This document shows positions 1 to 64,000 of a stretch of DNA of 64,000 nucleotides, in pieces. The stretch is from Macrostomum lignano (taxonomy: Eukaryota), in contig NIVC01001111.1 of assembly GCA_002269645.1 (NCBI GenBank), positions 248,001 through 312,000 on the forward strand, in the 5' to 3' direction. The translations under genes and the position numbers were made by a program. Within the stretch, counting starts at the first letter, position 1. The number at the start of each line of letters is the position of its first letter. The notes under the pieces were generated by a model. That model was given only the letters and a program-made list of their open reading frames with translations. It did not search any database and was not told the DNA's origin.

Positions 1-686
1 CTGAAGTGGATCCCAGGGCACGCAGGGTTTCCGGGGAACGAGCTGGCAGACACCCTCGCCAAGAGGGGCGGCTCTGGCTCTTTTTTCGGCCCTGCCCCCT
101 GGTCCCTATGCCCTTGACAGTCATCAATCGTCAGATCGACGACTGGGCTGACTCCCTCCACAGGGACAGATGGGCGGGCACCCAAAACTGCCGGCAATCT
201 CGTGCCGCGGTTCCTTGCCCGTCTCACAGGCTCAGAAACATCCTTCTGAACCAGAATCGGAAGGATATTCGAGCCCTTGTCATGACCCTTACCGGCCATG
301 GCTACCTCGCCAGGCACTGCTTCCTCCGAGGCGACCTCGAGAGCGAAATTTGCCCCTTTTGCGAGTGCGACAATGAAGATGCTCAGCACTTTGTCTGTCA
401 CTGCCCTTTCTTTAACAGAGACCGGCTACGCTACCTCGGGCCGAACCCGTCCATTGACGAGGTTTGCCAGCCCGACAGCATCCCACGGCTCATCCAGTTC
501 CTTCGGGCGACTAGACGAGCCAGTTTCTTCCCAACGGAAGATCACGCTGCAGGACGGACCGGCGGACCACCCTGACCGGCCCCACGCCTCTGCCTGTCTG
601 CGGGCCTTCAGGGGCTAGCGGAATGGGCGACCCTCGCCTCCCCGCTGTGTCTACGGACCACCCTGCAGCTAAGTCAAGTAAGTCAA
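1..686 (+). mobile_element. 3' end of a non-LTR retrotransposon (RNase H + C-terminal CCHC; R1/Loa/I-like), cut by the window start, 1-bp frameshift
   Basis: Frame 1 from base 1 reads LKWIPGHAGFPGNELADTLAKRG (RNase H C-terminal motif). After a frameshift in the C-run near 96 it continues as ORF 6..575 with LTGHGYLARH...CPFCECDNEDAQHFVCHC (zinc knuckle). Short 3' UTR ends in an AAGTCAAGTAAGTCAA tail at ~671-686. Confidence 0.85.
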
Positions 687-691
687 AGACT

Positions 692-832
692 AGATTCGGA
701 CACAGAGTAATCAGATTCACACAGAGTGACCAGATTCGGACACAGAGTAATCAGATTCGGACACAGAGTGACCAGATTCGTACACAGAGTGATTAGATTC
801 GGACACAAAGTGTTCAGATTCGGACACGGAGT
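692..832. repeat. 21-bp minisatellite (AGATTCGGACACAGAGT-AATC/GACC), ~7 copies
   Basis: Direct tandem repeats read from the sequence; they explain low-complexity ORF 683..877. Confidence 0.9.
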
Positions 833-876
833 TGTCAGAAATTTAATCAAGGTCTGCACCACTGACGCGAGGTGCA

Positions 877-1793
877 TCAGCGGTTCACAATGGTCTGGCC
901 CTCGGCAACCAGCCGGCGGCTGCGCTGCATCTGCAAGTCGACCACCTGACTGTAGCTCCGCTCCAAACGGTTCATCTGCTCGTCCAGCTGCTGCCGCACG
1001 GCGGACAGAGCGGCCAGCATCATCGCCTTGCGGCAGCGGGCCATCTCGTCGGCGTCTGCGACCCGATACGATTCTGTCGTTGGCTTCTGCTGCATCATTT
1101 GCGACGGCGCTCCAATCTCAGTCAGCTGGCGAATGCGGGCCTCCAGAGACTGCTCGATGCGGCAAATCTCCGCCGACGTGCCCTCCTCGCTGTCGGCGGC
1201 AATCGAAGCAGTCGACGTCGCCGTGGACCCGACCAGCTCCGTCAGTCGGAGGCTGCTGGACACTGTGGACGCACTACCATCGCCGCCGCTTCCTCCGTTG
1301 TCGCCGCGAACCGACGAGGTCGATGAGAACAGCCGCAAAGAGTCGGCGTCGTCTCCCTCGTCGTAGAACTCCAGGACGGAGCTGCCGACGCTCCGCGGCT
1401 GACCGCGTGGATTCCGTCGCCGATGAATTTCTCGGCGTCGGTCGTTGTCGTCTTCGGCAGCTGAGCAGTCCAGAGCCGGCCCGCCGTCCTCCCAGCGGTG
1501 TTGCCGGCGCAGGCGGCGAACCTTTGACGGTGGCTGCGACGGCTGCGGTTGAAAAATCGGCAGCACAACGCCTTGACAGTGCGGACAGAAGGCCGTCACC
1601 AGCTGCTGCTGATCCTCCAGCGACGAAGCCGAAGCTGGCAGGCCTTCATCGGAGCTGCCGCTGCTGTAATCGACAGCGTCATCGGCGGTAATGGCATGCT
1701 CGGCGGCTGAGACTCGGTGGCTGCGGCGCCGGGACAGAAGCCGACCCAGGCTAAACGCGGACTTCCGGCTGTTCTTGGCGTCAGCCTTGCCGT

Positions 1794-1838
<45 letters not shown>

Positions 1839-1902
1839 GCTTCGGCCGGCGGAACAGCTGGCCCCAGCGCATCTGCGGGTCCATGGCGGCAGAGGTCGGC
1901 AT
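877..1902 (-). CDS. Single-exon hypothetical protein (poly-Ala, CPHC, Ser-rich, C-terminal coiled coil)
   Basis: Long GC-rich ORF 877..2022; the ORF track start is TTG and the first ATG is at 1902 (MPTSAAMDPQ...). (GCC)13 encodes poly-Ala; heptad-like EICRIEQSLEARIRQL and LSAVRQQLDEQMNRLE. No family recognised. Confidence 0.7.
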
Positions 1903-1951
1903 GGTGACTTCGGGGATGCCGTCGGCTACAGAATCGGGCAGGCTGGATGAG

Positions 1952-1959
1952 TTTTTATA
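1952..1959 (-). promoter_or_regulatory. Candidate TATA box (TATAAAAA) for the orphan gene
   Basis: Minus-strand TATAAAAA ~50 bp upstream of ATG 1902; positional inference only. Confidence 0.35.
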
Positions 1960-2654
1960 TTCGTATTTTCGTGTGCAGATGGCGAGCAGTTTAGGAATCA
2001 GGCGAGGCGGCTTGAGCAGCAAAGCTGAGCGCCCTGTCCGGTCCAGTCCGGAGCAGCGGAAGTCGCTAATTCCGATGGTTCCCCTCTCACTTTTCGATCA
2101 ATAAAGCTGCAGAAATGCACTGGAACTATATAACTCATGGCGCCATGGCGGAACCTCGCGGCCATCAGAAAATAAGTCTATATAATTAAGGCGCCTCTAT
2201 CATTAAAAGTTTTTTTGACACTTTTTGCCTACTTTCAGTAGTTTAACTGCAAAATTTACGCTGTAAAACATGATGAAATTGCAAGACCTATATGGCTGAG
2301 TAGACGGCTATTTGAGCTTTCTCGTGAGAAGTCCTCGAAATTTCAATCAATTAATCTGTCACTGAACGGCTGAAGTGCTTAAAATTTCAAGCCTTTAATT
2401 CTTCTTTGCTACCGACCTGCCATTCGAAGACTTAACTAAGATGTTATAGATTTCTGCTTAAATAATGTTAGCATTAAGAGCTAGTTCGAAAAAAGTACAC
2501 TAAGAAGTTATTTTATAAGGGGAACTCGTTGAGAATTTTTCCTGAAAGTCCATTCAAAAGATTGCACTGTAATCAACTCTACTCTATATTCTACCCAACT
2601 GATTGACCCTTCTCTTTCCTGCTCTATTCTACCCTACGAGACCCTACGTATTCT

Positions 2655-3155
2655 ACTTTACTCTACTCTACTCTACTCTACTTTACTCTACTCTACTCTA
2701 CTCTACTCTACTCTACTCTACTCTACTTTACTCTACTCTACTCTAATCTACTCCATTCGACTCTACTCTACTCTACTCTACTCTACTCTACTCTACTCTA
2801 CTCTACTCTACTCTACTCTACTCTACTTTACTCTACTCTACTCTACTCTACTCTACTCTACTCTACTCTACTCTACTCTACTCTACTCTACTCTACTTTA
2901 CTCTACTCTACTCTAATTTACTCCATTCGACTCTACTCTACTCTACTCTACTCTACTCTAATCTACTCCATTCGACTCTACTCTAATCTACTCTACTCTA
3001 CTCCATTCGACTCTACTCTACTCTACTCTACTCCATTCGACTCTACTCTACTCTACTCTACTCTACTCTACTTTACTCTACTCTACTCTACTCTACTCTA
3101 CTCTACTCTACTCTACTCTACTCTACTCTACTCTACTCTACTCTCTCCACTCTAT
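2655..3155. repeat. (CTACT)n pentanucleotide microsatellite
   Basis: Direct reading; interrupted by CCATTCGA variants. Confidence 0.97.
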
Positions 3156-3475
3156 AATATATTTCAATTAAGAAAACCTCATTAACGATAGTTTAATAAA
3201 ATATTAACTTTTCTTATTGTTACTGTTGTTATTAAAGGAAAAAGAAACCTCTACCTTTTAAAGTCTCTTCGAAAATCTGCAGACTGCCTGTCAATTATTA
3301 TATTTTTCCAAGAGCAGTCGCATTGGGCGTCTCGGGCAAGCAAACAGATAGAGATCCGAGTCTTTAATGGTAGCCTCCCCACACGATCATTTGGCCTCCT
3401 GCATGAGCCAATCAGGGGCTAAGAAGTATTCGAGCATTTGCATAGATTCCCACGATTTTTAATTTCGAGACTCTA

Positions 3476-4128
3476 ACTTAAACCATAAACTAAACCCTAA
3501 CCTTAACATGAACCTAAACCCTTAACCCTAAACTAAACCGTTACCTAAACCCAAACCTAAATCAAAGCTTAAACCCTAACCTAAATCCTAACCTAAACCC
3601 TAAACCCTAACCTAAAACCCAACCTGAACTACCTAAACCCCAACCTAAACCCTAAATCCCAACCTAAAACCTAAATCTCAACCTAAACCCTAAACCCCAA
3701 CCTAAACTGCAACCCAAACCCAAACCTAAACCGTAACCTAAACCGTAACCTAAACCGTAACCTAAACCGTAACCTAAACCCTAAACCCTAACCTAAACCC
3801 TAAACCCTAACCTAAACCCTAAACCCCAACCTAAACTGCAACCCAAACCCAAACCTAAACCGTAACCTAAACCGTAACCTAAACCGTAACCTAAACCGTA
3901 ACCTAAACCGTAACCTAAACCGTAACCTAAACCCTAAACCCTAACCTAAACCCTAAACCCTAACCTAAACCCTAAACCCTAACCTAAACCCTAAACCCTA
4001 ACCTAAACCCTAAACCCTAACATAAACCCTAAACCCCAACCTAAACTGTAACTCAAACCCAAACCTAAACCGTAACCTAAACCGTAACCTAAACCGTAAC
4101 CTAAACCCTAAACCCTAACCTCAACCCG
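3476..4128. repeat. Interstitial telomere-like degenerate array (CCCTAA / CCCTAAA / CCGTAA mixtures)
   Basis: Units such as CCTAAACCCTAAACCCTAA and CCTAAACCGTAA; G-rich strand is the minus strand. Confidence 0.9.
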
Positions 4129-5327
4129 AAATCACTGGCAGTCAAGTAGCAGGTAGAGAAGTGACTCTACTTTACTATATTTTTTCCGGTCTACTCTAAC
4201 CATCTCTACCATCTACCCTAGTCCTCCACTCTACCCCACTCAACTCTAGCTTCAGTGAAATGCTCTATTCAACTTTCTCTGCTCTACTCCTCGAAATACT
4301 CTGCAATACTTTTCGAGACTGTCGTCTCCGCCCGATCAGTGCGCAAAAAACGCATTTCCCCTGAGGCCGACGCGCTGCGGCGCGCCTTCCAGAAGATGTC
4401 GATTATCCAGCATCCCTGGGGGCGCCAGGCTGCACTGGTCGAGCCAGTTCTTTGCCAGATTCTTCCAGCGAGTTGCTAATGAGATATTCGGCCCATTGAC
4501 AAGCCGTCTCAGGCTCAGGAACAGGGAGCTCATTTCTTTTATATTTCTCCCATTAGGCGTCGGCCAAATGATGAGAATTGGGATATTGAAAGAATTGAGC
4601 TTCATCTGAGAGGCTGCAAATCCCGCGAGGATGCGGGATTCTGTGCGCCCAAGGCTGAGCGAGACTGATTCGCTTCAATATAAAATTTGGACAAATCGTA
4701 CGCATTTTACTCTACTTATTGATATGGCCACTGAGTAGTAAGTAGCGTTTATTTCAAGGAATTTTTGTAATCATGAATTTTTCACCTGCCTGCCAGTAAG
4801 ATTGACGATTTTGATTTTGATAAAAATGCTACTGAATACCAGCTACCAGGTGAGATTACAGCTTTTCCTATGTATCCTACGCAAATCCTTATTTGATTTG
4901 ATTAGAGATCTGCAAAATCTGGGCTTGAAATAAATTCCCGTAGCGTAACTATGCACTGCATTGCTCAAGAGGCCATGTGGGAAGGCAGCAAAGACCAAAG
5001 CAGCTCGTGTTTCATGTCAGGCAGCCAATTCAATGCTAGACGATCACCTGACCAGTCGAACCAAAGTGGCCTGCACGGTTAAACAGCTGAGCCACAGAGC
5101 AGTCAGGACGCAGGCAAAATCCACTTGGGCGGCTCACGAGTATTAAAAATTTATACGGCTATTGATCGGGACCTCGGTAAACTACAAAGCCAATAAAAAC
5201 TTTCACTCGGCTCTGGGAGCTAGAGAACCTGCCGCCGGGTCTCTGCTCTTTGATAGCTCTCTCAGAAACGATGCCCGCTGAGTTTATTACTCATATTGGA
5301 GGACTTAAAGCTCCAGTCCGCTAAAAC

Positions 5328-5652
5328 CCAGTCCACTCATCCCAGTCCACTCATCCCAGTCCACTCATCCCAGTCCACTCATCCCAGTCCACTCACCCCA
5401 GTCCACTCACCCCAGTCCACTCACCCCAGTCCACTCACCCCAGTCCACTCACCCCAGTCCACTCACCCCAGTCCACTCATCCCATTCCACTCATCCCAGT
5501 CCACTCACCCCAGCTGCAGTCCACTAATCCCAGTCCACTAATCCCAGCTGCAGTCCACTCATCCCAGTCCGCTAACCTCAGTCCGCTAACCCCAGTCCGC
5601 TCACCCCAATTCACTCATCCCAGCTGCAGTGCACTCGCCCCAGTCCACTCGC
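5328..5652. repeat. 14-bp minisatellite (CCAGTCCACTCA[TC]C)
   Basis: Direct tandem repeats, degenerating at the 3' end. Confidence 0.92.
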
Positions 5653-6116
5653 TGTTTTAGGACTGGGACAGTATACAAGCTACAAGAGCTCAAAATCGCG
5701 GCAATACAAGCTCACAGGCTGAGTTGCTTCTCGCAGTTTTGAAATTCGTCTGTAAAATAATTATTGATAAAAGTGCAGGCAAGACCGGCATAATCCAGTC
5801 CTCAGCCTCTCTCTCTCTCTCGCTCAGCATGGCAGCATGGTGGCATCGAATATTCCGGCCACGTCTTCAGCAACAGCTTGCCCGCAATCAGCGTCCGAGA
5901 CTTCATCTCACCCCCTGGCTAGCACCCGCCCCTCGCCGGGGGGCTCTAGCCGCAACATGCTTTATAAGATTTATCGAAGTGCCGAGTCTGCAAGAACAAT
6001 CGATCTCTGCCGTCAGCCAGCTCTAACATAAGTTATCCTAACAGCGAGTGTCTGAGCTGCACTCGCAACACTTAATTGCCAAAAACTGCTGATTTATAAC
6101 GAAGCGTATTGTTCAA

Positions 6117-6349
6117 GGGGGGTTGTAGCCCAGTGGCGACTGAATGGTCGGGGGTTCGATTCTCGACCCAATTGGAACATTAAGCAAGAAACTTAATTCT
6201 GCATTGCTTCAGTTCTCCCAGCTGTAAAATGGGTGCCAGCGACTCCCCCCAGTCCTTGGACTGATCAGCCGCAATAGTTGCGGCTTGAGCTGTCGGCTGC
6301 ACATCTGGCCCAATTAGGGCAGGTGTAATCAATTACTAATGTCATCTGC
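6117..6349 (+). mobile_element. tRNA-derived CORE-type SINE, internally deleted copy
   Basis: GTAGCCCAGTGG (A box) and GGTTCGATTC (B box); TTAAGCAAGAAACTTAA...CAGCTGTAAAATGGG resembles the CORE domain; 3' part matches the copy at 62335-62723; flanking ATTGTTCAA direct repeat at 6108-6116 and 6350-6358 (candidate TSD). Confidence 0.8.
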
Positions 6350-7277
6350 ATTGTTCAAACTCTCCGACCTAAAGCTCCGTTGCTAAGGGGCTGAGTCTGT
6401 GCAAGAATTCCCCGAGATAAGCTCGGCAGATGGTCAAGCTGATTGTCAGCAGAACTGACCAAGCATGCCGCATGCCGGATGGCTGCGAAATAATTGCTCA
6501 CGGCTGCCAGTCGATAAAGTGACCCCTGCTGCAACATTTGAATTGAAGAGAACGCGGGAGAGCGGGAGCGGGAGAAGCTGGGAGGAGGGGTGTAAAAGCC
6601 ATTAGCGCGCTCGGAGCAGATGAATGAGGCGTGCAGCAGCCTCTTCAGTGCATCCAGTGTTGAGCCGTCAACTCTCGTGTTCAAAGCGCTGCTGCACAGA
6701 CCGCTTAAGCATTAAAGAGAGAAAGAAACACACCTCTTTCCCTTTCAGCATTTTCTCCCCTGCATCTTTTCCTAGATGGTCTATTTTTCCCCTGTAGGAT
6801 GTATCTACCCCCAAGCCCGCCAGCTTTCTTCTCAGCTCCATATTCCAGGAATCATCCAATTGGTCGAGCCCGACTCCCCCCCCCCTGCTGCCCTCCATTT
6901 CACCCCTCCACCGAAAAAGTCCTCGGGTTTAGTTTGGGGATCCTGGCGACTCTCCATTGTATTTGGGGAAGAACGGGGGGGGGGAGGAGGGGGCGGAGAA
7001 AGCGGCCGGCCAACCCGAGGAGTTTGAGGCCTGCGGGGAGCGAGAGGGCGCAGTCGTCGAAAGATAAACACCGAGCAGGCTGGGGCGCTCGGGCTCCGGC
7101 CTCCTCCGCTGCCTTCCCTTCTGCTCCGTTGCCTGACTCCGCGCTGTGAAGAAAAGTAGACGGACAAATCTCTGACGAAGTATCGTTGGTATTCAGAGCT
7201 AGGAGTGCAGGACCTCAATGACTGAGAGGCGGCTGCAGCAACAGCAGTACAGAGCTGCCGGGGCGTCCGAATTCGAA

Positions 7278-7281
7278 ATGT
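7278..7281 (+). CDS. Inferred first coding micro-segment (ATG T) of the DEG/ENaC gene at the end of a GC-rich 5' exon
   Basis: ATGT|GTAAGT is a canonical donor; phase 1 joins exon 16461 in frame. The GC-rich 6560-7280 island upstream looks like promoter/5' UTR. Confidence 0.45.
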
Positions 7282-7362
7282 GTAAGTAAAAATTTTATTA
7301 GTTACTGTTAGTTTCCGTAGATATTAAAATAGCTATCGTTTCTACTCCATATTCCGTGCATG

Positions 7363-7462
<100 letters not shown>

Positions 7463-7467
7463 TACCG

Positions 7468-10400
7468 CTGTCTGTGTGTTTAGCGGGACCAGAGTTTTGT
7501 TAATGCATTAGGTGGACCACCTAGTTTCGCTATAAAACCGGTGTCTTTTGTCTCTACACGAAAAGTTAGCGTGGGTTGTCTTTCAGTTTAGCCTGCAGAT
7601 TAGCCATCTCGTGGAAACTGCATGTCACTTTCAACTGGGATAGCTGGACCAGCCCGGACCTGTTTTAGGTGGACCTTCAAAAAGACACCGTTTAGGTGGA
7701 CCATCATTTATTTAGCAGAGTACTGGGATTATTATCGACCCAGTACTGTTAGGCACGAGAAAAAACACTAAAAAGTCACGTGACGGAAGCCCCAAATACA
7801 AAATATGTAATAAAGTGCAAATAATGCATTCAGTTCTACTTTGCTCCTGACTCAAGAACCGATCATCCTCATTAAAAACAAATGAATCAAATGCAACTAA
7901 TTTTTAGGCCGAGAAAAATAGTTACAAGTGCAAATTAACAGCCAAGCAAAAGTTTAAATAGCAAAAATTCATATTTGTAGTGCACTAGAATAATGATAAA
8001 TCTAAAGAAACACACTTAACGTCCCAATTATGTGCCAAAAAAGCAAGTAGATTGACGATGATAATTAATAAATACATTTGCCCAATAAATTTCACGCATT
8101 ACAATAGAACAACTTTCCACTCAATTTTTGAACAATAAAAAAAATTTTTACGGACGGACAAGACATGTTCCGAAGGATAGCGGAATGATCTCACAGAAAG
8201 CCACAAGCTGTCGCAGTCAATATCATCGTAAACAAACTATTGCGGTTGAGCACAAAAAACTAGTCTTCATTTTGCCAGAGTTGCTTGCGTCACTCGTCTG
8301 CATCAAAGCTGACTTGCCGTCTCCTGACTGGGCCTGTCAAATTTGACATTTATACGAGAATTCAGGATTGACAGTTTACAGCTGATATTCTACTGAGACT
8401 TTGAAACAGACTGGCATATTATTGTCAGTATAGTCTGTAGGTCAGCTGGACCTCCTAAACTTGAATTCCACCCCATCTGTGAGGCTCCTAAACAGACTGG
8501 CTCAGTTGCGTCAGTGCAGTCTGTAGGTTAGCTGGACCAGTTCAATTAGAATAGGATAAGCCAAAACTGAACACTTTTGCAGCAAGCTCACCACAGTAGA
8601 TTCAGTCTCCTCTAATGACTGAACTGAGATGAGGCAACACGTCTGTCCATCAGACTGAACAGCGTCTCAGGTGCCTCAGCAAACTTTTTAGAGGTGTCCA
8701 GACGTGAGATGTCAGCCTATAATCGATTCAATGGCTCTTGGCCTTTAAATTATTGGTCGACATCTTGCCAGAGTTGCTTGCGTCACTCGTCTGCATCAAT
8801 GCTGGCTTGCCATCTCCAGACTGGGCCTGTCAAATTTGACATTTATACGAGAATTCAGGATTGAGAATTTACAACTGATTTCCTACTGAGACTTTGAAAC
8901 AGACTGGCACAGTGGCGTCAGTACAGTCTGTAGGTTAGCTGGACCTCCTGGACTTGAATTCCACCTCCCATCTGTGAGGCTCCTAAACAGACTGGCTCAG
9001 TGGCGTCAGTGCAGTCTGTAGTTTAGCTGGACCACCTAAACTTGAATATCTGTGAGGCTCATAAACAGACTGGCTCAGTTGCGTCAGTGCAGTCTGTAGT
9101 TTAGCTGGACCACCTAAACTTGAATATCTGTGAGGCTCATAAACAGACTGGCTCAGTGGCGTCAGTGCAGTCTGTAGGTTAGCTGGACCTCCTGGACTTG
9201 AATTCCACCTCCCATCTGTGAGGCTCCTAAACAGACTGGCTCAGTTGCGTCAGTGCAGTCTGTAGTTTAGCTGGACCACCTAAACTTGAATATCTGTGAG
9301 GCTCATAAACAGACTGGCTCAGTTGCGTCAGTGCAGTCTGTAGTTTAACTGGACCACCTAAACTTGAATATCTGTGAGGCTCATAAACAGACTGGCTCAG
9401 TTGCGTCAGTGCAGTCTGTAGGTTAGCTGGACCTCCTGGACTTGAATTCCACCTCCCATCTGTGAGGCTCCTAAACAGACTGGCTCAGTGGCGTCAGTAC
9501 AGTCTGTAGGTTAGCTGGACCTCCTGGACTTGAATTCCACCTCCCATCTGTGAGGCTCTTACACAGACTGGCTCAGTAGCGTCAGTGCAGTCTGTAGGTT
9601 AGCTGGACCTCCTAAACTTTGAATATCTGTGAGGCTCCTAATCAGACTGGCTCAGTTGCGTCAGTACAGTCTGTAGGTTAGCTGGACCTCCTAAACTTGA
9701 ATTCCACCTCCATCTGTGAGGCTCCTAAACAGACTGGCTCAGTTGTGTCAGTGCAGTCTGTAGGTTAGCTGGACCTCCTGGACTTGAATTCCACCTCCCA
9801 TCTGTGAGGCTCCTAAACAGACTGGCTCAGTGGCGTCAGTGCAGTCTGTAGTTTAGCTGGACCACCTAAACTTCATCTGTGAGGCTCCTAAACAGACTGG
9901 CTCAGTTGCGTCAGTGCAGTCTGTAGGTTAGCTGGACCTCCTAAACTTGAATTCCACCTCCAATCTGTGAGGCTCCTAAACAGACTGGCTCAGTTGTGTC
10001 AGTGCAGTCTGTAGGTTAGCTGGACCAGTTCAATTAGAATAGGATAAGCCAAAACTGAACACTTTTGCAGTAAGCTCACCACAGTAGATTCAATCTCGTC
10101 CGATGACTGAACTGAGATGAGGCAACACGTCTGTCCATCAGACTGAACAGCGTCTCAGGTGCCTTAGCAAACTTTTTACAAGTGTCCAGACGTGAGATGT
10201 CAGCCTATAATCGATTCAATGGCTCTTGGCCTTTAAGGTCTTGGTCGACATCTTGCCAGAGTTGCTTGCGTCACTCGTCTGCATCAAAGCTGACTTGCCG
10301 TCTCCAGACTGGGCCTGTCAAATTTGACATTTATACGAGAATACAGGATTGAGAATTTACAACTGATTTCCTACTGAGACTTTGAAACAGACTGGCTCAG

Positions 10401-13400
10401 TGGCGTCAGTACAGTCTGTAGGTTAGCTGGACCACCTAAGCTTGAATTCCACCTCCATCTGTGAGGCTCCTAAACAGACTGGCTCAGTGGCGTCAGTGCA
10501 GTCTGTAGTTTAGCTGGACCACCTAAACTTCATCTGTGAGGCTCCTAAACAGACTGGCTCAGTTGCGTCAGTGCAGTCTGCAGGTTAGCTGGACCAGCTA
10601 AACTTGAATTCCACCTCCCATCTGTGAGGCTCCTAAACAGACTGGCTCAGTGGCGTCAGTACAGTCTGTAGGTTAGCTGGACCTCCTGGACTTGAATTCC
10701 ACCTCCCATCTGTGAGGCTCTTAAACAGACTGGCTAAGTTGCGTCAGTGCAGTCTGTAGGTTAGCTGGACCAGTTCAATTACATTTAGAAAAGGATAAGC
10801 CAAATCTGAACAATTTTGCAGCAAGCTCACCACAATTGTCCACCGGACTGACCAGCGTCTCAGGTGCCTCAGCAAACTTTTTTGGGAGGTGTCCAGATGT
10901 GAGGTCTCAGCCTATAGTCGACTCAATGGCTCTTGGCCTTTGAAGTATTGGTCGACATCTTTCCAGAGTTGCTTGCGTCACTCGTCTGCATCAATGCTGA
11001 CTTGCCGTATCCAGACTGGGCCTATCAAATTTGACATTTATACGAGAATTCAGGATTGAGAATTTACAACTGATTTCCTACTGAGACTTTGAAACAGACT
11101 GGCTCAGTTGCGTCAGTACAGTCTGTAGGTTAGCTGGACCACCTAAACTTGAATTCCACCTCCATCTGTGAGGCTGCTAAACAGACTGGCTCAGTTGCGT
11201 CAGTGCAGTCTGTAGGTTAGCTGGACCAGTTCAATTAGAATAGGATAAGCCAAATCTGAACACTTTTGCAGCAAGCTCACCACAGTAGATTCAATCTCGT
11301 CCGATGACTGAACTGAGATGAGGCAACACGTCTGTCCATCAGACTGAACAGCGTCTCAGGTGCCTTAGCAAACTTTTTACAGGTGTCCAGACGTGAAATG
11401 TCAGCCTATAATCGATTCAATGGCTCTTAGCCTTTAAAGTCTTGGTCAACATCTTGCCAGAGTTGCTTGCGTCACTCGTCTGCATCAATGCTGACTTGCC
11501 GTCTCCAGACTGGGCCTGTCAAATTTGACATTTATACGAGAATTCAGGATTGAGAATTTACAACTGATATTCTACTGAGACTTTGAAACAGACTGGCTCA
11601 GTGGCGTCAGTACAGTCTGTAGGTTAGCTGGACCTCCTGGACTTGAATTCCACCTCCCATCTGTGAGGCTCCTAAACAGACTGGCTCAGTAGCGTCAGTG
11701 CAGTCTGTAGTTTAGCTGGACCACCTAAACTTAAATATCTGTGAGGCTCCTAAACAGACTGGCTCAGTTGCGTCAGTACAGTCTGTAGGTTAGCTGGACC
11801 TCCTAAACTTGAATTCCACCTCCATCTGTGAGGCTCCTAAACAGACTGGCTCAGTTGTGTCAGTGCAGTCTGTAGGTTAGCTGGACCAGTTCAATTAGAA
11901 TAGGATAAGCCAAAACTGAACACTTTTGCAGCAAGCTCACCACAGTAGATTCAATCTCGTCCGATGACTGAACTGAGATGAGGCAACACGTCTGTCCATC
12001 AGACTGAACAGCGTCTCAGGTGCCTCAGCAAACTTTTTAGAGGTGTCCAGACGTGAAATGTCAGCCTATAATCGATTCAATGGCTCTTAGCCTTTAAGGT
12101 CTCGGTCGACATCTTGCCAGAGTTGCTTGCGTCACTCGTCTGCATCAATGCTGACTTGCCATCTCCAGACTGGGCCTGTCAAATTTGACATTTATACGAG
12201 AATTCAGGATTGAGAATTTACAACTGATTTCCTACTGAGACTTTGAAACAGACTGGCTCAGTGGCGTCAGTACAGTCTGTAGGTTAGCTGGACCTCCTAA
12301 ACTTTGAATATCTGTGAGGCTCCTAAACAGACTGGCTCAGTTGCGTCAGTACAGTCTGTAGGTCAGCTGGACCACCTAAACTTGAATTCCACCTCCCATC
12401 TGTGAGGCTCCTAAACAGACTGGATCAGTTGCGTCAGTACAGTCTGTAGGTTAGCTGGACCAGTTCAATTAGAATAGGATAAACCAAATCTGAACACTTT
12501 TGCAGCAAGCTCACCACAGTAGATTCAATCTCGTCCGATGACTGAACTACGATGAGGCAACACGTCTGTCCACCGGACTGACCAGCGTCTCAGGTGCCTC
12601 AGCCGACTTCTTAGAGGTGTCCAGACGTGAGGCGTCAGCCTATAGTCGACTTAATGGCTCTTGGCCTTTAAAGTCTTGGTCGATATCTTGCTGGAGTTGC
12701 TTGCGTCACTTGTCTGCATCAAAGCTGACTTGCCGTCTCCAGACTGGGCCTGTCAAATTTGGCATTTATACGAGAATTCAGGATTGACAGTTTACAACTG
12801 ATACTTTGATTTTACTGAGACTTTGAAACAGACTGGCATATTGGTGTCAGTACAGTCTGTCGGTTAGCTGGACCTCCTAAACTTGAATTTCACCTCCCAT
12901 CTGTAAGGCTCTTAAACAGACTGGATCAGTGGCGTCAGTACAGTCTGTAGGTTAGCTGGACCAGCTTAGTTGTATGTGCACCGATTTGCTTACCTGGTAG
13001 ATTTTGCTTTTTGGTCTGGCAGGAAAACATCTTTCTGAAATTTCGATTGAGTAGGTTCTTATTGAGGCTCTTTACTAAAGTTTATCATTTTTTCATCCTA
13101 AATAACACTTCGTTTTGGTACTTACTGCAATTTCAATGCAATTTTTCAAAAACGTCGTCGAAAACATTTTTCACTGGCTCCGAAGTATTGTTAGATCTAA
13201 AAGTCGTGTGTTGTTTTTTTTAGCTACGTAGTAATCCAAAGGCTTGGTTTTACTAGAGAATTAGAATGCGAGGAAGTCAATCTTTTAAATTGAATCTTTT
13301 CATTTTATGCTTACCTTAGGTATTCAGTTCACTTGATGTAACATCTGTTACTGTTGCACCTCTTCGGGACTCTGTGTTATTGGGATATCTCCTGCGAGAC

Positions 13401-14495
13401 ATTCGTGTCTTCTCGTGTATTGACTATTGACAGTTCAGTTGAATGTTTCAGTCTATCCTAGAAATTAGGTGGTCCATGTAAGCCTGTTTTAGCTAGACCA
13501 AAGGTTTTCACTTTTATAGCTCTGCCCCTCTCTGACTCGTTTAGTCGACGGACTGTCTGTCCCTTGGACTGCTCCTATTGGCTGGCATTCCCAGTAGGGG
13601 TGGTCCGATTTTTACCAACCTCTCCGAAATCAGTCCTTAACCAATGCAGCTCTAGTCTGTGTGACTGTGTTGTGCGCTTCGAGTTTCGTTTACATGGACC
13701 TCAACAGACGATTTGATGTGCGTGCAACTGTGTTTAGTGGGACCCAGGCTAAACTAAAATAAAAAATATCAGACCTTCGCTTTGAGCTTGGTTTGGTGCT
13801 TCCCCACCCCTAAACAGGGATCTGAGAGCAGAACCTTCTCCTCAAAGCCGAAACTCTCCACCAGGCTTATTTCTTATTGTGGTTCGACACTTTGATAAAT
13901 ATCAAATATCAAAAGGAATCTAAAAGAAGGAAAGTCGATAGGCCTATAGGATACAATATCCATTTAAACTACTATCAGCAGCTAACGTGATAAAGGAACC
14001 GTCATTCGAATATTTTTCGGGCACAAAACCGTGGGAAGGCTTTGAAGAAAGCTCAACAAAGCCGTGTGTGCCTAATTTAAGATCACGGAAATTAAATATA
14101 TTACTTTTTTGGCGTAAAAGATGTTGTAAAAAGGTAAATTGCCAACAGACTGAAACAGACTGAAACAGACTGAAACAGACTGCAACAGACAAATTCAGAA
14201 ATTTTCATTGACAATTTTTGTTTAGCTGGACCTTTCAGACCCGGTTTAGGTGGACATCGCAAAAAGTCCATGTAAACTGAAATGCATTTTTTTTTAAACA
14301 TGAATGCCAATGAATGTTGCGCTTTGCGGCACTCATTCCTGACATCCATTGCTCTGTTTTGTGGTCCTTATAAACCACTCAACGTTGTCTGGAGCAAAGT
14401 TATTCGGTGGTCCACCTACGCTGTCCACCTAAACCGAAAGGTCCAGCTAATGCGGCAACTGAACCGACGAAAGGTCCAAGTAAACACACAGACAG
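7468..14495. mobile_element. Putative ~7-kb non-autonomous TIR element with subterminal TTAG(G/C)TGGACC motifs, embedded in (GACA)n
   Basis: CTGTCTGTGTGTTTA at 7468-7482 is the exact reverse complement of TAAACACACAGACAG at 14481-14495; motif copies are forward at the left end and reversed at 14409-14484; (GACA)n on both outer sides; no long ORF inside. Confidence 0.6.
8270..12965. repeat. Higher-order satellite: ~360-bp B blocks separated by 2 to ~15 copies of ~75-90-bp A units
   Basis: A unit core AAACAGACTGGCTCAGT[GT]GCGTCAGT[GA]CAGTCTGTAGGTTAGCTGGACC; B blocks begin CAGTTCAATTAGAATAGG at approx 8538, 10027, 10770, 11227, 11887, 12460. Confidence 0.93.
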
Positions 14496-14498
14496 TAA

Positions 14499-15430
<932 letters not shown>

Positions 15431-16460
15431 TACAGACAGACAGACAGGCAGGCTCGAGAGCCCTAAGTTAATAGTGCCCGGAAAATAGCGTGCTTTATCT
15501 CATAGAGCGTGATGCAACTCTCATATAATTTCAGGGTACCAAGGCCAGATAAAGTATGGGACATACCAAAAGAGCAAAAATTAAAGTCCGCAACTAGACT
15601 TAATGCTTGAAGTTGGGGGCACTATAAGAGTTGCATCATGATTTATACATTCCTTAGCGGCTTCCAGGTCATTTCTAAGAAAACTTAGTGTAGCGCCCCC
15701 TTCTACTGCAGCTGTCCATAATTCCATACGCTTTCATACTTGCCAACAGAAGCAGACCAGAGAGGTATTGGACCAAAGTGTGCGGATAGTTTAGTCCCAT
15801 TGCATCCCGGGAGGAATCAATTGCTTCAAGCTCTCCGAATTCCCGTCCCAGACAGGGTAACGACTGCTCGACATCCTCCCCTCTGTGGGATAAGCGCTGG
15901 AAGGAGTGAGAAGGAGAGGTTAAGAAGGCCGGGTTAGCTGCAGAGCAAATCTATCAGTGTATGCACAGGGACACAGCTAGCACCTAAAGCTTCCCCCGCA
16001 ATTGCAGACGATGAATAGAGGAAAGGTACACGGGGAAAGGTTGAAGCCCAACCCCCCATTACAATTCCTGTTGCTGCTCTGGTGTTCAGAAATTCTGCGT
16101 GTTGTTTGAGATGAGGATTCAGAGAGAAAAAAAAGAACAGCCGCCTATCCGTATATTTTAGCGAGGAAAGTTTTCTTAGTGGCCAGACTTTTTCGAATAC
16201 CCAGCCTCGCAATTCATTCGATCTGCCCTCACGGAGCGCTGAAATTGGACACCCCAGGACCAGAAAATTTGTCGCTAATGTATTGATGCGATCCAGCGAC
16301 TCTTGGCCTGCTCTCTCAATTTCAGCTCAGAGTTGGCTAGATTGACTTTCGACTCTTACTGATTGGCCTTGGTGGCAAATGTGATCTGTATAAACTTTGC
16401 ATCGACTATAGAACTATCAAAATATCAAATGCTATTCTGTCCTTGTACATTTTTCTTTAG

Positions 16461-16583
16461 GTGAGGAATTCGGACGAATATTTCTGGACGAGGCCGACCA
16501 GGAGACGCAAGAGACGGCTCCGGCCAGTCCTGATGCTCGACCTGGCAGAGAGGCGACCGGGGAGAGACGGCGGCATTCCCGCG
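16461..16583 (+). CDS. Inferred exon 2 of the DEG/ENaC gene (EEFGRIFLDEADQETQETAPASPDARPGREATGERRRHSR)
   Basis: TTTTCTTTAG acceptor, open GC-rich frame and G|GTTAGT donor; phase 1 at both ends matches 7281 and the TTTCAG acceptor at 19851. Confidence 0.55.
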
Positions 16584-16673
16584 GTTAGTTGAAGCAGACT
16601 CGGCATTAATTGGCTGCGAATAATACAGAATGCGCTGCTCCCGTGCCCGCACCTGGGCTCCCTGGGCACGGAA

Positions 16674-18542
16674 GCTTGTGCCTGAGTCCCTGCCAGTCCT
16701 AGCTTGTGCCTGAGTCCCTGCCAGTCCTAGCTTGTGCCTGAGTCCCTGCCAGTCCTAGCTTGTGCCTGAGTCCCTGCCAGTCCTAGCTTGTGCCTGAGTC
16801 CCTGCCAGTCCTAGCTTGTGCCTGAGTCCCTGCCAGTCCTAGCTTGTGCCTGAGTCCCTGCCAGTCCTAGCTTGTGCCTGAGTCCCTGCCAGTCCTAGCT
16901 TGTGCCTGAGTCCCTGCCAGTCCTAGCTTGTGCCTGAGTCCCTGCCAGTCCTAGCTTGTGCCTGAGTCCCCGCCAGTCCTAGCTTGTGCCTGAGTCCCTG
17001 CCAGTCCTAGCTTGTGCCTGAGTCCCTGCCAGTCCTAGCTTGTGCCCGAGTCCCTGCCAGTCCTAGCTTGTGCCTGAGTCCCTGCCAGTCCTAGCTTGTG
17101 CCTGAGTCCCCGCCAGTCCTAGCTTGTGCCTGAGTCCCTGCCAGTCCTAGCTTGTGCCTGAGTCCCTGCCAGTCCTAGCTTGTGCCTGAGTCCCTGCCAG
17201 TCCTAGCTTGTGCCTGAGTCCCTGCCAGTCCTAGCTTGTGCCTGAGTCCCTGCCAGTCCTAGCTTGTGCCCGAGTCCCTGCCAGTCCTAGCTTGTGCCTG
17301 AGTCCCTGCCAGTCCTAGCTTGTGCCTGAGTCCCTGCCAGTCCTAGCTTGTGCCTGAGTCCCTGCCAGTCCTAGCTTGTGCCTGAGTCCCTGCCAGTCCT
17401 AGCTTGTGCCTGAGTCCCTGCCAGTCCTAGCTTGTGCCTGAGTCCCTGCCAGTCCTAGCTTGTGCCTGAGTCCCTGCCAGTCCTAGCTTGTGCCTGAGTC
17501 CCTGCCAGTCCTAGCTTGTGCCTGAGTCCCTGCCAGTCCTAGCTTGTGCCTGAGTCCCTGCCAGTCCTAGCTTGTGCCTGAGTCCCTGCCAGTCCTAGCT
17601 TGTGCCTGAGTCCCTGCCAGTCCTAGCTTGTGCCTGAGTCCCTGCCAGTCCTAGCTTGTGCCTGAGTCCCCGCCAGTCCTAGCTTGTGCCTGAGTCCCTG
17701 CCAGTCCTAGCTTGTGCCTGAGTCCCTGCCAGTCCTAGCTTGTGCCCGAGTCCCTGCCAGTCCTAGCTTGTGCCTGAGTCCCTGCCAGTCCTAGCTTGTG
17801 CCTGAGTCCCTGCCAGTCCTAGCTTGTGCCTGAGTCCCTGCCAGTCCTAGCTTGTGCCTGAGTCCCTGCCAGTCCTAGCTTGTGCCTGAGTCCCTGCCAG
17901 TCCTAGCTTGTGCCTGAGTCCCTGCCAGTCCTAGCTTGTGCCTGAGTCCCTGCCAGTCCTAGCTTGTGCCCGAGTCCCTGCCAGTCCTAGCTTGTGCCTG
18001 AATCCCTGCCAGTCCTAGCTTGTGCCTGAGTCCCTGCCAGTCCTAGCTTGTGCCTGAGTCCCTGCCAGTCCTAGCTTGTGCCTGAGTCCCTGCCAGTCCT
18101 AGCTTGTGCCTGAGTCCCTGCCAGTCCTAGCTTGTGCCTGAGTCCCTGCCAGTCCTAGCTTGTGCCTGAGTCCCTGCCAGTCCTAGCTTGTGCCTGAGTC
18201 CCTGCCAGTCCTAGCTTGTGCCTGAGTCCCTGCCAGTCCTAGCTTGTGCCTGAGTCCCTGCCAGTCCTAGCTTGCGTCTGAGCCAGTCCTAGCTTGTGTC
18301 TGAGCCACATTCAGACCTAGCTTGTGTCAGAGCCAGTCCTAGCTTGTGTCTGAGCCACATTCAGACCTAGCTTGTGTCTGAGCCAGTCCTAGCTTGTGTC
18401 TGAGCCAGTCCTAGCTTGTGTCTGAGCCACATTCAGACCTAGCTTGTGTCTGAGCCAGTCCTAGCTTGTGTCTGAGCCAGTCCTAGCTTGTGTCTGAGCC
18501 AGTCCTAGCTTGTGTCTGAGCCAGTCCTAGCTTGTGTCTGAA
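16674..18542. repeat. 28-bp satellite (AGCTTGTGCCTGAGTCCCTGCCAGTCCT), ~57 near-identical copies, then 22/28-bp variants
   Basis: Direct reading; variant units AGCTTGTGTCTGAGCCAGTCCT and ...CCACATTCAGACCT from ~18275. Confidence 0.98.
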
Positions 18543-19851
18543 CCACCGCCAAAACTGACTTGTGTTCCACATCGACCAGCTGTAACAGCTAAGCATAGAG
18601 TCCAGTTCAAATACTGTCCCACGTATTATGATTCAGAAAATTTGAATTGTCTGGCGAGGTAAATCCGTGCAACAGAATATTAAAGAGGAGCAACACTTTA
18701 AATCTCTGCTAGCTGTGCATCTCTTTCCGTCTCAGTCCACAATTCCAAAGCAGATCCTGCCTTCATAGTTGAGTAGGTCCGTCAATAAACTGTCAATAAT
18801 TCTCAGATTCGTTCTCGGGAAGAAAAAGCCAGACTGTGGAGCAGATCGGATGTCAGAACTCTGCAGCCCCAGGACAACCTGCGTCAGCGACTCAGCGACT
18901 TATTCGAAGTGAGGAAGGAGAACCCAGTACTTCCAGCTGCTCCCGCAGACCAAGGCTCACCTTGCAAATGTGGGATTAACATTTCGAGACGCAGCTCAAG
19001 CTCTAAGAAGTTGTAAACCTCTTGGTGCCCAGCTTTCGGAAGCTTTCCCTATCTGCATTGAAATTTCTCGGCCACTCAAGCTGGCTTTCAGAGAAAAAAC
19101 TGACTCAATAGAAACTCCTATTGAATTTGTATGGGGCTTTAAGTGCAAATTTGAAGCTGTGACAGGTTCTCCTAAACAGCAGCGCAAATATGCTAGAACC
19201 AACGCTGAGACACTTTCAAGTTAACAGCTGCTGCTGCTGTAATGAGTTTCAATGTAGCAGACTTTTCAGAGTTTACCTCTTTTCAGAAAACTGGGAAGTT
19301 AATTAGCAAGCTAGAAGCAACGCAACCCGGGGAGGCTGGGAGAATGGACGAGAGTTCGATGAGTAACTTAAGAGTAACTTAACTTAAAAAGCTTCCTTTT
19401 TCCTACTTTTAGGAGAGTTAACTCCATCAGGATTTACCACAGCCCGCAAGACAAGCTGTCAATAACTAAATTGATAGATAGCCATCACAGGTCAGGGCGC
19501 ATTAGGAGGGCTAGCAGGCCTAAATAGAAAGCAAACACTGCCTATAGTCAATGCTTCATTCCGTGTGTTTGCTGAACAATTTTGCATTATTTTGAATGAA
19601 AGTTTTGGGGCCTCCGTTACCATGGCAGTTTTGAGAGACTGAGCCGTGGGGATGCGGTGCAGAGGTCTTTAGCTTCAGCTATGCTTCAAGCATTCAATGG
19701 GCTACAGTCATTGAATCAGATAATAACTATATGAGGTTACCTTCCTGCTGAATTAAAATGCAAAGAGCTCTGTATAGATGATGACACTGACAGTCACTAA
19801 GGTACGAAAATGAACCACAGCATGCCTGATTCCCCCCGGTAACCGTTTCAG

Positions 19852-21644
19852 CCGCCAGGCGTCAGTCGCCGATGCCGCCACCCCGCAGCGGCATGATGCT
19901 GTTCTGCGAGTGCAGCTCCATCCGCGGCATGCCCAAAATTGCGCGCTCCTCGTCGAACTTCCTGCGCAAAATGTGGCTGGCCTTCGTCGTGATCATGACA
20001 CTGGTGCTCATCATCTCCTCTTCTCTGTCCGTTCGCTCCTACCTTCAATACGATGTCATCGTTCACACATCTGACATCCCCAATTTTGCTTCACCTTTCC
20101 CTGCCATCACCGTTTGTCTTCACCAGCCTTTCTCGTCGAGGGCCTTCAAGCTGTGGAGCAACAGGTCCGTGATGTCGCCGCGCGAGTACAATGCTCTGCT
20201 GCGTCGCTGGGCCCTGGAGGCCATCAACAAGACTAGCGACTTCTTTCGGATCCAGAAAAAAGACGCCGATCCCATATCCTACTCCCTCTACTACGACATG
20301 CTGGAGGTGTACTACCAAAACATCCCGCTGCGTGACATTACTGTACTAAGCCACGATCCCAGCGTCATACGAAAGTGCATCGTAAAAACTGACGGCGTCA
20401 GCCACTTCAAGGACCCGTGCAACCTGACGGAGCACGGCTTCAGCATAAAGCTTTTCTCGCATCAGAAGCACCTGAATTGCTACACGGTGGAGCCGAATAC
20501 TCCAGCGGCCTCTTTCGACACTCAGTTCCTCGGCCTCGCAGTGGACCTCGGCCCCCCGCCTGACTATGCCAATTTCCAGCAGGGCTTTCTCAACGACGTC
20601 TTCGACCAGGCCACGGGCCTGCGGGTAGTCATCCACGAACCCAACCGCTACCCGAACGTGGAGCACTTTGGCAAAAACATCGAGGCTGGCAAGATGACTG
20701 AGCTGGCCTACACTCCCACGCTGTGGAATCGCAGCAACACCCCTGTGAATCCGTGCATCACCAGCGGCGAGTCATACATGGATCTTGGGCGCAGGTTCGA
20801 TTACACTCAGCGAGAGTGCGCCAACAAGCACCTGCAGGAGTTGGCGATTCGCCGCTGCAACTGCATCGTCTGTTTGCCCGGGGTTCCTCGCACCCAGCCT
20901 CCGAGCAAGGAGCTGCCCTATTGCGCCTCTTTTACAAGCGAGTACAACAGTACTTTCGAGGACTTTGTCCGCCAGCTGCAGTGCTACGTTGAAATAACGC
21001 GGGACCTGCCGCAGTGGCCCTGCCTGCCACGTTGCCTCCTGACGGAGTACGAGACAAAATTGTCGGTGACCTACTGGGGCGCGACCGACTGGCAAGTTTA
21101 CTGGTCAGGAAAGTTCGTCAATGACATTGAGGAGCTCGGCGACCTCATTAAAGAGCGCGAGGGCGGGACGGGCCACGGCGAGGCTGCTCTGCGACCGCGC
21201 TTCGAGGCGCTGAAGGAGCGGCTCCTGCGATACCTGACCAAAGCCAACCTGACTGCGATCGCCAATGGCCAGGGGCCGGACGACATGGTCGAGTCCAAGA
21301 ATTTTGCCTACGTTGTGCTGAAGCGCAAAAGCGAAAACCTCATTCTCAAAGAGGAGAAACAAGTGCTGACGCTAAACGCGCTCATGTCGCAGATCGGTGG
21401 CCTCTGCTCTCTCACCATCGGGCTCACCTGTGCCTGCGCCGTCGAGGTCATCGAATTTTTCTACATCTACCTGACTGGCAAAGGCGGCGGAGCGGGGAAT
21501 GCCGCTGCCCCCGCCATCCGACAGGAGAAGTCAGTTCCGCTCCGGTCGTCTCGGACGGAAGACGAAGACGCTTCTCCAGCAATTACGCATCCAGGGCAGT
21601 CTCTGAATTCGCAACACCACACTGCGAAACCGTCTGAACTGTAG
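19852..21644 (+). CDS. DEG/ENaC (ASIC/FaNaC-like) amiloride-sensitive channel subunit, main exon
   Basis: TM1 (MWLAFVVIMTLVLIISS), FPAITVC, NCYT, GLRVVIHEP, Cys-rich thumb (C..RRCNC, CLPRC..TEY), pre-TM2 and TM2 LNALMSQIGGLCSLTIGLT. ORF-track ATG at 19872; frame is open to the acceptor at 19851. Confidence 0.93.
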
Positions 21645-22074
21645 AAATTAGTTTTTATCTCTCAAAGCGAACAACTTCAAAACTGTTCTTAGTTTCTAGT
21701 TTACAAATTAAACAAAAATACTCCTTATCTGTGTTCCTCTTTCTTTGATTTTTCCTCTTCAAGCACCGCTGCATCACGCTCGCTATATTTGGTTCCTGAG
21801 CTGACTTTCATCTGGCATTGTACTTTTAATAAATTTAGCTTTATCAAGACATAAGAGAAAATATTGCAGTCAATAATTGTCTTGTTGTTTATTCATCAAA
21901 GTACACCGAGGGAGGAATAGGTTAAGAGGTGAGCTGAGGAGTGAGAATAATTGAGATCACTGGTGTAATCTCTGCATGGTAGAACAGAGGACAAAACTGC
22001 TCTCACTGAATGATCTGAGAGGGTATCATCCATCACCCACTGAATTAGCTGAGAGGTTATCATCACTCACTAAA

Positions 22075-24099
22075 TGATCTGAGAGGGTATCATTCATCAC
22101 TCACTGAATGGTCTGAGAGGTTATCATCACTCACTGAATTGGTCTGAGAGGGTATCATTCATCACTCACTGAATTGGTCTGAGAGGGTATCATCACTCAC
22201 TGAATTGGTCTGAGAGGGTATCATCACTCACTGAATTGGTCTGAGAGGTTATCATCACTCACTGAATTGGTCTGAGAGGGTATCATCACTCACTGAATTT
22301 GTCTGAGAGGGTATCATCACTCACTGAATTGGTCTGAGAGGGTATCATCACTCACTGAATTGGTCTGAGAGGGTATCATCACTCACTGAATTGGTCTGAG
22401 AGGTTGTCATCACTCACTGAATTGGTCTGAGAGGGTATCATCACTCACTGAATTGGTCTGAGAGGGTATCATCACTCACTGAATTGGTCTGAGAGGGTAT
22501 CATCACTCACTGAATTGGTCTGAGAGGTTATCATCACTCACTGAATTGGTCTGAGAGGGTATCATCACTCACTGAATTTGTCTGAGAGGGTATCATCACT
22601 CACTGAATTGGTCTGAGAGGTTATCATCACTCACTGAATTGGTCTGAGAGGGTATCATCACTCACTGAATTTGTCTGAGAGGGTATCATCACTCACTGAA
22701 TTGGTCTGAGAGGGTATCATCACTCACTGAATTGGTCTGAGAGGGTATCATCACTCACTGAATTGGTCTGAGAGGTTGTCATCACTCACTGAATTGGTCT
22801 GAGAGGGTATCATCACTCACTGAATTGGTCTGAGAGGTTATCATCACTCACTGAATTGGTCTGAGAGGGTATCATCACTCACTGAATTGGTCTGAGAGGT
22901 TATCATCACTCACTGAATTGGTCTGAGAGGGTATCATCACTCACTGAATTGGTCTGAGAGGGTATCATCACTCACTGAATTGGTCTGAGAGGTTATCATC
23001 ACTCACTGAATTGGTCTGAGAGGTTGTCATCACTCACTGAATTGGTCTGAGAGGGTATCATCACTCACTGAATTGGTCTGAGAGGTTATCATCACTCACT
23101 GAATTGGTCTGAGAGGGTATCATCACTCACTGAATTGGTCTGAGAGGGTATCATCACTCACTGAATTGGTCTGAGAGGTTATCATCACACACTGAATTGG
23201 TCTGAGAGGGTATCATCACTCACTGAATTGGTCTGAGAGGGTATCATCACTCACTGAATTGGTCTGAGAGGTTATCATCACTCACTGAATTGGTCTGAGA
23301 GGGTATCATCACTCACTGAATTTGTCTGAGAGGGTATCATCACTCACTGAATTGGTCTGAGAGGTTATCATCACTCACTGAATTGGTCTGAGAGGGTATC
23401 ATCACTCACTGAATTTGTCTGAGAGGGTATCATCACTCACTGAATTGGTCTGAGAGGGTATCATCACTCACTGAATTGGTCTGAGAGGGTATCATCACTC
23501 ACTGAATTTGTCTGAGAGGTTGTCATCACTCACTGAATTGGTCTGAGAGGGTATCATCACTCACTGAATTGGTCTGAGAGGTTATCATCACTCACTGAAT
23601 TGGTCTGAGAGGGTATCATCACTCACTGAATTGGTCTGAGAGGTTATCATCACTCACTGAATTGGTCTGAGAGGGTATCATCACTCACTGAATTGGTCTG
23701 AGAGGGTATCATCACTCACTGAATTGGTCTGAGAGGTTATCATCACTCACTGAATTGGTCTGAGAGGTTGTCATCACTCACTGAATTGGTCTGAGAGGGT
23801 ATCATCACTCACTGAATTTGTCTGAGAGGGTATCATCACTCACTGAATTGGTCTGAGAGGGTATCATCACTCACTGAATTGGTCTGAGAGGGTATCATCA
23901 CTCACTGAATTGGTCTGAGAGGTTATCATCACTCACTGAATTGGTCTGAGAGGGTATCATCACTCACTGAATTGGTCTGAGAGGGTATCATCACTCACTG
24001 AATTTGTCTGAGAGGGTATCAGCTCTGATCTGAGAGGGTATCAGCTCTGATCTGAGAGGGTATCAGCTCTGATCTGAGAGGGTATCAGCTCTGATCTGA
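22075..24099. repeat. 31-bp satellite (GGTCTGAGAGG[GT]TATCATCACTCACTGAATT), ~60 copies, ending in a 22-bp variant
   Basis: Direct reading; TCTGAGAGGGTATCAGCTCTGA from ~24007. Confidence 0.98.
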
Positions 24100-24128
24100 A
24101 TGATCCAACCAAATCAACCAAACGCCAA

Positions 24129-24349
24129 GGCACAGTGAAGTGTACATGCCTAACGATAAATAGAGTTAGGGCGGCTGTACACTCCTGTGTGAGTGTGTGC
24201 CTGTGCGTATGACTGCGTACGTATTCGCGCGCTTGTGTGCCTGCTCAGGGGAGTTGGTGGAATGGGCAGCAATGCCTGTCGCCGGTTGTGCGACAATGTC
24301 GCTTAAAGTGCGCCACGGTGCACACAGGCCCCTGCCTCTAATAAAAAAA
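24129..24349 (+). mobile_element. 5'-truncated SINE (family of 48534-48893)
   Basis: AAGGCACAGTGAAGTGTACATGCCTAACG...CCCTGCCTCTAATAAAAAAA matches the full-length copies. Confidence 0.88.
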
Positions 24350-25814
24350 TCTTCTGAAGTCTAAACAGCTGGTTTCTTCCAGCCTCCGCTCCCGCTGCAG
24401 GCTAGGGTTTCCCGTCTCCCATTCCACCTCCATCAGCCTGTGTAGCAATTTCTGCTCCCCTCCATCTTTGCTCTCACAGCGAGCTTTTCTCTCCCCCACC
24501 CCTAGCCAAAACCTTTTGTCTTCGTGTAAGCTTTGTCCCCATCCCTTGCTGCGCTCGACTTATTGCGAGAAACTGTTCACAGCTGAGAGGCTCTTGTATA
24601 GTGGCAGCAGAAGTGCGTGTTGCATAAACACACTTAACACATGCGCTGAGAGCATAGGAGAGGCGGAATAGCACAGGCGGTCTCGTTGGATAATTTGTAA
24701 CCCGCCTCCAGATGCAGCGGAGCCAGAAATGCCGCTTCCCGTCACTCTGCGCTTTGTCCATCCCGCGGGCAAAGCAAAACACAAGCGATTGGTTGGTCCG
24801 CACTAATGAAAACTGGAAAGATGAAGGCAGAAAAAATATGTTGCTCTAGAAGCCAAATGCTATAGTTTCAAACCGAGCCGAAACGTAGGCTAAATAGTCT
24901 GCCAGGTGAATTTCTGGACCGATTCTACCTCTGCCCGGCCATTGTCCAGAAGACACAGCCTGGCGTAATGACAAACTCAACTGGCCATTATTTCAGCTTT
25001 AACAGACGTTTGAACCATAGACGATTAGTTAAAGTATTCATATATTAACTGGCATAAGGGAATAATGTTCACAGTAATGATAATCATAACAATAGTAATA
25101 TTAGTGAGAAGAAAAATGATAGTCAAAACTATTTAGCCACGACTTGGCAACGACTGGATTTCCACGGCGTCAAGGTTGACTCCATCTTCGGCGGGAGGAG
25201 CAAGTCTCCAGAATCAGCCAGTGGATCTTCGAGCCACTTGATAAATGAACTCAATTCTACATCCTGTTGATGCTCCTTTGCACTTAGCTCGGATAGTAGT
25301 TCTAACTCATATCTAGATACTCCGTTAAGGCTGTCCACGGGAAGATGCGACCAATTGATAAGCGCCATAGCCGAAAAAAGAAAAGACAGCTCTGTTAATC
25401 CTCGATCTCGACTATCTCTACTTCTCGTCAGCTCAAGCCTATCATCAGCTTATTCATTTATAGTCTATGGCCCAACAGCTTTTTTATTTATAGTCTATGG
25501 CCCAACCACCGCCCTCTTTACGCAGTCGCACGCACGCAGACTCTTACCCTGAAATAATGACCGCTTCCGGCACGCTGAAATAATGGCCAGGCTGTGTCTT
25601 ATAGACAATGACGTTGCGTAGTAGGTAAGGGGCTGAAATAATGGCCATAGACACTCGTGCGCGTATCTACCATTGCAGCATGCAGCTGCATTGCATACAT
25701 TGCCAGTGTGAAAAATTAACCTTGCCAATTGCAATTGCCATCCAAGTATTGAAAGTTCTGAATTTAGTATTTTCCTGTAGCTTGTATTGCAGACACAGAT
25801 TTGCAACTAAATAA

Positions 25815-26655
25815 ATGGTAGACAGGTAGGTAGATAGGTAGGTTGGTAGATTGGTAGGTAGGTAGATAGATAGGTAGATAGGTAGGTAGATAGATAGGTA
25901 GGTAGGTAGATAGGTAGGTTGGTAGATAGCTAGGTTGGTAGATAGGTAGATAGGTAGATAGGTAGGCAGGTAGATAGGTAGGCAGGTAGATAGGTAGGTT
26001 GGTAGATAGGTAGGCAGGTAGATAGGTAGGCAGGTAGATAGGTAGATAGGTAGATAGGTAGGTAGGTAGATAGGTAGGTAGGTAGATAGATGGGTAGGTT
26101 GGTAGATAGGTAGATAGGTAGATAGGTAGGTAGATAGATGGGTAGGTTGGTAGATAGCTAGGTTGGTAGATAGGTAGGTAGATAGATAGGTAGGTAGGTA
26201 GATAGGTAGGTAGATAGGTAGGTAGATAGATAGGTAGGTAGTTAGATAGGTAGGTTGGTAGATAGCTAGGTTGGTAGATAGCTAGGTTGGTAGATAGCTA
26301 GGTTGGTAGATAGGTAGATAGGTAGATAGATAGGTAGGTAGGTAGATAGGTAGGTTGGTAGATAGGTAGATAGGTAGATAGGTAGGCAGGTAGATAGGTA
26401 GGCAGGTAGATAGGTAGATAGGTAGATAGGTAGGTAGGTAGATAGGTAGGTAGGTAGATAGATGGGTAGGTTGGTAGATAGGTAGATAGGTAGATAGGTA
26501 GGTAGGTAGATAGATGGGTAGGTTGGTAGATAGCTAGGTTGGTAGATAGGTAGGTAGGTAGATAGGTAGGCAGGTAGATAGGTAGGCAGGTAGATAGGTA
26601 GGCAGGTAGATAGGTAGGCAGGTAGATAGGTAGGTAGGCAGGTAGATAGGTAGGC
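25815..26655. repeat. Compound (GGTA/GATA)n microsatellite
   Basis: Direct reading. Confidence 0.96.
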
Positions 26656-27254
26656 ATGCTGACACACAGATAAAGCTGACCGCAGAGGGTAGGGCGTTGC
26701 CTCTGCTTGTCAATGGCTTCCATTAGAACGATTATCTCTGGTCGCAAAGGCAGTCAACCTTATCCCCAGTTATCCCTGGCAAACCCTGCCGCTAATCGCG
26801 ACCCTGCTATCGAACCTCTGATGCAAGCAAGTGCGTTAAACTGGCGCATTTCCTGCCGGGTCCCGCAAATCCAGCGCCTGCACTCAAGCCCCGATTTCCA
26901 CTGCTACCTCAGAGCTTGGCTGTTGGCGCGCGATTGATAAGTCTGGCGGATCAGAGCGGACAGGCAGTTGCTGGATTTGCGCTTTTGCAACTCCGATGCA
27001 TTAACGGATTCTTGCTAGGCATGGCTGCCCGCACCCAGAATCAAAGGTTCATAAAAAATCCTCAAATCGTTAAGATAGAAGATAGAATGCAGGTGACTGC
27101 TTTGTCATTATTATCTGAATTTTTATTTCGATTTACATCATACTACTAGAAGTAGCACACTGCAGCGTTCCTTCTTTTTTAGTTATCAGTAAAACTGGCC
27201 AACTAGTTTATTAACAAACGGTAAAATTACATAATTAAAAATAGCGATTTGTTT

Positions 27255-27580
<326 letters not shown>

Positions 27581-27790
27581 AGTCTTACTGCTGCTGCTGA
27601 AGCCGCTGCTACTATAGCTTCCATTGGGTAGTAGCCGGATTCAATTCTGACCAATCAAAGCCCAGCTGACAGGGCTTAAGATTTGAAAATGATCTTTTAA
27701 AAGCTACTGGTAGGTCGCCTCCATTCTGCTGCGCAAAATTTCACACAGCGAGCTGGTAATAAAATTAGTCAGTCTGACAATTAGCTGGCC

Positions 27791-29182
27791 ATGAACGACA
27801 GTTGCGCTGGCATTCTGAGCCGGCACAGCAGCAGTCTCAGCCTCAGCCTGGCATTCGTGCCCTATAGTGTGCACCTCGCCCGCACTCTGCTGCCGCTTTG
27901 GCTGGTGCTTGGCGTTCCAGGCAGCCTCCTCAGCCTGGCCGTCTGGAGCAGTCGCCAGATGCGCAGCAGCTCCAGCATCTACCTGTGCGCCTTGGCTGTA
28001 CTGGATGCGGCATTCCTGCTGATGCAGCAGCTGCCCTGGCATCTGCGAGAGTACTATGACGTTAGAGTGCTCGACAACCGGCCCGTCTGCTGGGCCTTCC
28101 CTGTCTACAGCATCTGGATGCAGTACCTGTCCCCGGCTCTGATTCTCGGCTTCACTGTTGAGCGCTACATCGGCATCTGCCATCCGTTCAGCAGCCACCG
28201 GCTCTGCACCGTCCGCCGGGCTCTGGCGGCCACCGCCTGCCTGTCTGTCGGCTGCCTTCTGGTGGCGCTGATGCAGCTCCGCTTCTATCACTACGACGCT
28301 AGCGTTCAGATCTGCACAGAGGACAAACGGATTCTGGAGGCTGGCACGATGCAGCACAGGTTCTACAACGTTTGGACGAAGATCACGGAAGTGCTGTTCT
28401 TCGCCGCAGCACCGCTGACTATTTTGGCCTTCAACCTGCTGGTGCTGGTGCAGGTGAGGCGGTCAGCGGCTAGCGGAGCGGTGGCCACCGTGTCCGAGCT
28501 GTCTGCGCCCATGCCAACGTCGGCGCAGCGGCGACAACCGACGGCAGCCACGGTGACGCTGCTGAGTGTCTCCTTCTACCAGATCGGCGCCATGCTGCCG
28601 GTCACCGCCCTGCTGTTTGCCAGCATCAGCCTGGTCAGCACCGACTTGGAGGGCCTCACCTGCAACCTCACCGACGCCCAGGTGCGCCAGCAAATCGATG
28701 ACGGCCAGCTGCCCCAGCTGCGCACCTATTTCACTCACCTGGCCGCTAGTCACATAGTTAACAGCCTGGCCGTCAGTCACAATGCGCTGAAATTCTTTGT
28801 CTACCTGGCCACCGGCGCCCTGTTTCGCAGGGAGCTGGCCAGGCTGCTGTGCACCCGGCGACTCGGGGTCGCCGCGGCTGCCAGCGTCGGCGGCGGTCAA
28901 GACCGAGCCGGCAGAGACGACGCCTTCATCGCCTCGGTGCAGCTGCCGTCCCGACGCACGTCGGAGCAGCGTCGACGCCTGCGTCGGTCGGTGCGCGGCT
29001 TTTCATCTGCAGCGCCGGCCGAAGCCGAGGCCGGCGACGACGCGGTCGATGCTGAGAAGAACGGAGCATCGGTGCTGTCGAAATCCGAGGAGAAGCCGCC
29101 GCTGCTTCTGCAGCCGCCACCGCATCCGACGCAGACTTCAATCGAGTTGGAGGGCGAGCAACTGCAGCTGTCCTGGGTCTAG
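27791..29182 (+). CDS. Rhodopsin-family neuropeptide GPCR, FMRFamide/myosuppressin-receptor-like, single coding exon
   Basis: Seven hydrophobic segments; SSSIYLCALAVLD (TM2), FTVERYIGICHPF (ERY), TM7 HNALKFFVYLATGALFRREL with helix 8. Confidence 0.92.
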   Translation: MNDSCAGILSRHSSSLSLSLAFVPYSVHLARTLLPLWLVLGVPGSLLSLAVWSSRQMRSSSSIYLCALAVLDAAFLLMQQLPWHLREYYDVRVLDNRPVCWAFPVYSIWMQYLSPALILGFTVERYIGICHPFSSHRLCTVRRALAATACLSVGCLLVALMQLRFYHYDASVQICTEDKRILEAGTMQHRFYNVWTKITEVLFFAAAPLTILAFNLLVLVQVRRSAASGAVATVSELSAPMPTSAQRRQPTAATVTLLSVSFYQIGAMLPVTALLFASISLVSTDLEGLTCNLTDAQVRQQIDDGQLPQLRTYFTHLAASHIVNSLAVSHNALKFFVYLATGALFRRELARLLCTRRLGVAAAASVGGGQDRAGRDDAFIASVQLPSRRTSEQRRRLRRSVRGFSSAAPAEAEAGDDAVDAEKNGASVLSKSEEKPPLLLQPPPHPTQTSIELEGEQLQLSWV

Positions 29183-29736
29183 AGGAGTCTTATCTCGGGG
29201 CCCAGCCGCAGATTCTTGACCCATTCCGCCGCCTCTTTAGGCGGCCTGCCTGTTCACATAGACGAGGTCACTCCGGCCAGTTTATCTGCATAACACAGTT
29301 TGCCAGACAAGATTATCCTAGTCAACTGTACTATAATTTCCATGTCTATAGCTTGAGGAAAATCTACCAAAGCTGTTTATAAACCATTAATTGTTTAACT
29401 GATCTAACACTAAAAATATCATGCAAGATTTCGTTGGTGTAAGCCTTATTTATTGCTTATAATTTGCACTTTTGATATGAGTGAATCAAAACGTTGGCAG
29501 CTACTACCGTCAGCACTCAGCTGCTTTGGCAGAAAAACTTCAAGTTAGGCCAAAAAAGAGATTTTTAGTATTTAGCAGCTCTCGTCTTCTGTCAGAGATA
29601 ATCTCAGAGATTTTGCTTTCCAAACTTAATCCAGACTAAGAAAATGCTATGGTGTTAACTTTTCTCTCAATTTCCTGTCTAGGCTGATTCAACTTCTACA
29701 AGCTAATTTTTTATATATTTCTATCCGCCTTGGCAA

Positions 29737-30435
29737 CTGTCCCTTCCTGTCTTAGTGTCTGTCCCTTCCTGTCTTAGTGTCTGTCCCTTCCTGTCTTAGT
29801 GTCTGTCCCTTCCTGTCTTAGTGTCTGTCCCTTCCTGTCTTAGTGTCTGTCCCTTCCTGTCTTAGTGTCTGTCCCTTCCTGTCTTAGTGTCTGTCCCTTC
29901 CTGTCTTAGTGTCTGTCCCTTCCTGTCTTAGTGTCTGTCCCTTCCTGTCTTAGTGTCTGTCCCTTCCCGTCTTAGTGTCTGTCCCTTCCTGTCTTAGTGT
30001 CTGTCCCTTCCTGTCTTAGTGTTTGTTCCTTCCTGTCTTAGTGTCTGTCCCTTCCTGTCTTAGTGTCTGTCCCTTCCTGTCTTAGTGTCTGTCCCTTCCT
30101 GTCTTAGTGTCTGTCCCTTCCTGTCTTAGTGTCTGTCCCTTCCTGTCTTAGTGTCTGTCCCTTCCTGTCTTAGTGTTTGTTCCTTCCTGTCTTAGTGTCT
30201 GTCCCTTCCTGTCTTAGTGTCTGTCCCTTCCTGTCTTAGTGTTTGTTCCTTCCTGTCTTAGTGTCTGTCCCTTCCTGTCTTAGTGTCTGTCCCTTCCTGT
30301 CTTAGTGTCTGTCCCTTCCTGTCTTAGTGTCTATCCCTTCCTTTCTTAGTGTCTGTCCCTTCCTGTCTTAGTGTCTGTCCCTTATTGTCTTAGTGTCTGT
30401 CCCTTCCTGTCTTAGTGTCTGTCCCTTCCTGTCTT
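29737..30435. repeat. 22-bp minisatellite (CTGTCCCTTCCTGTCTTAGTGT), ~31 copies
   Basis: Direct reading. Confidence 0.97.
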
Positions 30436-32606
30436 GCGCCAAAATCCAACAGCTACCCATGACAGCCCATGAGAGTCCGGGCCTCCCCAGCCCCAATCCA
30501 ATCTAATCCTGTCGGTAAAATTGAAAAGCCCCTAACCTTCCGCCTCTAAAATAATCTTCCATCTGACTCGAAGCCGGCGCTGACGCATCAGAAGCCACCT
30601 GACAGGCCAGTGACGGACGGCCGCCCGCTGCCAGGGCGGACAGCTAACACGCCGCACAGAATAGGGGAAGGCTAATCAGTCATTCGCTGACAGCGGGGAA
30701 TCTGTTGCCAGCTCATCTCTCTCGCTCTGTTTCTTTCTTTTCCCATCTTGACTTCAGAGGCCACTTCGCGTAGCGGCAAAAGGCCCGGCCAGCAGCAAGT
30801 CAGGCACCAGAAAGTACTTTCTATATAGGTTCAGTATAGGCCGGGGGTCAGCCAGCCGTGACCACCAATAACTCACGGAGCCCCCCCCCCTGCCTACTGG
30901 CGCATTCGAATGGCGAATGGCGTACGCACGTATGCTGGCGCATTATGGCAAGCAACTGCATATGCCAACTGAGCCGCTAGCCGGCTTCCCTTGAGCCTTG
31001 GGGATCGACTTTGCTTGATTGATTTTCATTTTCTTCTTCTCTTTCTCTAGTTGTAATTAACTAATAATAATATTATTATTACTAATATCATTATTAAGTT
31101 TGAAAACAGCGTGATTCACACCCATCATAGGCTAGGCTGGCCATGTAAAAATTAATCCAGGCAGGCTAAGCATTACTACGAGCGTATGTGGCCTTTCATA
31201 AATAAACATTAGCAAATGTCTGTCAGTACGGTTGCTTATTTACGAAGCCTTTAGCGGTTAAGCGGTTTAGTGGTCAGTCGTGTGGAAAAATGCCTAGCAT
31301 TATAATGTATACTTCAGCCTGCGGGCAGAAACTGCATGCATGCCAAACTGGTTGGGGAAATTGTTCTGCTAATTGGAGAATTCGATGAATTTTGGCAATG
31401 AAATCAAGTTCTGATTTAAAATAAAATGAGCATATAAGGTAAAGTAAAGTACATATTCGTCTGCGCAGAGATAAGTTGAGCTAAAGTAATAAAGGGAAAA
31501 TGTAATTTTCACATTCATTTAGATTATTTACCAGTAAAAGTTAAAAATAATTATAAGGTTTGTTTTAATCTTCATAAATTATTTTCCAGGAAACAAAATA
31601 CCCGTCCATCTACTTTCCTCAGGGGTCCCTGCCGGGCTTACTGTTATGAAAGCAGTTTGAAGTATAGCTCGTAAAAATCAATAATGTAAAAGACTTCCGC
31701 ATTTCAAACAACCCTTATAATATTTTAATGTTCAAAAGCTCATGGTTTCTTTAAGCTAAGTATGCAAAGCATTGCATTTCAAAACAACTGTTTAAAGCTT
31801 TGGTTTAGAATTGATCAGATCATTTCTAAGACAGTCGAGTGTAGCGGTCCTCTACTGCGGTTGTCCATGTGTATTCCCGTCCAGCTTCCAGGTGGTCCTT
31901 GAATCGACTACTATGAGTAGCTAACTATCAAGATAGCTATTGCTCAATTGATAACGCAGGTAAAGTCAATCATCTTCTTATCTCAGCAGTCTTTATCCAT
32001 AAATTTCTCTCTTTCCAAGCAAATCGTTTCTTAGAAATCTCCGTCTCTCTTTGACTTGCAGAAGCCGCAGAATTTATCGCACAAAGAAGCCCTAGAAATC
32101 CCGCCCATCAGATGATGACCAGTGACAACGAAAATGGCCCACTATGGATTAGTCAGTAATAAAAGATTAACCAGTTGCACAGAATGCCAGAAAGAAAATG
32201 AACCAGTATCTAGTCAATAATTCATGATAGAGATAAAGAGTTAATTGGAAAATGCTATAGCAAAAGAGAAAGTGCTGCGCAAGCCTCCTCAGGTCTCCTT
32301 TACGCAAGCAATTGCTCATTCTTGCCTTATCCTGCCTGTGTATGCCAGTGAGCTGCAGGAAATTTATTTGCTCTGTCCCTGTCTTGGCGTTGGACGGCTG
32401 CGCTGGGCGGGAATATTTATTAGCAGCAATACAGGCCTCAACAATGGCCTAGCAGATGCCAAAGCTAGTGAGCTGGCTTGATTTATTACGCAAAGAAAAT
32501 AAGAGTACTATGCATGCTATCTAGCATTGCCAAGCTCTCGTTTCCTGATGCAATGACTGTTGCGACTGTTAGAAGAGTTCGGTTGTGCTCTGCTTGCTGA
32601 GATTGA

Positions 32607-32985
32607 GGGGTAGCGGAGGGTAGCTATCTGAAGGACACTGCGGGTAGCGGAGGGTAGCTATCCGAAGGACACTGGGTAGCGGAGGGTAGCTATCCGAAGG
32701 ACACTGGGTAGCGGAGGGTAGCTATCCGAAGGACACTGGGTAGCGGAGGGTAGCTATCTGAAGGACACTGCGGGTAGCGGAGGGTAGCTATCCGAAGGAC
32801 ACTGCGGGTAGCGGAGGGTAGCTATCCGAAGGACACTGGGTAGCGGAGGGTAGCTATCTGAAGGACATTGGGTAGCGGAGGGTAGCTATCCGAAGGACAC
32901 TGGGTAGCGGAGTAGCTATCCGAAGGACACTGGGTAGCGGAGGGTAGCTATCCGAAGGACATTGGGTAGCGGAGGGTAGCGGAGA
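32607..32985. repeat. 32/34-bp minisatellite (GGGTAGCGGAGGGTAGCTATC[CT]GAAGGACACT[GC])
   Basis: Direct reading, ~11 copies. Confidence 0.95.
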
Positions 32986-33737
32986 GTCACTGAAGGACTT
33001 TGGGCAGTGGAGTGTCACTGATTTTCACGATCAAATTAAAGTTGAGAGCCATATCGGACACTTCATCCTAAGCAAGCAGGCATGTATTGCAGGCAGAAAT
33101 TTAAACAAATTGTACTTGTGACTGAGTCTTCTGATTGTGTCCTATCAATGCATCCAGCACTCCTCCTGTAATGTCACGATGTCACGGTCGCCTAGTTTTG
33201 CGACAAACATGTCATGTCTCTATGACTTCGTGTCTCCTGTCAGAGTGTAGAGTGAAGTTACCGCCAGACACCCAACGGTAGCCACCTGCTAGCCGCTGTA
33301 GTTTTCGTGTCAGATTTTATCGAGTCCAATCTTACACAGAGCCCTATAGACGCTACTGCCAGGCCAGTAAAAGCTAATGAATATTAATGGATAGGAGAGA
33401 CGCGAGCTCCAAGCTGCTTTCGGTTGGCACGCGAGCGAGCGTTTCTTGAAATTGCTTGTGCAAGAAGAAAGATAAGAAATAGGGAAATTCGAATAGAATG
33501 AACCAGAGGGATGGGGAGAGTGAATGGACTGCGAGAGGATGATCGGAAATGTCCGCTCGAAGCATGGAGAGAACGGAGGCCACTGCGTATTTGATTTTAT
33601 CTAGAAGAACTCTGATATTTAATATTTACATGCTATTGAACACCAAGTGCGCTGATCCAAAAGTTCATAAAATCTATTTTAAGCAGAGTCGATATCCTTT
33701 CAAAGGTGATAATTAATGCTCTCATTGCTAATGTGTA

Positions 33738-34376
<639 letters not shown>

Positions 34377-34627
34377 TTGTTCGGGCATAAATATTGTCAC
34401 TATTTTTTTCATTATCTATAAGAACCAATCAATACTGCTGTGAAACGCAGTCTTCATTAAGTACGCTCGTATTTAGTTACTTTAGAAAATTATTCAACCA
34501 TGATTAGCCAATGCAGCAACTCCTTTCTTCATTTACTTTTCAAGCCGCAAACAGGTCAAACGATTCGGAAGCTCGAATGTAAGCTTCAGCGCACAGTGAG
34601 TGCCGCTCCTGTTCTGACAGAGCAGCT

Positions 34628-36312
34628 TTGGCAATCTGCAATTCAAATTCTGCTGACCAGACTGCGTGCAACACTCGACTATATGAGGCCAGCGAGCCCC
34701 AGGCAAGCCGGCTGACAGCCATGCACAGCCCGGACAGCACGGAGGAGATCGGCCTCAGCCCCGTTGGCGAGGCTTCCAACCAGCGCCCCGGGCGTCATCG
34801 GCCAGGTCGACAGCAAAGTCGCGCACTGCGACGCGTGCACGACGGCCCGAGGCTGACGCCGCTGCCGGCGCTGCTGGCTGGCCCGGCTGGCGGCCTGGCC
34901 GGCCTCCTGCTGGGCGTCAGCCTGCGGATTCTCTGCGCAGACGTCGCCGCTGGCGGCCTGCTGGCCTGGGCGCTCGGCTGGCCCGGCCGGGCCTGGGCGG
35001 ACCTCCTCCGCTGCGCTGTGCTGCCGCAGGCCACGGTTGCCGCTGCCGCTGCGCTGCTCGAATTAAGTCTTGGCAGCGTCGCGGCGCTGGTCTTAGTAAC
35101 GGTTGCTATGCAGATGGCAGCCTGGATTCTGGCCACCGGGGCATTATGTCGCTGATGCTGTGGCTTCGGCCTGGACAGCTGAGAGTCGAGGACAGCAGCG
35201 GCGGAGGCGGCGGCGAGTTCACCTCAGGTGACACCCTGGCCGCCGCGGCCGCTATTCTGGACGTCCTGGGCGGTCTGCTGTTCCCCGACAGCTTGGCTGC
35301 GGCTGCCATGAGCAAGCGGCCCCTGAGGCTGCACGCTTGGCAGCTCCGCTGGGCCAATGCCAGCAATGCAACCAGCAGCGCCGATCCGGCTGACTTTGCC
35401 GTGTTCGCCCCGCCCGGTCCGAACTTGCTGGGCCTGCTGGCCGTCACAGGGACAGCCGTAGCCCTGCTGAAGCATCGCGACGTCCACGGCGACCTATTCG
35501 AAACGGTAAGAGCTCTGCGGAGTGCCGTCGCGCGCGCCCACCACTGCCTGCGCCACCTGGCGCCGTTTGGCTTTGCCAGCCTGGCCGCCCAGGCCGCGCT
35601 GGAGGCGCCGCCGCCGCCGCCGCTGGCCGACGTTGGAGCCAGCGTGCCCGGCCTGGCGCTGTGCCTCGGCCTGCTGGCGGCCTGGCTGCTGCTGCTGGGA
35701 CTCGCACTGCCTCTGCCGCCGCTGCTTGCCGCTTCCGGCGGGCGGCCCAGCCCCGTCCGCTGCCTGGCCGAGGCGCTGCCCGCTGCCGGAGTCGCCTTCG
35801 CCACGGGGTCCGGCGCTGCAGCGATCGGCGCCAGTCGGCGCTGTTGTCGCGCCCTCGGCGCCTCGTCAGCCATCGGCGGCGCGGATTTTCTGCTGCCGTT
35901 GGCCGCTTCGCTGAGCGCCGGCGCCGGCGCCTCCAGGCTGGCCGGCTGCGCCATCTTCCTGGGCCAGCGCAGCCTGGCGGCCAAGCTCGGCGCTGACGTG
36001 CACCGGCTCCTGGCGATCGCTGCAGTGGCCACGGCCTGCGCACTGGTCTCGGCCGGCTCTTCGTCTCCTGCGCCGGCCGGCCTGGCCGACCTTCGTCTCG
36101 TCCTGCTGGCCGGGGCAATTCGAGCCGACGAGCTGCACCTGCTGGCGCCGACCGAGAGGTTCGCGGCCCGGTGCTCGGCGGCGGTCGGCGCCCTGATCGA
36201 CATCGCCTGCTGCTGCGTTTCCGACCGGCTGCACAGGCGGTGGTCGAAGGCGGCTGACGGCGATATAGGAGAGGCAGAGGCGGAAGCCGACGTAGCAGAG
36301 GCTGAAGCTTAA
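34628..36312 (+). CDS. Highly divergent SLC1/EAAT (dicarboxylate/amino-acid:cation symporter) homologue, 1-bp frameshift at ~35138
   Basis: ORFs 34628..35155 and 35146..36312 join if one G is added to ACCGGGGCATT. By-eye alignment to EAATs: LGWPG..LLRCAVLP (FPG..MLKMLILP), WLRPG (IHPG), ILDVLGGLLFPDSL (LDLIRNLFPPNL), PNLLGL (NVLGL), LAPFGFASL (YAPIGIAFL), FLLPLAASL (VLPLGATI), AIFLGQ (AIFIAQ). Start could be 34628 or 34721. Confidence 0.75.
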
Positions 36313-37302
36313 AACTTTGACTGACTAACTCAGCGCCAAAGTCCAGGTTCATCGTGTATTAAATGGGCACGCAATCGGCATCAGAGGAAATAGCCAGCGA
36401 AACTTTGACAGCAGAAATGACTGAATTTGCTTATTGCAGCCTGCGGCTAGGTGCCCTTTGGCTAACAGCTGGCACTGCATTGCAAAGTGGCACAAATGTT
36501 TACATTGCGTTCTACTGACTAGAATCAGTCTTTGACTGCTGCTACAAACCTCTTGATTTGGCTTGGTAAAAGAAGCAATTTCGTGATCGCATCATTCATT
36601 GTGTGTAAAATAAAATTTTAGCTCAAGAATCTTGTTATTCAACTCCGAGCTCGTATAGATAATACAATTTTAATTTGCCTGTGGAATGATTAAAGAGAGC
36701 TCCTACTGACAAGTAGGCAGGAACGAATCATATTGGATAATGGGATGCGAATACTGTTGCACACTGACAGATCAATAGTAGTGCGAAACCACTCGGAGTG
36801 TGTATGGAAGAGCTGGGCACATGTTTAACCTCCATTATATTTATCGGACATTGGGTTATTGAATTTGAACAGCAAGCTCTTTAGGACTTGCTTACTGCAT
36901 CACCCAGGGACTCGGGACAGGAAACGGCCGAGTCATGCAAAAAAGTTTACGACTAAGCTCACCTGAAATGTAGTACACAGCGGCATTCTCATACTTTCTA
37001 AAAATAAATGTGCCAAAGTAAATGGTATATATTCCCCATTTATACCAGTGCTAAGGCAATATTTTTTGCCATAGACACTTGTATAAATGGGAAATATTTG
37101 ATGTATCCATCAGTTGCCATTTATTTGCGCTCAGTTCCATCACACACTGGAATGGTGCAATAGTGCATCACACACTGAAGCGACATAAACGGAAGCTTCC
37201 AAGCAAGCGAGTGGCTAAAAGAAAAGTCAGAAGTTCATGCATGCGATCTAAGAGCTACACTGAACACTGCATACCGGAGCCACGTAAACGGTTTTCTACT
37301 AA

Positions 37303-38482
37303 GTGGATTTCATCATTAAAATGCCTCGGTTGCTGATTGGATGCACTGCTCAGCGGATTTTAGGGTATTTCCTGTTAGCAGCGTTCAGTACAATAACTGC
37401 GAAGCTGTATTTTGATTACTTGAACGCACAGGTAAAGAAAAGTTTGCCATGGGAATCGGCTAGCGATAATAAACGTCCCATAACGCACCAAGGCTTCAGT
37501 GGGAAAAGCACGGAGAGCACCACTCAGCCCGCTGAGCTGCCCCAGCTGCCTTCCTCTGAGTTCTACATTCGAATGCTGAGCGCAAGGTCGCCGCCTCGAG
37601 GTGATCTGTTCGATCCGCAGATCAATGCGACTGAACTGCGAGCAACTGTCAAGCTGCTGTGGGCGTTTTTGGACCTGTGCAAACAGCACAACATCCAGGT
37701 GATGCTGTACGGAGGTACACTGTTAGGCTCGTACCGGCATCATGGCGTCATTCCATGGGATGACGATCTGGACATGCTGATGAGGGAGGCCGACAAGCGC
37801 AGACTTATTGAAGCTCTGAAGGGGTGAGTCTATCGACATTGCGTGCAACTATAGGCGTTCCTGTCATAGACGGTTGGTTAGTCAAGTCCTCGCACCCTTA
37901 GTAGACGTTCCTAAAAATGGTAGTCAAAAAAGACAAAACATCAACATCAACAGGCACCCGGACCTTCGCCTAAGGCAAGCTGGTCGGTGGAAAGTGTCCA
38001 GCAAGTCACATTGTCTTAACGTGGCCAGACACGGCTGCTGGCCCTTCATTGACCTGTCATTCCACGAGCTGGAGGGTGGCTGGGTTAATGACTTGCACGA
38101 CTCTTTTGGGAAGAAGTGCCGCTACCCAGAAAAGGTGACCTTCCCGCTGCATAAGAGGCCGTTCATGGGCCGCTGGGTCGACTCACCCAGAGATGCGCTC
38201 AACTTTCTATCCTACTCGTACGAGCCTTCAAACGCATGCATCAGCCTGCACTATTCCCACAAGTTTGAGCGCTATCCAAACGTTACATCGGTGTCAATCG
38301 ACTGCAAGGAACTCGCTCTGACCTACCCGTTTGTGTATCGCGTCCCGGACTCTGCTACCTCTCGTGGTGGCGTCTTGGAGACGCTGGTATTTTCTGACGG
38401 CGGACCGGTGTACACTGTGCCAGTTAATGAGCCAAACGGTGTGATCAACGCCATTTACAGCACTCTGTTGGTGAAGAATTGA
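37303..38482 (+). CDS. LicD/fukutin-related family phosphotransferase, type II membrane protein; exons 37303(or 37321)-37823 and 37870-38482
   Basis: N-terminal TM; [24 protein letters not shown] (LicD signature) and WPFIDLSF; 46-bp GTGAGT...CATAG intron (37824-37869) joins the two ORFs in frame. Confidence 0.9.
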
Positions 38483-39591
38483 GGCAAGAAGGCAGAGAGC
38501 GATACTACGAGTTACCGATTAAGTAGCTTTGGAATGAGCAAGGAAGATAAACTATAACAATAGGTCTGGGATAAAAACAATATGCTGAAGCTTAGCGATT
38601 CGTTTGCATTCATTGTATCATTTTGAGGGGCATTTTGGTTTTTAGATGTAAAGTAAATCCAATAGTTGCAAGCATATCCAATATCCTATCGTGCCGATGA
38701 CGAGGTCAATAAACGTGGCACGAAAGCATTTTTTGCTATAACACTTGCATAAAGGGGGAATACTTCTTTTTCCGTTCAATTTCAACAACCCTCGCATTCA
38801 GTTTCGGCAAGCTGACATTCAATTTTATCACTCTACGCTAGTATATTTAGCTACTTCAACCGTCATTCAATTTCGGCAAGTGGCATTCAATTTCGTCAAT
38901 TGGATATTCTATTTCATACCATAGTGAGGGCGTTACTTCTGTCTATGGACAAAGCTTGTTCCTGCATGCAGATTTCCCATTCAATTTCGGCATGCTGCAT
39001 TCAATTTCAGCACTACATTTTCGGCGCGCTTTTTTAGCGTACTGTATTAATCTTAAACAGCCCCCTCTTAAACTGACAACAAAAGCACTGCTCTCCAAAA
39101 TCGGAGTGGCCTGTACTAAATCTAAAACTAGCGTCCACGCAGCTGCATGGCCGCCTCTCTGTCGTAGTCATACTTTTCTCACCGATAGAGCCAATCATTG
39201 TAGACAGCGCGTGTGCGTGTTTTTTCGGATGTACTTTTCCACAGCGCTTGCCGAGTTGCCGATTTCCCGAGTTGACACTGAAGACCAACTCAGCTCGGTT
39301 GTCATGATGACTCTTAGATTTTTTGCCTATGTTAACAACCAAGGCAAAAGTGAATGACGACATTTAAAAAACGCACTGAAGAAACGGTCAAGCGTATGGA
39401 ATGCATGCAAGAAAAGCTGAACCATTTTTTCCATTTTTTTGCGTAAAAACCTTTACAAAAACGAGTACTTGCTACTGACAAGTAGTAGTCTAAAACTGGA
39501 CGGCCACTCTCCCCTTTACAAGTCACAGATTTTCTGCCTTGCGCTCCTGATCCGTAATGCAATTCGTTTGGCTAAAATCACGAGCTGCTTG

Positions 39592-41878
39592 CTAATGCGC
39601 TGCTGCTTTATCGCCGCTGATTGACAAAGGCGGTACTGAAGCGCCTGACGCCACGGGCCGGTCATCGGACAAGTCGAGCGGCTCCGGCAGCTCCCAGGCT
39701 AAGCCGAAGTCGTCATCGCTCTTTCGTTGGCCCTGCTCGCCCTCGCCGTCGCGGCAGGCAATGACGCCAAGCCGCGGCACGGGCACTGCGGCCGAGTGAA
39801 GCACGGCGAGGCAGCGCCCGCTGGCTGAATGGATTAGGCGGCGCTTCAGAGGCTCGTAGCACCAACTTTGCAGTCTCGCCAGACTACCCTCACCGTTGTC
39901 AGTGTCCTGACACGGCGCCAGCGACAGCTGTTGGTTGTTGTAGTGCAGACAACTACCATCGGATCGCGCCAGAACCAGCGGCCTGCCGCCTCTATCAGCG
40001 GAGGTGGCGGAGGCTGCTGCCGCTTCCGCGACCACCCACGTCTGGCCGCCGCCTTCGCTGTGGCATTCCCGAATCATAGGCGTCGCCGCCTTCTCTTCCG
40101 CGTCGAGGGTGGAGAACACGCCGTCGAGGCACCAGATGCGGCCCGAGAGTGTCGTAGCTACGCGCAGTGGCCCCATGCGAATGGCGGTGGCGTTGTCAGC
40201 CGCAAGGAGCCACCACCGCGGCGCCAGCTGCTCTGGGCAGACGGTGTCCAGGTACCAGCGGAACGAGCGGCAGCCAAGCCTTCGTCGGAGCTGCCGCCTC
40301 TGCGAGACGTCGCCGAAGTCACCCAGCCGATAGTTGAACTGGCGATACAGGATATGCTTGAAGCCGTCCAGCCACACTTCCGCCAGTCGGATGGCATTCC
40401 GCTTTAACACCTCGGCGGCGCCGCTTTTGCCCCAGGTGTAGGGGCTGACGGAGCGAAACAGGTGGCCGACGATCGAGCAGGGCACAATCTCGATTCGGCC
40501 TTGATCGCCGCACATCCACACGCGGAAGCTGAGCTCGAGATTCTCGCTGCCCCAAATCTCCATCCCTGGGTCATAGCCGCCGAGCTCAGCAAAGAAGGCC
40601 CGGTCTATGGTGAAGAGGCCGCCTGGCATAGTGGCGCTCGGCACTGGATCGGCGCGGCCTGTGAGGTTCCGCCGTACCCGGTCTGGCACCGGGCGCCAGG
40701 CGAACGCCAGACCCGGCCAGTCGAAACCGCCTACCGTCATTCGCTCCGGGGCCACGTGCAGGAAGGCCAGAGACTCGCTGCTGACCACGTCGATGTAGGG
40801 CACGGCCACCGTTCGTCGGCTGCGGGCCACTCGGTCCAGCAGGGGCTCCAGCCAGCCTTCGGCGCATTCGACGTGCGAGTCCAGGAAAGTGAGCGTCTGG
40901 CCAGTTGCGGCCGCGGCGCCAACCAAGCGGGACCTGAAAGATTCAGAGTTTGGGATTCCTATTGTGCGGTAGTTGAAATTGAAAATGCTCGTCATGACAA
41001 AGCGGTGTCAGATTGCTATCTAAGACCCAGAGTTGACCTTATAGTGCCTGCCTGTGTACTGGTAAATGAGAACCTGTACAGATTGTCACCTCTCACCTGA
41101 CCAGCCCTTCGCGGCGGGAATTCCGTATTAATCTGAGCCGAGCGCTCGTACCGGACCGGCCCAGCTCAGCCAGGTAATCCTCCAGAGGCCGGCCGAGCTG
41201 CGGTCGAGTTGACGCGTCGTCCACCAGGATGACCTCGTGCAGCAGGTTCCGGGGCGACCTGTCCAGCACGGAGTGCAGCGTCCTGAGCAGCGCCGACCAG
41301 GCCTCGTTGTGCGCGCAGACGATGACGCTGGTGTTGGGCAGGCCGGCCGCTGTCCAGTTATTCTTGCGGCAGGCCAGCGGCCGAAAGTCTTGCAGGCGAC
41401 GTCGCGGTCCAATTCGATCGCTGGCAAACTCGTTGAAGCCGCTGTCGCGCCAGCCAGCCTCGAATCGGTCGCGCTCGTCGGCGTTCAGCAGGCTCGGGTC
41501 GACCCACACCGGGGCGCCAAGGTCGCCGGGACCGCCGGCCGCTGATGTCGGCGCACCGGTTGATGGCGCCGTCAAGCTTGTCTTCATCGCGGACGTTGCC
41601 GTCGAGCTGGTCGCTTCTTCCATCATGAGGATGCTGCGCAGCCGGTCCTGACGCTCGCGCAGTCGCTGCAGCCGCTTCCCCCGGTCGCTGCGCCTAAACT
41701 CGGCGCTCAGGCGGGATTTCTCAGCCAGCACTCGGTCGCTGGAGTCGGTGTCATCGTTGAGGCCGTGATCCGCGTGGATACTGAGCAGCGCAGCTACCAG
41801 GGTCAGCCACAGAAGCGAGGTGAGCAGAATCAGAAGACGAAACAGCGGGTACCGCCGCCAGAACAGCCAAACTCGCAT
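39592..41878 (-). CDS. GALNT: Polypeptide N-acetylgalactosaminyltransferase; exons 41878-41097 and 40933-39592
   Basis: TSVIVCAHNEAWSALLRTLHSV, EVILVDDAS, spliced REGLVRSRLVGA, FLDSHVEC (DxH), YDPGMEIWGSENLELSFRVWMCG, C-terminal ricin-type CLD..C..Q-W; 163-bp GT-AG intron 41096-40934. Confidence 0.96.
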
Positions 41879-43371
41879 TATCAAACTTATTCTTGCTTTC
41901 TAATGCTGCTCTGGCGCAAGACTGGGGCTCAGTTCCACTCGCTAGCTCGTATAGTTGAAGAGGAAGCTCCAGTTATTAAAGGCTTCGAGTGGCCTATGCG
42001 CTAAGTTGGCTAATCCCCATCCGATTGGCCGAACAACCAAAATCACTTCTTCAACCGGCTTTCCTACGAGAGGTCGGAGAGCATTGGAAACGGATTGTGA
42101 GCCATTGGTTTTCTACTATTGCCTAGCCAAGGAGAAGAGAGCTCAGCAGCTAACTCTCTAAACCCTGTTGCTACCCCCCAGAGCGGCTGTCCAGCCGAAA
42201 AATTGAGCAGAAATCCGTTTCCTAGCTGCGCTGCGCAGACAGCCTGCTTCCTGCGGACTATTTGCTGATGTGCTGGGTGAGTGGTAGGCAGTTGGGGGGT
42301 GGGGCGTCCAGATCCAATCCCTACCTTTGCAGGTGCTGTATTTGTCTACTCCTAGCTGACAGTGCGAGGTCATTGGTGCCAGCAAACCCTCGATTTCTAT
42401 TTTAAAAATGCTTGCACCTCAGCTACTCACCCGAGAATGCATAGTTGGCAGCGGGTTGCTCAGAGCAGGGAAGGCAGTCAGCCGAAGCAAATTGGGATAT
42501 TCTTTTCGACCATTCCCGCGGGGGGGGGGATATCCTCCCCAATGCTGAGGCGCCTATGCGTGAGCACAGCTGAGCGATTCCGGACTAACTGCTTTCAAGC
42601 CGCCTGGCTCAACTGCGATCAAGAAATCAGCCCGAAGGCTCCTAATTAGAAATCAATCAAGTTTCTCGTCTACCCCGGTAGCGCACAAACTGCATGCCCC
42701 GCTGCCGCAGGGGACTCCCGATAGACTTAGCCGAATCGCTTTCAGTCCGAGGCTCTGAATAAAGCTTTGCCGCCTTTCCCCCTCGGGTCCGGATTCTGAT
42801 CCCTCTGGTGGATAAGCTCTTCTTCATCCTAAACTTGTGGGGGTTCTAAACTGGACTAGCTAGTGCTCAAGAATTCCCTTACAGCTTAGTAGGCTTGTAC
42901 ATCATTTTCTGTCCCATTGTACAGCAGCCGAATGGGTTTGAAGTAATGTACGCTCGTACTTGCATTTATTTAATACAAGCTGCTTATTGAGTGCCAACTT
43001 TATTGAAACACCTCATTTTTTATTGCTCCGTGGCGCAAACCCTGAATATTAACAAGAACCAAGACTGAGCACCCAAAAACCAAAGCTTGTTATTAATTCT
43101 ATTAGACTACTCTATGTCGTGTATCTAAGTATTTTTAAGCAAATAGGAAAAATAGGAAATTCTATAAAAAATATGGCTGACTCGCACTGCAAGGTGGCCA
43201 GATGTCCCGGCGCATCAGAGGACTCGGAGAGGAGCAGGCGTCCTTCAGTCTTGTGAAATTATTTACTTCGGTCCGATGAAGCGTACCGCTGTCGAGACTG
43301 TGGGGGAGGGGGCAAAGCTACCAGTATGGCGCAATAAAACTGCAATTGAACCTATGGCCGGGCCCTAATGG

Positions 43372-43718
43372 GGAATAAATAGGTTTCTGTAGTCTATGGC
43401 CGGACCCAAACATGGAATAAATAGGTTTCTGTAGTCTATAGCCGGACCCAAACATGGAATAAATAGGTTTCTGTAGTCTATGGCCGGACCCAAACATGGA
43501 ATAAATAGGTTTCTGTAGTCTATGGCCGGACCCAAGCATGGAATAAATAGGCTTCTGTAGTCTATGGCCGGACCCAAGCATGGAATAAATAGGTTTCTGT
43601 AGTCTATGGCCGGACCCAAGCATGGAATAAATAGGTTTCTGTAGTCTATGGCCCCTGGACCAAGTGGGGAATAAATAGGTTTCTGTAGTCTATGGTCCGG
43701 GCCAAGTGGGGAATAAAT
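43372..43718. repeat. 42-bp minisatellite (GGAATAAATAGGTTTCTGTAGTCTATGGCCGGACCCAA[AG]CAT), ~8 copies
   Basis: Direct reading. Confidence 0.95.
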
Positions 43719-44456
43719 ATCTTATATCTACTTGTCAATCAATCACTATAATGATAATACAAGACCTCTAAAATCAAGACATGCCATGTAACACTAATAA
43801 CAGATATTAAAGTAGTTTGTTATAAACTACTTTGACATCCACATTTCATGCACAAGAGTATAATTACGTGTATTAGATAGACATATACTATAGGCGTATT
43901 AATGACCCAAAAATCATTTGAAGTGAAAAGTTTACTTTATACCCGCAAGAAAAAAGCGCAGTATTCTACTAACTTGAAATTTGTTGGTTGATTTCTACTT
44001 TTGTGGAGAGATTTAGAAAAGCAATTTAGAGCTATTCGGCAAGTATTGCAGCAGGTGCGGGGACAATTGCTACCAATTCTATCATTCCCCTGCACTGGCG
44101 GTCTAGCAACTACTTTAGTCCCAATGAACTATTGAGCTGAAAATCCTGTCTGTCAGCTACCGGGCCAGATCTCAAGCAGCCGGTAGTCTTCCTTCACCCC
44201 CTTACCCTCCAGATCGCTGATCGCCTTGGGGGGAAATCGATAATATATCGATCAGCGCCAACTGCTCGCTCGCATGGGGAATGGGGATTGGGGCGTTTCT
44301 CTGTCCCTCTCTCTCCTCTCGCTCCCGCCCGCTCCCCGCCGCAAATGCTTAGAAAACTACAATAGGGGAGGGAGAGATCATGAAAAAATTAGGCAGAGTC
44401 GACAACAGAATTGAAAGCCAATTTTGAAGCCAGCAGGACCTGAGCAAGCAGAGACG

Positions 44457-47400
44457 ATGCCGCAGTCACCCACATCGCCTGAGTCGCCCAGGACCGGCAC
44501 CGGATCCAAGCAGAGCATCCCGTTTGCCAGCCCGCTGAGGGCCAACATTCTGCTGCCTGCCAGCGGTGCGGCAACGCAGCCGACTCTGCTGGCCGACCTG
44601 TGCGCAAACAGCGGCTCCATTGCGATGTCCGAGGAGCACCGGCTGGCTCCGGAGCACTTGCTGGTCACCGGGCAGTGCTTGAAGAAGGAGGACAGCTGGT
44701 AAGCGACATTCGCTAGGTGGGGGGGGGGGGGCAGGCAGCTCAGCGGTGTAACCTCTGACCTTCGCACCACTGACCCTGGTTCGATTCCGTGCGAGGCCAA
44801 ATTCATTTGGAACTGAATTTTGCGGCTTGTGCACGAAAAGGTGGGTTAGGGTTGTCGTACGATTCACACCTATGAGGGCCAACCCTCAAAGCACAGAGAG
44901 TGTACATGCCTGTTTCTTAGAAATTTAGGGAGGCTGTACACCCTGCGTGAGCGTTTTCACGATTTTATATTGCATTTTCAAACTTTTTTTAACTCTTGAT
45001 AATGTTGAGCTATCTTGTCTACTTACTGTCAGTAGCATCACGTAGTGCTTGTTATATCTATTTCAATGTTGGGCTGGCTCTGATGGCGAGCCAAGTTGAT
45101 TCTATATATTTTCTCTCCTTGCCTCTTAGCACGTCAGGCTTTAGGTCAGGGCCATAGATATACTTACGGTATTATCATCTACACCAGTGCTATCATCGAA
45201 TTTCTGACCAGATGCTTACGGCCACTGCATGCCAATGGTAATTGTGACGCATTACTAATGACGGCCCTGATTCCAAAACAGAGTACTCCAATTTGTTCAC
45301 TAATTGTTCACCTGAGTCCGATTAACACTGCAAGTGAGCTTGATAAATCCCCAAAATTGAGCTTGATAAATCCCAAAAATTGAGCTTGATAAATCCCATA
45401 CATTGAGCTTGATAAATCCCCAAAATTGAGCTTGATAAATCCCAAAAATTGAGCTTGATAAATCCCATACATTGAGCTTGATAAATCCCCAAAATTGAGC
45501 TTGATAAATCCCAAAAATTGAGCTTGATAAATCCCATACATTGAGCTTGATAAACCCCAAACATTGGGCTTGATAAACCCCAAACATCGAACTTGATAAA
45601 CCCAAACATTGATATTGATAAATCCAACAATTGAGCTTGATGAACACCAAATATTAAGCTTAATAAACCCCAAACTTAAGTTTGATAAACCCCAAACATT
45701 GAGCTTGATAAGCCCTAACCATTGAGCCTGATAAACCCCACAATTGAGCTTGATAAACCCAAAAATTGAGCTTGATAAGCCCCACACTTAAGTTTGATAA
45801 ACCCCACACATTGGGCTTAATAAACCCCAAACATTGAGCTTGATAAGCCCTAACCATTGAGCTTGATATGCCCCACAATTGAGCTTGATAAGCCCCACAA
45901 TTGAGCTTGATATGCCCCACAATTGAGCTTGATAAGCCCCACAATTGAGCTTGATAAGCCCCACAATTGAGCTTGATAAGCCCCACAATTGAGCTTGATA
46001 AACCCCAACAGGCTGGAGTTCCGCCTGAAGCTGTTACTGCAGGAGCCGCTGCGCAGAATTCACCTCCTGATCGAGCCGCAGTACCGAACCGACAAGAACT
46101 CCTGGGACGTGGCCAAACTAGCCAGCGGCAACCTGTTCCAGGTGGAGTCCGAGTTCGAATTCCTGGCGCTGCGAGTCCGCCAAGCCGCCATCCAGCGGGC
46201 CGAGGAGGCGCCGGACGCGTACCGGCTGAAGTTCGACCTGCACGTGATTGCCCTGATTTTCGAGCCGGCCAGCCCGCTGCTGCAGCGCATCGAGGGCTCC
46301 AACCCGGTGCCGGATTTCACCCGACGTGGCGGCAACGGCGAGAACTGCTGCAACAGTCTCGAGCTGGTGGTGGAGGACAGGAAGCTGTACGCCCTGCCAG
46401 AGTGCCTGAGCTGCCAGTCGGAGTACTTCCGCACTAAGATTGCCGACAGTCGCGACGCTTCTATTCGGCTGATGGGCAAGCGCTACGAGGACGTGCAGCT
46501 GTTCCTGAGCCTGCTGTACCCGGGCAGCAAGTCTCGCCTGTCTGTGGAGGCGGCGCCCGCCATGCTAGCGATGGCCGATGAGTTCAAGGTTTGTGTTTAT
46601 CACCTCTAAGCAGAGTTGCCCCTGGTTAATATGCTCCTTAATAGGCTTGTGTTTTTCGTAATTGCGGCCACGATGATAACTCGGTGATAGTTCGGTGATA
46701 GTTAACTCTGTGATAGTTTGGTGGTAGTTTGGTGAAAGTTTGGTGATAGTTTGGTGGTAGTTTGGTGGTAGTTTGGTGAAAGTTTGGTGAAAGTTTGGTG
46801 ATAGTTTGGTGGTAGTTTGGTGATAGTTTGGTGGTAGTTTGGTGAAAGTTTGGTGAAAGTTTGGTGATAGTTTGGTGGTAGTTTGGTGATAGTTTGGTGG
46901 TAGTTTGGTGGTAGTTTGGTGGTAGTTTGGTAGTAGTTTGGTGATAGTTTGGTGGCAGTTTGGTAGTAGTTTGGTGATAGTTTGGTGGTAGTTTGGTGAT
47001 AGTTTGGTGGTTGTTTGGTGGTAGTTTGGTGAAAGTTTGGTGATAGTTTGGTGATAGTTTGGTGATAATTTGTTGGTAGTTTGGTGGTAGTTTGGTAGTA
47101 GTTTGGTGATAGTTTGGTGGTAGTTTGGTGAAAGTTTGGTGATAGTTTGGTGATAGTTTGGTGATAATTTGGTGGTAGTTTGGTGAAAGTTAGCTCGCAG
47201 GAAGCACTTTAGGCAATGCCGCAAATAGAGGCGACAGTTGACCAGCGAGGAGAAAGCAAGCAGTCTGGCCCATTCTGCTGACGCGCACTCACACAGATAC
47301 ACGCTCATGTTCACCCACACTGGGTGTACAACGACCCTGACTTTCTGATTGTCAGGCATTCTAAAACTGAGTGCCTTGGGGGGTGGCCCTCATGGAATCT

Positions 47401-48191
47401 TTTGTACACAAGCCGCAAATAAATCTGGCCGCAAATGGAATCAAACCTGGGTGCTTTGGAGCGAGATACGGACTGTTGACCGCTGAGCTGCTCGCCCGGT
47501 AGGCACGGGGTGCAAATGGTCAGTTAAGGTCAGCTCCAGTTCATCTGATGGGACAGTGTTAGCAACACCGAGGTTTCAAGTTGAGATTCCCGCAGAGTTA
47601 GCACTGTACAAGCTGTTCGGTTTGCAGAATAATGTTGGAATGATGAATTATTATAGAATGGCTCTCCGAGTCGACTCTGACAGTGGCCAGAACCGCATTT
47701 ACAAATATTAGTTCATGCCTTGAGGTGTTCTTAGGTACGGATCGGAGAGAGACAACCATATACTTGTAAGAACAATGTTTTTACTCAAGACTCCCTAATG
47801 AGCAGATGCCTTCATGTTGAAGACGACTCGGTGGCAAAGTCTTATAAAACCTACCGTTTAAGCAGTCATTTCTGAATTAACTGTGGGTGACTCAGAGAAT
47901 AAATAAGCTCAAACGCGTTCGTGTATTGCCGACCGACAACAGGTGCCGAACCTCAAGGCCACGGCTGAGCGCGTCCTGGTTGCCGGGATGCGCGCCGGCC
48001 GGATGTCGCCAGTGCGCGGCTTCCTGCTGGCCAGACGGCACACCAGCCGCCAGATGGAGGACTGCGCCACGCCGCTGTTCGCCAGAATGCCGCTGGCCGA
48101 TCTAGACAAGGACGCGGCCTTCGCTGAGCTGCCCGACTGCGACAGAAGCCTACTGCTGTTGAAGAAGGTCCAGCTGATGGAGGGCAAGTGA
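44457..48191 (+). CDS. BTB/POZ-domain protein with a MATH-like N-terminal region; exons 44457-44698, 46012-46588, 47943-48191
   Basis: Phase-consistent GT-AG joins (TG|G = Trp; phase 0 K|V). BTB-like LELVVEDRKLYALPECLSCQSEYFR...FLSLLYP...MLAMADEFKVPNLK. The MATH call is weak. Confidence 0.8.
44730..44960 (+). mobile_element. Diverged SINE of the same superfamily as 48534
   Basis: GCAGCTCAGCGG (A box), GGTTCGATTCC (B box) and the shared GAGGGCCAACCC..AAGCACAGAGAGTGTACATGCC domain. Confidence 0.75.
45336..46010. repeat. 23/24-bp minisatellite (ATTGAGCTTGATAA[AG][TC]CCC...)
   Basis: Direct reading; runs up to the exon-2 acceptor. Confidence 0.95.
46685..47190. repeat. ~11-bp GT-rich minisatellite (GGTG[AG]TAGTTT)
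   Basis: Direct reading. Confidence 0.93.
47320..47500 (-). mobile_element. Diverged SINE copy
   Basis: Minus strand shows tRNA-like head (GCAGCTCAGCGG...GGTTTGATTCC) and CATGAGGGCCACCCCCCAAGGCAC...GTCAGGGTCGTTGTACACCC. Confidence 0.7.
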
Positions 48192-48533
48192 AAACTAATC
48201 AAGCTTCTCTTGTGACTGAGAAATTTTATTCGCTGCTGTCTCATTTTCCCGCCATAGCATTGCTTGTTTTCGATTTATTTTCCTCGTTTGTAGTTAACGC
48301 CAAGACTATTTGAATGCTGGGCACCGTTTGAGCAACCTGACTATCCCTGATGATGAGAATGGCTGGGTACCCTAATCAAGGATGTGCGTGTCCTGATGCA
48401 GGTGTAAAATCTAGAAAAATTAGACGGGAAAGCGGTAATTTTATAACCTTCTTCAGTAAAATTTCATACAGTAATACGAGTACTTCAATTTTTATGGTAA
48501 AATATTTTGCGTAAGAATAATCTCGTTGGAAAA

Positions 48534-48893
48534 GGGGGGCCGTAGCCCAGCGGTAGCGCAGCTGCTCTGGTGTGCCAGCGACCCAGGCTCGATTCCAAGT
48601 GCAGTCACATTAATTTGGGGCTGAATTGGAATCTCGGCTTGGCTCTGCTCGTGCAATTAACGGCCTTGAGAGCCAACCCCCCAAGGCGCAGTGAAGTGTA
48701 CATGCCTAACGATAAATAAAGTTAGGGCCGCTGTACACTCCTGTGTGAGTGTGTGCCTGCGTACGTATCCGCGCGCTTGTATGCCTGCTCAGGGGAGTCG
48801 GCGGAATGGGCAGTAATGCCTCTCGCCGGTTGTGTGCCAATGTCGCTTATAGTGCGCCAGGGTGCACACAACCCCCCTGCCTCTAATAAAAAA
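48534..48893 (+). mobile_element. Full-length tRNA-derived SINE with poly(A) tail and TSD
   Basis: GGGGGGCCGTAGCCCAGCGGTAGCGC (A box), GGCTCGATTCC (B box), AATAAAAAAAA tail; TSD AATCTC[GA]TTGGAAA on both sides (one mismatch). Confidence 0.93.
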
Positions 48894-49718
48894 AATCTCA
48901 TTGGAAACGTTCCTATAGTTTGAAATCCTGGCAAAATGGCGGGATGGGTGTCAAATTACACCCCAAAAGGTTAAAAAATGCATCACAAGCATCCTTCTAT
49001 CCATTCCCTACTAGTACCGACTGATTTACAGTTGTCCCTTTTTGTCACTTTTCTGCTTTATAGATGTTTTCATGGTGTGGTGTTGGCCCTACGCGTAGAA
49101 AGTACGCTCGTACCATGAGTCATGCTCTCATATATTTATATGAATACATCAGCCGATATCTATAACGAAAGACTCTTCAAATTATTTACTCTTTAAAAAA
49201 TAATTTTTAGTCTGTACTAAAATTGAAGCTTTTTACGCTTTTGAGAAACTGCAAATAAGCTGGTCTTAGCAATCAAATAAAACAAATTTATAAACTTCTA
49301 CACTATTTAAAGGATACTGTTTTCATCGACAGTTTAGAAAGCCGTGCTTTTGATTCGATTCATTAGTTAATTTTTTCACATGCCCGTTGGTTCAGCCCCG
49401 GTAGAGAGTCCCGGAGGAAAAGACTTCGAATATAACAATGCCCATTTTAGGAACTGGAGACAGCAAGTGGTTGACAGTTTGACTAGTAGTGTTAACACTG
49501 TTTTGCAAAGTTTTGCACTGATTTCAGTTTCGACTTTTAATTCTTGGAATTATTCGCCAAACAGGTTTCTGAGAAGATACACTCATGAATGAACTAGTAT
49601 CAGACCGATGCTTTAAAATAACTTCATTTGATGATAGAAAAAATACATCGTTAGACGCTTTCCAGCGAATCAATCAGTGAGGAATGACAGTGTCTATCGA
49701 AGAACGTTACATTGCAGT

Positions 49719-51134
49719 CTACGAATCGGACTTCGTCATTAAGCTTACGCGGCTCTGTCGAAGAACGGCCTCCATGTTTAGCCGGCGATGTAGATCGTTG
49801 TCGATGCGGACGACACTGTCCGCCGAGACAGCCACGCTACAGACTCCGCCAGCTGCTTCAACATCGTCGAAAGCAATGACTAACGAAGTCGGAGAGCGCT
49901 GCAGAACTCTAGCCGTAAGGTAGGGACCGCTGACTGTTTTTCTCTTGTTCATCGACACCGGAGCCAACACCCAGTCGCCTAGCCGGATGCTCCGCCTCAG
50001 TCCATCGTCCAGGCAGATCAAGTCGGGCAGCGGCACGAAGCGGTAAGTGTAGACGGCGAATCCATCTGGCGCCTCAACCGGACCGAACTCCACTCGATAG
50101 ATCGGTGAAACGTTGGTCTAAATAGATATAGTAGACGCACTGGTATCACGTATGAGGCATAGTTACAACGCCAAGATGTGAGCTAAAGCATGAAATCAAA
50201 CCTGATCACAGCTGCTACAGTCGCGCACAATGCCTCCGTAAAACTGGCCATCCGACTGACGTCTGGCAAGGACCCGCTGTCCAATAAGTGTACCAACAGC
50301 AGCACTTTGAGAAGGTGCCAACGATGGTGACGGTGGACGTGGCCGCGATCGTCGCGAGGTTTGAAACTTGATCCAGGATTGCGCGTTGAGCAAAGGGTCG
50401 CCGGACAGTGCAGCAGTGACTGGATACCGGCTCGGCAGACTATGGCTGCCGCCGCGTGCAGGTGACCAGGCGTGCGACACGCGTAGCACCGGGCCCACAC
50501 GGTTGAGGCCGTCTCTGCCAACGCTGCTGATGCCGATTCTGGAAATGGTGAGCGAGCCAGCGGTGGCGACCGCCAGCCGGTTAAAAAACTCTGTCAGGCC
50601 CGCCTGGACTGGAACACCAGTCAACTCTGGACACACGCAGTGGATTCGGCATTTGGACTGACGACTGGCGCTCACAAAAGCAGCCAATTCGGCTTGTTGA
50701 CCACCTTCCGGAAGGCCGTCCATTACAAGGCAGGCAGCGTCGCAGCCGTCGGCAGATAGAACGGCAGATAGAGCCGCCCTAGCGCCGCGGGAATCGCCCC
50801 GACAGCCGCATAAGCGAAGCCATCTGATTGCCGCATCCGCATCCGATTCATCTTCATCAAAAGCGTCAACTCCAGCTTCGCACCGTCTATTCAGCATCGT
50901 ACACCATCGGTCGACCCGACCGGCCCCGAATCGAAGGAGAAAGCAGCGTCGACCAGTGCGCGTCAGCTGACTAAAAGCTTCTGCAAGCTCGTCCAGCAAG
51001 GGCTCGAACTTGGCGTGCATGCTGCCCGATGTGTCAATGGCGAACGCAATGCCCAATGTGGAGTCGGCTAGCGCGACATCAAAGATCGTCGGTATCTTTT
51101 CTTCCTTACCATCTGTTCCTTGCAGAGCGCTCAT
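49719..51134 (-). CDS. vWA-domain + DUF4537/Tudor-like protein (C11orf16/VWA3B-like); exons 51134-50202 and 50117-49749/49719
   Basis: IAFAIDTSGSMH (vWA MIDAS-like), ACLVMDGLP, GQRVLARRQSDGQFYGGIV and GDWVLAP (DUF4537-like repeats); in-frame GT-AG intron 50201-50118. A GTAAGC donor at 49748 may lead to a short third exon near 49610. Confidence 0.75.
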
Positions 51135-52465
51135 TGCTAACGTATAAGCCTATAGCTAAGCGTTGTCTTCAATTGTGGAAGCCCTGACTTCTGCGCTAGC
51201 CACTTTTGTTTAGTCCTTACGAATTAATTATTAACAGTATCGGAGCACGATTTGACTGAGAACAAACTAGAGAATAATACTGTATGCATTCAACTGAGGC
51301 AGGTTATCGGCTACTGTTGTTTTAGTTTCTATGAGTTTTGTGACCAGATCGATCCGTGTGCACTGAGCCGAGCATCACACAAATCAGAACAACAGAACAG
51401 AACAGAACAACATCTCAAATTCACTATCTAGTTAGTGGCAGGAGCTGCGCGGATCCACAACAACGGCACAATGCGGGCTGTCTGTCTCTCCCTCTCAGCC
51501 TCATCTCCCTCGTCAAGCTCTGAGTTTTCGATTTAATTTTTTAGATTCTACATTCTCATTTTGCTTCCATTGTTTGGTCGACTCTCTCTCTCTCTCTCCT
51601 CGCTCTCGCACCCTCCTAGTATGTTCTACTATAACCACAGGCTTTTTTCCCAGGCAGACCAGCTCCTCTACCAAGTCGCCTTGAGGACTAAAGAATTGCC
51701 CCCCCCCCACTCTGGAGTGAGCACCGGCTACAGTTCACCACTCTCTTCCCTTCATTCTACAAGCGCATTCTCCCAATTTACCCTCGACGTTACCCCCTGG
51801 AGCATTGATTTTAGGCCCTGCTCAGACTGGCCAATGCCTGTGCTAGTAACGGCAAGCGTGCAGTCAACAAAAGAGGACTGACTCGCTTCTTCCCTCGCGA
51901 CGCGTGTAGTAGAGAGAGAGAGATTTAGTCGGAAACCGAAGGGTTAGAAACTGTTTGCAGAGAATAAAACTGTGTCCGTACATTTACCAGCCTGATCAAT
52001 GCCGGCTGCTGGTTCGGCATTTGTTCTACCTGGCGCGACTGGCATTCACACAAATCCCAAACTGAAAGCAAATGAGTACAAATTTGCGTATGCCTGTCCT
52101 CTTCCTATTAAATCCATAGCAAAAAACCGAACAATAAAACCACCAGCGATTCGCTGAGGCTCAATAACAAATATCCGAGATACTCGTCAGCTATAGACAA
52201 ATTTTAAGCTGCAGATAGGGCCGTTTTAGTTAGATAAACATCTTTCCAACCTTTAGTTCGGCTGAATTGACGATAGGCACCTCCTGACGGTTGCTGCAAA
52301 GGTGAGTGTGTGACTATTGAACAAGTCAGTTCATGAGTGATTCGGTTCATGAGTGATTCAGTTCATGAGTGATTCAGTTCATGAGTAATTCAGTTCATGA
52401 GTAATTCAGTTCATGAGTAATTCAGTTCATGAGTGATTCAGTTCATGAGTAATTCAGTTCATGAG

Positions 52466-55400
52466 TGTAGTGTACGCCCCTCTACGCCTGTAGGCTTGTA
52501 TGTGACTATAGCTTGAGTTCTCTCGACCAACGTGCGCTAGCTCTGCCCCACCCCCCTTAACCATTGCATAACGTGGTAGCCGCACGTCGGCAGTGACTAT
52601 ATATTAACTCAAATATATGGTCCACGAGACCACTTTATATTTCGCGCACAAGCGCACTACAATGGCGTCGCAAGTCAGTTTACAGACCCCCAGCAAATTG
52701 GACTTGCGCACGGACCCAAATGCAGCTCATACAAAATGGAAAAAATGGTCAGCCCAGTTTCAACTGTTTGCCGTCGCCTCTGGAATAGACGACAAGAAAA
52801 GACTACGGCAGCTGCTGTTGTATTCGGCCGGCGAGGACCTGCAGACGATCGCCGCGGGCCTCACCGATGAGGCCGAGGGCAAAGATATCGACACGCTCGT
52901 GGCCGCCTTGGACAGGCATTTCAACCGCAATCTGAACCTACCGTTCACTCGCTATCAATTCAGGCTCTGCACGCAACGGTCTGGCGAGCCCACGGACGAG
53001 TGGCTTCAGCGTCTCCAAGAAGCCGCCGACTGCTGTGGCTTCGAGGGTCTCAGAGACTCTCTGATTCGAGACCAGCTGATCGCTGGCTGCAGTTCCGAGC
53101 AGCTCCGCCGGAAACTGTTGGCAATGGACAATGTGGACCTGAAGCAGGCGCTCCGGGTGGCCAGGGCCATGGAGGCGGCGGAAGCCCAGGCGAGCGTCAT
53201 GGAGGCCAACGAGGCGTCCGTGCAGCGGCTCCGTCGGCAGGAGGCCAGTGGGGCGTCCAACAACCGTCGACAGCCACAGACCACGCAGTCCCCCGGCGGC
53301 AAGCAGCTCAAGTGCATCAGGTGCGGAGCCCCGGGCCACCGCACATGCAACGCAGCTGAAGGCAAGACGTGCCGCCGCTGCGGCAAACGAAACCACCTGG
53401 CAAGAGCCTGCCTGTCCGCACTAAAGGGAGACGTCCGCGTCTTGCAGGCCGACAGCGATAGCTCAGAGGTGGAGGATGGCGTCTTTTGCCTGACCGTTGC
53501 AGCCACCGGCACTGCGGCAGTCGGCGCCAAGACAACAGTGCTCGTCGGTTCAACGCAGCTGCCGGTTCTGGTGGACAGCGGCGCCGACTGCAATATCCTC
53601 ACTGAGCGGGCCTGGCGCACGCTGCCGGGACCCCCGCGGCTGCAACCGAATCGCACTAAAGTCTTCGCCTACCGCTCATCCAAACCGCTCAGCACCCTGG
53701 GAGCATGCAGTCTGCAGGTGTCAGCCGGGCAGGACAGCCAGGCGGTCCGCTTCATTGTCATCCCGGGCGACGGCACGAACATCTTGGGGCGCGAGGCATC
53801 AACCTTGCTGCGCCTTCTGAGCCTGGGTCCCCAGGTCAACGTAGTTGCGTCTTCCGAGACGGATGATCCAGCTATCCGGGCTGTGGTCGAGCGATTTCCG
53901 GAGCTCTTCAAGGGTCTTGGCAAGGTCAAAGACGTCTCGGTACAGATTAACATCAAGTCCGACGCCAGGCCTGTCTGCCACCCGCCATCTCGAGTCCCAG
54001 TGCACCTCCGGGAGGCGCTGGACCGCGAGCTAGACGAGCAGGAGCAGCTCGGCATCATCCAGCCCGTCGAAGGTCCAACGCCGTGGGTCAGCCGCATCGT
54101 CGTGGTGCCGAAGGAGGACGGCAAGAGTGTGCGAATCACACAGGATCTTCGGGACGTAAACAAAGCGGCACTGAGGGAGCGGCACCAGATCCCGACCTTC
54201 GAAGAGGCCACAAGCGACATGGCGGGGTCGACGGTCTTCTCCAAACTCGACATCTTCAAGGCGTTTCATCAAATTGAGATCAGCGAGGACAGCCGCAGGT
54301 TCTTTGTGTTTTCTACGCCCCGAGGAATGCGTCGGCTGACCCGCCTAAGCATGGGCTTTGCCTCTGCCTCGGAGATACTCCAACGCGTAATGCAGCGAGT
54401 GCTGGCGGGACTGACCGGCGTAAAGTGGATCCACGATGACATCATAATCCACAGTCAGGACCTGGAGTCTCACCAGGCACACGTGGCTGCCTGTCTGGCT
54501 AGACTGCGAGAGCACGGCATCACCCTGAACGCCAGCAAGTGCCACTGGGGCATCAGCAAGGCCAAATTCATGGCCATGACGCTGTCGAAGTATGGAATTC
54601 AGCCGTCAGAAGAAAAGATCGCAGCGCTGCAGGCCTTCAAGGACCCCCAGTCGGTCAAGGAGGTCCGGTCATTCTTGGGGTTGGCAAACCACCTCGAGAA
54701 GTTCATTCCGCAGTTGGCAGCCAAGGCGGAGCCCCTCAGGCGGCTGGTACGAAAGGGCCAGGAATTCGTCTGGGACAGCGAGCAGCAGCAGGCCTTCCAG
54801 GCCGTCAAAGACGGCATCTCCGAGAGCTCCACTCTGGCCTTCTTTGACAAGCAGCTGCCGACTGAGCTGGTGGTCGACGCATCGCCCGTCGGTGTCGGTG
54901 CCATCCTGCAGCAGCGACATTCCGGCGGCCTGACTCGCCCGGTGGCCTACGCGAGCCGAACCCTCAGCGACGTCGAGCGGCGGTACAGTCAGATCGAGCG
55001 CGAGGCCCTGGGCGTCAAGTTCGGTTGCCTGAAGTTCGCGTTCTACCTTGAGGGCTGCCCGCACTTTGATGTCTACACTGACCACAAGCCGCTGCTCGGC
55101 ATCTACAGGGCGGACTCTAGGCCGCCGCCCCGGCTCGAGCGTATTGTGCTGCAGACCCAGCACTTCTCGTTTACGCTGCACTACCGCAAGGGCGAGGACA
55201 ATCCGGCAGATCCCCTCAGTCGCAACCCGCTGCCGAGCGCATCGCCCGGCAAAGGCGAGGCCGCAGAGACTCGACTGCTCAACGCTGTTGTCCAGGCAGC
55301 CACGCCGAAGGGCCTGACAGTCGACAAGGTCCAGGCTGCAACCGAGTCGGACCCGACCCTGACGGCCGTCATGCAGGCGCTGGCAACCGGGAACTGGAGC

Positions 55401-56919
55401 TGTGGTGCGACAGCGCCAGCGCACAGCTTCCGGTCTCTGAAAGACGAACTCAGCGTCCACGCAGGCCTGCTGCTCCGAGGCAGTAGAATTGTCATCCCAG
55501 CAGAACTGCAGCAGTTGACCATCGGCCTGGCGCATCAGGGTCACCTGGGCCAGAAAAAAACGTGCGATCGACTTCAACGCAAGGTCTGGTGGCCCGGCAT
55601 GACCAAACAGGTGGAAGCCGTCGTCTCCCGCTGCCGCCCGTGCCAGGCGGCCCGGCCTGATGGGGCCACCAAGCCGCCGCCGATGCAGCCGACGCCTCTT
55701 CCGTCGGGGCCTTGGCAATCGCTAAGCGTGGATGTCTGCGGGCCATTCCCGACCGGCGAGAACATTGTCGTGCTGGTTGACTACTTCAGCCGGTACCCGG
55801 ATGTCTACGTGGTGCGAAGCCTCACCAGCTCCAGCGTCATCACCTGCGCCATGGCCTCGTTCAGCCGCTTTGGTGTGCCGCAGCAGATCACCACGGACAA
55901 CGCCACGTATTTCACGAGTGACGAGTTCAGAGAGTTTCTCGATGGCCTCGGAGTTCAGCATCGCCGCGTCACCCCGCTCTACCCGGCAGCGAATGGCGAA
56001 GTAGAGCGCTTCAACCGCAGCCTCAACAAGGCCGTCAACGCCGCCACAGCCGAAGGCAAAGACTGGCGCCGGGCCATCCACGAGTGGCTTCTCGGCTACC
56101 GCAACTCCGTGCACCGCGGCACCGACCGCTCGCCCAACGACCTCTTGTTCAACAGGGCCGTCGGCGACGTCTTGCCTACCATCTCGACGAAGCAGCGCGG
56201 CAGCCGCGAGCGGCAACTCCAGAGCCACGACCGCAGCTACAAGCAGGCGATGCGGCAGACAGCCGACACGCGACGAGCGGCTGGGCCGCACGGCATTCAG
56301 GCGGGAGTCCGCGTGCTGCTCAAGAATCGCGGCAAAGCCAAGTTGAGGTGTCCGTTTGATCCACGCCCCTGGATCGTTAAAGCGGTAAACGGCAGCGCCC
56401 TGACTCTGGAACGTGACGGGGCCGTCTTGCGACGGCACGTGACCGAGACGAAGCGGCTGCGCGAGTGCCCCTGGGAGCCCGAAGTACTGGATGCCGGCGA
56501 GACAGCCGAGACTCCGCCCACCACGCTTGGAGGCGCGAACGAGGGAGCCATTGCGCAGAGGCCCCATCCCAGGAAGGCTAAGCGGCAAATTTGTTACAAA
56601 CTATAAGTTGGAGCGCAAGCAAACTTTTTGTTCATTGCTTTATTACCGTTGCTTCATTTTGTTACAATTCGTTCAACTCTAACGTATCGAAATGCGGCCT
56701 CAACCCTCTGCTTGGGGGAGAGGTGTAGTGTACGCCCCTCTACGCCTGTAGGCTTGTATGTGACTATAGCTTGAGTTCTCTCGACCAACGTGCGCTAGCT
56801 CTGCCCCACCCCCCTTAACCATTGCATAACGTGGTAGCCGCACGTCGGCAGTGACTATATATTAACTCAAATATATGGTCCACGAGACCACTTTATATTT
56901 CGCGCACAAGCGCACTACA
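52466..56919 (+). mobile_element. Full-length Ty3/Gypsy (Mag-like) LTR retrotransposon
   Basis: LTRs 52466-52661 and 56724-56919 (196 bp, identical by eye, TGTAGTG...CACTACA termini); 5-bp TSD ATGAG (52461-65, 56920-24); PBS-like TGGCG at 52663; PPT TTGGGGGAGAGG at 56712-56723. Confidence 0.97.
52662..56606 (+). CDS. Single gag-pol polyprotein (Gag Zn knuckles, protease, RT, RNase H, integrase)
   Basis: CIRCGAPGH..C and CRRCGKRNHLARAC; LVDSGADCN; KLDIFKAFHQ and WIHDDII; VVDASPVG..EREAL..TDHKPL; H..H..C..C zinc finger; VDVCGP..TDNAT..GEVERFNR. An upstream in-frame ATG lies inside the LTR at 52617. Confidence 0.96.
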   Translation: MASQVSLQTPSKLDLRTDPNAAHTKWKKWSAQFQLFAVASGIDDKKRLRQLLLYSAGEDLQTIAAGLTDEAEGKDIDTLVAALDRHFNRNLNLPFTRYQFRLCTQRSGEPTDEWLQRLQEAADCCGFEGLRDSLIRDQLIAGCSSEQLRRKLLAMDNVDLKQALRVARAMEAAEAQASVMEANEASVQRLRRQEASGASNNRRQPQTTQSPGGKQLKCIRCGAPGHRTCNAAEGKTCRRCGKRNHLARACLSALKGDVRVLQADSDSSEVEDGVFCLTVAATGTAAVGAKTTVLVGSTQLPVLVDSGADCNILTERAWRTLPGPPRLQPNRTKVFAYRSSKPLSTLGACSLQVSAGQDSQAVRFIVIPGDGTNILGREASTLLRLLSLGPQVNVVASSETDDPAIRAVVERFPELFKGLGKVKDVSVQINIKSDARPVCHPPSRVPVHLREALDRELDEQEQLGIIQPVEGPTPWVSRIVVVPKEDGKSVRITQDLRDVNKAALRERHQIPTFEEATSDMAGSTVFSKLDIFKAFHQIEISEDSRRFFVFSTPRGMRRLTRLSMGFASASEILQRVMQRVLAGLTGVKWIHDDIIIHSQDLESHQAHVAACLARLREHGITLNASKCHWGISKAKFMAMTLSKYGIQPSEEKIAALQAFKDPQSVKEVRSFLGLANHLEKFIPQLAAKAEPLRRLVRKGQEFVWDSEQQQAFQAVKDGISESSTLAFFDKQLPTELVVDASPVGVGAILQQRHSGGLTRPVAYASRTLSDVERRYSQIEREALGVKFGCLKFAFYLEGCPHFDVYTDHKPLLGIYRADSRPPPRLERIVLQTQHFSFTLHYRKGEDNPADPLSRNPLPSASPGKGEAAETRLLNAVVQAATPKGLTVDKVQAATESDPTLTAVMQALATGNWSCGATAPAHSFRSLKDELSVHAGLLLRGSRIVIPAELQQLTIGLAHQGHLGQKKTCDRLQRKVWWPGMTKQVEAVVSRCRPCQAARPDGATKPPPMQPTPLPSGPWQSLSVDVCGPFPTGENIVVLVDYFSRYPDVYVVRSLTSSSVITCAMASFSRFGVPQQITTDNATYFTSDEFREFLDGLGVQHRRVTPLYPAANGEVERFNRSLNKAVNAATAEGKDWRRAIHEWLLGYRNSVHRGTDRSPNDLLFNRAVGDVLPTISTKQRGSRERQLQSHDRSYKQAMRQTADTRRAAGPHGIQAGVRVLLKNRGKAKLRCPFDPRPWIVKAVNGSALTLERDGAVLRRHVTETKRLRECPWEPEVLDAGETAETPPTTLGGANEGAIAQRPHPRKAKRQICYKL

Positions 56920-57086
56920 ATGAGTGATTCAGTTCATTAGTGATTCAGTTCATGAGTGATTCAGTTCATGAGTGATTCGGTTCATGAGTGATTCAGCTCA
57001 TTAATGATTCAGTTCCTGAGTGATTCAAGTGAAGTTTCTAAATACTCTGCAAACTGAATACCCAGAACGTACTCAACACCCGGAAG

Positions 57087-58944
57087 ATGTCTGCCGGAAG
57101 CGCTCGTCGACCCGGAGGCAGTGGCAACAGCGACGAGCTGACCGAAGATCAGATCGGCGAATTCCGGGAAGCATTCTCGCTATTTGACAAGGACGGAGAC
57201 GGCGCCATCACCAACAAGGAGCTGGCTGTTGTGATGCGGGCGCTCGGTCAGCAGCCGACGCCAGATGAGCTCAAGGTTACTGGTGAAAACATCAATTCTT
57301 TTTTGCATAGTCTTCTGCAACAAATCAATCTTCACCTGACACTCAGGAGATGATCAAGGAAGTTGACCAGGACGGCTCCGGCAGCATCGAGTTCGACGAG
57401 TTCCTGGAGATGATGAAGAAGCAGATGCGCAACGCCGACTCCGAGGACGAGCTGCGGCGGGCGTTTCGCCTGTTCGACGCCGACGGAGACGGATTTCTGA
57501 GCCCCGCTGAGCTGCGCCAAGTCATGCTGAACCTGGGGGAGCGGCTCACCAAGGAGGAGGTGAAACCCCGCTGGCTGCTACACTTGCTAATCGTTACCGA
57601 GAAAAGCGGTTTTCATGTTTTTGGCACCTTGTTGACAATATCTCACCTTCTGGACTTCCGAATTGCAAATTAAGTCAACATGTGTTTTTTTCAAAAAGTT
57701 CTTTCACGTGTTTATAAAGCTATTTTTTAAAAATGCTACTAGAGACCCGAAAGCAAGCAACTTATTGGAGAATTTATAGTTACTGGCTGCATCTCTCTCT
57801 GCGACGTCACCGTGGACTTACCTGTGCTGCCTTCCACTACGTGAGGGCTGTCCTGCAGTCGGAGGCCCTGCCTGACCCACAGAGGGCGGCGTTGTTCCAG
57901 GCGGTGATCGAGACCGGTCCTGCTGTACAACGCCGAGATCTGGACACTGACGGAATCGCTCGAACAGCAGGTCGATGTGGTGCACGCTGGCCTTCAAGAT
58001 CGGCTACGAGCGAGTCACCAATGCGGCACCGGCCTGTTCCGTCCCAGCGAACTGTTGCAACGTGGGCGACTCCAGCTGTCAGTCCATATTATCCGAGCCG
58101 AGACGTACTGCTCACAGCCGGTGCAGGAGGTGCTGCTGCTGACGGCACCCTACCCGCAGGGGCAGGCGCGCACTCGGCGTTTCGTCGAATGCCTGCTGGC
58201 TGATGCCGGCGCCCCGGACAACTGCCGGCGGTGCGGCCTACGTTCGCGCCCAGGCCTTAAAACGCGCCCTGTGACATTGTCCCACGCTTGACTGGCTGAA
58301 AATGTATTTTGTTGCTAGTTCTTGGATTTTCCTCGACCGAGTTTGCGGCTAAATCGGAATCTCGGCTTGGCTCTGCTTGTGCAATTAACGCCCTTGAGGG
58401 CCAACCCCCAAGGCACAGTGAAGTGTACATGCCGAACGATAATATAAAGTTAGGGCCGCTGTGCACTCCTGTGTGAGTGTGTGCCTGTGCTTATGACTTG
58501 TGTGCCTGCTCAGGGGCGTCGGCGGAAGGGCAGTACTCGTAATGCCTCTCGCCGGTCGTGCGACAATGTCACTTAAAAAGTGCACACAGCCCCTGCCTCT
58601 AATAAAGAATTACATCAACTTGTGTAATAAAAATTGAACCAAACGCACACATGCTTGATTTGCAATGCGGAACTTCAGAAGGTGAGGTTTGTGTCAGTTA
58701 AGTGCTAAAAGAGCGGAAACTTCCCAACTTTCTAATGAATTTCGCAGAGTAAACGTGTAGCGTCATTCTACTTTGGCTGTCAGTGAGAAATCTTTTGATC
58801 GTTCAATGAATAGCCAATTTGCAGGTGGACGCCATGATTGAAGAGGCGGACACGGACCGAGACGGACAGGTCAGCTACGAGGAGTTCGCCCGGATCATGG
58901 GCTACGGAGACGACGGCGAGGCGGAGGGCGAGAATTTCTCTTAG
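57087..58944 (+). CDS. Calmodulin-like protein with four EF-hands; exons 57087-57275, 57347-57559, 58825-58944
   Basis: [62 protein letters not shown]; three phase-0 exons with GT-AG sites. Confidence 0.95.
57790..58270 (+). mobile_element. Decayed RTE-like LINE 3' fragment in calmodulin intron 2
   Basis: Frame-switching translation [27 protein letters not shown]...[10 protein letters not shown]...PVQEVLL, typical of the post-RT region of RTE-type LINEs. Confidence 0.7.
58340..58605 (+). mobile_element. 5'-truncated SINE (family of 48534)
   Basis: GGAATCTCGGCTTGGCTCTGC...CCCTGCCTCTAATAAA. Confidence 0.87.
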
Positions 58945-59095
58945 AATTACAGCTTCTTTAGTTAACTGGAGAGTTCATTTGTTTATTATGAATTCTAGTA
59001 ACTTAATATATTAGTGTTTCGTAATAGGTATTATATATCTAGGATTCCATAGAGATCTAACTTGGATTGAGTAAAGATTCAATCAAACTGTATAT

Positions 59096-59376
59096 CAGGG
59101 GCGTCGCCACCGGGGGGGGGGGCAGGGGGCATGCCCCCTCAGTAAAAGCTATAAGGGGACATGCCAATGATTTTGCTTCCCCTGGCCCCACCTTGTGACC
59201 CATTATGGAAACCAATTCTTTTGCTTCAGGGCGCCTAAATATAGCGCCTTTGGCGCCAGAATGAGTGTCTGGGCGCCAAAATGAGTGCTAACAACACGGA
59301 TTCCTAAAATAATGTAGGAGTTTAGTCTTTTAGAATTCTTGGCTTTATCTCCGACCATAAAAACCATGGCGACACC
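59096..59376. mobile_element. Possible degenerate MITE
   Basis: CAGGGGCGTCGCCA at 59096 and imperfect inverted TGGCGACACC at 59367-59376; internal GGCGCCA(G/A)AATGAGTG repeat. Confidence 0.3.
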
Positions 59377-59678
59377 TTTTCTTTAAGACTCATTGTAATT
59401 TAGTTTACCCCTTTGAGTCTTCTCAAAAACAATAGGTTAGCAGTCAAACTGTTAACCGATTTGTAAGACTATATAAAAACTTTACAGTTGATATATTACG
59501 CTCTTACTACATGTACTTTTATAAACAAATAAACGAAAATAAGTAAACTATGCATAAAAGTACCCCGTAAGCTGCTCATATTATTTATACGAGCGTAATT
59601 TTCGAGTCACTTTATTAAGCCTATAATTTCTACGCAAAACAGAGTAATTATTCTTTTTCACTTTTCCGCAACACCGTT

Positions 59679-60037
59679 TTTTTTATTAAAGGCAGGGGGT
59701 TGTGTGCACCCTGGCGCACTTTAAGCGACATAGGCACACAACCGGCGAGAGGCATTACTGCCCATTCCGCCGACTCCCCTGAGCAGGCATACAAGCGCGC
59801 GGATACGTACGCAGACACACACTCACACAGGAGTGTACAGCGGCCCTAACTTTATATTATCGTTAGGCATGTACACTTCACTGCGCCTTGGGGGGTTGGC
59901 TCTCAAGGCCGTTAATTGCACGAGCAGAGCCAAGCCGAGATTCCAATTCAGCCCCAAATTAATGTGACTGCACTTGGAATCGAGCCTGGGTCGCTGGCAC
60001 ACCAGAGCAGCTGCGCTACCGCTGGGCTACGGCCCCC
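59679..60037 (-). mobile_element. Full-length tRNA-derived SINE with 16-bp TSD
   Basis: Near-identical reverse complement of 48534-48893; TSD TTTCCGCAACACCGTT at 59663-59678 and 60038-60053. Confidence 0.95.
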
Positions 60038-61105
60038 CTTTCCGCAACACCGTTATAGATCTCGAAATCTCGTTGTACGAGTAGAAAAAAAAACTTCTGT
60101 TCAGAATAAACATGAAACACAAGTACAAGAGAAAAAATTCTGGGAAATCTGAAATTCAGTATTGACTTTGCTCATTATTTTTCAGTCTCGTTGACTATCG
60201 AATGACTGACTCCGGCGCTGGGAACCCCGGGACGCCGGTTTTTTCATCGCTAACTCGACACTGAAAGCTCAAATTTCAGCAACCCGGTCAATCCGATGTC
60301 AAAAACGCAGACCATTTTTTTTGTTGTGCAATCGTGCCCGCCCTCCTGCCCCGCCCCAACAACCCTTCCAGTCTGCCCAACCCTCCAATCAATAATCAAT
60401 GCGTACGCCGAGCAAGCCACCTCGCACCACCTGCCCCTACCGTACCGTACATTAGTTCTTAAAGTACTTAGTATTCAAGTACTCGTAGGTCAGATAAAAA
60501 ATATAGAATAAAGGGCATGTCAACTTAAGCTCATGATGTCGGGTCCCTAATTATCCCCATGCTTGTTCTCCCCTATCCGGCTATCCCAAGTCCAATATGC
60601 TCGTTTTCGTCGTTTTTTGCCAAACCCAGCTTCCGTTAATCCTAGTGTCACCGTGAGCAGAATGACGTAGCATTTGTGTACATAGGTTACTGGGGCTCCA
60701 ATTTATGAGATTAAGCTAAGTTGACAGGTCCTTTGCTGTCTAGTGGGCAGCCGCGGTCTTGAGTCCTCTTGGTCCTATCTTTGGCTACTTCAAAACAAAC
60801 TTCTTGTCTACCATAACAAGTGTGGACTGCATCGGCTTTGCACGGAAGCTCGCCAGTTCTTTTCTGACATTTTTACTGCTTCTCTTTAGGGCGCGGGACG
60901 GGAGCTCTATCTGGGGACCTGGGGCTCGCAGTTACCCAACAGGGTTCAGCTGTAGGCGTCGCTCCGAAGGACGGGGCTCACAACATTATGGTGATTAAAA
61001 GTCACACACATCGGACACAACTTTTTTCTTTTAAAGACTTTCTTACGAGAGTAAATCGTAATATCAATCAGGCTTCAGATATTCGTAGCGCAGAAGTCCT
61101 CAGCA

Positions 61106-62329
61106 TTATTGGCTCAGCCGCTCTGCACTCCCAAGCTGCTTGTCTTCATCGCCTCGCACCAGCCGCCTCCTCGTGACGACAACCCGGCTTCGCCTGGCCT
61201 CCGTCAGGATTCGCTGATTCTCCGCCGTCCTGCACGTTGTTGGATGCTGACTTCTGAAATCAACCGAGGCCGCTTCGTCATCAACGTCGACATCGTCGTC
61301 ACCGTCGTCTTCGTCGTTGTTTCCGCCGACTTCGTCGAGAAGGCCACGGTGGCGGCGGCTGTTCACTGAGCGCAGGTGCGGCTGACCGGCGGCGCGCCGA
61401 CCGTCCAGCAGCTGGTAAATGCTGGTGAGAGCGCGGTCCACTTGCTGCTTGCGCACCGCCTTGTAATCATGTGGAATAGGCAAGAGTTAGTGCTGTTTCA
61501 CTTGCTTCCCAGCTACTCAAAGTAGTTTTTGGTAGTAAATAGTTACCGGCATATTTTCAGAAGGGCACATAGGTGCAACGTCTTCGGTGACACTGTTGCA
61601 CAGCTGAGGCAATTCTCCCCATTTCAATGACTCCTGAGCACATTCAAGCGCCAAGAATTACGCAGACACGCACTCACACACACGCTCACACAGGGTGTAC
61701 AGCGGCCCTGACTTTCTAATCTTCATGCATGTACACTCTCTGTGCCTTGGGGATTGGCCCTCATGGGGGCCACACGTTGCAACGGTCAAGCAACCCAGTG
61801 CTCACCTGTTCCTTCTCCCGTCTCCGACTGTCGCTCCTTCGCCGCTCGAAGTCGAACACCGGCTCACTCGGTCCTCTTAGCTGTCCGTTGCTCATCTGGG
61901 TGATGAAAATCGGCGACTGCTGCGGCGTCTCATCGACCGGCGCCAGAGGACTTTTCCTCGATGCTGCCGACGTGGAGGAAGCCGACGCCAGGCCGCCAGA
62001 CGTTGATGGCATATCGTCGAACAGGTCGCGAGCCAGGCGATGCAACGCTGAGTTCAGGCGGGACGGCAAACCCAACGGGTTGGTGGCCGGGTTTGCGATG
62101 TACGGCTTGGTGGTGAGCGAGCGATTCGGCGCTGAGGGCTGCGTGAGTTTTTAGATTTAAGCCAGGAAAAACTGCTGTGTTTACTGCGAAATGCTCACTG
62201 TGGTTTTGTGCAATTGCGGTTGAGGCACGTGCAGGTACGGCTGCTTCACATGCCGGTTAGTACACAAGTTAGTACTCATTAGCTGTTATTTTTATTTGAC
62301 TTTTTCACTTTTTGAAAGTTTATTTCAGC

Positions 62330-62369
<40 letters not shown>

Positions 62370-64000
62370 TAATTAATAATAATAATTGATTACATCTGCC
62401 CCAATTGGGCCAGATGTGCAACCGACAGCTCAGCCGCATTGCACGCAAGGACGACTAAAGTAACGTATACTTAAGTAGTCTTTGATTGCACGGCGCATCT
62501 GAAGGCTGCGTACGGCTGTTCAGTCCAAGGACTGCAGGGGGTCGCCACACACCCTCAATTACCCCAGCTAATGCTGGTACCCATTTTACAGCTGGGTGAA
62601 CTGAAGCAATGCAGAGTTAAGTGTCTTGCTCAAGGATGCAAATTGTTCCAGTGGAATCGGGAATCGAACCCCCGACCTTCAAGTCGTGAGTCCGACGCTC
62701 TAATCACTGGGCTCAAACCCCCCTTAGTTACGGTGATAACTGTTTAGGCATGGTTTTATTAATCTCATCCCATTCACATTGAGTGGCTACAGTCAGCCGT
62801 TGAAAGCAACTCGAGTCAAGCATTAACCGCATCGAAAACACCGCACAGCATTTGTTTCAGTTTTGCTCACCGCTGATCCACTTTGCAGCGCCCGGCTCTG
62901 CAGCTCGGCCACTTGGGCCCAGTCGGCCGTCAACTTTTCTGTGTCGCCTCGGCTCAGGCGGGGACAGGGGCACAGGGTCGGCCGGAACTGGACCTTAGAT
63001 CGAACCGCCTCCTCCCAGGGGTTGCGTTTGCGTTTCTTCACGGCTTGAAACACGCTCAGCGTGACGAATTCCGGCGCCTTAGACTGGCGCGCCTCCAGCG
63101 GGCGCATGAACCTGCAAAGCAGCGCCAAATTTACGATTCATTTACAACATAAAGAGTCTATAAGCTTTCAGAAGTTATGCGGAAACTTTCCCTGAATGCA
63201 ATCTTCCCATCTTCTGATTGAATTAACTAATATTATATTATTTTCAATACTGGGGTAGGGAATCAAAGGTTTTTGCTCTATTTCGATTTTCCCTATAGCT
63301 GATGCTAGTGATGCTTTTCACATTTCGTAGGTCAATTCGAGGTGCTTCCTTGTGATTTTTGATCGTTAAATTCTACTTGTGTTCAGGGTTGTACAGCGGT
63401 CTTTATTTCCAATCGTCAGGCATGTACACTCTCTGTACCTTGGAGGCTGGCCTTCATGGGTTTGGATCTCACGGCATCCCCTCGGCCAATTTTTGCGCAA
63501 AAGCTCCAAACGAATGCGGCCGCGCACGGAATCGAACCAGGGGTCGTGGCGCGCGAGAGTCATTCGTGTTTACCGCACTCTGCCTCCCTCGGTAACAATA
63601 TTGCTTTCCCTCACTAACACACTCACACAGTCCCATGGCGTTGTGTTTGGTTGTAGACTGATAGAAATCTATCTGAAGCATCCTATCCATACCTACGAGT
63701 GAGCACGGCACCAAAGGCCTTACCTGGGCAAGCTCATGTCAATAAAGTCCGGATACTGCTCGGCACTGGGCAGTCTCTCCAGCAGCAGAGTCGGCTCCCG
63801 GATTGCCTGATCGCGCAGCGCCACAAAGCGCTTCTTCTCCTGGTCCCGGTGAGCCGCCACCTGCCCCTGCTGCTTTGCTAACGCCAACTGTCGCCTCTCC
63901 AATCTGGTGCCCTCGCGCACATTCACCTTTAGTAGGCATTCGCCGAACGCCGTGTCCTTCTGATTGTAGGCTAAGTCGATGCCGCGGTCCAGAATCAGCC
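61106..64000 (-). CDS. 3' part of an unknown multi-exon gene; exons >64000-63724, 63111-62871, 62138-61806, 61459-61106
   Basis: Four GC-rich segments join in frame through canonical GT-AG sites (phases 2, 0, 0): LILDRGIDLAYNQKD...SLPRFMRPLE...GSAPSAPN...EKEQAVRKQQ...ERLSQ*. No family recognised. Confidence 0.8.
61690..61790 (-). mobile_element. SINE fragment (diverged subfamily)
   Basis: CATGAGGGCCAATCCCAAGGCACAGAGAGTGTACATGC...GTCAGGGCCGCTGTACACCC on the minus strand. Confidence 0.7.
62335..62723 (-). mobile_element. Full-length tRNA-derived CORE-type SINE with (TTA)n tail
   Basis: Minus strand GAGCCCAGTGATTAGAGCG...GGTTCGATTCCC head, TCCTTGAGCAAGACACTTAACTC...CAGCTGTAAAATGGG core, (TTA)n tail. 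Confidence 0.88.
63385..63590 (-). mobile_element. Diverged SINE copy
   Basis: Minus strand GGTTCGATTCC B box and CATGAAGGCCAGCCTCCAAGGTACAGAGAGTGTACATGCCTGACG. Confidence 0.7.

What the first reader, a model, noticed from the sequence alone, without database searches (positions are those of the whole stretch)
34628..36312. SLC1/EAAT-fold protein with nearly all transport-site residues replaced: candidate pseudo-transporter
The two ORFs together follow an EAAT scaffold from TM1 to TM8, but my by-eye alignment maps TM7 NMDG to SAGA, the HP1 serine motif (TSSS) to TGSG, and the GltPh TM8 residues D394, R397, T398 and N401 to A, S, A and G. Only the D390-equivalent (as E) and the D405-equivalent remain acidic. 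In known SLC1 proteins these residues bind the amino acid and Na+, so coupled glutamate/aspartate uptake is unlikely. About 1.7 kb of frame with no premature stop other than the one frameshift suggests retained function, for example an uncoupled anion channel (SLC1s carry a chloride conductance), a regulatory trimer subunit, or a new substrate. The gene appears intronless.
Basis: partly seen in the sequence, partly recalled or inferred. Interest (0 to 1): 0.8.

Follow-up and report, generated by a model that had tools for sequence, protein, structure and literature searches.

The report
Flatworm glutamate-transporter relative without binding sites
A Macrostomum lignano gene keeps the full architecture of a glutamate/neutral-amino-acid transporter but has replaced every residue that normally binds sodium and the amino acid. 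An intact copy exists elsewhere in the same genome, so it is either a rare "dead-site" transporter-fold protein or a paralogue just starting to decay.

Summary
Window 34721-36312 (+) encodes a full-length, intronless SLC1/EAAT-type protein of 530 codons. It matches Pfam SDF at 63.6 bits (E=2e-17) over the whole profile, and the AlphaFold model matches ASCT2/EAAT1/EAAT3 with TM-score 0.75-0.84.

Formal alignments confirm the replacements: NMDG to SAGA, TSSS to TGSG, and TM8 D394/R397/T398/N401 to A/S/A/G. The TM3 Na3 threonines and the TM7b Tyr-Glu pair are also lost. All 58 nearest relatives keep these motifs.

The single frameshift is a GGGG run at 35138-35141. A 99%-identical copy on another M. 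lignano scaffold has GGGGG and an intact 530-codon ORF. The same assembly also carries 1-nt homopolymer deletions in a conserved neighbouring gene.

Long-term evolution was not neutral:
- There are no stops.
- Charges are almost absent from membrane-core positions.
- V→A is common while L→P is avoided.
- Codon usage matches the host genes.

Recent evolution looks relaxed:
- The copies differ by 4 nonsynonymous and 0 synonymous changes.
- One of these changes a conserved Gly to Arg in TM4c.
- The gene is missing from the older paralogous regions.
- No orthologue, annotation or expression evidence was found.

Verdict: this is a real SLC1 paralogue without ligand sites and cannot be a Na+-coupled carrier. 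Whether it still functions is unresolved, at roughly even odds.

The parts
34721..35141 (+). CDS part 1, codons 1-140 plus one base: cytosolic N-terminus, TM1 (34853-34933), TM2 with the kept 'LP' (34994-35065), and most of TM3. The TM3 Na3-site region VAMQMAAWILA lies at 35102-35134.
   Evidence: Best coding frame by host codon-usage likelihood up to about 35140. Adds 12 bits to the SDF match and extends it to profile position 11. Aligns with EAAT1 TM1-TM3 without gaps.
35138..35141 (+). GGGG homopolymer, the site of the single frameshift in this copy.
   Evidence: Scaffold NIVC01003800.1 (L003) has GGGGG here and an uninterrupted 530-codon ORF. L004 and L005 share GGGG. Short-intron alternatives would delete TM3.
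35142..36312 (+). CDS part 2 (codons 142-530 plus stop): end of TM3 with 'PG', TM4a-c, TM5, TM6, HP1, TM7, HP2, TM8 and an acidic C-terminal tail.
   Evidence: Pfam SDF 51.6 bits on its own. No stop in this frame. Synonymous codon usage (RSCU) correlates with host genes at r=0.91 in frame, against 0.61-0.80 in the other frames.
35356..35373 (+). NASNAT: two N-glycosylation sequons (N213, N216) in the long TM4b-c extracellular loop.
   Evidence: Only 4 Asn remain in 530 residues, and two sit in sequons in this loop. Metazoan EAAT/ASCT proteins are glycosylated in this loop (established knowledge). The roughly 43-residue loop itself is the eukaryotic type.
35416..35469 (+). TM4c GPNLLGLLAVTGTAVALL, with the conserved G-x-N-x-LG kept. 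G244 is Arg in the intact sister copy.
35803..35829 (+). HP1 tip TGSGAAAIG, in place of T-S-S-S-x-A-T-L-P.
35887..35967 (+). TM7 FLLPLAASLSAGAGASRLAGCAIFLGQ. SAGA (35914-35925) replaces NMDG and R-L replaces Y-E. The flanking F-x-L-P, I-F and Q are kept.
   Evidence: Roles of N, M and D in Na1/Na2/Na3 are from PMC11297037.
36046..36087 (+). HP2 tip VSAGSSSPAPAGLA: a 3-residue insertion, with the conserved 'IP' proline shifted or lost.
36154..36201 (+). TM8 ERFAARCSAAVGALID, in place of D-x3-D-x2-R-T-x2-N-x3-D. Only the first position (as Glu) and the last Asp stay acidic.
34700..36310 (.). GC-rich island (65-79% GC) whose limits coincide with the CDS, within DNA of about 37-47% GC.
   Evidence: GC1/GC2/GC3 are 0.76-0.79/0.59-0.60/0.77-0.81, against neighbour genes at 0.53-0.65/0.41-0.53/0.60-0.80.

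Best explanation
This is a genuine Macrostomum lignano paralogue of the SLC1 (EAAT/ASCT) family. It is intronless, 530 codons long, and present in three about 99%-identical copies in the Mlig_3_7 assembly, one of which is fully intact.

Shown:
- It keeps the 8-TM plus 2-hairpin architecture and the glycosylated TM4b-c loop.
- It has replaced every side chain that SLC1 proteins use to bind the amino acid, the three Na+ ions, and the H+/K+ site (the TM7b Glu, by my recollection). Most replacements are to Ala, Gly or Ser.

Inferred:
- These losses accumulated while selection still kept the reading frame open and kept membrane-core positions free of charge and proline. This happened under strong GC pressure that drove I->L, K->R, V->A and T/S->A replacements.
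- So for a long period the lineage encoded a translated SLC1-fold membrane protein without ligand sites, not a concentrative carrier.
- Without the Na1-Na3 sites and the Asp/Arg/Thr/Asn substrate clamp, HP2 gate closure can no longer be coupled to Na+ or amino-acid binding. Any remaining activity must be uncoupled (a leak or channel-like pathway, or facilitated passage of something else) or purely structural/regulatory.
- The gene now evolves under weak constraint and may be sliding towards a pseudogene.
- The frameshift in the window copy is either an assembly-type homopolymer error or a copy-specific lesion. It is not a property of the gene.
For: Family and fold:
- Pfam SDF at 63.6 bits for the repaired window copy and 62.6 bits for the natural intact copy.
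- Full-length alignment to EAAT1.
- AF2 model with pLDDT 77.6 and pTM 0.79. Foldseek top hits are ASCT2/EAAT1/EAAT3 at E about 1e-11 and target-normalised TM-score 0.75-0.84.

Site loss:
-.
- It is unique among the 58 nearest relatives.
- D and R are not depleted in the protein overall (4.2% and 6.8%), yet the binding-site D, D and R are gone.

Intact copy:
- L003 7232-8824 has GGGGG and no stop.
- 1-nt homopolymer deletions also occur in the conserved GalNAc-T exon of L004, so such errors exist in this assembly.

Evidence against long neutral decay:
- 0 stops against 4.1-8.2 expected.
- A simulated GC-biased neutral decay to the observed loss of invariant residues needs about 400 substitutions and gives 2.5-4.5 stops, with P(0)=0.005-0.065.
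- No frame-breaking indel other than the homopolymer ones, whereas the copies differ by many indels in non-coding DNA.
- In 175 charge-free hydrophobic columns the protein has 2 charged residues (1.1%), against 19.9% elsewhere. Among substituted columns the figures are 1.7% and 20.2%, p=4e-7.
- For the same T->C change at codon position 2, V->A occurs 8/31 times but L->P 2/65, I->T 1/47 and F->S 1/18 (p=0.0016).
- Third-position composition and synonymous codon usage match host genes (r=0.91).
- The two N-glycosylation sequons are kept.
- The older paralogous regions, which lack the gene, show no GC island there.
Against: - Between the intact copy and the window copy, all 4 substitutions are nonsynonymous (Q21R, P55T, V126A, G244R) and none is synonymous. 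G244 is a conserved TM4c glycine. The ratio differs from the neighbours' 35N:59S (p=0.023) and fits neutrality.
- Two of three copies carry the GGGG frameshift, and one has a second 1-nt deletion. These may be real.
- The gene is absent from three older paralogous loci that keep LicD and GalNAc-T.
- No protein closer than 25-34% identity exists in 1.84 billion representatives, and none was found by word search. So there is no orthologue and no gene model.
- It is not among the called genes of Mlig_3_7. GalNAc-T and the GPCR are not called there either, so this point is weak.
- There is no expression data.
- The charge and proline tests rest on an alignment that itself favours like-with-like pairing.
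- The AF2 fold is driven by an alignment of true SLC1 proteins.
Confidence: 0.5

Rival explanations
1. It is a plain duplicate pseudogene. One of several SLC1 paralogues in a polyploid, repeat-rich genome lost its function and is drifting. The open frame and helix-like composition would then be by-products of strong GC-biased substitution, which rarely creates AT-rich stop codons and turns I/M/F into L/V through the structure of the genetic code. No copy makes a useful protein today.
For: - Every functional residue is lost.
- 4N:0S between copies, including Gly->Arg in a TM helix.
- Frameshifts in 2 of 3 copies.
- The gene was lost from the older paralogous regions.
- No annotation and no orthologue.
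- P(0 stops) under strongly GC-biased neutral decay is as high as 0.065.
- Degradation is even across the scaffold and transport domains, at 0.58 and 0.52 of normal conservation.
Against: - About 400 neutral substitutions would be needed to lose 18 of 39 invariant residues, yet the intact copy has no frame-breaking indel.
- L->P, I->T and F->S are avoided while V->A is frequent, and charges are kept out of membrane-core columns even at substituted positions.
- GC3 and codon usage are still those of live host genes, and the GC island stops exactly at the CDS ends.
- Start codon, stop position and glycosylation sequons are kept.
- Both indels are 1-nt deletions in G/C runs, of the kind also seen in a conserved neighbouring gene in the same assembly.
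Confidence: 0.35
2. It is still a working carrier with a new substrate and/or a different coupling mode. The pocket, relined with Ala, Gly and Ser, together with the longer HP2 tip, would accommodate a different and probably larger or uncharged solute. That solute would move by uncoupled or differently coupled elevator transport.
For: - The elevator architecture, both hairpins, TM7 F-x-L-P, HP2 'AGL' and the D405-equivalent Asp are kept.
- Position 397 varies naturally with substrate in the family (Arg in EAATs, Thr/Cys in ASCTs: established knowledge).
- The HP2 tip has a 3-residue insertion.
Against: - No polar or charged ligand is left in the pocket to hold any substrate.
- Every known family member among the 58 nearest relatives, whatever its substrate, keeps N-x-(D/N)-G and the TM8 R/T/N set.
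- Recent variation looks unconstrained.
Confidence: 0.1
3. It is not a host gene: a chance ORF in GC-rich DNA, bacterial contamination, or a recent horizontal transfer from a GC-rich bacterium.
For: 72% GC and Ala/Leu/Gly/Arg/Pro-rich composition resemble high-GC bacteria. GC-rich DNA gives long ORFs in all frames.
Against: - The SDF match is far above threshold and only in this frame.
- The best structural and sequence matches are metazoan EAAT/ASCT proteins, with the long glycosylated TM4b-c loop.
- Codon usage equals that of host genes.
- The locus sits in three syntenic M. lignano scaffolds between host genes.
Confidence: 0.01

Closest known systems
Human EAAT1/SLC1A3, EAAT3/SLC1A1 and ASCT2/SLC1A5 (PDB 5llu, 8cui, 8qrs)
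   Same: - Same family by Pfam.
- Same 8-TM plus HP1/HP2 elevator fold (TM-score 0.75-0.84).
- Same long TM4b-c loop with N-glycosylation sequons.
- Conserved structural Gly/Pro and the TM2 'LP', TM3 'PG', TM4 'FP' and 'G-N-LG', TM5 'AP-G' and TM7 'F-LP' motifs.
   Different: - All ligand side chains for Na1, Na2 and Na3 are replaced except the D405-equivalent (site residues as listed for ASCT2 in PMC11297037).
- The HP1 serines, the TM7b Tyr-Glu pair, and the TM8 Asp/Arg/Thr/Asn substrate clamp are also replaced.
- Only 63 bits on the SDF profile, and 17-26% identity to family members.
GltPh / GltTk (archaeal aspartate transporters)
   Same: Same fold.
   Different: Five of those six positions are changed. 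The window protein has the eukaryote-type TM4b-c insertion.
Plakobranchus ocellatus 'amino acid transporter' GFO22672.1 (P0001), the nearest sequence in 1.84 billion representatives
   Same: A divergent invertebrate SLC1 with a degenerate TM7 motif (NMDG -> LHGD) and an altered HP1 (TTLTS).
   Different: Only 25% identical. It keeps the TM8 D-R-x-R-T-x-x-N set, so it is not an orthologue and has not lost all sites.
EAAT4/EAAT5, low-capacity SLC1 members that act mainly as glutamate-gated anion channels (established knowledge)
   Same: They show that the fold can be used for a role other than bulk uptake.
   Different: They keep all Na+ and glutamate ligands, and their channel is gated by them. 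Here the ligands are gone and the conserved TM2 Ser is Ala.
Transporter-derived sensors and 'dead' transporters in other families, such as yeast Ssy1 and Snf3/Rgt2 (established knowledge)
   Same: The concept is the same: the fold is retained after transport is lost.
   Different: Those belong to other folds (APC, MFS). They still bind their ligand and have proven signalling roles. Two keyword searches of the held literature did not turn up an SLC1 example.
GC-rich, fast-evolving genes shaped by GC-biased substitution, such as the 'hidden' GC-rich genes of birds (my recollection, not checked here)
   Same: Elevated GC at all three codon positions. The composition is rich in Gly, Ala, Arg and Pro and poor in Phe, Tyr, Met, Ile, Asn and Lys (Ala 22%, Tyr 0%). 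High protein divergence, and poor representation in annotations.
   Different: The process at work in Macrostomum is not established. Neighbouring genes share the high GC3 but not the high GC1/GC2.

Membership tests
SLC1 / SDF (Pfam PF00375) | Sequence match to the family profile above the curated threshold over most of its length | tested here: met
   63.6 bits (repaired window copy) and 62.6 bits (natural intact copy L003), against a cut-off of 27.9, over profile positions 10/11-386 of 387.
SLC1 / SDF (Pfam PF00375) | 8 TM helices plus two re-entrant hairpins (scaffold and transport domains) | tested here: met
   AF2 pLDDT 77.6, pTM 0.79. Foldseek hits to ASCT2/EAAT1/EAAT3/GltPh with probability 1.00 and target-normalised TM-score up to 0.84. 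Caveat: the model was built from an alignment of true SLC1 proteins.
SLC1 / SDF (Pfam PF00375) | TM7 N-M-D-G motif (Na1/Na2/Na3 ligands) | tested here: not met
   SAGA at residues 399-402. All but a few of the 58 nearest relatives have N-(M/L/T)-(D/N)-G, and those few have H-M-D/N-G, S-M-D/N-G or L-H-G-D.
SLC1 / SDF (Pfam PF00375) | HP1 serine-rich tip (S-S-S-x-A-T-L-P) | tested here: not met
   TGSGAAAIG. One Ser (S364) is kept, and S365 and P370 are replaced.
SLC1 / SDF (Pfam PF00375) | TM8 D-x3-D-x2-R-T-x2-N-x3-D (substrate clamp and Na1 Asp) | tested here: not met
   E-x3-A-x2-S-A-x2-G-x3-D. Only the last Asp and a conservative D->E remain.
SLC1 / SDF (Pfam PF00375) | TM3 Thr/Ser ligands of Na3 | tested here: not met
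   The consensus Y-x-x-T-T aligns with M-A-A-W-I, and column 134 is T->A. Ligand roles are from PMC11297037.
Metazoan EAAT/ASCT branch of SLC1 | Long extracellular TM4b-c insertion carrying N-glycosylation sequons | tested here: met
   About 43 residues lie between 'FP-x-x-L' and 'G-x-N-x-LG', with NAS and NAT at N213 and N216. Actual glycosylation was not tested.
Metazoan EAAT/ASCT branch of SLC1 | Na+-dependent amino-acid transport and homotrimer formation | not testable with these tools
   Needs expression and uptake, current and cross-linking assays.
Processed or unitary pseudogene | Disabling lesions fixed in all copies, dN/dS about 1, no transcription | tested here: inconclusive
   One of three copies is intact, and two share a homopolymer frameshift that may be an assembly error. 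4N:0S fits neutrality, but n=4. No poly(A) tail follows the stop codon. Transcription was not testable.

The most novel reading that the evidence does not exclude
This would be a naturally occurring SLC1-fold protein kept by selection after losing every Na+, H+/K+ and substrate ligand: the first 'pseudo-transporter' of the glutamate-transporter elevator family. It would work as an uncoupled channel or leak, or as a non-transporting partner or regulator. It appears restricted to the Macrostomum lineage and invisible to current annotations because of its extreme GC and Ala/Leu/Gly composition.
Probability: 0.4. Interest if true: 0.7.

Novelty: new variant of a known kind. Interest (0 to 1): 0.45.

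Why it matters
SLC1 transporters are the textbook elevator carriers, and the coupling of HP2 gating to Na+ and substrate binding is central to how they work.

If this protein is functional, it would be a natural member with the whole coupling machinery removed but the fold kept. That would be a ready-made test of what the bare elevator scaffold can do: an anion or leak pathway, domain movement without a ligand, or hetero-trimerisation. It would also add the SLC1 family to the list of transporter folds recycled for non-transport roles.

If it is only a decaying paralogue, it still has value. It shows how strong GC-biased substitution can reshape a membrane protein while preserving helix chemistry. 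It also shows how homopolymer errors in long-read assemblies can mimic pseudogenes.

Tried and rejected
- **Word-indexed homologue search.** The search with the 530-aa protein returned nothing, probably because low-complexity words crowded out true relatives. The exhaustive phmmer search replaced it.
- **Exact-protein look-ups.** Look-ups of ORF2, the ASC ORF, the GalNAc-T ORF and P0060 found no record.
- **Second SLC1 copy in the window.** None found.
- **Short-intron explanation of the frame change.** GT..AG candidates exist, for example 35067-35113 (47 nt), but each would remove TM3 or the 'PG' motif, which align gap-free with EAAT1. Rejected, and then settled by the GGGGG copy.
- **Single-ORF reading without a frameshift.** The ORF2 frame is open from 34687. 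It has no ATG before 35146, and its upstream translation is Arg/Pro/Gly-rich with poor codon-usage likelihood. Rejected.
- **Bacterial origin or contamination.** Rejected on codon usage, the metazoan loop and synteny.
- **Processed pseudogene.** No poly(A) tract follows the stop. Intronless ORFs are also seen for the neighbouring ASC and GPCR genes, so lack of introns is not diagnostic.
- **Paralogous GalNAc-T locus L002.** No SLC1-like sequence.
- **Decayed copy in the older paralogous loci L006-L008.** Searched by tblastn, blastn and a family HMM on six-frame translations. Only an isolated exact 22-mer was found.
- **Scaffold domain better preserved than the transport domain?** No: 0.58 against 0.52.
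- **'CDS less diverged than its flanks' as evidence of selection.** Found (4/1592 against 11/609, p=3e-4) but set aside. Divergence between copies is mosaic: the GPCR differs by 0%, LicD by 0.4% and GalNAc-T by 1.2%.
- **Literature.** No report of an SLC1 member lacking the sites, and nothing on this gene.
Full report
**What is at the coordinates**

The + strand carries two overlapping ORFs, 34628-35155 and 35146-36312, in adjacent frames. They lie in a 1.6-kb island of 65-79% GC whose borders coincide with the coding region. The surrounding DNA is about 37-47% GC.

- ORF2 alone matches Pfam PF00375 (sodium:dicarboxylate symporter, the SLC1 family) at E=9.9e-14, 51.6 bits. ORF1 and the long antisense ORFs match nothing.
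- Adding one G to the GGGG run at 35138-35141 joins the frames into a 530-residue protein starting at ATG 34721.
- That protein matches the SDF profile from position 11 to 386 of 387 (E=2.3e-17, 63.6 bits).
- It also aligns end to end with crystallised EAAT1 (E=3e-10).
- A host-codon-usage likelihood shows a sharp switch of the coding frame near 35140.
- GT..AG pairs that could act as a short intron would each delete TM3 or the conserved 'PG' motif.

**The substitutions are real**

HMMER alignments to EAAT1, a 41-sequence alignment and a 59-sequence alignment agree.

- HP1: TSSSSATLP becomes TGSGAAAIG.
- TM7: NMDG becomes SAGA, and the following Tyr-Glu becomes Arg-Leu.
- HP2: the tip has a 3-residue insertion and loses the conserved Pro.
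- TM8: D-x3-D-x2-R-T-x2-N-x3-D becomes E-x3-A-x2-S-A-x2-G-x3-D.
- TM3: the Thr/Ser ligands of Na3 are Ala/Trp.
- TM2: the conserved Ser is Ala.

The ASCT2 structure paper (PMC11297037) assigns Na1 to the TM8 Asp plus carbonyls of the NMDG region. It assigns Na2 to HP2 carbonyls plus the NMDG Met, and Na3 to the NMDG Asn and Asp plus two TM3 threonines. Of these side chains only the TM8 Asp survives here.

All 58 nearest relatives found in 1.84 billion representative proteins keep the TM8 set, and nearly all keep N-x-(D/N)-G. Asp and Arg are not depleted in this protein overall, so losing the binding-site Asp, Asp and Arg is not a simple effect of composition. Na+-coupled amino-acid transport by any known SLC1 mechanism is therefore excluded. 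That step is an inference from established structure-function knowledge.

**Fold**

AlphaFold2, run with the 41-sequence alignment, gives pLDDT 77.6 and pTM 0.79. Foldseek against the PDB returns ASCT2, EAAT1, EAAT3 and GltPh with probability 1.00 and target-normalised TM-scores of 0.75-0.84. The model leans on true SLC1 sequences, so it confirms compatibility with the fold rather than giving independent proof.

The protein has the long eukaryote-type TM4b-c loop. Two of its only four asparagines sit there in NAS and NAT sequons.

**Whose gene it is**

Neighbouring ORFs are animal genes: a DEG/ENaC channel, a rhodopsin-type GPCR, LicD, a polypeptide GalNAc-transferase and a Ty3/gypsy element.

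- The GalNAc-transferase is 98% identical to a UniRef Macrostomum lignano protein.
- The LicD protein is 97% identical to M. lignano BOX15_Mlig027643g3.
- Scaffold NIVC01001111.1 of assembly GCA_002269645.1 is 100% identical to the window across the locus.
- Third-position composition and synonymous codon usage match the neighbouring genes (r=0.91 in frame, against 0.61-0.80 in other frames).

So this is a native gene. What is unusual is the raised GC at codon positions 1 and 2 (0.76-0.79 and 0.59-0.60, against 0.53-0.65 and 0.41-0.53 in neighbours). This gives 22% Ala, 17% Leu, 10% Gly, 0.8% Asn, 0.8% Lys and no Tyr.

**Sister copies**

I used the LicD neighbour as a handle to fetch six M. 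lignano loci. Three carry the SLC1-like gene at more than 99% identity.

- In L003 (NIVC01003800.1) the G run is GGGGG, and the ORF is intact for 530 codons. It scores 62.6 bits on SDF.
- L004 (NIVC01000177.1) and L005 (identical to the window) have GGGG.
- L004 also lacks one C of a CCCC run at 34786-34789.

Both lesions are 1-nt deletions in G/C homopolymers. L004 shows two more deletions of the same kind inside the clearly conserved GalNAc-transferase exon. So assembly-type errors are present in this assembly, and the frameshifts may not be biological.

Three older paralogous loci (L006-L008) keep LicD and GalNAc-transferase at 81-89% nucleotide identity. They have no SLC1-like sequence and no GC island. 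Only an isolated exact 22-mer from the CDS and an 85-nt element downstream of it remain.

**Was the divergence neutral?**

At the 39 family columns that are at least 90% conserved, the protein keeps 21. Several results argue against reaching that loss by neutral drift.

- A GC-biased neutral simulation needs about 400 substitutions (0.26 per site) to reach it. It yields 2.5-4.5 stops, with P(0)=0.005-0.065.
- Composition-preserving shuffles give 4.1-8.2 stops, with P(0) between 0/5000 and 0.012. The observed number is zero.
- The intact copy has no frame-breaking indel, although the copies differ by many indels in non-coding DNA (9 gaps in 3.2 kb and 45 in 6.7 kb).
- In 175 alignment columns that are hydrophobic and never charged in relatives, the protein has 2 charged residues (1.1%), against 19.9% elsewhere. 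Restricting to positions that differ from the consensus gives 1.7% against 20.2% (p=4e-7).
- The same mutation type, T->C at codon position 2, is accepted as V->A (8/31) but hardly ever as L->P (2/65), I->T (1/47) or F->S (1/18) (p=0.0016).
- The commonest replacements are I->L (19/47), K->R (5/12) and T->A (9/24).

That is the pattern of GC pressure filtered by selection for helix-compatible residues. The caveat is that alignment methods favour like-with-like pairing.

I conclude that most of the divergence, including the loss of the ligand residues, happened while the gene was maintained as a membrane-protein ORF.

**Is it constrained now?**

- The intact copy and the window copy differ by four substitutions, all nonsynonymous: Q21R, P55T, V126A and G244R. 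G244 is a conserved TM4c glycine.
- Neighbouring genes compared across the same scaffolds give 35 nonsynonymous: 59 synonymous. The difference is significant but rests on four events (p=0.023).
- The CDS is less diverged than its immediate flanks (p=3e-4). However, divergence between copies is mosaic along the region, so I do not read this as selection.
- Conservation relative to normal family members is equally reduced in the scaffold (0.58) and transport (0.52) domains.
- No protein closer than 25-34% identity exists in the searched collections.
- The locus is not among the called genes on the M. lignano scaffolds. The GalNAc-transferase and GPCR are not called there either, so this says little about expression.

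**Conclusion**

The locus is a real, full-length SLC1 paralogue that has lost its ligand sites and cannot be a Na+-coupled carrier. Its history shows selection for an open frame and membrane-helix chemistry, and an intact copy exists.

Recent variation, the loss from older paralogous regions, and the lack of any orthologue or expression evidence leave current function open.

| Reading | Probability |
|---|---|
| Protein-coding gene with a non-canonical role, or one that was such until very recently | about 0.5 |
| Non-functional decaying paralogue | about 0.35 |
| Carrier with a new substrate | about 0.1 |

Nothing specifically supports the anion-channel or trimer-subunit ideas.

Noticed in passing
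window 36125-36146 and 36371-36455; L006 8967-8988 and 9283-9371; L007/L008 8817-8838 and 9128-9216: An exact 22-mer from the SLC1-like CDS, and an 85-nt element (88% identity) 60-145 nt after its stop codon, are the only pieces conserved in the three older paralogous loci that lack the gene. The order is colinear and the spacing is similar (about 225 nt against about 290 nt between the two pieces). The sequence between and around them is no more alike than shuffled DNA, and there is no Rfam match. They could be a relic of a deleted copy or small cis-elements.
   Followed up: partly
L004 (NIVC01000177.1), equivalent to window 41678 and 41336; also 34786-34789: The conserved GalNAc-transferase exon of this scaffold has two 1-nt homopolymer deletions (GGGGG->GGGG, CCC->CC). 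This suggests residual long-read consensus errors in GC-rich coding DNA of the Mlig_3_7 assembly.
   Followed up: partly
window 33757-34376: A (GTCT)n microsatellite of about 155 units lies directly upstream of the gene. It creates spurious 220-260-aa ORFs in all frames.
   Followed up: yes
window 16673-18282: A 28-bp tandem repeat of 57 copies at 98% identity. It is 61% GC but has CpG observed/expected of 0.13 and no ORF of 90 aa or more. This is a GC-rich non-coding contrast to the gene, whose CpG observed/expected is 0.97.
   Followed up: partly
window 3473-4131: An array of TAAACCC/CTAACC-like units (period 12/19, about 35-54 copies) that resembles degenerate telomeric repeats at an internal position.
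   Followed up: no
window 52617-56606 (+): An intact 1329-aa Ty3/gypsy pol ORF (RT, RNase H, integrase zinc finger and core). This may be a recently active retrotransposon.
   Followed up: no
window 19872-21644 (+) and 27791-29182 (+): An intronless DEG/ENaC channel (590 aa, full ASC profile) and an intronless rhodopsin-type GPCR (463 aa). The GPCR and the GalNAc-transferase are not among the called genes of the matching NCBI scaffolds.
   Followed up: partly
window 726-2022, both strands; 50196-51134 (-): GC-rich ORFs of 312-381 aa without any Pfam match. They could be further fast-evolving GC-rich genes or chance ORFs.
   Followed up: no
window 37027-37099: A palindromic hairpin scoring weakly on both strands against the mir-576/mir-548 models, far below their thresholds. 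It looks like a MITE-type inverted repeat.
   Followed up: no
window 27996-47183 vs L003/L004: Divergence between the three near-identical copies is mosaic: the GPCR differs by 0% from L003 but 2.5% from L004, and L004 shares upstream variants with L003 but has the window's CDS. This suggests recombination or gene conversion among copies of this polyploid genome.
   Followed up: partly
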